Assembly (NCBI RefSeq): GCF_001457595.1
Contig: NZ_LN831039.1
Location: 2,040,001 to 2,072,000, forward strand
From: Mycolicibacterium smegmatis
GTDB lineage: Bacteria; Actinomycetota; Actinomycetes; Mycobacteriales; Mycobacteriaceae
Direction: 5' to 3'
DNA: 32,000 nt
In this document: positions 1 through 32,000 of the stretch, piece by piece
Layout: the number at the start of each line of letters is the position of its first letter
How positions within the stretch are numbered: the stretch's first letter is position 1
The notes under the pieces: generated by a model
Databases searched by the model: none
What the model saw: the letters and a program-made list of their open reading frames with translations, nothing else
Told to the model about the DNA's origin: nothing
Position numbers and translations under genes: made by a program

Positions 1-516
1 CATCCCGAACTTGGCCATCATGTACGCGGTCGGTGTGAGCCATTCGGACTCCAACCGGATCGGCGGGGACAAGGTCAGGATGTGCGGATTCTCGCGGCCT
101 TTCATGTGCGGGATACAGGCCTGCGACACCGCGTAGGTACCGCGGATCTGGATACCGTTCATCAGATCGAACCGCTTGAGCGGCACCTCCTCGATGGAGC
201 CGAGATTGATCGCCGATGCGTTGTTGACGCAGATGTCGATGCCACCGAACTGTTCGACGGCCTTGGTCACCGCCGCGGCCACCGAGTCGCCGTCACGCAC
301 GTCGCCCACGATGGGCAGGGCCTGGCCGCCGGCGTCCTCGATCTCTTCGGCGGCGGTGTAGATGGTGCCTTCAAGCTTGGGGTGCGGTTCGGCGGTCTTG
401 GCGATCAGCGCGATGTTGGCGCCGTCGGCGGCGGCCCGCTTGGCGATCGCCAGCCCGATACCGCGGCTCGCGCCCGAGATGAACATGGTCTTGCCGGACA
501 ACGGTGCCTGTGCCAT
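1..516 (-). CDS. Short-chain dehydrogenase/reductase (SDR), N-terminal 172 codons; C-terminus lies beyond the window start
   Basis: Not in the ORF track because it has no stop in the window. My reverse-complement translation from ATG (CAT at 514-516) gives MAQAPLSGKTMFISGASRGIGLAIAKRAAADGANIALIAKT...VNNASAI... This carries the SDR Rossmann motif (GxSxGIG) and the NNAS motif. It starts 10 nt downstream of the LysR stop on the same strand. Confidence 0.85.
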   Translation of the reverse strand, partial: MAQAPLSGKTMFISGASRGIGLAIAKRAAADGANIALIAKTAEPHPKLEGTIYTAAEEIEDAGGQALPIVGDVRDGDSVAAAVTKAVEQFGGIDICVNNASAINLGSIEEVPLKRFDLMNGIQIRGTYAVSQACIPHMKGRENPHILTLSPPIRLESEWLTPTAYMMAKFGM

Positions 517-526
517 GCGCACCACA

Positions 527-1441
527 CTAAGTGCCCGGGTGCGCCTGCGTCGGCGACTTCGGGCCCTCGGTCAGGGTGCGCAGCACCCGCAGGACGTTGG
601 TGATCAGCGGCGAGTCTCCCGTGTGGGCGGCGACCAGGTCTACGCCCAGATCGGTGGGCCGCAGCGGGACGTAGCGCACCCCGGCGATGTCGAGCGCCGT
701 CGTCGGATCGGGCACGATCGCGACACCCAGCCCGGCCGCCACCAGGGTCACCAGCGTCGAGGTCTCCGAGACCTCCTGCCGGATCCGGGGCAGAAACCCG
801 GCGTCGGCGCACACGGTGGCCACGAGGTTGCTCATGACCGACCGTCCGTGACCGGTGTGCACCACGAAGTCCTCGTCGCGCAGGTCGGCCACCGTGACGG
901 CGTCCCGGATGGCCAGCGCGTGGTCGGCGGGCAGCGCGACCACCAGGCCGTCGCGGCGCACGGTGTGGGTCAGCACGGCCTCCTGGCGCACGGGCGGCCG
1001 CAGCAGCGCCAGGTCGATACCACCGGACAGCAGGGCCTCGATCTGTGCGGGCGCGAGCATCTCACCGCGCACGGTCACCTCGATCCCGGGCAGGGATTCG
1101 CCGAGCGCCCGCACGAGTTGCGGCAGCAGCGAGTAGGTGGCCGATCCGACGCAGCCGATCGTGATCCGGCCCTGAATTCCCGAAGCGATCCGCTGGGCCT
1201 CGGTGTTCGCCGCGTCGACGGCGTCGAGGATCTCGACCGCCCGGCGCAGGTAGGTGTGTCCGGCCGGGGTCAGCTCGACGCTGCGGGTGGTGCGTGTGAG
1301 CAGCGTGCACCCGAGTTCGCGTTCGAGTTGGCGGATCTGCTGCGACAGCGGCGGCTGGGCCATGTGCAGCCGCTCGGCGGCACGCCCGAAATGCAGTTCC
1401 TCGCCGACTGCGCGGAAGTACCGCAGGTGCCGCAGCTCCAT
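527..1441 (-). CDS. LysR-type transcriptional regulator, divergent from the pcaF-D-I-J operon
   Basis: 304-aa ORF. The N-terminal wHTH 'MELRHLRYFRAVGEELHFGRAAERLHMAQPPLSQQIRQLERELG' is a textbook LTTR signature. The rest is a periplasmic-binding-protein-like effector domain. Confidence 0.9.
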   Translation of the reverse strand: MELRHLRYFRAVGEELHFGRAAERLHMAQPPLSQQIRQLERELGCTLLTRTTRSVELTPAGHTYLRRAVEILDAVDAANTEAQRIASGIQGRITIGCVGSATYSLLPQLVRALGESLPGIEVTVRGEMLAPAQIEALLSGGIDLALLRPPVRQEAVLTHTVRRDGLVVALPADHALAIRDAVTVADLRDEDFVVHTGHGRSVMSNLVATVCADAGFLPRIRQEVSETSTLVTLVAAGLGVAIVPDPTTALDIAGVRYVPLRPTDLGVDLVAAHTGDSPLITNVLRVLRTLTEGPKSPTQAHPGT

Positions 1442-1481
1442 AAATACTCCAGAGATATCAATAGGTATCTACTGAGTATTT
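1442..1481. promoter_or_regulatory. AT-rich nested dyad in the LysR/pcaF divergent intergenic region; candidate LTTR operator and promoters
   Basis: AAATACTC (1442-1449) and GAGTATTT (1474-1481) are perfect inverted repeats. The inner dyad is AGATA...TATCT. An ATAC-N7-ATAT element resembles the BenM/CatM-type ATAC-N7-GTAT box. The stretch is strikingly AT-rich for this genome. Confidence 0.4.
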
Positions 1482-1514
1482 CACAATATCTTCGCAGCTC
1501 TCTACCGTCGAAGC

Positions 1515-2747
1515 ATGGCTTCTGATTCGTCCGCATCCCAGGTGGTCATCTGCAATCCGCTCCGTACCCCGGTCGGGCGGATGGGCGGTGTGCTCGCCGC
1601 ACTGACCGCCGCCGACCTCGCGACGTCGACGCTGCGCGAACTCGCGACGCGGACCGGCCTCGGTGAAGGGGACATCGACGACGTCGTCCTCGGCCACGGC
1701 TACCCGAGCGGCGAGGCACCGGCCATCGGGCGCATCGCCGCGCTCGACGCCGGTCTCGGCACCGCTGTGCCCGGCCTGCAGCTCGACCGCCGCTGCGGAT
1801 CGGGTCTGCAGGCCGTGCTGTACGCCGCCGGGCAGGTCGCCACGGGAGCGGCCGGTGTGGTCGTGGCCGGCGGCGCCGAGTCGATGTCGAACGTCGAGCA
1901 CTACGCCCTCGGCCTGCGCACCGGTGTCCGCCAGGGCGGTGTGGCGCTGCACGACCGGCTCGACCGGGCACGTGAAACCGCAAGTGGCACAAGCCATCCC
2001 ATCGCCGGAGGCATGATCGAGACCGCCGAGAACCTGCGCCGCGAGTACGGCATCAGCCGCGCCGAACAGGACGAACTCGCCGTGCGGTCGCATCAGCGTG
2101 CGGTCGCCGCGCACGACGCGGGCCGCTTCGCCGACGAACTCGTCCCGGTCACGGTCCCCGGCAAGCGGGGCAGACCCGGCACCGTCGTCGACCGCGACGA
2201 GCATCCCCGCGCCGACATCGACGTCGAGACTTTGAGCGCGCTGCGGCCGATCCGAGGCAAGGTCGACGCCGAGGCCACCGTCACCGCAGGCAACGCCTCC
2301 GGGCAGAACGACGGTGCGGCCATGTGCGTCGTGACCACCCGCGAAGAAGCCGAAAAGCGCGGGCTCACACCCATGTTGGCGCTCAAGTCGTGGGCGGTCA
2401 CCGGGTGTGCGCCCGAGAAGATGGGCATCGGACCCGTCGCGGCCAGTGACGCGGCGTTGCAGCGCGCTGGAATCACCCTCGACGAGGTGGATCTCATCGA
2501 ACTCAACGAGGCATTCGCCGCCCAGGTGCTCGCTGTGCTCGCCGAATGGAAGGTCGACCCGCTCGACGAACGGCTCAACCCCAACGGATCCGGCATCTCG
2601 CTGGGCCACCCGATCGGTGCCACCGGTGCGCGGATCCTGGCGACCGCGGCCCACGAGGCGCTGCGGCGCGACGCCCGCTACGTGCTGGAGACCATGTGCA
2701 TCGGCGGCGGCCAGGGCCTCGCGGCGGTGTTCGAGGCCGTCCGATGA
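1515..2747 (+). CDS. pcaF: Acetyl-CoA C-acyltransferase / 3-oxoadipyl-CoA thiolase
   Basis: 410-aa ORF with thiolase motifs '[11 protein letters not shown]' (nucleophilic Cys), '[11 protein letters not shown]' and 'CIGGGQGLA'. The pcaF assignment rests on context: ATGA overlap with pcaD, then pcaIJ. Confidence 0.85.
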
Positions 2748-3520
2748 GCAGCGTTGCGGTGCACCACGTCGTCACCGGCCGATCCGACGGCCCCGCGGTG
2801 GTGTTCTCCAACTCGCTCGGTTCGACGCACCGCATGTGGGACCCACAACTCGCGGCGTTCGAGGAGCGGTTCCGCGTCGTGCGCTACGACACCCGCGGGC
2901 ACGGGCAGTCCCCGGTCCCCGAAGGTCCTTACACCATCGACGATCTCGCCGACGACGTCGTCGCACTTCTGGACACCCTCGGAATCGAGCGCGCCCACGT
3001 GGTCGGTCTGTCGCTGGGCGGCATGACCGCCATGCGGCTGTCCGCGCGCAATCCTCAGCGGGTCGACCGGATCGCGCTGCTGTGCACCGCGACACACCTG
3101 CCGCCGAGTTCGGCATGGACCGAACGGGCCGCGGCGGTGCGCACACACGGCAGCGCCGCCGTCGCCGAATCCGTTGTGGGGCGCTGGTTCACACCCGGGT
3201 TCCTGGCCGCGGATCCCGGCCGGAAGGCCGCCTACCAGCAGATGATCGCCGCGACACCGGCCGAAGGGTACGCGGGGTGTTGCGAGGCCATCGCGGCGCT
3301 CGACCTGCGCGCCGACCTCGCCCGGATCACCGCGCCGACACTGGCCATCGCCGGAACCGACGATCCCGCAACACCTCCCGACCGACTGGCCGAGATCACC
3401 GCCGCAGTACGCGGAGCCCGGCTGGTGCAGGTCACACCGGGCGCGCACCTGGCCAACGTCGAACAGGCCGACGCCATCACCCCAACCCTTCTCGAACATC
3501 TCGGAACGGAGCAGTCATGA
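2744..3520 (+). CDS. pcaD: 3-oxoadipate enol-lactonase (alpha/beta hydrolase)
   Basis: I place the start at ATG 2744, overlapping the thiolase stop (ATGA); the track ORF from 2546 is an upstream extension. [27 protein letters not shown]...VVGLSLGGM (GxSxG nucleophile elbow)...[10 protein letters not shown]. There is no fused PcaC (decarboxylase) domain. Confidence 0.85.
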
Positions 3521-4314
3521 CCATCGACAAGGTCGTCGGCTCGGCCGCCGAAGCCGTCGCCGACGTTCCCCGCGGTGCCGCCATCGCCGTCGGCGGATTC
3601 GGATTGGCAGGCATCCCATGGTTTCTCATCGAGGCGCTGCTTGAGCAGGGTGCCGACGACCTGACGATCGTCTCCAACAACTGCGGGGTCGACGGCGCGG
3701 GTCTGGGCCTGCTGCTCGAAGCGGGCCGCATCAGCCGCGTCATCGCGTCGTACGTGGGGGAGAACAAGGAGTTCGCCAGGCAGTACCTGGCCGGTGAACT
3801 CACCGTCGAGTTGACGCCGCAAGGCACACTGGCCGAGCGGATGCGCGCAGGCGGCAGCGGAATCGGTGCGTTCTTCACCCCGACCGGGGTGGGGACACTG
3901 GTCGCCGAAGGCGGGCTCCCGTGGCGCTACCACCCGGACGGCACCGTGGCGCTGGCGTCACCGGCCAAGGAGGTCCGCACCTTCAACGGCAAGGACATGG
4001 TGCTCGAGGAGTCGATCGTCACCGACTTCGCGCTCGTGCGTGCCGCGGTCGTCGACAGGGCAGGCAACTGCAAGTTCCACGCCGCCGCACGCAATTTCAA
4101 CCCGCCCGCGGCCATGGCGGGCCGGATCACGGTGGCCGAGGCCGAGAAGGTCGTCGAGGTCGGTGAACTGCACCCCGATGAGATCCACCTGCCCGGCATC
4201 TTCGTGCAGCGCGTCGTCGCGCTCACCCCGGAACAGGCCGCGCACAAGGACATCGAGAAACGCACCACCCGGCCGCGGCCGGTCACCGAGGAGCCCGAGG
4301 AGATGACCCGATGA
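3517..4314 (+). CDS. pcaI: 3-oxoadipate:succinyl-CoA transferase subunit A
   Basis: ATG 3517 overlaps the pcaD stop (ATGA). '[41 protein letters not shown]...SNNCG...SYVGENKEF...[27 protein letters not shown]' is the class I CoA-transferase A-subunit pattern. The track ORF from 2407 is a spurious extension. Confidence 0.9.
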
Positions 4315-4961
4315 GCTGGAACCGTGACGACATGGCGGCCCGTGCCGCCACCGAACTGCACGACGGCGACTACGTCAACCTCGGCATCGGCCTGCCCACG
4401 CTGATCCCGGACCACCTGCCCGCGGGCTCGCAGGTCACGCTGCACTCGGAGAACGGCATCCTCGGTGTCGGTCCGTTCCCGTACGACGACGAGGTGGACC
4501 CTGATCTGGTCAACGCGGGCAAGCAGACGGTGTCGGTGGTGGCCGGCGCCTCGTACTTCGACTCGGCGACGAGTTTCGCGATGATCCGCGGCGGCCACGT
4601 CGACGTCGCGGTGCTGGGCGGCATGCAGGTCGCGGCCAACGGTGACCTGGCCAACTGGATGGTGCCGGGCTCGATGGTCAAGGGCATGGGCGGCGCGATG
4701 GATCTGGTCAGCGGCGCCCGCCGCGTGATCGTGCTGATGGATCACGTCGCGAAATCCGGTGCGGCCAAGCTGGTCTCGTCATGCACGTTGCCGCTGACCG
4801 GGAAAGCCGTCGTGAGCCGGGTGATCACCGATCTCGGGGTCTTCGACGTCACCGGAGACGGCTTCCGGGTGGTCGAACTCGCGCCGGGCGTGGAGTTCGA
4901 CCACGTGGCCGCCAACACGGATGCGACGCTGGTCGACGGTCGCGTGGGCAGCCTGGTCTGA
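4311..4961 (+). CDS. pcaJ: 3-oxoadipate:succinyl-CoA transferase subunit B
   Basis: 216 aa, ATGA overlap with pcaI. '[10 protein letters not shown]...LHSENGILG' contains the class I CoA-transferase active-site SENG Glu motif. Confidence 0.9.
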
Positions 4962-4965
4962 CGGA

Positions 4966-5550
4966 TCAGCCTGCGGCGTCGGGCAGCAGCGGCGGGCAGT
5001 TGCCGAGCGGATCGGCGACCAGTTCGAAGTGCCAGGATTCGTTGGCGTAGATCTGGCACAGGCCGAAGCGCGGTCCGTTGGTGATCAGCCACTGATCGGC
5101 GCCCGTGCCGCCGATGTCGACGGCCTCACCGGTGACGTGACGCGACGCCGTGGGGGTCTGCACGTACTCGCGTGCGGCGGCCAGGCTGCCGTAGGTCTGA
5201 ACCGCGTTGTCGAGCAGGGTCTGCTGGAACGTGGGCGAGCGCCAGCCCGAGGTGACCGTCATGGTGATGCCTTCGGCAGCGGCGGCGTTCGCGGCGTTCT
5301 GCACGGCCGCCAGCAGCCGCGGATCGAGCTTGGCGATCGCCGGTTGCTGCAGGTCGAACGGCGAGAACGCCTGACCGTCGGCCAGCGAACCGTCACTGGA
5401 CGTCAGCGCCTCGGTGTTGTCGACGAGCGCGATCTGTGGGCTCGACGCAGGCGCGGTGAGCGCACCGGTGAGCACCGCCGAAGCGGTGACCAGGCCACCG
5501 AAGAGCCCCGCACCGATCCCCATGATCCTCCCCATCACGGAGTTCACCAT
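4966..5550 (-). CDS. Secreted VanY/M15-family D-alanyl-D-alanine carboxypeptidase-like peptidase
   Basis: Zn-peptidase M15 motifs 'SRHVTGEAVDIG' (SxHxxGxAxD) and 'NESWHFEL' (ExxH). Hydrophobic signal-like N-terminus MVNSVMGRIMGIGAGLFGGLVTASAVLTGALTAPA. I prefer the start at 5550 (M19 of the track ORF) because the 5604 start would overlap the LuxR C-terminus; 5535 and 5523 are also possible. Confidence 0.75.
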   Translation of the reverse strand: MVNSVMGRIMGIGAGLFGGLVTASAVLTGALTAPASSPQIALVDNTEALTSSDGSLADGQAFSPFDLQQPAIAKLDPRLLAAVQNAANAAAAEGITMTVTSGWRSPTFQQTLLDNAVQTYGSLAAAREYVQTPTASRHVTGEAVDIGGTGADQWLITNGPRFGLCQIYANESWHFELVADPLGNCPPLLPDAAG

Positions 5551-5563
5551 ACCGATCGGCGGG

Positions 5564-8281
5564 TCATCGCCGCAGCGCAGCCAACTCGGCGCGCGAACGG
5601 ACACCGAGCTTCGCGTACACCCGCGTCAGGTGGTACTGGACCGTCTTGGGGGATACGTACAGCTCGGCGGCAACCTCGCGGTTGGACAATCCCTGCGCGA
5701 CGAGGGCGGTGACGGCGTCCTCCTGCGGGGTCAACTCGACGCTGTCGCGTGATCCCCGCAGCTGGTGCAAACCGCCGGCCTTGAGTTCGCGGTCACAGCG
5801 TGCGACGTACGTGTGGGCCCCGAGCGACAGGTACAGATCACGGGCCGTGGCGATCACGGCGTCGGCGTCGCGCCGTTTACCGGCGCGTCGCAGCGTCTGT
5901 CCGTAGGCGAAATTGACCCGGGCCCGGTCATAGCGCAGCGGCAGACCGTCGAGCAGCGCCAGCGACTCCTCGAACCGGGCACGCGCTGCGGACAGTTCGC
6001 CCCGTGCGCCGAGCAGTCGCCCGCGCGCGTAGCCCAGCCGGGCCATCGCCGAGCGGTGACCGCGTTCACGCGCCACCTCCTCGTGGGGACGCAGGAATTC
6101 GTCGGCCTCGTCCAGAGCGCCGTCGATCACCAGCGCGTTGGCCAGCACGTCGGGCCACGGCCAGTAACCCGGTTCGGTGAGCACGGTGCCCGGCGCCCTG
6201 GCGGCCAGGGCCGCAAGTGGTTCCAGCACGCGGCGCACCTTCGGGTAGTCCGCCTCGGCCTCGGCGACCTGCGCGCGGGCGAGGATCGTCGGGATCCGCA
6301 TCATCTCGTAGTCCTGGGTGACCCGGTCGGCCGCCTGCACCGCCGCGTGCGCGGTTTCCCAGTCACCGCGCAGCGCACTGATCTGCGCCGCAATCCATTC
6401 CAGCAACGGTGTGGTGATGGTGATCCCGCTGGAGGCGGCGAGATCGCGTCCCGACACGACGGTGGCCAACGCGGCGTCCCAGTCGCCACTGACGAAGTGC
6501 GCGCGTGCGAGCCACGCCATGGCCCACAGCGTGATCCGGCTCGATCCGCCCAGATTGGCCGTGGCGATGGCACTTTCGAGGTTGCTGCGTGCGCCGTCGA
6601 CGTCATCGCGGATCAGTTGCAGCCAGCCGCGCCCCAGGGTCACGCGTTGGGCCTGCGCACCGTGGGTGATCCGTTCTGCCAGTTCGTCGTACGCGGCGGT
6701 CGCCTGCTCCGCGCGGCCCGCGGCGGCCAGGCCGAGCCCGCGCACCGCGGCCGACTCGACCGCGGTGGGGGATTCGCGGTCGGCGAGGCGCAGTGCGGTA
6801 TCGGCCCAGCGGACCAGTTCGGTGCCGCGGCCACGCACCAGTGAGTGCAGCACGTAGCGTTGCGCGATCAGCGCCGCGGTTTCGGGATCGCGTTCGGCGT
6901 TGACGATGTCCCAGGCCCGGCGCAGCCGCACCTCGGCCTCGGTGGCCCGGCCGCGCAGGATCGCCAGGTACGCGAGAACCGCGTTGCGCAAAGGTGTCTC
7001 ACGCAGACTCTCGACAACCGGGATCAGCTGCGCGGCGGCGCCGCAGTCACCGGCGGCCACGAGCGCGTCGACCGAACGGGTGAGCCGTTCGTCGCGCAGC
7101 AGCGGATCCGACGTCAGCCTGCTCGCATCGTGGAACAACGTCGCGGCCAGTGCCCACGCGCCGTCGGCACCGCTGGCCCGCGCGAGGGCGTCGACCTCAC
7201 CGGCCAGCGCCTCGTCGGGCGCCGCCGCGGCCGCGACACGATGGCGAAGCCGGCGCCGCGGATCGGTGATCACCTCGGCCGCGCGCCGGTGCGCCTCGGC
7301 AGTCGCGCGGGCCCCCAGCAGAGTCAGCACAGCAGGCCCGGTCAGCCCGTCGGTCAGCCGGGGCTCGAAATGCACCACATGCGTGACCAGTCCGGCGTCC
7401 ACGGCTTCGTCGAGCGCCGCGAGTGGTTCGCTCGGTCCGCTCAGCCCGGCCAGGTCCGCGGCCTCGGCAAGCGTGACGGTGTCGGTGGCGTCCGTGGCAT
7501 CGCCACCGCCGGTGGCGCCGAGCACCGCGAGCGCCTGCACCAGTGCACGGCCCGCAGGCCCGCAGGAGTCGAGTTGTGTCGCGACACGTTCGACGACGTG
7601 GCGCGGTGCGGGCAGCGACGAGTCGAGCCGTGCCCACGCCGAGGCGGGCACCTCGTCGAACAACGCCAGCACGTCGCGCGGATTGCCGCCGGCGTGACGG
7701 GTCAGGCGGTCGGCCAGGGTCGGGTGGATGGTGATGCCCCGCAGGCGCGCCAACTCCACCACGGCGGCCACCGGGAGACCGGTCAACTCGACCACGTCGT
7801 CGGCCGCGAGCGGGATCGGCAGCGCATCCACCGACTGCGTCGCGAGCACCACCAGCACCGGCAGGTCGCGCTGATGCCGCACGAGTGTCGAAAGTGCCTG
7901 CAGAGACTCGACATCGGCGTGATGCGCGTCGTCGACGAGCAGCAGGCGCACACCCGCCGCGCGCACGTGGTCGACCAGATGCGCAGCGCCGTCGAGCGGG
8001 TCGTCGGGCACGTCGTCCTGCATCAGCTGCGCCAGCACACCGCCGGGCAGGTCGGTCTCCCACGAAGCGCCGAGTGCCCACCACGCACCGTGCCGCTGCG
8101 TCAGGTCGCGCAGCAGGGCGGTCTTGCCGATACCGGGTTCGCCGGTCAGCACCACCAGACGGGCGGTGTGTTCGGCCGCGGCGACGTGCTCACCGAGTTC
8201 GCTGAGTTCACGATCTCGTCCGCACAGCACGCGCCAATTATGCGCCGCCGGCCGGACGCGCCACGGCGCGTTCGAGCTCAT
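5564..8281 (-). CDS. Large ATP-binding LuxR-family (LAL / MalT-like) transcriptional regulator
   Basis: 905 aa. Has an N-terminal P-loop 'GEPGIGKT', Walker-B-like 'LLLVDDAHHAD', a long Ala/Leu-rich helical-repeat (TPR-like) middle, and a C-terminal LuxR HTH 'LSNREVAAELYVSPKTVQYHLTRVYAKLGV'. ATG 8281 overlaps the upstream LysR by 44 nt. An in-frame GTG at 8230 would remove the overlap. Confidence 0.85.
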   Translation of the reverse strand: MSSNAPWRVRPAAHNWRVLCGRDRELSELGEHVAAAEHTARLVVLTGEPGIGKTALLRDLTQRHGAWWALGASWETDLPGGVLAQLMQDDVPDDPLDGAAHLVDHVRAAGVRLLLVDDAHHADVESLQALSTLVRHQRDLPVLVVLATQSVDALPIPLAADDVVELTGLPVAAVVELARLRGITIHPTLADRLTRHAGGNPRDVLALFDEVPASAWARLDSSLPAPRHVVERVATQLDSCGPAGRALVQALAVLGATGGGDATDATDTVTLAEAADLAGLSGPSEPLAALDEAVDAGLVTHVVHFEPRLTDGLTGPAVLTLLGARATAEAHRRAAEVITDPRRRLRHRVAAAAAPDEALAGEVDALARASGADGAWALAATLFHDASRLTSDPLLRDERLTRSVDALVAAGDCGAAAQLIPVVESLRETPLRNAVLAYLAILRGRATEAEVRLRRAWDIVNAERDPETAALIAQRYVLHSLVRGRGTELVRWADTALRLADRESPTAVESAAVRGLGLAAAGRAEQATAAYDELAERITHGAQAQRVTLGRGWLQLIRDDVDGARSNLESAIATANLGGSSRITLWAMAWLARAHFVSGDWDAALATVVSGRDLAASSGITITTPLLEWIAAQISALRGDWETAHAAVQAADRVTQDYEMMRIPTILARAQVAEAEADYPKVRRVLEPLAALAARAPGTVLTEPGYWPWPDVLANALVIDGALDEADEFLRPHEEVARERGHRSAMARLGYARGRLLGARGELSAARARFEESLALLDGLPLRYDRARVNFAYGQTLRRAGKRRDADAVIATARDLYLSLGAHTYVARCDRELKAGGLHQLRGSRDSVELTPQEDAVTALVAQGLSNREVAAELYVSPKTVQYHLTRVYAKLGVRSRAELAALRR

Positions 8282-9191
8282 CGACCAGCGCCTCGATCTC
8301 CGCCGGGCGCAGGACGCGCTCGGAACGCCGGTCCGACAACCGGTCCGGCGCCCACGCCAGCGCGATCTGCGCAGGCGCCCAGGTCGCCTCGTCGATGGGG
8401 ATCAGCTTGAACTCCGGAGGCGAGAAGATCCGGCCGATCATCGATTCCGGTGCGTAGGTGACCATTGCGACCAGGTGCCGGTTGAACACCTGGGTCGCCA
8501 TCTCCAGCTCGCCGCCGAGCTGGTTGATGGCGCGCACGATCTTCGTGACGCCCTTGGCGTTGAGACCGCGCGTGAGGCCCGCGAGCACCACCGGGTTGGG
8601 CCGCGCGAAATCGATCACGACCTCGCGGTCGCGCAGTTCCTCGATCGCGACGACGTCCTTGGCGGCCAGCGGATCGTCGAACCGCACCGCGATCGCGCCC
8701 TGATACCGGGCCACCACCCGGTGGCGCAGCCGCTTGTCCGCCGACGGCAGATGGATCAGCCCGATGTCGAGGTGTCCCGACACCAGCTTGGCGGTGACCT
8801 CGGCGGCCGACCCGGGGACGCTGAACTGCGTCGGCGCCGCCAGGCCCGCGACCGCCTTCTCCAGCCGCGCCAGGAAATCCGACGGTGCGTACGCCGTGGC
8901 GCCGACCCGTACCGGCGCCACCCCCTGGGTGATGCGCGACGCGGTCGCCTTCAGGTCCTCGACGCGGGCCAGGATGTCGCGTGCGGGCCCCAGCAGCTTC
9001 TCGCCGAGCGGGGTCAGGCGCACCTCGTGGTAGTTGCGCTCGAACAGCTGACCGCCGAGTTCCTTCTCCAGCAGCTTGATCTGCTTGGACAGCGGCGGAG
9101 GCGTGATCATCAGCCGGTCGGCCGCACGTTTGAAGTGCAGCTCTTCGGCGACCGCGACGAAATACCTGAGTCGGGTGAAGTCGATCTCCAT
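8238..9191 (-). CDS. LysR-type transcriptional regulator
   Basis: 317 aa with the LTTR wHTH 'MEIDFTRLRYFVAVAEELHFKRAADRLMITPPPLSKQIKLLEKELG'. Confidence 0.9.
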   Translation of the reverse strand: MEIDFTRLRYFVAVAEELHFKRAADRLMITPPPLSKQIKLLEKELGGQLFERNYHEVRLTPLGEKLLGPARDILARVEDLKATASRITQGVAPVRVGATAYAPSDFLARLEKAVAGLAAPTQFSVPGSAAEVTAKLVSGHLDIGLIHLPSADKRLRHRVVARYQGAIAVRFDDPLAAKDVVAIEELRDREVVIDFARPNPVVLAGLTRGLNAKGVTKIVRAINQLGGELEMATQVFNRHLVAMVTYAPESMIGRIFSPPEFKLIPIDEATWAPAQIALAWAPDRLSDRRSERVLRPAEIEALVDELERAVARPAGGA

Positions 9192-9266
9192 GCGGTCAGT
9201 TCCGGCGATTCGAGGTGGATGTGATCCCCGAATCGTACGAGACGTCCCCGGAGACGCCGGAGCACC

Positions 9267-11666
9267 TCACCGTTGGGCGGCCGTCACCTCCTGCGGCATC
9301 TCCAGCACCCCGCGCTCGATGAGCTCGTCGATCTCGGCGTCGGACAGGCCGAGCAGTTCCGCCGCGATTTCGCGGGTCTGCTCACCCAGCAGCGGTGCCT
9401 GACCCAGCGGCGGATCGGCGACCCGGTCGGAGTGGATCTGGACGTTCTCCATCATGAACGGCTCGGCGGCGTGCGGGTGCAGCTCCTCGCGGAAAGCACG
9501 ACGCTCCGCGTAATAGCCGAAGTTCGGCACCTCGCCTGCGTGCAGCACCGCACCGGCAGGCACCCCGGCTTTTTGCAGAAGCTCCATCGCCGCGGTCGCG
9601 GTGCGCGCGGACGTCCACGCCCGCACCGCCTCGTCGATGCGTGCGCGGTCGGCGTCCCGGCCGGCGGGCGTGTTCAGGGCGTCGTCGGCCGCGAGGTCGG
9701 CCCGGCCGATCACGCCGCACAGCGCCTGCCAGTCGGTGGTGTCGCGCACCGTGACCGCCACCCACTTGTCCTCGCCCTCGGCGGGGAACAGGCCCCACGG
9801 CGCGTCGTGCACCGGTTCGTCCGAGCGCGCATGCCCCTGCCGCTGCAGCACCTCCGCGGCGATCTCGCCCGCCAGGTGGCTCAGCATCACCTCGGACTGC
9901 GCGACGCTGACCGCGCCGCCGGTTCCGGTGCGCTCGCGGCGCAACAGCAGCGTCAGCGCGGTGAGCGCGCCGATGCGCGCCGCGACGTGGTCGGGGTAGA
10001 CCGTCACCGTGTCACAGAACTCGCCAGGCGCGTCGGGGTACACCCACAGGTCGGTGAACCCGGCCGCGGCCCGCACGAGCGGCCCGTAGCCCAATCGCCT
10101 GGCCCACGGGCCAGTGGGCCCGAACGCCGAGCTGTCGACCACCACGATGCCGGGATTCACCTTCTTCAGGCTCCCGAAATCCATGCCGAGCGCCTGTGCC
10201 ACACCAGGTTTGAAATTCGTGAGCACCACGTCGGCATCTTCGGCGAGGCGGTGCGCGAGTGCGCGGCCCTCGTCAGAACGCAGGTCGATACCGATCGAGC
10301 GTTTGTTGCGATGCCCGGACGCGTACGTCTGCGACATCATGTTGAGCCTGCCGCGCAGCCCGTCGGGAAACGCCGAATTCTCGATCTTGATGACGTCGGC
10401 ACCGAGATCGGCGAACAAACGCCCGGTGTCCGCGCCGACCACGATCACCCCGAGGTCGAGCACCCGGAGCCCTTCCAGTGGAAGGCCGACGTCTCGGCGT
10501 GCCCGGCCGCCGAGAACCGGTGCGCCCTCGGGAGGGGCGGACGTGCCCCGCGGTGCGGTGAGCGCGCTGGCGCGGTGGCCGTCCACCTCGGAGACACCCA
10601 CCGGCACCGGCGCGGTGAATCCGTTGGCGAGTTCGACCTCGCGGAAAAACCCACGCTCCTTGACCTGTTCGGTGTCCAGGGCCTCGGTCAGCGTGAGCAC
10701 GGCCGCGGTCGGCACACCGTGGCGTTGTCCCTCGGCCTCCAACTCCGCGCGCGTCTTGTCCGCACAGAACCGCTCGATCGCCGGGAGCAGCGTCGGCGAC
10801 ATGAAGCGCTCCATCAGGCTGTTGAACTTGGGGTCGGCGAATTCCTCGGGCTCACCCATCCACGTGAACATGCCCTGCCACTGGCGTTTCGCCAGCACGC
10901 AGATCCGCACATAGCCGTCCTTGCAGCGGACGATTGGGTAGCGCTGCCGTTCGGCGAGCCAGTTCCTGCGCTGTTCGGCCAGCGGCACACCGGCCGACGC
11001 CGTGCCCGGTGTGCCGAACGGTGGGTCCAGCGTCTGCATCGCCCCGTCGAGCACCGAGAAGTCGATGAGATCGCCTGTGCCGGTGCGTAACCGGTCGAGG
11101 TACACGCTCACGGTCATCACCGCGGCCTGCGCGGCGGCCACCTGGTACGGCAGCTGCGGCGCAGGCGGCACCAGCGGTTCGCGCCCCGGGATACCCGAAC
11201 GCGACAGCTCGCTGGTCAGCGCGTGCAGCACCGGTGTGGTGGCCTGCCACGTGCGGTACGCGGTGTCGCGGCCGAAGTCGCTGACCGACAGGATCACCAG
11301 CGAGGGGTGATCGGCGTGGATCTCTCTGGCCGACAACGCCTTCTCGGCATCCGAACCGGGCCGGGTGTTCTCGATGAGGATGTCGGCGTCGGCCAGCAAC
11401 TCACGCCAGCGCCGCGCGCCATCGGCTGTCGAGGTGTCGAGGTCGACGGTGCTCAGGCCGAACCGGTTGATGGCGGTGCCCACCGGAACCGCGCCGATGC
11501 GCGGCCCCACTGTCGCCCCGGCCTCGGTCACCCCGGCCAGGTTGACCGGCGTGACCTGCGCACCGAGATCGGCGAGCAGACGCCCGACCGCGGTGATCGG
11601 GCCGGACGACAGATCGAGGACCTTGACCCCGGAAAGGGGCGGATCGTAGGTGTCGGTGCTCGTCAT
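9267..11666 (-). CDS. Tandem-fused family III (CaiB/BaiF) CoA-transferase-like protein with two complete domains
   Basis: 799 aa. The N-half (about aa 1-385) has 'LSGVKVLDLSSGPITAVGRLLADLGAQV'. The C-half (about aa 395-799) has 'LEGLRVLDLGVIVVGADTGRLFADLGADVIKIEN...HRNKRSIGIDL...DVVLTNFKPG'. These are the family III N-terminal signatures, present twice. Confidence 0.85.
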   Translation of the reverse strand: MTSTDTYDPPLSGVKVLDLSSGPITAVGRLLADLGAQVTPVNLAGVTEAGATVGPRIGAVPVGTAINRFGLSTVDLDTSTADGARRWRELLADADILIENTRPGSDAEKALSAREIHADHPSLVILSVSDFGRDTAYRTWQATTPVLHALTSELSRSGIPGREPLVPPAPQLPYQVAAAQAAVMTVSVYLDRLRTGTGDLIDFSVLDGAMQTLDPPFGTPGTASAGVPLAEQRRNWLAERQRYPIVRCKDGYVRICVLAKRQWQGMFTWMGEPEEFADPKFNSLMERFMSPTLLPAIERFCADKTRAELEAEGQRHGVPTAAVLTLTEALDTEQVKERGFFREVELANGFTAPVPVGVSEVDGHRASALTAPRGTSAPPEGAPVLGGRARRDVGLPLEGLRVLDLGVIVVGADTGRLFADLGADVIKIENSAFPDGLRGRLNMMSQTYASGHRNKRSIGIDLRSDEGRALAHRLAEDADVVLTNFKPGVAQALGMDFGSLKKVNPGIVVVDSSAFGPTGPWARRLGYGPLVRAAAGFTDLWVYPDAPGEFCDTVTVYPDHVAARIGALTALTLLLRRERTGTGGAVSVAQSEVMLSHLAGEIAAEVLQRQGHARSDEPVHDAPWGLFPAEGEDKWVAVTVRDTTDWQALCGVIGRADLAADDALNTPAGRDADRARIDEAVRAWTSARTATAAMELLQKAGVPAGAVLHAGEVPNFGYYAERRAFREELHPHAAEPFMMENVQIHSDRVADPPLGQAPLLGEQTREIAAELLGLSDAEIDELIERGVLEMPQEVTAAQR

Positions 11667-11671
11667 GTCGG

Positions 11672-12865
11672 TCAGCTCCGGCGTGCCTCGCGGAACGGGA
11701 TGTCCCGGTCCACCTCGGGTTCCTTCGGCAGGCCCAGGACGCGCTCGCCGATGATGTTGCGCTGCACCTGATCCGTGCCGCCGCCGATCGAGGTGAAGAA
11801 CGCGTTGAGCGTGAGGAAGTTGATGTCGTCGGCCTCCGGGTTCTCCGGACCGGCCAAAAGCGCCTCGGCACCGATGATCTCGGTCTTGAGCCGCGCCTCC
11901 GAATGCAGGATGTGCGACATCGCGAGCTTGCCCAGCGACATGATGGACGTCGATGTGCCCTGTCCGGCAGAGGCTTTCGCGCGCGCGTTGTTGAGGCGGT
12001 TGAGTTCGCGCAGCGCGAGCACGTTCGCGAGTTCCTTCCGGATCGCCGGATCGTCCAGACGCCCGTGTTCGCGTGCCAGTTCGACAAGGCTGTCGGCCTT
12101 GGACTTGTTGCGCGATCCGCGTCCGCTGTCACCCATGATCGAGCGCTCGTAGGCCAGCGCGGTCTGCAGCACACGCCACCCGTTGCCCTCGCCGCCAACG
12201 AGGTACTCGTCGGACACCCGCGCATCGGTGATGAACACCTCGTTGAAGTGTGACTCACCGGTGATCTGCACCAGCGGGCGCACCTCGATACCGAGCTGCT
12301 TCATCGGGATGACGAAAAAGCTCAGGCCCTTGTGCTTGGGGACGTCCCAGTCGGTACGGGCGATCAGCAGCGCGTACTCGCTGGTCGCGGCACCCGAGGT
12401 CCACACCTTCTGCCCGTTGACCATCCACTCGTCGCCATCACGCACGGCCGTGGTGCGCACGGCCGCGAGGTCGGAGCCCGCGCCCGGCTCGCTGTAGAGC
12501 AGGCACGTGCGCGAACGCTCGGTGAGGAACTCGTACAGCAGGTGCTGTTTGATGGTGTCGTTGCCGAACATCAGGATCGTGTTGGCCGGGATGCTGTACT
12601 TGTCCAGGCGTGAGCCCGGGGCGCGGACGGCCCGGAATTCCTTCTCGATGACCGAGGCGAGCTTGTGCGGATACTCGCGGCCCCACCACTGCTTCGGGTA
12701 GGACGGCACGGCATAGCCGGCGTCGACGACCTTCTCCAGCCACGCGATGCGCTCCGGGGTGCTGACCCAGGGATCGGTCTGCTTGGGCAGGCCTTTCCAG
12801 TTCTGGGCGAGCCACTCCCGCACCTCGGCAGCCAGTTCCTCGGGGGTGGGCAGTTCGTTGGTCAT
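11672..12865 (-). CDS. Acyl-CoA dehydrogenase (probable catalytic, FAD-binding subunit)
   Basis: I place the start at ATG 12865 (MTNELPTPEEL...); the track ORF to 13267 is an extension into the upstream gene. ACAD motifs 'LLYSEPGAGSDLA', 'KVWTSGA' and 'GGGTDQVQRNIIGERVLGLP'. Confidence 0.9.
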   Translation of the reverse strand: MTNELPTPEELAAEVREWLAQNWKGLPKQTDPWVSTPERIAWLEKVVDAGYAVPSYPKQWWGREYPHKLASVIEKEFRAVRAPGSRLDKYSIPANTILMFGNDTIKQHLLYEFLTERSRTCLLYSEPGAGSDLAAVRTTAVRDGDEWMVNGQKVWTSGAATSEYALLIARTDWDVPKHKGLSFFVIPMKQLGIEVRPLVQITGESHFNEVFITDARVSDEYLVGGEGNGWRVLQTALAYERSIMGDSGRGSRNKSKADSLVELAREHGRLDDPAIRKELANVLALRELNRLNNARAKASAGQGTSTSIMSLGKLAMSHILHSEARLKTEIIGAEALLAGPENPEADDINFLTLNAFFTSIGGGTDQVQRNIIGERVLGLPKEPEVDRDIPFREARRS

Positions 12866-12866
12866 G

Positions 12867-13982
12867 TCAGGCGCCTTTCGCGGTGAGGTAACGCTCGCGG
12901 TGCTGAGCCGAGCTGCCGAACAGTTGCAGGCCGGTGCGGGCCCGGCGCACGAACAGGTGCGCGGGATGCTCCCAGGTGAAGCCGATGCCGCCGTGCATCT
13001 GGACGGCCTGCATGGCCGTCGTGTTGTACGCCTCGGCGCAGAAGAAGCCGGCCAGCGCGATCGCTCCCGCGGCGTCGTCGCTGCCCGCGGCCTTCTCGGC
13101 GGCCGCGTGCTGCGCGGCCGACGTCGACGACTCCACCTGCACCAGCAGATCGGCCGCCATGTGCTTGAGCGCCTGGAAGCTGCCGATGGCGCGGCCGAAC
13201 TGGATGCGGGTCTTGAGGTAGTCGATGGTGATGTCGAAGATGCGCCGTGTTCCGCCGACCTGCTCACCGGCCAGCGCGATCACCGCGAGGTCCAGTGCGT
13301 GGCTCACGGCGTCCCAGCCCGCGGTGCCGATGCGGCGCGCCGGGGTGTCGGTGAAGGTGAACGTCGACAACCGCACGGACGGGTCGAAAACGGTTGCCGC
13401 AGCGCGGGTCAGGCCTGTTGCGTCGGGTGTGACCTCGAAGATCCCGACGCCGCCCACATCATCTTTGCCGGTGCGGGCGACCACCAGGAGGACGTCGGCG
13501 ATCTGGCCGCTCAGCACGTAGTGAGCGTTACCGTTCAGCGTGTGGCCGTCGGCGCGCTCGGTCGCCTTCACGGCGACGCCCTCTTGTGCCCAGGTGCCGC
13601 GTGCCCCGGTCACGGCGACCGTCGCGATCGAGGTGCCCTCGGCGAGGCCCGGCAGCAGACGCTGCTTGTCCTCGGCGGTGCCTGCCGCTTCGATGAGCGC
13701 GGTGGCCAACACTGCGCTGCCGATGAACGGTGCCGGTAGCAGTGCCGCACCGGTCTCCTCGGCGACGGCCTCGAGCTCAAGAGCGCCGAGCCCGACGCCG
13801 CCGTACTCGGGATCGATCAGCAGCCCGGTCACACCCTGTGCGGCGAGCTTGCGCCACAACTGGGGGTCGTATCCCTCGTCGCTGCTGATCGTCTGCCGTA
13901 CGTCCTGCTCGGTGCACTCGTTCTGCAGCAGCTCCCGGACCGCGGCGGCCAACTCCGCCCGCTCGGCCACGCTGATCGTCAT
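12867..13982 (-). CDS. Acyl-CoA dehydrogenase family protein (possible non-catalytic partner subunit)
   Basis: ACAD C-terminal pattern 'IQFGRAIGSFQALKHMAADL...HGGIGFTWEHPAHLFVRRA'. I prefer ATG 13982 (MTISVAERAEL), preceded by GAAAGG, over 14012. Its stop lies 1 nt from the next ACAD start (TGAcATG). Confidence 0.85.
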   Translation of the reverse strand: MTISVAERAELAAAVRELLQNECTEQDVRQTISSDEGYDPQLWRKLAAQGVTGLLIDPEYGGVGLGALELEAVAEETGAALLPAPFIGSAVLATALIEAAGTAEDKQRLLPGLAEGTSIATVAVTGARGTWAQEGVAVKATERADGHTLNGNAHYVLSGQIADVLLVVARTGKDDVGGVGIFEVTPDATGLTRAAATVFDPSVRLSTFTFTDTPARRIGTAGWDAVSHALDLAVIALAGEQVGGTRRIFDITIDYLKTRIQFGRAIGSFQALKHMAADLLVQVESSTSAAQHAAAEKAAGSDDAAGAIALAGFFCAEAYNTTAMQAVQMHGGIGFTWEHPAHLFVRRARTGLQLFGSSAQHRERYLTAKGA

Positions 13983-14146
13983 GTGAACCGCCTTTCTGCG
14001 CGTCGCAACCATGCAACGCGTGTTCGGCGGACGTGTAAATCACGTATTAGGACACTGACAGATTTCCCAAAGGGAAACGCCAGGCGTGCGGGCAGATGTC
14101 CCCAGGGGTAACAGCCCAGGTCAGCCGGGGTCTATCACCCAGCCTG

Positions 14147-16909
14147 TCAACCCAGGTCGCCACCGGCCACCGGCAGGACGCTGCCGGTGATGTAGGACGC
14201 CTCGTCGGAGGCCAGAAAGCAGATCGCGGCGGCCTGCTCGTCGAGGGTTCCGTACCGGTGCATGAGCGACGAGGCGAGCGTCTGGTCGATGTGCGCCTGG
14301 AACCAGGCCCGCTCGGTGTCGTCGGCCGGCGCCGGGGTGCCGCGACTGATCCGCCGCGGCGGCGCGTCGGTACCGCCCGGCGCGGTCGCCACGACCCGGA
14401 TCCCGGCGTCGGCGTACTCCATCGCCAGTGACGCGGTGATCGCGTTGATACCGCCTTTGGCCGCCGAGTACGGGATCCGGTGGATGCCGCGGGTGGCGGC
14501 CGAGGACACGTTGACGATCACGCCGTGTCCCTGCTCGACCATCGCCGGTAGGGCCGCGCGGCACGCGTAGAGCGTGGTCATCAGTGAGCGGGTGATCTCG
14601 GCCTGGATCTCGTCGGCGGTGAACTGCGTGAACGGTTTGAAGTTGATCGCCCCGCCGACGTTGTTGATGAGCACGTCGATGTGCCCGAACTTGCGAATCG
14701 CCTGCCGGACAACTGTTTCTGCGCCGTCGGGGTGCTCCAGGTCGGCGGTGACGGCCAGGGTCGCCGGGCCGGTCTGCGACAGTTCGTCGGCGAGGTCATG
14801 GACCAGTTCGGCACGGTCGACCATGACCACACGGCCGTCCTCGGCGTTGATGCGGCGCGCGGTGTGCTCGCCGATGCCCTGGGCGGCGCCGGTCACCACC
14901 ACCACCTTGCCGCGGAACCGGCCCGGTGAGATGAACCTGGGTGTGCGTGCGGCCCGGACCTTTTCGCGCTCGGCCTGCTCCTGGTCGGCGAGTGCGCGGC
15001 GCATGGTCTGCTTGGCGCATTCGGCGTGCGCCGTGATCAGGGTCTTGGCCGCGGCGCGGTCGTGGGCCTCGAACGCCTCGACGATGCGGACGTGGTCCTG
15101 CGCGCACAGCGGGTGACACCAAGTGGCGTGGCGAAGCACCTCGCTCATGCGTCCTTTGACGTCGAGTGCCTGATACGCCTGCAGCAGGTGCTCATTGCCG
15201 GTCAGGGTGAACAGGTAGTCGTGGAATGCCGCGTTGGTCTCGGTGTACCGGGCCGCGTCGACGAAGCGGTCACCGTCCACGTACGGCAGTGTCGACTCGG
15301 CGAGCAGGCGATAACCGGCCAGCTGTGCGGTGCTCAACCGTCCGATCGTGAGTTCCAGCGCACCGAGTTCGAGCGCCTGGCGCGCCTCGAAAAGGGCATC
15401 GGACTCGTGCAGTTCGGGATGCTCCTCGCCGATCTGGTATCCGTCCGGCGCCACGGGTTGCGGTGGCTGCACATGCACCGGCTCGGGCACATCGTCGGGT
15501 ACCTCGACCACAGAGGCGGGGGCTGCGACTGCCCGGGCGGCGAAAACCTCCTGCCCCGCAAGCGATCGCGCCCCGCTCGCCCGCAGCGCACCGCCGTCGT
15601 CGTCGAGCTGGGTCGCGGTCCCCGGCGCGGCGGGTGCGATCAACTGACCGGCGATCCGGCGCGCGCTGTCGGCGTGGTCATGCCCCGGCCGGCTCGCGGT
15701 CTGTTCGGCCGGGGCCATGTCGATGCTCGACGGTATCTGTTGGCCGCAGATCGCGTCCGCGTCGGGAGCGGTGAGCAGGTTCTCGACCGGCCCCGCGGCC
15801 GATTCCTCGGCGGGGGATCGGTCGGCGGGCGCATCGGGCGCACCGGCACGGGTGAGCCCGAACTTCTCGAAGTAGAAACCGGTCGGCGTGACACCGGAAT
15901 TGGTCAGGTGGGTGCGGACTGCCTCGACCATGGGCGGTGGTCCGCACAGGTAGACGGCCACGTCACCGCCGTAAAGATGCTCGGAGCTGATCAGTTCGGG
16001 TATGCGTACCTTGTTGGCCGAGGTGCTCGACGGGTCGGATACGCAGTGACTCCACGTGAACGCGGGCAACTGGGAGGCGAATTCGTCGATGCGGTCCAGT
16101 TCGACCAGATCGGCGTCGGAGCTCACGCCGTAGATCAGATGGGCCGTGCGGGTGCTGCCGTCAGAACGCAGCTTGCCCAGCATCGACAGCACCGGCGCCA
16201 GGCCGGTGCCGCCGGCCAGCAGCAGGATGGGGCGCTCGGCCTCGCGCAGGAAGAACGATCCGTGCGGCCCGGTGAAGCTGACCGCGTCGCCCACCACCGC
16301 GCGTCGCGACAGGTACTCCGACATGGCCCCGCCGGGAACGAGTTTCACCAGGAAGGTCAGCAACGCCTCGTCCGGGGGGTTGGAAAACGAGTACGACCGC
16401 GTGATGTCGGTGCCCGGCACCGTGATGTTGACGTACTGGCCGGGCAGGAACGCCAGGTCGGCACGGTCGGGGATCTCGACGGTGAACCGGACCGTCGTGG
16501 CGGACAGGCGGGTCAGTTCGACGATGGTGCCTGTGTATCTGGTGGCCTGGGTCTTGGCGATGTCGGACGTGCCTGCGATCTGCAGCACCAGGTCCGAGCG
16601 TGGTTTCATGCTGCACGGCAGGACATATCCGCGTTCGGCCTCGTCGGGTGCGAGCGCGTCGTCGATGTAGGTGCCTGCGTCGTAGCGGCCCGACTCGCAC
16701 AGCGCCTTGCACGTGCCGCACGCGCCGTCGCGGCAGTCCAGCGGGATGTTGATGCGCTGCCGGTACGACGCGTCGGCCACGGTCTGGTCGGCGCGGCAGG
16801 TGATGAACCTGGTGACCCCGTCCTCGAAGGACAAGGCCACCGAGAAGGTTTCGTCGCCCTCCGGGGTGTTCGGGTGCTGCGCGGAATTTCTGTCGATCAT
16901 CACGGTCAT
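14147..16909 (-). CDS. Fusion protein: BenC-type benzoate dioxygenase reductase (2Fe-2S + FNR-like), low-complexity linker, FCD domain, BenD-type cis-diol dehydrogenase (SDR)
   Basis: One uninterrupted 920-codon ORF. aa 1-350 (nt 15860-16909): 'CRDGACGTCKALC...LPCS', 'RSYSFS', 'LLAGGTGLAP', 'YLCGPPPMV', ending 'GFYFEKF'. aa 351-500 (nt 15410-15859): Ala/Pro/Asp-rich linker. aa 501-640 (nt 14990-15409): FCD-like 'ALFEARQALELGALEL...AFHDYLFTLTGNEHLL...DHVRIVEAF...ITAHAE'. aa 660-920 (nt 14150-14932): SDR 'GKVVVVTGAAQGIG', 'NNVGG', 'YSAAK'. Confidence 0.8.
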   Translation of the reverse strand: MTVMIDRNSAQHPNTPEGDETFSVALSFEDGVTRFITCRADQTVADASYRQRINIPLDCRDGACGTCKALCESGRYDAGTYIDDALAPDEAERGYVLPCSMKPRSDLVLQIAGTSDIAKTQATRYTGTIVELTRLSATTVRFTVEIPDRADLAFLPGQYVNITVPGTDITRSYSFSNPPDEALLTFLVKLVPGGAMSEYLSRRAVVGDAVSFTGPHGSFFLREAERPILLLAGGTGLAPVLSMLGKLRSDGSTRTAHLIYGVSSDADLVELDRIDEFASQLPAFTWSHCVSDPSSTSANKVRIPELISSEHLYGGDVAVYLCGPPPMVEAVRTHLTNSGVTPTGFYFEKFGLTRAGAPDAPADRSPAEESAAGPVENLLTAPDADAICGQQIPSSIDMAPAEQTASRPGHDHADSARRIAGQLIAPAAPGTATQLDDDGGALRASGARSLAGQEVFAARAVAAPASVVEVPDDVPEPVHVQPPQPVAPDGYQIGEEHPELHESDALFEARQALELGALELTIGRLSTAQLAGYRLLAESTLPYVDGDRFVDAARYTETNAAFHDYLFTLTGNEHLLQAYQALDVKGRMSEVLRHATWCHPLCAQDHVRIVEAFEAHDRAAAKTLITAHAECAKQTMRRALADQEQAEREKVRAARTPRFISPGRFRGKVVVVTGAAQGIGEHTARRINAEDGRVVMVDRAELVHDLADELSQTGPATLAVTADLEHPDGAETVVRQAIRKFGHIDVLINNVGGAINFKPFTQFTADEIQAEITRSLMTTLYACRAALPAMVEQGHGVIVNVSSAATRGIHRIPYSAAKGGINAITASLAMEYADAGIRVVATAPGGTDAPPRRISRGTPAPADDTERAWFQAHIDQTLASSLMHRYGTLDEQAAAICFLASDEASYITGSVLPVAGGDLG

Positions 16910-16918
16910 GGCGGGTCC

Positions 16919-17434
16919 CTAGAAGTGGTAGATGTCCACCACGTGGTGGATGTAGTCGTTCTTCAGCACGACCGTCTTGCGCCGGATCAGCGGCTGTTCA
17001 CCGGAGAAGTCGATGGTGTAGAAGGAGGTCCCGTAGTACGGGTCGACCGTCTTGTACCGGAAATACATGGTGTGCCAGTTGAACCGGACATCCACCAGGT
17101 CGCCGCGCCGCTCGATGACCTCGACGTTGCTGATGTTGTGGCTCGTGCGTGGCTCGGGCAGCGATGTCGCCGAGGACCGTTCGGTGCGGATCCGGAACAC
17201 GCGGTCTTCCAGTCCGCCTTTGTTGGCGTAGTAGATCAGCGAGATGTCGCGCTGCGGATCCTCGACCAGTCGGTCGTCGTCGGCCCACGAGGGCATCCAG
17301 TAGACGACGTCGTCGGCGTAACACTCCAACCATTTCTCGAACTCGCGGTCGTCGAGATACCGGGCCTCCCGGTAGAGGAACTGCTCGATGACGTTCTGGG
17401 TGATGAGCTTGGCTGGCTTTTCGGTGGTGGTCAT
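16919..17434 (-). CDS. benB: Benzoate 1,2-dioxygenase small (beta) subunit
   Basis: 171 aa. 'VIEQFLYREARYLDDREFEKWLECYADDVVYWMP' is the typical ring-hydroxylating dioxygenase beta subunit (NTF2-like) pattern. It is 1 nt from the benA stop. Confidence 0.9.
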   Translation of the reverse strand: MTTTEKPAKLITQNVIEQFLYREARYLDDREFEKWLECYADDVVYWMPSWADDDRLVEDPQRDISLIYYANKGGLEDRVFRIRTERSSATSLPEPRTSHNISNVEVIERRGDLVDVRFNWHTMYFRYKTVDPYYGTSFYTIDFSGEQPLIRRKTVVLKNDYIHHVVDIYHF

Positions 17435-17435
17435 G

Positions 17436-18800
17436 TCAGTGCTCCGTGGGGTTCGAGGTGACGGCGCGGCGCAGGGTCCTCAGCCAGTAGCCGTGCTGCA
17501 CCGGGTAGAGGCCTTCGTCCTCGTTGCGCAGGCCCGACGAGACGATGCCGTGCATCCCCAGCGACTCCGCGACCGGATCGGGTCCGGAAAGCCAGTGCTG
17601 CGCACCGCGGCTCATGTCGTTCCACGGTGCGGCCTGCGCGCGGAACGTGAGCTGGCAGGACCGGAACTCCTCGAGGTCGTCGGGGGTGGCCATGCCCGAG
17701 GCGTTGAAGAAGTCCTCGTATTGGCGGATCCGGTGGGCGCGGGCCGCGGCGCTCTCGCCCTTGGGGGCGATGCAGTAGATCGTGACCTCGGTCTTGTCGG
17801 GCGCGATCGGCCGGAAATGCCGGATCTGCGTCGAGAACTGGTCCATCACGTAGACGTTCGGGTACAGGCACAGGTTGCGTGAGCCCTTGACCATGAATTC
17901 GCCCTTGGCTTCGCCGAATCGGGCCTTGAGCTCGTCGAGCCGGTCCCACAGGGGACGGTCCTGCGGGTTGGCGGCCCAGGTCCACAGGCACAGATGCCCG
18001 TGGGGGAACGACCAGTAACCGCCGCCGGACTTGCCCCAACTGCCGGCGTCGAGCGCCTTGGTGTCGTTCTTGGACTCGCCGCACGTGCGACGGCTGGTGG
18101 TGGCGGCGTAGTTCCAGTGGGTCGCGGTCACGTGGTAACCGTCGGCACCGTTCTCGGCCTGCACCTTCCAGTTGCCGTCGTAGGTGTAGGTGGACGCACC
18201 CCGCAGGACCTCGAGACCGTCCGGTGACTGGTCGACCAGCATGTCGATCACCGTCGTCGTGTCACCGAGATGCTCGGTGAGAGGCAGCACGTCGGGATTG
18301 AGGCTGCCGAACAGGAACCCGCGGTACCCCTCGAACCGCGCGACCTTGGTCATGTTGTGAGATCCGTTGGAGTTGAACGTGTCCGGGTACCCGGCGCCGT
18401 CGGGGTCCTTGACCTTGAGCAGGGTGCCGTCGTTGCGGAACGTCCAGCCGTGGAACGGGCAGGTGAGCGTGGTGCGGTTGTCGGTCTTGCGCCGACAGAT
18501 CATCGCGCCGCGATGTGCACACGCGTTGATCAGGCAGTGCAGGTCGCCGTCGCGGTCTCGCGTGATCACCACGGGCTGACGGCCGATGTAGGTGGTGAAG
18601 TAGTCGCCGGGGTTGGGCACCTGGCTCTCGTGGGCGAGATAGACCCAGTTGCCCTCGAAGATGTGCTTCATCTCCAACTCGAAGATCTCGTCGTCGGTGA
18701 AGATGCGGCGGTTGGCGCGGTAGACGCCGGCCGCGGGGTCCTCGATCACCGCGTCGGCCAGCACGTTCTCCAAGTGGTCGGGGGACAGGTGAGTGGTCAT
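17436..18800 (-). CDS. benA: Benzoate 1,2-dioxygenase large (alpha) subunit, Rieske oxygenase
   Basis: Rieske motif 'CAHRG...CPFHGW' and catalytic-domain 'DGYHVTATH'. I prefer ATG 18800 (MTTHLSPD...) because GGAGG sits 6 nt upstream; the track start at 18839 is an extension. Confidence 0.9.
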
Positions 18801-18888
18801 GTTTGCCTCCGGTTCGGCTCTTGACAGGCACTCTTCCAACGGGTGGCGGCCGTCACACTAGGGCATTTCCCAGTCCCGACCTGGGCAT

Positions 18889-18915
18889 CTATTGATAAAC
18901 AACCGCGATCAATAG
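18889..18915. promoter_or_regulatory. Perfect interrupted palindrome CTATTGAT-N11-ATCAATAG; candidate LTTR recognition site in the benA/LysR divergent promoter region
   Basis: The 8-bp arms are exact reverse complements, separated by 11 nt, which fits the T-N11-A architecture. The element lies about 90 bp from both divergent start codons. A second dyad, AACAAG-tc-CTTGTT, follows at 18922-18935. Confidence 0.5.
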
Positions 18916-19009
18916 ACCGAAAACAAGTCCTTGTTGCCTATGGATCGCGGGTCTACCGTCGGTTGTGTCGGCCATCACAGGCCGTGCCCGTTCGTCAGAG
19001 AGGTCCGCC

Positions 19010-19936
19010 GTGGAGCTCAGGCACCTTCGCTATTTCGCCGCCGTGGCGGATACCTGCCATTTCGGCCAGGCCGCCGAGCAGCTGCATGTCGCCCAGCCCG
19101 CGCTGTCCTACGCGATCCGTCAGCTCGAGACCGAACTCGACGTCACGTTGTTCTACCGCACCACGCGTCAGGTGTCCCTGACCCCGGCGGGGGAGTTCCT
19201 GCGGGCCGAGGCCGCGCGCATCCTCGCCGGCGTCGACGACGCCGAACGCGGCGTGCGACGGATCGCGCGCGGCCGCGGCGGACTGTTGCGGCTGGGCCTG
19301 ACCGGAACCGCGGCGTTCTCCCACCTGCCGCGGATCGCGCGCATCGTCAAACGCGAATTACCCGACGTGGCACTGGAAATCCATGCCGACATGCTCACCC
19401 CGGTCCAGTGCGACAGCCTGCGGTCCGGCGCGCTCGACCTCGGGGTGTTGCGGCCTCCCGCCGTCGGCGACGGCGTCGAACTCACCGTCATCGACGCCGA
19501 ATCGCTCGTGCTGGCGGTCTCGGCAGACCACCGCCTGGCAGCCGAACCTGTCGTGTCGATGGCCGACCTGCGCGCCGAACCGTTCGTGGGGTACGCCAGC
19601 CGTGACTCCGCGGTCAACGATGCGGTGCTGCGTAGTTGCCGCAGCGCGGGTTTCGTCCCCGACCGGGCGCACACCGCGCCCGGAACCGCGGTGCTGCTCG
19701 CGCTGGTCGCGGCCGACCTGGGCGTTGCGGTGGTTCCGGAATCGGTGCGTGCGCTGCCGCTCGACGGCGTGGTGTTCCGCGACCTGCTCGACGGCGGCAC
19801 CGTCGAATTGGCACTGGCCTGGCGACGTGCGGCCGACCGCGATTCTCACGCGAATCCCCTTGTCGGCTCAGTCGTCGACATCCTGGCCCCGGCGCTGAGC
19901 CGGGAGTCCGTCCCGAGTCTTGAGGAGAGACTGTGA
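19010..19936 (+). CDS. LysR-type transcriptional regulator (CatR/BenM-like by context)
   Basis: wHTH 'VELRHLRYFAAVADTCHFGQAAEQLHVAQPALSYAIRQLETELD'. I prefer GTG 19010, preceded by GAGAGG and matching the usual LTTR N-terminus; the track start at 18965 is possible. The stop overlaps the catB GTG start (GTGA). Confidence 0.85.
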   Translation: MELRHLRYFAAVADTCHFGQAAEQLHVAQPALSYAIRQLETELDVTLFYRTTRQVSLTPAGEFLRAEAARILAGVDDAERGVRRIARGRGGLLRLGLTGTAAFSHLPRIARIVKRELPDVALEIHADMLTPVQCDSLRSGALDLGVLRPPAVGDGVELTVIDAESLVLAVSADHRLAAEPVVSMADLRAEPFVGYASRDSAVNDAVLRSCRSAGFVPDRAHTAPGTAVLLALVAADLGVAVVPESVRALPLDGVVFRDLLDGGTVELALAWRRAADRDSHANPLVGSVVDILAPALSRESVPSLEERL

Positions 19937-21036
19937 AAATTGTTGCGATAGGCGCAATCCCGTTTTCGATCCCCTATACGAAGCCGTTGCGCTTCGCCTC
20001 GGGTGAGGTGCACGCCGCCGAACACGTGTTGGTTCGCGTGCACACCGACGACGGGATCGTGGGCGTGGCCGAGGCTCCGCCGCGGCCCTTCACCTACGGT
20101 GAGACCCAGCCCGGCATCGTTGCGGTGATCGAAAAGTACTTCGCGCCGGCCCTGATCGGTCTGACGCTCACCGAGCGCGAGGTCGCCCACACGCGGATGG
20201 CCCGCACCGTCGGCAATCCCACCGCCAAGGCGGCCATCGACATGGCCATGTGGGACGCGCTCGGACAGTCGCTGAGGCTGTCGGTCAGCGAGATGCTAGG
20301 CGGTTACACCGATCGGATGCGCGTGAGCCACATGCTCGGATTCGACGATCCGGTGAAAATGGTCGCCGAGGCCGAGCGCATCCGGGAGACCTACGGGATC
20401 AACACCTTCAAGGTGAAGGTGGGCCGGCGGCCGGTACAACTCGACACCGCCGTGGTGCGTGCGCTGCGTGAGCGGTTCGGCGACGCGATCGAACTCTACG
20501 TCGACGGCAACCGCGGATGGTCGGCGGCCGAATCGCTGCGTGCGATGCGCGAGATGGCCGATCTGGACCTGCTTTTCGCCGAGGAGCTGTGCCCGGCCGA
20601 CGATGTGCTCAGCCGGCGCAGGCTGGTCGGTCAACTCGACATGCCGTTCATCGCCGACGAATCCGTCCCGACACCGGCAGATGTGACGCGTGAGGTGCTC
20701 GGCGGCTCGGCCACGGCGATCAGTATCAAGACCGCGCGCACCGGGTTCACCGGTTCCACCCGCGTGCACCACCTCGCCGAGGGTCTCGGCCTGGACATGG
20801 TGATGGGCAACCAGATCGACGGGCAGATCGGCACGGCCTGCACGGTTTCCTTCGGCACGGCCTTCGAGCGCACCTCGCGCCATGCCGGTGAGCTGTCCAA
20901 CTTCCTCGACATGAGCGACGACCTGCTGACCGTCCCGCTGCAGATCAGCGACGGGCAGTTGCACCGCAGACCCGGACCGGGACTCGGCATCGAGATCGAC
21001 CCCGACAAGCTCGCGCACTACCGCACCGACAACTGA
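19933..21036 (+). CDS. catB: Muconate cycloisomerase (enolase superfamily)
   Basis: 367 aa with a GTG start preceded by GAGGAGAGA. The MLE-type pattern is 'FKVKVG', 'LYVDGNRGW', 'FAEELCP', 'IADES'. It lies next to catA and catC. Confidence 0.9.
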   Translation: MKIVAIGAIPFSIPYTKPLRFASGEVHAAEHVLVRVHTDDGIVGVAEAPPRPFTYGETQPGIVAVIEKYFAPALIGLTLTEREVAHTRMARTVGNPTAKAAIDMAMWDALGQSLRLSVSEMLGGYTDRMRVSHMLGFDDPVKMVAEAERIRETYGINTFKVKVGRRPVQLDTAVVRALRERFGDAIELYVDGNRGWSAAESLRAMREMADLDLLFAEELCPADDVLSRRRLVGQLDMPFIADESVPTPADVTREVLGGSATAISIKTARTGFTGSTRVHHLAEGLGLDMVMGNQIDGQIGTACTVSFGTAFERTSRHAGELSNFLDMSDDLLTVPLQISDGQLHRRPGPGLGIEIDPDKLAHYRTDN

Positions 21037-21069
21037 ACAACAGCCCCTACCCGTCAAGGAGATCCACAC

Positions 21070-21963
21070 ATGACCACATTCGAAGCACCGCACATCGAGA
21101 AGATCGAGTTGGCCGAAAAGGCCGGGAAGGCCACGGCCGCGGCGTCGGGGGCGTCGGCCACCGAGCGGTTCCACCTCGACAAGTCACCGTTCGACGCGGT
21201 ACGTGACGTTCCCGCCGAACGTGTCGACCTGCTGGCCCGCGAGGTTCTCGACGCGGTGCACGCCACCATCCGCAGGCACAAGGTGACCTACGAGGAGTAC
21301 AACGCGCTCAAGGCGTGGCTGATCAACGTCGGCGAGGACGGCGAATGGCCGTTGTTCCTCGACGTCTGGGTCGAGCACGTCGTGGAGGAGGTCGCCACGG
21401 CGCACCGGCACGGCAACAAGGGCAGCATCGAGGGGCCGTACTACGTCCCCGACTCGCCCGAACTGGGCGCCGACGCGACCATGCCCGTGCGGCCCGGCGA
21501 GGCCGGCACCCCGCTGGTGTGGGAGGGCACGATCACCTCGACCGACGGGCGACCGCTGGCGGGCAAGGTCGAACTGTGGCACGCCGATTCCGAGGGCTTC
21601 TATTCGCAGTTCGCCCCGGGCATCCCGGAATGGAATCTGCGCGGCACCATCTCCACCGGTGACGACGGTGCCTTCCGCATCACGACGATGCGGCCCGCGC
21701 CGTACCAGATCCCCACCGACGGCTCGTGCGGAAAGCTCATCGCCGCGGCCGGCTGGCACGCCTGGCGTCCCGCACATTTGCACGTCAAGGTGTCGGCGCC
21801 CGGACACGAACTGCTCACCGCGCAGCTGTACTTCCCTGGCGATCCGCACAACGGCGACGACATCGCCACGGCCGTCAAGCCTGAGCTGATGCTCGATCCG
21901 CAGCCTCAGCCCGACGGCAGCGAGATGGTGCGCTACGACTTCGTCCTGGACCCGGAAAGCTGA
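21070..21963 (+). CDS. catA: Catechol 1,2-dioxygenase (intradiol)
   Basis: 297 aa. 'GSIEGPYYVPDSPELG', 'LWHADSEGFYSQF' and 'RPAHLHVKVSAPGHELLTAQLYFPGD' are intradiol dioxygenase signatures. The RBS AAGGAGA is upstream. Confidence 0.92.
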   Translation: MTTFEAPHIEKIELAEKAGKATAAASGASATERFHLDKSPFDAVRDVPAERVDLLAREVLDAVHATIRRHKVTYEEYNALKAWLINVGEDGEWPLFLDVWVEHVVEEVATAHRHGNKGSIEGPYYVPDSPELGADATMPVRPGEAGTPLVWEGTITSTDGRPLAGKVELWHADSEGFYSQFAPGIPEWNLRGTISTGDDGAFRITTMRPAPYQIPTDGSCGKLIAAAGWHAWRPAHLHVKVSAPGHELLTAQLYFPGDPHNGDDIATAVKPELMLDPQPQPDGSEMVRYDFVLDPES

Positions 21964-21970
21964 GCCGAGC

Positions 21971-22255
21971 ATGCTCTTTCACGTCCGGATGGACGTCCGG
22001 CTGCCCCACGACATGGACCAGGACACCCTCGCGCAGCTGGTCGCGCGGGAGAAGGCGTACTCGCAGCAGCTGCAGCGGTCCGGCAAGTGGCCGCACATCT
22101 GGCGCATTGTGGGGGAGTACGCGAACTTCTCGATCTTCGACGTCGAGACCAACGACGAGCTGCATTCGGTGATCTCGGGGCTTCCGCTGTTCCCGTACAT
22201 GGACATCCACGTCACACCGTTGGCACGGCACCCCTCGGATATCGACCAGGGCTGA
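21971..22255 (+). CDS. catC: Muconolactone delta-isomerase
   Basis: 94 aa. 'MLFHVRMDVRLPHDMD...EKAYSQQLQRSGKW.HIWRIVGEYANFSIFDV...LPLFPYMDI.V.PL..HPS' is the canonical CatC pattern and length. Confidence 0.92.
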   Translation: MLFHVRMDVRLPHDMDQDTLAQLVAREKAYSQQLQRSGKWPHIWRIVGEYANFSIFDVETNDELHSVISGLPLFPYMDIHVTPLARHPSDIDQG

Positions 22256-22259
22256 AATG

Positions 22260-22751
22260 CTAGGCGCCCACGGCGATTTCGGCGGTGACGGCATCGGTCG
22301 CGCGGATCAGGTCGGCCGGGGCCAGCACGATGTCCAGTCCGCGCTTGCCCGCGCTGCACAACACCTTGTCGAATCGCAGTGCCGAGGAGTCGATCACGGT
22401 CGGCAGCGGCTTGCGCTGTCCCAGCGGGGAGATTCCCCCGACGACGTAACCGGTCGAGCGCTGTGCGGCGGCGGGATCGGCCATCTCGGCCCTGGCCACG
22501 CCGAGTGCGGCGGCCGCGGCCTTGAGCGACAACTTGGTGGGCACCGGGACCACGGCGACCGCCAGGCCTTTCGGCAGCGCGATCACGAGGGTCTTGAACA
22601 CCTGCTCGGCGACGTAGCCGTCGGCGGCCAGTTGGGCGGCTGCCTCCTCGCCGAAGGAGTCGTTGCGGGGATCGTGGTGATACCGCACCACGTCGTGTTG
22701 GATGCCTGCGGCGACCAGTGCCGCGATCGCGGGTGTTGCTGCGCGTGCCAC
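22260..22751 (-). CDS. ybaK: YbaK/EbsC-type Cys-tRNA(Pro) deacylase
   Basis: 'FKTLVIAL...AVAVVPV..KLSLKAAA', 'GYVVGGISPLG' and 'TVIDSS' match the YbaK family. I chose GTG 22751 (VARAATPAIAAL...) by analogy to the YbaK N-terminus; the track ATG 22817 is possible. Confidence 0.8.
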   Translation of the reverse strand: MARAATPAIAALVAAGIQHDVVRYHHDPRNDSFGEEAAAQLAADGYVAEQVFKTLVIALPKGLAVAVVPVPTKLSLKAAAAALGVARAEMADPAAAQRSTGYVVGGISPLGQRKPLPTVIDSSALRFDKVLCSAGKRGLDIVLAPADLIRATDAVTAEIAVGA

Positions 22752-22832
22752 GCGGAAAAGCCTAGACAGGGCGCCCGGGTTCGTTTTCGGGCCGGCCCGG
22801 GATCTCACAGCGTGCATGTTCGAGTGACGTAC

Positions 22833-22860
22833 GGGAACATTGGGACCCCTGCGTGCTGTT
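22833..22860 (+). promoter_or_regulatory. Candidate SigH/SigR-type ECF promoter (GGGAAC-N19-GTT) upstream of sigH
   Basis: GGGAAC at 22833-22838 and GTT at 22858-22860. This resembles the GGAA(C/T)-N17/18-GTT consensus of the SigH/SigR group, but the spacer is 1 nt longer than the form I remember. Confidence 0.35.
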
Positions 22861-23031
22861 ATTCGAGCCAGACGTGGTAGTCACGCGCTGTCGGAGTCAT
22901 TTGTCGGTAGCAGGCTCTAGGATCGAGGAGGGATTTTGGTGCCAACCGTATGCCTGGAACGTTCGGCGCTCGCCGGATGGGATCGGGGGCAGCTTGGTGG
23001 TGCCGTAATAGAAGGGAAGGTGTTTCCCACG

Positions 23032-23679
23032 ATGACTGACGTCGACCGGGTCGAGCCCGAGACGCCGCCAGAGCGCGAAGAGACAGATGCCGAGCTCACC
23101 GCTCGGTTCGAACGCGATGCCATCCCGCTGCTGGATCAGTTGTACGGCGGTGCACTGCGGATGACCCGTAACCCGGCAGATGCCGAGGACCTGCTGCAGG
23201 AAACGATGGTGAAGGCCTACGCGGGCTTCCGTTCGTTCCGCGAGGGCACCAACCTCAAGGCGTGGCTCTACCGGATCCTGACCAACACCTACATCAACAG
23301 CTACCGCAAGAAGCAGCGCCAGCCTTCGGAGTACCCCACCGACGAGATCACCGACTGGCAGCTGGCGTCCAACGCCGAGCACTCCTCGACGGGTCTGCGC
23401 TCGGCCGAGGTCGAGGCGCTCGAGGCGCTTCCCGACACCGAGATCAAGGCCGCGTTGCAAGCTCTTCCAGAAGAGTTCCGGATGGCGGTGTACTACGCCG
23501 ACGTCGAAGGGTTCCCGTACAAGGAGATCGCCGAGATCATGGAAACGCCCATCGGGACCGTGATGTCCCGTCTGCACCGCGGCCGCAGGCAGCTGCGCGA
23601 TCTGCTGGCCGGTGTGGCCAGGGATCGTGGGTTCATCCGAGGCCCGCAGCTTGGTGAACCCGAGGAGGTGACGTCATGA
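23032..23679 (+). CDS. sigH: ECF sigma factor SigH (oxidative and heat stress)
   Basis: From ATG 23032: [94 protein letters not shown]... This is near-identical over most of its length to my memory of M. tuberculosis SigH. At 215 aa it matches in size. The track ORF from 22936 is an extension. Confidence 0.92.
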
Positions 23680-23981
23680 GCGAGACGGAGCGCGAGGACG
23701 AGCGGTGGACCCCGCCGATCGGCCCCATCGATCCCGAGCATCCCGAATGCGCGGCGGTGATCGCCGAGGTCTGGACACTGCTCGACGGGGAGTGCACCCC
23801 GGAGACGCGCGACAAGCTCAAGCAGCACCTCGAAGAATGCCCGACCTGCCTGCGGCATTACGGCATCGAGGAGCGGGTGAAACGGCTGATCGCCGCCAAG
23901 TGCAGCGGTGAAAAAGCCCCGGATAGTTTGCGTGAGCGGCTGCGTATCCAGATCAGCCGCACCACGATCATCCGGGGCTAG
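23676..23981 (+). CDS. rshA: Anti-sigma factor RshA (zinc-associated, redox-sensing)
   Basis: 101 aa with an ATGA overlap with sigH. It has the ZAS motif H-x3-C-x2-C ('HLEECPTC') plus upstream Cys residues ('EHPECAAV', 'DGECTP'). Confidence 0.9.
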
Positions 23982-23993
23982 AAGACAACCAGG

Positions 23994-24068
23994 TCAGGCG
24001 TTGGGTCGCTTGCCGTGGTTGGCCTTCGAGTGCTTGCGGTCACGCTTCTTGCGGCCACGCTTGGCCAT
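23994..24068 (-). CDS. 24-aa highly basic peptide MAKRGRKKRDRKHSKANHGKRPNA; matches the actinobacterial ribosomal protein bL37
   Basis: Absent from the ORF track because it is too short. ATG (CAT 24066-24068) to TGA (23994-23996). GGAGGG lies 7 nt upstream. The 'ANHGKRPN' C-terminus and 24-aa length match the bL37 peptide as I remember it from mycobacterial ribosome cryo-EM work. Confidence 0.65.
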   Translation of the reverse strand: MAKRGRKKRDRKHSKANHGKRPNA

Positions 24069-24191
24069 AATGATCCCTCCAGACGTTTAGAGCTTGCTCT
24101 CTAGTGTCTCATGCCCCGGCGACAGCACTGTCCACCCGGGGTTGTGGTTCGATTAGTGCGGAAAAGCACCGGAGAGTGGAGTGGGGTGAAG

Positions 24192-24407
24192 ATGGCCGAA
24201 GACGTTCGCGCCGAGATCGTGGCCAGCGTGCTCGAGGTCGTGGTTCATGAGGGCGATCAGATCGGCGAAGGGGACACCCTGGTGCTGCTCGAGTCGATGA
24301 AGATGGAGATCCCGGTGCTCGCCGAGGTCGCGGGCACGGTCACCAAGGTCAACGTCGCCGAGGGCGACGTGATCCAGGCCGGCCATCTCATCGCGGTCAT
24401 CGACTGA
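24192..24407 (+). CDS. Small biotinyl/lipoyl-domain protein (TB7.3 / Rv3221c-like)
   Basis: 71 aa from ATG 24192, with the biotin attachment motif 'LESMKMEIPV' (E-x-M-K-M). This is the same size and position as Mtb Rv3221c. The track ORF from 24111 is an extension. Confidence 0.85.
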   Translation: MAEDVRAEIVASVLEVVVHEGDQIGEGDTLVLLESMKMEIPVLAEVAGTVTKVNVAEGDVIQAGHLIAVID

Positions 24408-24481
24408 CCGGACAAGAACTTCCGTGAGGACCTCCACGCGCCCGAGCGTGCGGGAGGGCCTGCGTGTGAAGGGGCGCTCTG

Positions 24482-25981
24482 ATGTCGACCCTCGGTGATC
24501 TGCTCGCTGAGCACACCATGCTGCCCGGCTCTGCCGTCGACCATCTGCACGCGGTGGTCGGGGAGTGGCAGATGCTGTCGGATCTGTCGTTCGCCGACTA
24601 TCTGATGTGGGTGCGTCGCGACGACGGTGTGCTGGTGTGCGTCGCGCAGATCCGTCCCAACACGGCCCCGACGGTCCTGCTGGCAGATTCCGTGGGCAAG
24701 CTGGCCGGCCCCGACGACCTTCCCGTCGTCACCATGGCCTTCGAGTCCGGCGCGATCGGCCGGGGCAGCGACAAGGCCGGGCAGGGCTCCCGTACCAGGC
24801 CCGGACTCGACGTCGAGGCGGTCCCGGTGCGCCACCAGGGCCAGGTGGTCGCGGTGCTGACGCATCAGACCGCGCTCGCCGAGCGGCGGCTGACCAGCCC
24901 CCTCGAAGGCGCCTACCTCGACTGCGCCAACGACCTGCTGCACATGCTCGCCGAGGGCACCTTCCCGAACATCGGCGATCTCGCGATGTCGCGGTCGAGT
25001 CCGCGCGTCGGCGACGGGTTCATCCGGCTCAACGAGGGCGGTGAGGTCGTCTTCGCGAGTCCCAACGCGATCTCGGCCTATCACCGCATGGGACTGAACT
25101 CCGAACTCGACGGGCACAACCTGGTCGCGATCACGCGGCCGCTGATCTCCGACCCGTTCGAGGCCCAGGAGCTGGCCAACCACATCCGCGACTCGCTCGC
25201 GGGCGGTTCCAGCATGCGCATGGAGGTGGACGCCAACGGCGCCGCGATCCTGCTGCGCACCCTGCCGCTGGTCGCCGGCGGCAAGTCGCTGGGCGCCGCG
25301 GTGCTCATCCGCGACGTCACCGAGGTCAAGCGCCGCGACCGCGCGCTGCTGAGCAAGGATGCGACCATCCGGGAGATTCATCACCGGGTGAAGAACAACC
25401 TGCAGACCGTCGCCGCGTTGCTGCGCCTGCAGGCGCGCCGCACGAGCAACGAAGAGGCCCGCGAGGCGCTGATCGAATCGGTGCGCCGGGTCACCTCGAT
25501 CGCGTTGGTGCACGACGCGTTGTCGATGTCGGTCGACGAAGAGGTCAATCTCGACCAGGTCGTCGACCGCATCCTGCCGATCATGAACGACGTCGCCTCG
25601 GTGGACACCCCGATACGGATCAACCGGGTCGGCAACCTGGGTGTGCTCGACGCCGACCGCGCCACCGCGCTGATCATGGTCATCACCGAACTTGTGCAGA
25701 ACGCCATCGAGCACGCCTTCGACGCCAAGACCGAACAGGGCTGCGTCACCATCAAGGCCGAGCGATCGGCGCGCTGGCTCGACGTCGTGGTGCACGACGA
25801 CGGCCGTGGGCTGCCCGTGGGCTTCAGTTTGGAGAAGTCCGACCGGTTGGGTCTGCAGATCGTCAGGACGCTCGTGACGGCCGAACTGGACGGCTCTCTG
25901 GGCATGCACGACGTGCCGAGCGGCGGAACCGATGTGGTGTTGCGGGTGCCGATCGGCAGGCGCAGCCGGGGCGCGCAGTAG
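24482..25981 (+). CDS. pdtaS: Soluble GAF-PAS sensor histidine kinase PdtaS
   Basis: 499 aa with no TM segments. It has the HisKA_2-type H-box 'IREIHHRVKNNLQTVAALLRLQ' and HATPase motifs 'ELVQNAIEHAF', 'HDDGRGLP' and 'LGLQIV'. It is syntenic with Mtb Rv3220c. Confidence 0.88.
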   Translation: MSTLGDLLAEHTMLPGSAVDHLHAVVGEWQMLSDLSFADYLMWVRRDDGVLVCVAQIRPNTAPTVLLADSVGKLAGPDDLPVVTMAFESGAIGRGSDKAGQGSRTRPGLDVEAVPVRHQGQVVAVLTHQTALAERRLTSPLEGAYLDCANDLLHMLAEGTFPNIGDLAMSRSSPRVGDGFIRLNEGGEVVFASPNAISAYHRMGLNSELDGHNLVAITRPLISDPFEAQELANHIRDSLAGGSSMRMEVDANGAAILLRTLPLVAGGKSLGAAVLIRDVTEVKRRDRALLSKDATIREIHHRVKNNLQTVAALLRLQARRTSNEEAREALIESVRRVTSIALVHDALSMSVDEEVNLDQVVDRILPIMNDVASVDTPIRINRVGNLGVLDADRATALIMVITELVQNAIEHAFDAKTEQGCVTIKAERSARWLDVVVHDDGRGLPVGFSLEKSDRLGLQIVRTLVTAELDGSLGMHDVPSGGTDVVLRVPIGRRSRGAQ

Positions 25982-26102
25982 CCGTCACCGGTGCCATTGA
26001 TTGATGGCATTCGGTGTTCTGCACGCCATTATGCGGCCGCGTCAAAATGAAATGTGATCACGATTACGTGAATTCACTGTTGAAATTGTCCAGAAATGAG
26101 TT

Positions 26103-26131
26103 AGGGCCTCGGCGAAATTCGCCGAGGCCCT
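26103..26131. terminator. Strong hairpin between convergent pdtaS and whiB1; likely bidirectional intrinsic terminator
   Basis: AGGGCCTCGGCG-aaatt-CGCCGAGGCCCT forms a perfect 12-bp GC-rich stem with a 5-nt loop. Neither side has a strong U-tract, as I recall is common for mycobacterial terminators. Confidence 0.6.
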
Positions 26132-26151
26132 GACTTCGGGTATCTGAGAGC

Positions 26152-26406
26152 TCAGACTCCGGTGCGCGCCTTGGTGCGCGCGTTGCGACGCTTGAGTGCA
26201 CGGCGCTCGTCCTCGCTCATGCCGCCCCACACGCCGGCGTCCTGGCCCGACTCCAAAGCCCAGCTCAGGCACTCGGTGGTCACCGGGCACCGGTTGCACA
26301 CCAGCTTCGCGTCAGCGATCTGGGCAAGGGCCGGCCCACTGTTTCCCACCGGGAAGAACAGCTCCGGATCCTCGTCGCGACAGACCGCCTTGTGGCGCCA
26401 ATCCAT
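26152..26406 (-). CDS. whiB1: WhiB-family [4Fe-4S] transcription factor WhiB1
   Basis: 84 aa: MDWRHKAVCRDEDPELFFPVGNSGPALAQIADAKLVCNRCPVTTECLSWALESGQDAGVWGGMSEDERRALKRR. It has four Cys (C-x(n)-C-x2-C-x5-C), 'GVWGG' and a basic tail. The RBS is AGGAG. Confidence 0.95.
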   Translation of the reverse strand: MDWRHKAVCRDEDPELFFPVGNSGPALAQIADAKLVCNRCPVTTECLSWALESGQDAGVWGGMSEDERRALKRRNARTKARTGV

Positions 26407-26427
26407 GTGATCTAACTCCTAATCGGG

Positions 26428-26453
26428 CGCGCGGCAAAGCGCGCGAATTTTTT
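26428..26453 (+). other. GC stem plus T6 tract in the whiB1 leader; terminator-like on the strand antisense to whiB1
   Basis: CGCGCG (26428-26433) pairs with CGCGCG (26440-26445) across a 6-nt loop. On the + strand the stem is followed by aaTTTTTT (26448-26453). Confidence 0.3.
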
Positions 26454-26653
26454 CTCGGCTGTTAACGCGTGCACACAAATGTTTCTGCACTGTTGCATCT
26501 GATGTTTTCACACGCTCGACAGATGTCAATAGCAGTGAGTTAACACGTGGGCAATGTCACTACCTGGGTCGGGTAACCGACCACTTGTTCCGTTGTACTA
26601 CAGTGATACCTACCTACGCCCTCGATTAAGCGTGTGATGTACGTCTGCGCAGG

Positions 26654-27616
26654 TCAGGGGCGTGAACACGGTGGGGCGACCACCTTCAGCGCCGCCGGAA
26701 CCGCAGTGAAAGACATGGTTTCGCGCAGGCCGACGTAATCTCCGTCGATCTGGCACGCGACAGGCGTGTCGCTGGTCACTGTGACCGTAGGCACGTCGTC
26801 GTCGCGGATCAGATGCTTGCCTTCGACGCGCGGTTTCCGCGAGAGCATCTGCCGGACGAGGCGCAGGTTCGACCACACGTTCATGCTGGTCGTCGCAAAC
26901 ACCCCGAGTCCCGTCTCGAACGTCGTGTCCGGGTTGGTCCACACCGGCCGAGAATTGGCGTACGTCCACGGACTGGAGTTGGACACGAACGCGAAATGCA
27001 CGCCCGGCACCGGCTCCCTGCCGGGCAGGTGCAGCGTGAGCGAGGGCTCCTTGCGCACGCTGGCCAGCACCTCGCGCACCGCGACGCGGATGTAGCGGCC
27101 CGCGGTCACCTTGCGGCCCTTGGCCCGCTGCGCCTCCACCGCGGCCACGACGTCACCGTCGACACCCATGCCCGCGGTGAACACCGCCCAGCGCTCACCG
27201 CAGTCCATCAGGCCGATGCGCCGCCAGTCGTTGCCGTTGTGGTAGTCGCTGAGCAGGTCGACGAGTTGGTTGGTGGCGTCGATGGGGTCCGGGCTGATGC
27301 CGAGGGCGCGGGCGAAGACGTTCGCCGAACCCCCGGGCACCACCGACACCGCGGGTGCCGAATCGGCGTCGGGACGCGAGCCGCATTCACCGAGCACACC
27401 GTTGACGACTTCGTTGACCGTGCCGTCGCCGCCGTGCACGATCAGCACGTCCACGCCGTCACGGGTCGCCTCGCGGGCGATCTCGATCGCGTGACCACGA
27501 TGATCGGTGTGCGCGACGGTCAGGCTGACGCGGCTTTCCAGCGCATGTGCCAGCAGGTCGCGCCCCGCCGCGGTCGTCGAGGTCGCATTCGGGTTGACGA
27601 TCAGCACAGCGCGCAC
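26654..27616 (-). CDS. Diacylglycerol-kinase-family lipid kinase (Rv3218-like)
   Basis: 320 aa with a GTG start. 'VLIVNPNA' and '[16 protein letters not shown]' are the DAGK catalytic-domain signature. Confidence 0.85.
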
Positions 27617-27661
27617 GGGGAACCAGCCTATCGGGGTGTGCAGCGGCGCCGGCCCAACGAA

Positions 27662-28051
27662 TCAGTCCAGCAGATCCCCGTCGACGTAGACCCACGCGCC
27701 GTCCACACGTTCGAATCGGCTGCGTTCGTGCAGGATGCGGCGCCCTCCGCCGGTGACGTACTGCGCGCGGAACTCCACCACCCCGTGGTCATCGTCACGT
27801 CCGCCCGCCTCGGTGTCGACGATCTGCAGGCGCCGCCAGGCCACGGCGTCGTCGAGCGTCAACTCACGGGGCCGGCTCGCCGGATGCCAACTGGTCAGCA
27901 GATAGGCCGCGTCGCCGACCGCGAACGCGCTGTAGCGCGACCGCATCAGGGCCTGCGCGGTCTCCGCGGCACGCTCACCGCGGTGCAGCGGTCCACAGCA
28001 GTCGTCGTAGTCGTCGCCGCTCCCGCAGGGGCAACGCTCACCGTTCGACAC
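27662..28051 (-). CDS. YchJ-family protein with N-terminal SEC-C metal-binding motif
   Basis: '[17 protein letters not shown]' (SEC-C motif) followed by '[23 protein letters not shown]' (UPF0225/YchJ). I chose GTG 28051 ([12 protein letters not shown]). The rest of the track ORF (to 28579) runs antisense to aroQ and is spurious. Confidence 0.75.
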
Positions 28052-28129
28052 CGGGTCAGTTTCCCAGACGGCGCCTTCCGAGCGGGCGTCCTTGCAGTGC
28101 AGACACACGTGCGTCGGTACCGTACGGAG

Positions 28130-28567
28130 GTGACCGAACGCCGATTGCTGCTCGTGAACGGACCGAACCTGAACCTGCTCGGCACCCGGCAGCCCGAGAT
28201 CTACGGCACCACGACGCTGGCCGACATCGAACAGTCGGTGACCGCGCTGGCCGCCGAGTTCGGGTTCGAGGTGCGCGCGGTGCAGAGCAACCACGAGGGG
28301 GCCCTGGTCGACGCCATCCAGGCCGCCCGAACCGACTGTGCGGGCATCATCATCAATCCCGCTGCCTACAGCCACACCTCGGTGGCGATCGCGGACGCAC
28401 TGACCTCGGTGGAGCTTCCCGTGGCAGAGGTGCACCTGAGCAACATTCACCGACGCGAGGAGTTCCGGCATCACTCGTATGTCTCGGCGGTGGCCGAGAT
28501 GGTGATCTGCGGCGCCGGCGCGGCGGGTTACGAGTACGCGGTGCGCTACCTGGTGGGGCGGGTGTGA
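28130..28567 (+). CDS. aroQ: Type II 3-dehydroquinate dehydratase
   Basis: '[21 protein letters not shown]', '[13 protein letters not shown]', '[14 protein letters not shown]' and '[17 protein letters not shown]' are canonical type II DHQase motifs. The start is uncertain: GTG 28130 abuts GGAGG, and TTG 28145 or GTG 28154 are alternatives. Confidence 0.85.
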
Positions 28568-28944
28568 TGGTTCAGCCACCCGGTGTGCGTTACGCCGGTT
28601 TCCTCACGGCCGCAGAGGGTGTCGCGGCGCTGGTGGTGGCCGTCGTGCTGTTGGTGCGTGCGATCGGCGGGGCCGATCAGCAGATCGTCAACGGCTGGGG
28701 CACCGCGCTGTGGTTCATCCTCATCGGCGGCGGTGTCCTGGTCGGCGGATGGGCCTTGATCACCGGAAGGCGTTGGGGGCGCGGCATTGCCGTGATCGCC
28801 AATCTGCTGCTGCTACCGGTCGCCTGGTACGTCATCACCTCGCACCACATCGTCTACGGCGTACTGCTGGGCCTGCTCGCGGTCGGCACGCTGGTGCTGC
28901 TGTTCACACCGTCGACGGTGGAATGGCTCACGCACCGGGACTGA
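28564..28944 (+). CDS. Small integral membrane protein with about 4 TM helices (Rv3217c-like by position)
   Basis: I count four hydrophobic stretches by eye: [47 protein letters not shown] and [18 protein letters not shown]. The start overlaps the aroQ stop, either GTGA at 28564 or TGATG at 28567. Confidence 0.7.
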
Positions 28945-28950
28945 GCCGGA

Positions 28951-29430
28951 TCACTCCGCGGCGAGGGCGGTGAGCTCCCGCCCGGACACGCGGTAGGTGG
29001 TCCACTGCGTCTGCGGCTTGCCGCCGACGGCGTCGTACAGCGCGATCGCGTTGACGTTCCAGTTCAGCACCGCCCACTGCAACCGCGAGTAGCCGTTGTC
29101 GACGCACTCGCGGGCCAACGTCGCCAACAGTTTCCGCGCGATGCCGCGCCTGCGGAACGCCGGGCGCACGAACAGGTCCTCCAGGTAGATCCCGGCGACA
29201 CCGTCCCACGTGGAGAAGTTCAGGAACCACACCGCGGTCGCGGCGGCCTGACCGTCCACCTCGACGACGTGGGCGTAGGCCACCGGCTTGTCTCCGAAAA
29301 GCGCTGTGTGCAACTGCTCTTCGGTGACCGTGCACTCGTCGGAGGCGTGTTCGAACTCGGCGAGTTCGCGGATCATCGCGGTGATCTCGACCTCGTCGCC
29401 CGGACGGGCCCGGCGGATCAGTTCGGTCAT
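28951..29430 (-). CDS. GNAT-family N-acetyltransferase
   Basis: 159 aa from ATG 29430 (MTELIRRARPGD...). The acetyl-CoA binding motif is 'LFVRPAFRRRGIARKLL' (Q/RxxGxG/A). ATGA overlap with the upstream isochorismate synthase stop. The track ORF to 30144 is an extension. Confidence 0.85.
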   Translation of the reverse strand: MTELIRRARPGDEVEITAMIRELAEFEHASDECTVTEEQLHTALFGDKPVAYAHVVEVDGQAAATAVWFLNFSTWDGVAGIYLEDLFVRPAFRRRGIARKLLATLARECVDNGYSRLQWAVLNWNVNAIALYDAVGGKPQTQWTTYRVSGRELTALAAE

Positions 29431-30518
29431 TGCACTCCCAGCCCTGTCAGTATCGTGCGGAATTTGGTTGTGGTCTCGTCGACTTCGTCGTCGGGATCGG
29501 ATTCGGCGACGATGCCGCCCCCGGCATTCGCGAGCGCGACGCGGCGGTCGGCGGACAGTACGGCGCACCGGATCGACACCACCCAGCGGCCGTTGCCCGC
29601 GCTGTCGCACCAGCCGACGGCACCCGCGTAGAAGCCGCGGTCGCCTTCGAGTTCGGTGATGAGGGAGGCGGCCAGGTCGGTGGGGACGCCGCCGACGGCC
29701 GGTGTGGGATGCAGCGCGACGGCGAGATCGATTGCGGTGATCGCCTTGTCGCGCAACCGGCCACGGATCGGTGTGCTCAGGTGCCACAGCGCGTCGGTCG
29801 CGTGCAGTTCGGGCTGCGCGGCGATCTGCAGGTCGACGCACAACGGGTCGAGCGCCTTGCGCATGACGTCGACCACCAGTTCGTGCTCGTGGCGGTTCTT
29901 GCCGGAGGCGGCCAGCGCGGCGGCGTTCGCCCGGTCGGTCTCCAAATCGGCCGATCGTGGTGCCGAACCGGCGAACGGGCGGCAGATCACCTCGTCGCCG
30001 TCGCGGGCGACCAGCAACTCGGGGCTCGCGCCCACCAGCACGGTACCGGTGTGCGGATCGCCTGCCGGGCTCAGATCCGCCAGGTACACCGTGGCCGCCG
30101 GGTCCGCGTCGGCGAGTCGGCGCAGCACCGTGCGGGGATCCCACGGGGCTTCGGCGGTCAACCGCAGTGCGCGGGCCAGCACGACCTTGTCCAGCGGCGT
30201 GTCCGCGTCGCGCAACCGGCGCACCGCTTCGGCCACCCGCTCGCGGTGCACATCACCCGACGGCAGCGTCTCGCGCGTACGCAGCACCGGTGGAGTGCCC
30301 GTCGGCCAGTCGGGCAGCGCGCCGGCGACCCGCGCAGAAGCCGGGGCGTGCAGCGCCGCGGGCCCGGTCAGGTCGAACGGCAGCGCCCCGACGACGAGGT
30401 CCGCCGCGCCCGACGTCAGGGCCGCCCTGGCGCCGGCGATCGTGGCGAAGCCTGTCTGCACGCCCTCGCCGATCAGCACACCAGACGGGCCCGCGAAGAC
30501 GAACGACGGCGCGCTCAC
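29427..30518 (-). CDS. entC: Isochorismate synthase (chorismate-binding enzyme; Rv3215 entC-like)
   Basis: The chorismate-binding C-terminal pattern is 'LHPTPAVGGVP', 'GFYAGAVGW.D..GNG.W.V.IRCA' and 'AGGGIVAESDPDDE..ET..K'. I chose GTG 30518 because it overlaps the upstream stop (GTGA); the track ATG 30593 would overlap by 79 nt. Confidence 0.85.
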   Translation of the reverse strand: MSAPSFVFAGPSGVLIGEGVQTGFATIAGARAALTSGAADLVVGALPFDLTGPAALHAPASARVAGALPDWPTGTPPVLRTRETLPSGDVHRERVAEAVRRLRDADTPLDKVVLARALRLTAEAPWDPRTVLRRLADADPAATVYLADLSPAGDPHTGTVLVGASPELLVARDGDEVICRPFAGSAPRSADLETDRANAAALAASGKNRHEHELVVDVMRKALDPLCVDLQIAAQPELHATDALWHLSTPIRGRLRDKAITAIDLAVALHPTPAVGGVPTDLAASLITELEGDRGFYAGAVGWCDSAGNGRWVVSIRCAVLSADRRVALANAGGGIVAESDPDDEVDETTTKFRTILTGLGVQ

Positions 30519-31126
30519 TGGGGCAGACACGGGTTGGGGTGGCCGGTCAGGCCAAGAGCCGAGATCTGGCGCACGCCGTGCTCGAACCCGCACACGCCGA
30601 TCGATGCGGGCACCATGGATATCCGGATGCCATGTGTCACAGGCAGTTCCACCCAGCGGGCCAGGACGGCGCGGGAGAAGTGCCCGTGCCCGACGAACAC
30701 CACGTCACGGTCTTCGAGGTACTCCAGTGCCAGCGCCACGGCCCGGTCGGCACGCTCGCCCACCTCCTCGACACTCTCGCCGCCCGGGCAGCCGTGCTTC
30801 CACACCAGCCAGTCCGGCTCGGTTTCCCGGATCTGCGCCGTGGTGAGGCCCTCGTAGTTGCCGTAGTCCCACTCCGCGAGCAACGGAAGCTCTTCGGCGA
30901 CGGTCAGACCGGCCAGTTCGGCGGTGACCAGGGCCCGGCGGCGCGGGCTGCTGAACACCAGCGGGTCGCGCAACTGCAGTTCGGCGAGCGGTTCGGCGGC
31001 CAGCTTGGCCTGCTCACGGCCGGCCTCGGTGAGATCGAGGTCGGTGCGGCCGGTGTGCCTGCCGCTGGCCGACCATTCGGTCTCGCCGTGCCGGAGCAAC
31101 AAAAGGCGGTGCTGCTGGACGCTCAC
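30515..31126 (-). CDS. gpm2: Histidine-phosphatase (phosphoglycerate-mutase-like) family protein, Rv3214 gpm2-like
   Basis: 'HRLLLLRHGETEWSASGRHTGRTDLDLTEAG' is the RHG catalytic motif, and 'VFVGHGHF' supplies the second His. GTG 31126 gives 203 aa, the size I remember for Mtb Rv3214. The track ATG 31210 is an extension. Confidence 0.85.
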   Translation of the reverse strand: MSVQQHRLLLLRHGETEWSASGRHTGRTDLDLTEAGREQAKLAAEPLAELQLRDPLVFSSPRRRALVTAELAGLTVAEELPLLAEWDYGNYEGLTTAQIRETEPDWLVWKHGCPGGESVEEVGERADRAVALALEYLEDRDVVFVGHGHFSRAVLARWVELPVTHGIRISMVPASIGVCGFEHGVRQISALGLTGHPNPCLPQ

Positions 31127-31184
31127 ACCGGCGATTCTGCCCCACGGCGGGCCAAGGTCGCCCAGAGCGTGCTTGGATGGGGCT

Positions 31185-31982
31185 GTGACGCGAGTATTAG
31201 CGGTCGCCAATCAAAAGGGTGGGGTAGCCAAGACGACGACTGTGGCGTCCATCGGCGCGGCGCTCACCGAGCAGGGGCGCCGGGTGCTGCTCGTCGACCT
31301 GGACCCGCAGGGCTGTCTGACGTTCTCGCTGGGCCACGATCCCGACAAGCTGCCCGTGTCGGTACACGAGGTGCTGCTCGGCGACGTCGAGCCCAGTGCC
31401 GCGCTGGTCCGCACCGACGAGGGGATGACGCTGCTGCCGGCCAACATCGATCTGGCCGGCGCCGAGGCCATGCTCTTGATGCGGGCCGGGAGGGAGTATG
31501 CGCTCAAGCGCGCGCTGGCCAAACTCGATGGCGACTTCGACGTCGTGATCATCGACTGCCCGCCCTCGCTGGGTGTGCTCACGCTCAACGGGCTCACCGC
31601 AGCGCACGACGTGATCGTGCCGCTGCAGTGCGAGACACTGGCCCACCGCGGTGTCGGCCAGTTCCTGCGCACCATCTCCGACGTGCAGCAGATCACCAAC
31701 CCGGACCTGAAACTGCTGGGGGCGCTGCCCACGCTGTACGACTCACGCACCACGCACAGCCGCGACGTGTTGCTCGATGTCGCCGACCGCTACGAGCTTC
31801 CCGTGCTGGCGCCGCCGATTCCGCGCACGGTGCGGTTCGCCGAGGCCAGTGCGTCGGGATCCTCGGTGCTTGCCGGGCGCAAGAGCAAAGGCGCCATCGC
31901 CTATCGCGAGTTCGCCGACGCGCTGCTGCGGCACTGGAAGTCCGGCAGGAAGATGCCCACGTTCACCCCAGAGGTCGTGTAA
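31185..31982 (+). CDS. ParA/Soj-family P-loop ATPase (Rv3213c-like, orphan)
   Basis: 'VLAVANQKGGVAKTTT' is the deviant Walker A motif and 'VVIIDCPPSLG' is Walker B. GTG 31185 gives 265 aa. The track ORF from 30924 runs antisense to gpm2 and is an extension. Confidence 0.9.
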   Translation: MTRVLAVANQKGGVAKTTTVASIGAALTEQGRRVLLVDLDPQGCLTFSLGHDPDKLPVSVHEVLLGDVEPSAALVRTDEGMTLLPANIDLAGAEAMLLMRAGREYALKRALAKLDGDFDVVIIDCPPSLGVLTLNGLTAAHDVIVPLQCETLAHRGVGQFLRTISDVQQITNPDLKLLGALPTLYDSRTTHSRDVLLDVADRYELPVLAPPIPRTVRFAEASASGSSVLAGRKSKGAIAYREFADALLRHWKSGRKMPTFTPEVV

Positions 31983-32000
31983 GGGCTCGGATTTCCATGG

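Follow-up and report, generated by a model that had tools for sequence, protein, structure and literature searches.

A conserved BenC-FCD-BenD fusion protein in the benzoate operon of Mycolicibacterium smegmatis and the possible role of its FCD domain

Gene organization and conservation of the fusion

In our study, one open reading frame (ORF) of Mycolicibacterium smegmatis was found to encode a BenC reductase, a linker, an FCD domain and a BenD dehydrogenase in a single chain, and this BenC-FCD-BenD fusion is almost certainly real and conserved. The preliminary description had held that a complete BenC and a complete BenD are covalently joined in one ORF, and this was borne out by two equivalog models that both scored above their cut-offs. 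The ORF lies at 14147..16909 on the minus strand of the window, which is the whole stretch of 32,000 nucleotides that was analysed. According to the ORF list it starts with ATG, encodes 920 aa and contains no in-frame stop codon, and its product was 100% identical to M. smegmatis proteins in NCBI. The modules followed from the order of the Pfam and NCBIfam matches. The Pfam order was Fer2, FAD_binding_6, NAD_binding_1, FCD and adh_short, exactly as had been predicted for a search with hmmscan.

The fused gene was the third gene of benA-benB-(benC::FCD::benD), which is divergent from LysR-catB-catA (18965..21963). The benB gene for the small subunit of benzoate 1,2-dioxygenase (16919..17434, minus strand; TIGR03232, 270 bits against a cut-off of 226) lies directly upstream, followed outward by benA for the large subunit (17436..18839, minus strand; TIGR03229, 800 bits against 781), whose match began only at aa 30 and whose exact start is uncertain. 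The ATG of the fused gene is located 9 nt past the benB stop codon and is preceded by a GGGA element. The genes for the LysR regulator (18965-19936), catB (19933-21036) and catA (21070-21963) were assigned on the plus strand by NCBIfam matches. The preferred explanation as a whole, in which a true three-module protein serves the conversion of benzoate to catechol, arose in stages and carries an FCD sensor, is given an even chance.

Orthologues of Mycolicibacterium, Gordonia and Aldersonia, grouped in at least 120 clusters, showed the same architecture and had six Pfam families in common, 66-83% identity, lengths of 834-929 aa and linkers of 67-150 aa; the fusion is thus conserved rather than strain-specific. 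The frame was kept open in 70/70 aligned orthologues despite their differing linker lengths, and this is the decisive evidence that the fusion is more than chance. Within M. smegmatis, many independent assemblies, complete genomes among them, carry the protein, either exact or at least 90% identical at 920 aa (ABK72679.1, AFP38338.1 and WP_003893288.1 are instances), and one database member occurred on 218 contigs. An artefact of sequencing or assembly, or a pseudogene that lost a stop codon or shifted frame in one strain, was rejected on these grounds and has next to no chance of being correct. Long spurious ORFs do arise in high-GC genomes, as illustrated by an antisense ORF of 811 aa at 15026-17461, and 15% of shuffles of the linker alone were free of stop codons. 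However, only 0.3% of the shuffles of stretch 351-663 were stop-free, the remaining two sense frames of the linker stretch were closed, the architecture is kept across genera, and every module scored over its curated cut-off, with Fer2, FAD_binding_6, NAD_binding_1 and adh_short all matching their Pfam models.

The fusion had been presented as unusual, but it is already known: the protein is named in NCBI, and the same fusion has been in print since 2019. The genome paper of Gordonia alkanivorans YC-RL2 in AMB Express 2019 reported benC and benD fused with an FCD domain (PMC6362181). The two species share the domain order, the operon position (benA, benB, fused gene) and the divergent LysR and cat genes, and the M. 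smegmatis ORF shows what defines the YC-RL2 type, namely BenC, FCD and BenD in this order within an operon containing benAB. Gordonia orthologues were 66-70% identical to the M. smegmatis protein over the full length. The YC-RL2 paper gave the architecture only, from RAST/CDD, and offered no function, origin or distribution (PMC6362181). As a gene fusion the protein carries little weight, being conserved, annotated and published, and a frameshift where two translationally coupled genes overlap readily accounts for it. Its possible importance rests with the middle FCD domain.

The BenC and BenD modules

The BenC module (aa 22-350; 15860..16846, minus strand), which ends with GFYFEKF, was delimited with NF040810 and the alignment to 1KRH. 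The BenC equivalog NF040810 gave 471.3 bits against a cut-off of 430, with aa 22-350 on positions 1-330 of 333 of the model, and Pfam placed Fer2 at 29-103, FAD_binding_6 at 128-219 and NAD_binding_1 at 230-332. Acinetobacter BenC (1KRH, 338 aa, solved structure), a Fer2-FAD-NAD reductase, aligned end to end with the module, residues 5-336 matching aa 23-351 (E 8e-109). The residues quoted in the preliminary description were all present and invariant in the 70 orthologues: the 2Fe-2S cysteines C59/C64/C67/C99, R171-F175 (RSYSF) and G233-P239 (GGTGxAP) in BenC, as well as Y814 and K818 in BenD. The neighbourhood was that of a BenC, with the benA and benB equivalogs directly upstream on the same strand, and by family match the module is predicted to be the NADH-dependent reductase for BenAB. 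The statement that stand-alone BenC proteins end near FEKF also held for the proteobacterial form: in the canonical Acinetobacter benABCD, BenC stops about 2 residues past FEKF, without linker or FCD domain, and BenD is separate.

The BenD module (aa 664-920 plus the stop codon; 14147..14920, minus strand) is a short-chain dehydrogenase (SDR) with TGAAQGIG and Y814-x3-K818. The BenD equivalog NF040811 gave 411.3 bits against a cut-off of 380, with aa 664-920 on positions 1-256 of 256, so that the BenD of canonical benABCD was matched over its full length, and adh_short was found at 668-850 (E 3.9e-47). T673-G680 and S802 were likewise invariant in the 70 orthologues. The FCD-BenD junction (aa 646-663, DQEQAEREKVRAARTPRF...; 14921..14974, minus strand), delimited by comparing the window with Rhodococcus locus L002, sits where Rhodococcus has an ATGA stop/start overlap, and it was variable, with a majority frequency of 0.49.

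The ORF might not be made as one polypeptide, if translation began internally, at M636 for instance, or the linker were cleaved, so that BenC-sized and BenD-sized proteins resulted. Being disordered, the linker could plausibly be cut by a protease, and in-frame ATG/GTG codons were found at 588, 591, 636, 669 and 670. However, we consider separate products very unlikely. The native N-terminus of BenD has no in-frame start codon. Initiation at M636, as suggested earlier, is unlikely, as this is an invariant residue of an FCD helix with no SD-like element upstream, and Rhodococcus, in which BenD is started separately, has the equivalent residue as well. A start at 669 or 670 would place the N-terminus inside strand 1 of the Rossmann fold, ahead of TGAAQGIG, and as no stop codon intervenes, translation of BenC must run on into the remaining modules.

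The linker between BenC and FCD

A variable Ala/Pro-rich linker (aa 351-487; 15449..15859, minus strand), predicted to be disordered, separates BenC from the FCD domain. The AF2 pLDDT was below 50 across aa 344-481, the majority frequency among the orthologues was 0.43 over lengths of 67-150 aa, and GC3 in the coding frame was 0.82. No Pfam match was found in the linker, even at E<=10. The 70 linkers contained 159 occurrences of the motif R-x-x-[AGCVS]-G-Q, whereas shuffled linkers gave 0.6. The orthologue alignment gave three copies on the minus strand of M. smegmatis: DADAICGQQI (aa 383-392; 15734..15763; consensus DARAxAGQ), ARRIAGQLIA (aa 416-425; 15635..15664), modelled by AF2 as a short helix with a beta-bridge, and ARSLAGQEVF (aa 447-456; 15542..15571), also seen in the AF2 model, in which R448, G452 and Q453 were invariant in the alignment.

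The linker was also considered as a decayed winged helix-turn-helix (wHTH). This was not supported, as hhalign had no confidence beyond the FCD domain and Pfam gave nothing at E<=10. The sequence PDGYQIGEEH does match in position PDGTFVARPI, which forms the wing strand in a Flavin_Reduct-GntR-FCD protein.

The FCD domain

An FCD-type ligand-binding domain without wHTH (aa 488-645; 14975..15448, minus strand) was identified by Pfam, AF2, Foldseek and hhalign. Pfam FCD (PF07729) matched at 506-629 with E 8.9e-15 and 55.7 bits against a gathering score of 24.3, and the AF2 model of the domain had a pLDDT of 94.7. Foldseek gave a probability of 1.0 against the inducer-binding domains of DhdR, PmiR, Atu1419/VanR, NanR and TM0439, and hhalign gave 99.7% against GntR regulators of 218 aa. 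Profile and fold searches were needed, as the region used as a single sequence against the PDB gave at best E 0.19, and word-indexed searches returned mostly gene fragments and the 218-aa GntR regulators.

The VanR-group regulators (Atu1419, TM0439 and PS5454; also LldR, DhdR, PmiR and NanR) have the all-alpha FCD fold in common with the M. smegmatis domain (Foldseek probability 1.0, TM 0.6-0.78 on the target) and contain an Asn/Asp-x3-His plus two His site of identical spacing, whereas their sequence identity to it is only 17-23%. They are DNA-binding repressors with an N-terminal wHTH, whereas the M. smegmatis domain is located between two enzymes. The GntR wHTH (PF00392) had no match in the whole protein at E<=0.01 nor in the linker at E<=10, and the extension of hhalign into the wHTH of GntR regulators gave no confidence. 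Since no wHTH was detected, the protein, judged from its sequence, contains an FCD domain but is not a GntR-family (FadR/VanR) transcription factor.

The putative metal/effector site N559, H563, H606 and H628 falls on the canonical D/N+3His positions. The FCD domain was as conserved as BenD (majority frequency 0.88, 39% of the columns invariant among the orthologues), and this, together with the confident fold and the aligned Asn+3His site, suggests that it is functional. A W597-C598-H599-P600-x-C602 motif was specific to the fused clade.

Close relatives of the FCD domain were found C-terminal to BenC-type, HpaC-type (with or without wHTH) and OYE reductases, and the effector-site positions were all kept across these three reductase contexts. 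One HpaC-type FCD reductase adjoins an HpaB-type aromatic hydroxylase. Rhodococcus (L001-L005) resembles M. smegmatis in having BenC, a linker and a wHTH-less FCD domain with benD directly after, and the YEIGEEH cap, the N/H/H/H site and the QTMRRA helix are common to both proteins. The Rhodococcus FCD domain is about 51% identical to that of M. smegmatis. The occurrence of FCD relatives on reductases without BenD, together with the Rhodococcus form, indicates that the primary partnership is that of reductase and FCD, not of BenC and BenD. The roughly 310 extra residues pointed out earlier are present, but they are not a product of joining BenC to BenD; they are an older C-terminal extension of actinobacterial BenC, made up of linker and FCD domain, that also occurs in Rhodococcus.

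Possible role of the FCD domain

The literature searched yielded no paper on the M. smegmatis benzoate genes or on BenC-FCD function, and no ligand, metal or kinetic data for any BenC-FCD protein. By analogy with AbHpaC/C1, the flavin reductase of the p-hydroxyphenylacetate hydroxylase of Acinetobacter baumannii (PDB 5ZC2), the likeliest role of the FCD domain would be that of an effector-sensing regulator of the reductase, although we hold this at somewhat less than an even chance. Both systems carry a domain derived from a transcription factor on a reductase, an arrangement seen here as BenC followed by FCD and likewise in the HpaC-type and OYE relatives. AbHpaC is held in check by its own MarR domain until the aromatic substrate relieves this autoinhibition, flavin reduction being at least 30-fold higher once 4-HPA is bound (PMC10816480). 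For AbHpaC the regulation is proven, whereas its counterpart in BenC-FCD is a proposal by analogy. The systems differ in that AbHpaC/C1 has a MarR fold instead of FCD, a Flavin_Reduct fold instead of an FNR-type reductase with 2Fe-2S, and no third enzyme. The analogy thus spans different folds of regulator and of reductase.

In the proposed mechanism, the FCD domain would be a metal-dependent sensor of a small carboxylate, with benzoate, its cis-diol and cis,cis-muconate as candidates. The Asn/Asp+3His site binds Zn and contacts the effector in Atu1419, TM0439 and LldR (PMC7797058). The arm carrying the domain would emerge from BenC just past F350, where the NAD-binding domain has its C-terminal end, and the domain could tune the NADH-driven electron flow through BenC, so that less NADH would be oxidised uncoupled when substrate is absent. 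The fusion of BenD would mainly set a 1:1 stoichiometry and co-localisation, and may have been an easy, possibly near-neutral step. The full-length AF2 model had a pTM of 0.41 and no reliable contacts between domains; with the disordered linker, its inter-domain packing was not trusted.

More tentatively still, the wHTH-less FCD domain could act on a Rieske dioxygenase reductase as an allosteric switch that senses substrate or intermediate. Benzoate, its cis-diol or muconate, bound at the metal site of Asn+3His, would gate the electron flow from NADH through BenC and, in the fused clade, perhaps BenD too, with the conserved RxxAGQ repeats as docking elements. A single lineage of GntR-type ligand-binding domains would then have been captured by three unrelated reductase folds, FNR-type, HpaC-type and OYE, to curb wasteful NAD(P)H oxidation post-translationally. 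To our knowledge, no Rieske-oxygenase reductase is under post-translational control by its substrate. If the FCD domain gates BenC, this would account for the way in which actinobacteria keep uncoupled NADH oxidation and H2O2 formation in check, the single precedent of AbHpaC would widen to a general principle over three reductase folds, and a natural ligand-switchable reductase would be at hand for biocatalysis. Since both M. smegmatis and Rhodococcus are tractable organisms, the role of the FCD domain is open to direct test.

FCD domains also serve as oligomerisation modules, and SDRs are oligomers. The domain might accordingly be only a structural scaffold with a structural metal that gathers several BenC and BenD modules into one particle and senses nothing, a reading that we regard as rather unlikely. 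The His site may be purely structural. In GntR regulators, FCD both binds the effector and mediates oligomerisation, and the metal stabilises Atu1419, whose triple-His mutant loses about 20 degrees C in Tm (PMC7797058). The long last FCD helix also runs almost directly into BenD in the AF2 model. However, FCD domains also end monomer-type reductases with nothing downstream, the effector-site positions are retained in each of the reductase contexts, and a domain that served as scaffold alone could do without the Asn+3His site, though the metal may be structural.

It had been proposed that the fusion closes a local redox loop in which NADH made by BenD is passed directly to the tethered BenC. 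In favour of this, BenABC spends one NADH and BenD gives one back, each of the two modules is complete, they stand 1:1 in one chain, and the fusion is conserved across genera. The loop is improbable, and no result favours it. A disordered, fast-evolving linker of 67-150 aa separates BenC from the rest, the extra stretch is a part of the reductase that Rhodococcus and others have with no BenD attached, and translation of benC and benD was coupled by ATGA even before the fusion. NADH is moreover a pool metabolite that diffuses freely, and a model with so low a pTM gives no grounds for a channel.

Origin of the fusion

As the preliminary description had stated, benC and benD form two genes in Rhodococcus, and the same held for the proteobacteria examined. 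In proteobacteria, the plain BenC of 338 aa showed an ATGA overlap with benD in 11/11 loci; the coupling was seen in the unfused alphaproteobacterial loci examined, whereas the M. smegmatis genes are fused at this point. In Rhodococcus, BenC with FCD was 538-540 aa long, and the ATGA overlap with benD was found in 5/5 loci. The Rhodococcus protein differs from the fused one by the stop codon after FCD, by a linker of only about 45 aa without RxxAGQ repeats, and by having no WCHPLC motif. A gene of Rhodococcus sp. TG-1 has been annotated as 'FCD domain-containing protein (benC)' (PMC11858498). The Gordonia locus L019 had the same cluster layout as M. smegmatis, LysR, catB and catA included, and no separate benD. 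In a neighbour-joining tree of FCD domains, which carries no support values and whose root was chosen by assumption, the fused clade was monophyletic and nested within unfused BenC-FCD sequences, and Gordonia and Mycolicibacterium were intermixed in this tight clade.

It is very likely that the FCD domain is older than the fusion with BenD and that the fusion happened at the ATGA overlap, BenD being joined probably through a frameshift there. In the first stage, separate benC and benD genes would have been coupled by the stop/start overlap, as in proteobacteria. In the second, benC would have acquired the C-terminal linker and FCD domain while the overlap was retained, as in Rhodococcus. In the third, a small frameshifting indel at the overlap would have merged the frames, as in Mycolicibacterium, Gordonia and Aldersonia.

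The fusion of BenD may even be a near-neutral frozen accident, in which the frameshift was tolerated and then inherited or transferred within Mycobacteriales; we give this a minority chance. The ATGA overlap in all the unfused loci examined, the short and poorly conserved junction, the tight fused clade with its intermixed genera, and the fact that Rhodococcus manages without fusion are all in its favour. However, the frame is maintained in every one of the at least 120 clusters, with no reversion to split genes among close relatives, and the clade-specific WCHPLC motif and the expanded RxxAGQ linker suggest adaptation after the fusion. The near-neutral origin is compatible with the FCD sensor as the best explanation.

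Structure of the BenC-FCD-BenD protein

The ORF at 14147..16909 (-) was found to encode 920 amino acids (aa), with an ATG start and, in the ORF list of the window, no internal stops. The ATG was located 9 nt past the benB stop and was preceded by a GGGA element, and the translated ORF of this Mycolicibacterium smegmatis window was 100% identical to NCBI proteins of the species. In this benzoate-to-catechol operon, one polypeptide contains a complete reductase, a domain of the ligand-binding type and a complete diol dehydrogenase. The hmmscan search gave Fer2 (aa 29-103), FAD_binding_6 (aa 128-219), NAD_binding_1 (aa 230-332), FCD (aa 506-629, E 8.9e-15) and adh_short (aa 668-850), exactly the order predicted in the preliminary description. 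The NCBIfam equivalog model of BenC matched aa 22-350 (471 bits; cut-off 430), and that of BenD matched end to end at aa 664-920 (411 bits; cut-off 380); the earlier claim that no in-frame stop separates BenC from BenD was borne out by a single open frame with both models above their cut-offs. Residues 5-336 of the Acinetobacter BenC structure (1KRH, 338 aa) were aligned to aa 23-351 of the fusion; therefore, the stand-alone proteobacterial BenC ends two residues past the FEKF at which the BenC part had been said to end. The residues quoted in the same description were all present and were invariant in 70 orthologues. Formation of separate products by internal initiation or cleavage was considered very improbable; M636 occupies an invariant helix position and lacks an SD-like element, and the native BenD N-terminus contained no start codon.

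Conservation of the fusion

Long spurious ORFs are common in high-GC genomes. The 811-aa ORF at 15026-17461 (+), antisense to the fusion, is a typical artefact of this kind. When the sequence was shuffled, the linker alone was stop-free in 15% of the shuffles and the whole stretch of aa 351-663 in 0.3%. GC3 was maintained at 0.82 across the linker, and both other sense frames were closed. What decides for a real fusion is the comparison with homologues. In all of the best 120 out of 1166, which came from Mycolicibacterium, Mycobacterium spp., Gordonia, Aldersonia and metagenomes, the same six Pfam families were present, with lengths of 834-929 aa and identities of 66-83%, so the fusion is conserved and not specific to one strain, a question that had been left for checking. 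The frame was open in every aligned orthologue although the linker ranged from 67 to 150 aa. The 920-aa protein, exact or at least 90% identical, recurred in many independent M. smegmatis assemblies, complete genomes included, and one member of this protein group was found on 218 contigs. A sequencing artefact or pseudogene was excluded by the conservation across genera, the many assemblies and the open frame.

The fusion is not new. A benC-FCD-benD fusion was noted earlier for Gordonia alkanivorans YC-RL2 (PMC6362181), and the 920-aa protein carries the name BenC at NCBI, although some records call it BenD. Around a Gordonia orthologue, the gene neighbourhood was the same, catA-catC-catB-LysR running divergently from benA-benB-fusion, and benD was absent there as a gene of its own. 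A literature search returned no functional study of the fusion. Because it is confirmed as real, conserved, already known and annotated, the fusion is ordinary as a fusion; the remaining interest lies in the FCD module on oxygenase reductases.

The FCD domain

The extra stretch from BenC to BenD contained 313 residues in two parts, the linker followed by the FCD domain. The latter (aa 488-645) was a compact, all-helical domain, and the AF2 model of the FCD alone had a pLDDT of 94.7. Foldseek matched it with a probability of 1.0 to the inducer-binding domains of DhdR, PmiR, Atu1419/VanR, NanR, PdhR, DgoR and Zn-TM0439, which are carboxylate-sensing GntR/FadR regulators. In a profile-profile comparison with 218-aa GntR regulators, the FCD part reached 99.7% probability and no wHTH was found with any confidence. 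The majority frequency was 0.88 in the FCD, 0.88 in BenD and 0.84 in BenC, and 39% of the FCD columns were invariant. The N559, H563, H606 and H628 residues were invariant or nearly so among the reductase-linked FCD domains and, in the alignment with FCD proteins of solved structure, fell on the canonical D/N-x3-H, H, H positions. By sequence alignment, their equivalents in Atu1419 are Asn137, His141, His192 and His214, which chelate a Zn2+ that contacts the effector; the same metal site is present in TM0439, PS5454 and LldR (PMC7797058). The conservation, the fold matches and the aligned metal-site residues together argue for a maintained ligand-binding domain that has parted from its former DNA-binding partner, and not for a spacer. 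A purely structural or oligomerising role of the FCD was regarded as rather unlikely. Directly ahead of the H606 helix, a W-C598-H-P-x-C602 loop (aa 597-602; 15104-15121 (-)) was invariant in the fused clade and confined to it, the Rhodococcus counterpart being YWVESHIV; this loop may provide an additional site for a metal or for redox chemistry.

The linker and its repeats

The linker (aa 351-487) was Ala/Pro-rich, with an AF2 pLDDT <50, and is predicted to be disordered. It was fast-evolving (majority frequency of 0.43 across orthologues), and a Pfam search of the linker gave no match, even at E<=10. Copies of an R-x-x-[AGCVS]-G-Q motif were located at DADAICGQQI (aa 383-392; 15734-15763 (-)), ARRIAGQLIA (aa 416-425; 15635-15664 (-)) and ARSLAGQEVF (aa 447-456; 15542-15571 (-)), each of them modelled by AF2 as a short helix and a beta-bridge. 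Two to three copies were present in the linkers of 59/70 orthologues; the 70 linkers contained 159 copies in total, where shuffling gave an expectation of 0.6. From the rest of the proteins the motif was nearly missing. An unfused BenC-FCD protein (P0134) with a 200-aa linker contained an analogous triple repeat, ARPVGFQPR / SRPVGFEPR / ARPVGYIPP. The repeats look like conserved short linear motifs.

Distribution of the FCD and probable order of events

When aa 480-662 were used as the query of an exhaustive phmmer search, 358 relatives were obtained. Apart from the 900-aa fusions, the domain was found C-terminal on BenC-type reductases without BenD (525-697 aa), on HpaC-type flavin reductases (319-390 aa), in some cases with a GntR wHTH in between, on an OYE-type reductase (556 aa) and on an acyl-adenylate-forming (AMP-binding) enzyme (905 aa); P0151, P0175, P0163, P0164, P0156 and P0251 are close relatives of the last three kinds. 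At locus L020, the flavin reductase+FCD gene (6001-6747) was divergent from an adjoining HpaB-type aromatic hydroxylase gene.

Five Rhodococcus genomes contained the order benA-benB-benC+FCD-benD, with a benC+FCD product of 538-540 aa; for Rhodococcus sp. TG-1, the annotation of benC reads 'FCD domain-containing protein' (PMC11858498). The benC+FCD stop overlapped the benD ATG as ATGA in 5/5 loci, and the same overlap was found in 11/11 alphaproteobacterial loci with a plain 338-aa BenC, that is, in all 16 readable unfused loci among L001-L017 (e.g. L002, a Rhodococcus locus, at 6614-6617). The overlap is a translational coupling that is deeply conserved from Rhodococcus to alphaproteobacteria. 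In a rough NJ tree of the FCD, without support values and rooted by assumption on free GntR regulators, the fused clade was tight, monophyletic and nested within the unfused BenC-FCD sequences, which in turn were placed among the flavin-reductase-linked FCDs. The junction (aa 646-663) was short and variable, and about equal in length to the FCD tail of Rhodococcus and the BenD N-terminus taken together. The FCD extension very likely predates the BenD fusion. Most economically, the history runs through three stages, in which an ATGA-coupled benC|benD pair would have become benC-FCD|benD, and the frames would then have been merged by a small indel that shifted the frame at the overlap.

Proposed function

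The function of the FCD is probably tied to the reductase, because its close relatives are attached to NAD(P)H-dependent reductases of three unrelated folds, whatever lies downstream. The one characterised precedent is AbHpaC/C1, where a MarR-type domain at the C-terminus keeps the flavin reductase autoinhibited; binding of 4-hydroxyphenylacetate relieves this and increases flavin reduction at least 30-fold (PMC10816480). By analogy, the FCD may be a carboxylate-sensing modulator of BenC, a reading that we hold tentatively. Its metal site would take up a small carboxylate of the pathway, and the ligand-bound domain would modulate the NADH-driven electron flow in BenC and so limit uncoupled NADH oxidation. 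F350, where the NAD-binding domain reaches its C-terminal end, is the last BenC residue before the extension. The fusion to BenD would set stoichiometry and proximity, and this step may have been nearly neutral. The local NADH loop proposed in the preliminary description, in which NADH made by BenD is handed to the tethered BenC, was not supported and is considered unlikely; nothing in the analysis favours it, because the tether is long and disordered, the FCD occurs without BenD, and the translational coupling appears to predate the fusion.

Other genes of the window

A 905-aa LuxR-type regulator (AAA_16 + GerE) was encoded at 5564-8281 (-). In Rhodococcus, a regulator of the same type directly followed benD (L002, 7505-10201), and in Gordonia one directly followed the fusion (L019, 9463-12123). 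In the M. smegmatis window, the regulator gene was set apart from the ben genes by roughly 6 kb, in which acyl-CoA dehydrogenase, CoA-transferase and LysR genes were located. The region directly downstream of the fusion (9267-14012 (-)) contained two acyl-CoA dehydrogenase-like genes with weak PimC/PimD-like matches and a gene whose 799-aa product has two halves, each CaiB/formyl-CoA-transferase-like. The thiolase and CoA-transferase genes at 1515-4314 (+) likely belong to the lower beta-ketoadipate pathway (pcaF/pcaIJ-like), and with these genes and catBA the window constitutes an island of aromatic catabolism. The gene at 24482-25981 (+) encoded a PdtaS-type histidine kinase (GAF_PdtaS + HisKA_2 + HATPase_c) and was followed by a local GC dip to 0.59 at 26001-27000, next to a DAGK_cat gene at 26654-27616 (-).

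Follow-up and report, generated by a model that had tools for sequence, protein, structure and literature searches.

An FCD domain without a helix-turn-helix lies between BenC and BenD in a Mycolicibacterium smegmatis fusion protein

What is a sensor-type domain of the kind found in GntR regulators doing inside the reductase of a benzoate dioxygenase? A textbook example of a Rieske oxygenase, benzoate dioxygenase is assumed to be regulated solely through transcription. The question arises from a 32,000-nucleotide stretch of Mycolicibacterium smegmatis DNA (hereafter the window, to which all coordinates refer), where the third gene of an operon with the order benA-benB-benC(FCD)D encodes a benC-FCD-benD fusion (14147–16909, (–) strand; 920 residues plus stop) as a single unbroken ORF. 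The N-terminal module, residues 22–350 (15860–16846, (–) strand), is BenC (NCBIfam NF040810, 471.3 bits versus a cut-off of 430), in which Pfam recognizes a plant-type [2Fe-2S] ferredoxin domain (Fer2, residues 29–103), FAD_binding_6 (128–219) and NAD_binding_1 (230–332). The C-terminal module, residues 664–920 (14150–14920, (–) strand), is the SDR cis-diol dehydrogenase BenD (NCBIfam NF040811, 411.3 bits versus a cut-off of 380; Pfam adh_short, E = 3.9e-47), and both modules exceed the NCBIfam equivalog cut-offs. The benB gene for the benzoate dioxygenase beta subunit (16919–17434, (–) strand) ends 9 nt ahead of the benC start, and is itself preceded by benA for the Rieske oxygenase alpha subunit (17436–18839, (–) strand). 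A divergent LysR-type regulator gene (18965–19936, (+) strand) follows, with catB (19933–21036), catA (21070–21963) and catC (21890–22252) downstream of it, as assigned with NCBIfam and Pfam. As judged by position and family, the LysR-type protein is likely to be the transcriptional regulator of the locus, which means that an FCD without an HTH is not required for DNA binding there.

The original prediction placed the FCD domain at 14990–15409 on the (–) strand. These coordinates correspond to residues 501–640 of the ORF, and the translation agrees exactly with the residues that had been quoted. The domain identity is upheld by Pfam: PF07729 matches residues 506–629 (15023–15394) with an E-value of 8.9e-15 and a score of 55.7 bits (58.0 on the sub-sequence; gathering cut-off 24.3), covering profile positions 2–123 of 125. 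The location proposed for the domain stands; its extent does not, since the FCD in the predicted fold is slightly larger, spanning approximately residues 498–655 (14945–15418, (–) strand). An AlphaFold2 model of residues 486–660 forms a seven-helix bundle (pLDDT 94, pTM 0.87), in keeping with the all-α, six- or seven-helix composition of FCD bundles. When this model was compared with the PDB using Foldseek, the top 50 matches were all FCD/FadR-type C-terminal domains (probability 1.00, TM up to 0.66), the best, with TM 0.6–0.66, being DhdR, Atu1419, Ps5454, PmiR, NanR, TM0439, DgoR and FadR. At the sequence level the domain is distant from others, with 353 matches among 1.84 billion representatives, and a single-sequence search of the PDB gave no match at E ≤ 0.01; its alignment with solved FCDs was obtained through a profile built from 40 relatives. 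In the full-length AlphaFold2 model, BenD begins about 8 residues after the long final FCD helix (618–655), and the FCD of the triple fusion is placed rigidly near BenD rather than BenC; this model has a pTM of 0.42 and no confident inter-domain packing, and even Fer2 is poorly predicted.

Between BenC and the FCD runs a Pro/Ala-rich linker (residues 351–488; 15446–15859, (–) strand), which is variable and predicted to be disordered. Its mean identity to homologs is 0.32, its length ranges from 69 to 152 residues, its dN/dS is 0.55, and the full-length model gives it a pLDDT under 50. The linker holds three copies of a motif, all on the (–) strand: DADAICGQQI (residues 383–392; 15734–15763), which reads DARAVAGQVML in most homologs; ARRIAGQLI (416–424; 15638–15664), where G421 and Q422 are 91% conserved; and GARSLAGQEVF (446–456; 15542–15574), which is preceded by LDxDDGxL and in which F456 is at least 90% conserved. 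G389 and Q390 of the first copy and R448, G452 and Q453 of the third are invariant (alignment A4); within the linker, a small rise in pLDDT and predicted secondary structure are confined to the second copy.

The same original prediction saw no HTH ahead of the FCD, and our searches of residues 351–660 and of six reading frames bear this out. Pfam gave no GntR HTH (PF00392) at E ≤ 1 in residues 351–660; an HTH profile built from relatives in the FCD clade returned only negative bit scores in the six frames of 14900–16100 (as a positive control, the profile recovers 50 of 150 relatives); and hhalign of the linker profile against the clade HTH profile gave a probability of 0.05. The conserved “GY” ahead of the FCD was also considered as a remnant of a winged-HTH wing, given the …RGYVVTPL… of relatives, a likeness that is suggestive by eye but gained no support from hhalign. 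Both outcomes named beforehand as fatal to the assignment, an absent FCD match and an HTH within residues 351–500, were looked for and neither arose. The fusion protein has no N-terminal winged HTH of the kind that characterizes the FadR subfamily of GntR regulators, and in its absence binding to operator DNA is unlikely. The FCD sits in the polypeptide between BenC and BenD, and is a genuine folded domain without an HTH.

In principle, the FCD could be what is left of a regulator gene, non-functional and caught between benC and benD, or three genes could have been joined by an error of assembly or sequencing. The low-complexity, fast-evolving linker next to the FCD would fit either origin, as would the one exceptional locus, in Gordonia neofelifaecis (L068), where benC is separate from FCD-benD. 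Nevertheless, we regard both as very improbable. A search for related loci, seeded with an alignment of 11 close sequences, found the unbroken fusion downstream of benA-benB in 78 of 80 independent genomes; several actinobacterial orders are represented, with members from Mycobacteriaceae, Gordonia, Williamsia, Nocardioides, Amycolatopsis, Saccharopolyspora and others. The fusion gene is preceded by a gene for a BenA homolog in 78 of the 80 loci, and by one for a BenB homolog in 77. The 920-residue protein has a match of 100% identity in Mycolicibacterium smegmatis, recorded on 8 contigs; fusion proteins from Gordonia are 66–70% identical to the 920-residue protein, and at least 120 homologous database clusters share its Pfam architecture. 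A frameshift or sequencing artefact was rejected on these grounds (the same ORF in 78 of 80 genomes), and because the other frames of 14800–16000 are stop-ridden and not protein-like. Across 497 gene pairs, dN/dS is 0.135 for the FCD, the lowest of any segment, compared with 0.25 for BenC and 0.21 for BenD, and the mean identity of the FCD to its homologs (0.84) is the highest of all segments. The FCD is the most constrained segment of the protein and is under strong purifying selection, which rules out a decaying relic.

Which residues are being preserved? The three histidines singled out in the initial reading of the sequence, H563, H606 and H628, correspond in the alignment to histidines that bind metal in solved FCDs, and lie in the canonical metal/ligand site. 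The counterpart of H563 (codon 15221–15223, (–) strand) in LldR, NanR and PmiR is the FH histidine, that of H606 (15092–15094, (–) strand) is the “eH” histidine in the same three proteins, and that of H628 (15026–15028, (–) strand) is the C-terminal “H” found in solved FCDs. N559 (15233–15235, (–) strand) occupies the Asp/Asn metal-ligand position in an N-x3-H arrangement, and aligns with D144 of LldR. Together, N559, H563, H606 and H628 reproduce the Asn144/His148/His192/His214 pattern of Ps5454 (spacing 4/43/22 versus 4/44/22), where N144, the equivalent of N559 by spacing, is a Ni2+ ligand (PMC7674646). Among 40 diverse clade members, H563 is the sole invariant column while N559 and H606 are each at least 90% conserved; H628 is invariant in an alignment of BenC-linked FCDs. 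In helix 1, R510 is invariant among fusion homologs, and the wider clade retains E514 with a conservation of at least 90%. As judged by the alignment, the FCD would fit the metal-containing subgroup, with a predicted site of three histidines and one asparagine at the core of the bundle.

Two further motifs are proper to these proteins. W597-C598-H599-P600-L601-C602 (15104–15121, (–) strand) is specific to the triple-fusion clade; W597, C598, P600 and C602 show no variation among 74 fusion homologs, and no such motif is conserved in the aligned BenC-FCD or HTH-linked relatives. DGYQIGEEHP, ahead of the FCD (residues 489–498; 15416–15445, (–) strand), is conserved in BenC-linked FCDs, where G494 does not vary and the conservation of E495 and of H497 is at least 90%; it is 92–99% conserved in fusion homologs, and absent from the aligned HTH-linked relatives. 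One could read the four putative ligands as a device for sensing or delivering metal, binding Fe2+ or another ion and so tuning the reductase or loading the mononuclear iron of BenA. The tetrad is intact, the triple-fusion clade has an additional invariant Cys/His motif (W-C-H-P-x-C), and BenA requires Fe(II); yet the Cys motif is lacking in BenC-FCD relatives, and FCD metals in the literature consulted are tightly bound and coordinate the effector rather than being sensed themselves. We consider this reading improbable.

The closest relatives of the fusion protein are BenC-FCD proteins of about 526 residues in Corynebacterium and Enteractinococcus, where BenD is separate, and the next closest are flavin reductase-(HTH)-FCD proteins. 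In a neighbor-joining tree without support values, the triple fusion nests within the BenC-FCD clade, and the BenC-linked FCDs lie well apart from HTH-bearing clades. The initial description of a sensor wired into a reductase-dehydrogenase is accurate in that the FCD is embedded between BenC and BenD, but the BenC-FCD proteins with separate BenD point to BenC as its primary partner. A single FCD clade, otherwise only 30–40% identical in sequence, is attached to NAD(P)H-flavin oxidoreductases of three unrelated folds (FNR-type BenC, Flavin_Reduct and OYE), and three of four Flavin_Reduct-(HTH)-FCD loci examined adjoin oxygenases of two-component monooxygenases (Bac_luciferase, Acyl-CoA_dh_2 and HpaB). 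In an OYE-HTH-FCD relative, a stand-alone FCD gene comes next. Neighboring FCD groups carry GntR HTHs in the same tree, which makes it likely from sequence that the FCD descends from a GntR/FadR-type regulator, and loss of the HTH in the FCD clade appears to have more than one independent origin. The suggestion of a captured regulator that survives as a relic is thus right in one part only: the FCD probably does descend from a regulator, but a dN/dS of 0.135 speaks against a relic.

A link back to transcription was also weighed, in which the FCD would pair with a GntR/FCD paralog or with the LysR-type regulator, so that the protein serves as a trigger enzyme feeding its enzymatic or effector status into gene expression. 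Compatible dimer interfaces could exist, given that the nearest non-BenC relatives are HTH-FCD and Flavin_Reduct-HTH-FCD proteins and that the OYE-HTH-FCD relative is followed by a free FCD. However, no GntR/FCD paralog was found among the scanned genes of the window, the adjoining regulator is of the LysR type, and in the tree a wide gap divides BenC-linked FCDs from the HTH-bearing clades; a trigger enzyme is accordingly given a low probability.

Instead we tentatively propose, with somewhat less than even confidence, that the FCD senses an effector and gates or organizes the reductase, by analogy with the MarR-like domain of the HPAH reductase C1. The allosteric control suggested in the original prediction is thus plausible, with C1 as its documented analog. 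Having lost its HTH, the domain would now act in cis on the enzyme instead of on DNA. On the basis of the alignment, a divalent metal may be held in the FCD pocket by N559, H563, H606 and H628, and an aromatic carboxylate of the pathway might bind with its carboxylate on this metal, as effectors do in FCD regulators that contain a metal; the leading candidate is benzoate, with the cis-diol, catechol and cis,cis-muconate as alternatives. An effector-induced change in the FCD, which is probably a dimer, could then alter the flow of electrons through BenC from NADH via FAD and [2Fe-2S] to BenAB, as C1 would suggest. Electron supply would run solely with substrate present, curbing futile NADH oxidation and the formation of reactive oxygen. 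BenD would have joined the C-terminus later, in some lineages, and the joining of BenC to BenD may, more speculatively, permit local recycling of NAD+/NADH.

Effector gating is suggested by the folded and most strongly constrained domain, the kept metal tetrad, the conserved benA-benB context, the repeated occurrence of this FCD clade on oxidoreductases, the repeated origin of HTH-less forms in the clade, the precedent of C1, and the likelihood that the LysR-type protein handles transcription. It is weakened by the predicted-disordered linker of 69–152 residues between BenC and the FCD, an awkward allosteric lever, and by the full-length model, where packing is not confident and the FCD lies near BenD, not BenC. 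The analogy with C1 also has to bridge a change of effector-domain fold (MarR-like in C1) and of reductase class. Moreover, conservation of the metal site would also be expected if the metal were structural only, and since the FCD is the dimerization domain of FadR-type regulators, strong constraint could mean assembly alone. The FCD might accordingly be a scaffold that merely dimerizes BenC (and BenD) or docks on BenAB, with a structural metal and no effector. A flexible linker serves better as a tether than as a lever, the Foldseek matches include structures described as dimerization domains (for example PdhR, 5tpm), and SDR enzymes such as BenD form tetramers, so that fusion to BenD may reflect selection for co-assembly. 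Against a scaffold, a mere dimerizer would have no need of a full polar pocket (one Asn and three His, plus R510 and E514) that is kept at 30–40% identity; FadR dimerizes without the histidines; and repeated recruitment of the clade to oxygenase reductases points past generic dimerization. On balance, we hold a pure scaffold to be somewhat less likely than effector gating, and its main rival.

A more specific form of effector gating, to which we attach slightly less confidence than to gating in general, would make the FCD a switch by which substrate or product gates the electrons supplied to a Rieske dioxygenase, and a member of an unrecognized class of GntR/FCD-oxygenase-reductase fusions. 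This class would comprise FNR-type BenC, Flavin_Reduct and OYE proteins, the members that keep the HTH being bifunctional enzyme-regulators and those without it purely allosteric modules.

Across much of Actinomycetota, then, a strongly constrained sensor-type domain resides within the benzoate dioxygenase reductase, and its hosts include tractable models such as M. smegmatis and, for the two-part version, corynebacteria and rhodococci. If the FCD senses a pathway metabolite, a post-translational layer would match electron supply to substrate and lessen NADH waste and oxidative damage, which would bear on the engineering of these hosts to make muconate or catechol. GntR effector domains would then also join MarR-like ones as gene regulators that were repeatedly turned into enzyme regulators. 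If the FCD is a scaffold only, the result is a modest note on domain architecture.

How does the fusion compare with known systems? Metal-containing FCDs of the FadR subfamily (Ps5454/3C7J, TM0439, LldR/2DI3, NanR, DgoR, DhdR, Atu1419 and PmiR) have the Pfam family and the helical bundle in common with it, and those of Ps5454, LldR, NanR and PmiR the same metal-site positions. Unlike these regulators, the fusion FCD is not preceded by a winged HTH and lies inside an enzyme chain, and it has clade motifs of its own, GYQIGEEHP ahead of helix 1 and WCHPxC. The canonical benABCD operons of Acinetobacter and Pseudomonas have the same gene order, benA-benB-benC-benD, with a LysR regulator and cat genes alongside; classical BenC (about 340 residues) and BenD (about 260 residues) are separate proteins without an FCD. 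Literature searches gave nothing on a transcription factor-derived domain that confers effector control on a Rieske-oxygenase reductase, and we know of no such description; searches on flavin reductase-GntR fusions and C-terminal extensions of Rhodococcus BenC gave nothing useful, and one with the locus tags MSMEG_1907-1910 found nothing.

The original prediction knew of no described example, but the same three-part architecture, shared by the 120 or more clusters above, had already been mentioned as unusual for Gordonia alkanivorans YC-RL2, as annotation only (PMC6362181). The two-part BenC-FCD version occurs in Rhodococcus sp. TG-1, where BenC is named “FCD domain-containing protein”, again as annotation only (PMC11858498). 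In the Acinetobacter baumannii HPAH reductase C1, a MarR/NadR-like C-terminal domain binds the oxygenase substrate, which speeds flavin reduction and lowers NADH waste and H2O2 (PMC11618861). Both C1 and BenC-FCD join the reductase of a multicomponent aromatic-acid oxygenase to an effector domain that derives from a transcription factor and has no DNA-binding role, in the order reductase then domain. They differ in effector domain (MarR-like in C1, FCD here), in reductase (Flavin_Reduct versus FNR-type with [2Fe-2S]), in oxygenase (flavin monooxygenase versus Rieske dioxygenase), and in that regulation is demonstrated in C1, whereas the present system is known from sequence. The FCD shows no MarR/NadR homology, and because the two folds differ, BenC-FCD is an analog of the C1 type rather than a member of it.

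The FCD lies within a 920-aa open reading frame (14147..16909, minus strand), and translation of this frame places positions 14990..15409 exactly at aa 501-640, returning the residues quoted in the original prediction. As judged by NCBIfam, aa 22-350 correspond to BenC (471 bits; cut-off 430) and aa 664-920 to BenD (411 bits; cut-off 380), while Pfam assigns Fer2, FAD_binding_6 and NAD_binding_1 to the N-terminal part, adh_short to the C-terminal part, and FCD (PF07729) to aa 506-629 with an E-value of 8.9e-15, far over the gathering score. The protein is 100% identical to its M. smegmatis database entry. Upstream on the same strand are benA (17436..18839) and benB (16919..17434), and genes for a LysR-type regulator, catB, catA and catC are transcribed divergently from the ben genes. 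Immediately 3' of the ben operon are two acyl-CoA dehydrogenase-like genes (12867..14012, minus strand, IpdE2/PimD-like; and 11672..13267), and the same minus-strand block (9267..14012) also encodes two family-III CoA-transferase halves in a single 799-aa protein (9267..11666); another LysR gene is found at 8238..9191. The ben-cat cluster is flanked by genes for a PdtaS-type GAF histidine kinase (24482..25978, plus strand) and a large AAA-LuxR (GerE) regulator (5567..8281, minus strand); for Gordonia YC-RL2, a LuxR regulator has been reported downstream of benABCD (PMC6362181).

Profile, fold and metal-site positions agree that the domain belongs to the FCD family. When modeled by AlphaFold2 together with 40 relatives, aa 486-660 form a seven-helix bundle (pLDDT 94, pTM 0.87), for which the top-ranking PDB structures in Foldseek are, without exception, effector domains of GntR regulators of the FadR subfamily: DhdR, Atu1419, Ps5454, PmiR, NanR, McbR, PdhR, TM0439, DgoR and FadR. 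Profile searching likewise matches PmiR, LldR and NanR (E 1e-7 to 1e-5). A search of the PDB with the FCD sequence alone gave no match at E≤0.01, and phmmer, run exhaustively against 1.84 billion representatives, yielded only 353 matches; at the sequence level, the domain is a distant family member.

The original prediction of a genuine FCD lacking its DNA-binding domain holds on both counts. No GntR HTH is detected by Pfam in aa 351-660 (E≤1), and an HMM trained on the HTHs of clade relatives, which recovered 50 of the 150 relatives as a positive control, gave only negative scores in all six frames of 14900..16100; the linker profile aligned to the clade HTH profile with a probability of 0.05 (hhalign). 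Since no HTH is found, the protein is not a GntR transcription factor. It could still signal to a separate DNA-binding partner through its FCD, a lesser rival that we consider improbable. Directly before FCD helix 1, a D-G-Y-Q-I-G-E-E-H-P motif (15416..15445, minus strand; aa 489-498) is kept in all BenC-linked FCDs and is not conserved in the aligned HTH-linked FCDs; its acidic and histidine residues could reach the metal site. By eye, the GY pair lines up with …RGYVVTPL…, the wing strand in HTH-bearing relatives, a homology that hhalign does not support.

The same six-domain architecture is present in all of the best 120 database clusters (66-83% identity, 834-929 aa). In 78 of the best 80 loci, sampled as one genome per species, a single uninterrupted BenC-FCD-BenD frame directly follows benA-benB; among the taxa are Mycolicibacterium, Mycobacterium, Mycolicibacter, Gordonia, Williamsia, Skermania, Antrihabitans, Aldersonia, Nocardioides, Kribbella, Amycolatopsis, Saccharopolyspora and Kitasatospora. 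Identity to the window protein (mean of 120 homologs) and Nei-Gojobori dN/dS over 497 gene pairs are 0.74 and 0.25 for BenC, 0.32 and 0.55 for the linker, 0.84 and 0.135 for the FCD, and 0.81 and 0.21 for BenD. With the lowest dN/dS and the highest identity of all segments, the FCD is therefore under the strongest constraint in this protein. Together with the intact frame, these values effectively exclude a dead relic or an artefact, and the earlier suggestion that the domain might be the remnant of a captured regulator is rejected. Only one complete locus of the 80, that of Gordonia neofelifaecis (L068), has benC out of frame with FCD-benD; there, BenC (4509-5642) and FCD-BenD (5455-7281) overlap within the linker, and the split is real or reflects a frameshift error in this low-complexity stretch.

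The residues of the metal and ligand site are intact. Among 40 diverse members of the clade, the only column without variation is H563, and N559, F562, H606, E514, G516 and Y579 reach 90% conservation or more; H628 is invariant in BenC-linked FCDs. In profile alignments, N559 and H563 fall on the D-x3-H of LldR, NanR and PmiR, and H606 and H628 on their remaining two histidines. According to the DgoR paper, Ps5454 holds Ni2+ by His148, His192 and His214 plus Asn144, and TM0439 by His134, His174 and His196 (PMC7674646). The N-x3-H...H...H spacing is 4/43/22 in the window protein versus 4/44/22 in Ps5454, so the proposal that the three histidines occupy the FCD metal and ligand site was right; the predicted fourth ligand is the Asn variant, N559. 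Such a site also accommodates another lesser rival, metal sensing or delivery as the role of the domain, to which we give little weight. Within the FCD, a W-C-H-P-x-C motif (15104..15121, minus strand; aa 597-602) does not vary among 74 triple-fusion homologs, is missing from BenC-FCD and HTH-linked relatives, and may provide the BenD-containing clade with a second metal or redox site of its own.

The best 150 representatives were classed by local phmmer, and ten of them were scanned with Pfam. BenC-FCD-BenD recurs among them, and Corynebacterium and Enteractinococcus have a BenC-FCD protein of about 526 aa and encode BenD separately; a Rhodococcus paper labels its BenC an "FCD domain-containing protein". 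Other classes are Flavin_Reduct-GntR HTH-FCD (about 384 aa; 24 representatives), Flavin_Reduct-FCD (about 320 aa; 12), ordinary HTH-FCD (22), and one representative each of OYE-HTH-FCD and AMP-binding-2xFCD. The OYE-type protein (P0155, 556 aa) is an FMN oxidoreductase whose HTH is seen by phmmer and missing from the stored Pfam list, and a stand-alone FCD gene (178 aa) comes after its gene; the acyl-CoA ligase-like AMP-binding protein (P0246, 905 aa) carries its two FCDs in tandem. In a neighbor-joining tree, which has no support values so that its groupings are indicative only, BenC-linked FCDs form a single clade with the triple fusion nested within BenC-FCD, and HTH-less Flavin_Reduct-FCD proteins are interspersed among HTH-bearing ones. 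A likely history is that a GntR/FCD regulator lineage first associated with reductases, that one branch then joined BenC and lost its HTH, and that BenD was probably appended later, in some orders.

This FCD clade sits C-terminally on three unrelated NAD(P)H-flavin oxidoreductase folds. Among four Flavin_Reduct-(HTH)-FCD gene neighborhoods, one on a contig too short to judge, one gene lies in the operon of a Bac_luciferase monooxygenase, one is transcribed divergently from the gene of an Acyl-CoA_dh_2 protein, whose fold is that of group-D flavin monooxygenases, and one is flanked by an HpaB oxygenase and a Bac_luciferase (genes beside oxygenases: loci L081-L083, 6001-6963; L084, 6001-7155; L088, 1947-2906). 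The three folds and the oxygenase neighbors therefore mark the clade as a recurrent appendage of the reductase components of multicomponent oxygenases. In the literature searched, we found no description of such fusions beside two-component flavin monooxygenases; the HTH-bearing form would be a reductase and a transcription factor in one protein.

For the BenC-linked FCD, the best-documented analogue is found in A. baumannii: the C1 reductase of p-hydroxyphenylacetate hydroxylase (HPAH) has a C-terminal MarR/NadR-like domain that binds the oxygenase partner's substrate, whereupon NADH is bound 80-fold tighter, hydride transfer is 20-fold faster, and NADH waste and H2O2 are lowered (PMC11618861). 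Because of this analogy, and because metal-containing FCDs coordinate carboxylate effectors on the metal, we tentatively propose that the FCD would bind a pathway carboxylate, most simply benzoate, and in this state would gate or tune electron transfer by BenC; both the effector and its coupling to BenC are what we infer. Weighing on this model are the linker (69-152 aa, predicted disordered), a full-length AlphaFold2 model with no confident domain packing (pTM 0.42), and a long last FCD helix (618-655) that leads almost straight into BenD in the triple fusion. The main rival, that the FCD merely dimerises or scaffolds the enzyme, is somewhat unlikely.

In the linker itself (15446..15859, minus strand; aa 351-488), a short conserved motif, [D/A]-A-R-x-[I/V/L]-[A/G]-G-Q-x-[M/L]-[F/L], occurs as many as three times (15734..15763, 15638..15664 and 15542..15574, minus strand); its G-Q pairs are either invariant or kept at about 90% amid variable sequence. 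The copies suggest three degenerate repeat units, each about 35 aa long, and could be docking peptides; in the full-length model, pLDDT rises slightly at copy 2 only. A 697-aa metagenomic BenC-FCD protein of another lineage (P0133) has a long linker (about aa 340-535) with three copies of a related yet distinct motif, I-A-[A/S]-R-P-V-G-[F/Y]-x-P, and short-linker BenC-FCD proteins of the Corynebacterium type (about 35 aa) have none; "AR-x-V/I-G" peptide repeats therefore recur wherever the linker is long.

The original prediction held the arrangement to be undescribed, which is only partly so: hundreds of such fusions stand in NCBI, annotated plainly as BenC, and one paper mentions the architecture, in Gordonia alkanivorans YC-RL2 (PMC6362181). 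No functional, structural or evolutionary study of BenC-FCD(-BenD) was found in the open-access literature searched. A sensing role for the FCD is plausible by analogy. The protein shares with the HPAH C1 class an architecture of reductase plus transcription-factor effector domain, but is not a member since both the effector-domain fold and the reductase fold differ. The feature is widespread and under strong constraint, its hosts include model actinobacteria, and the recruitment of a transcription-factor effector domain to an oxygenase reductase is of a kind already known from C1.
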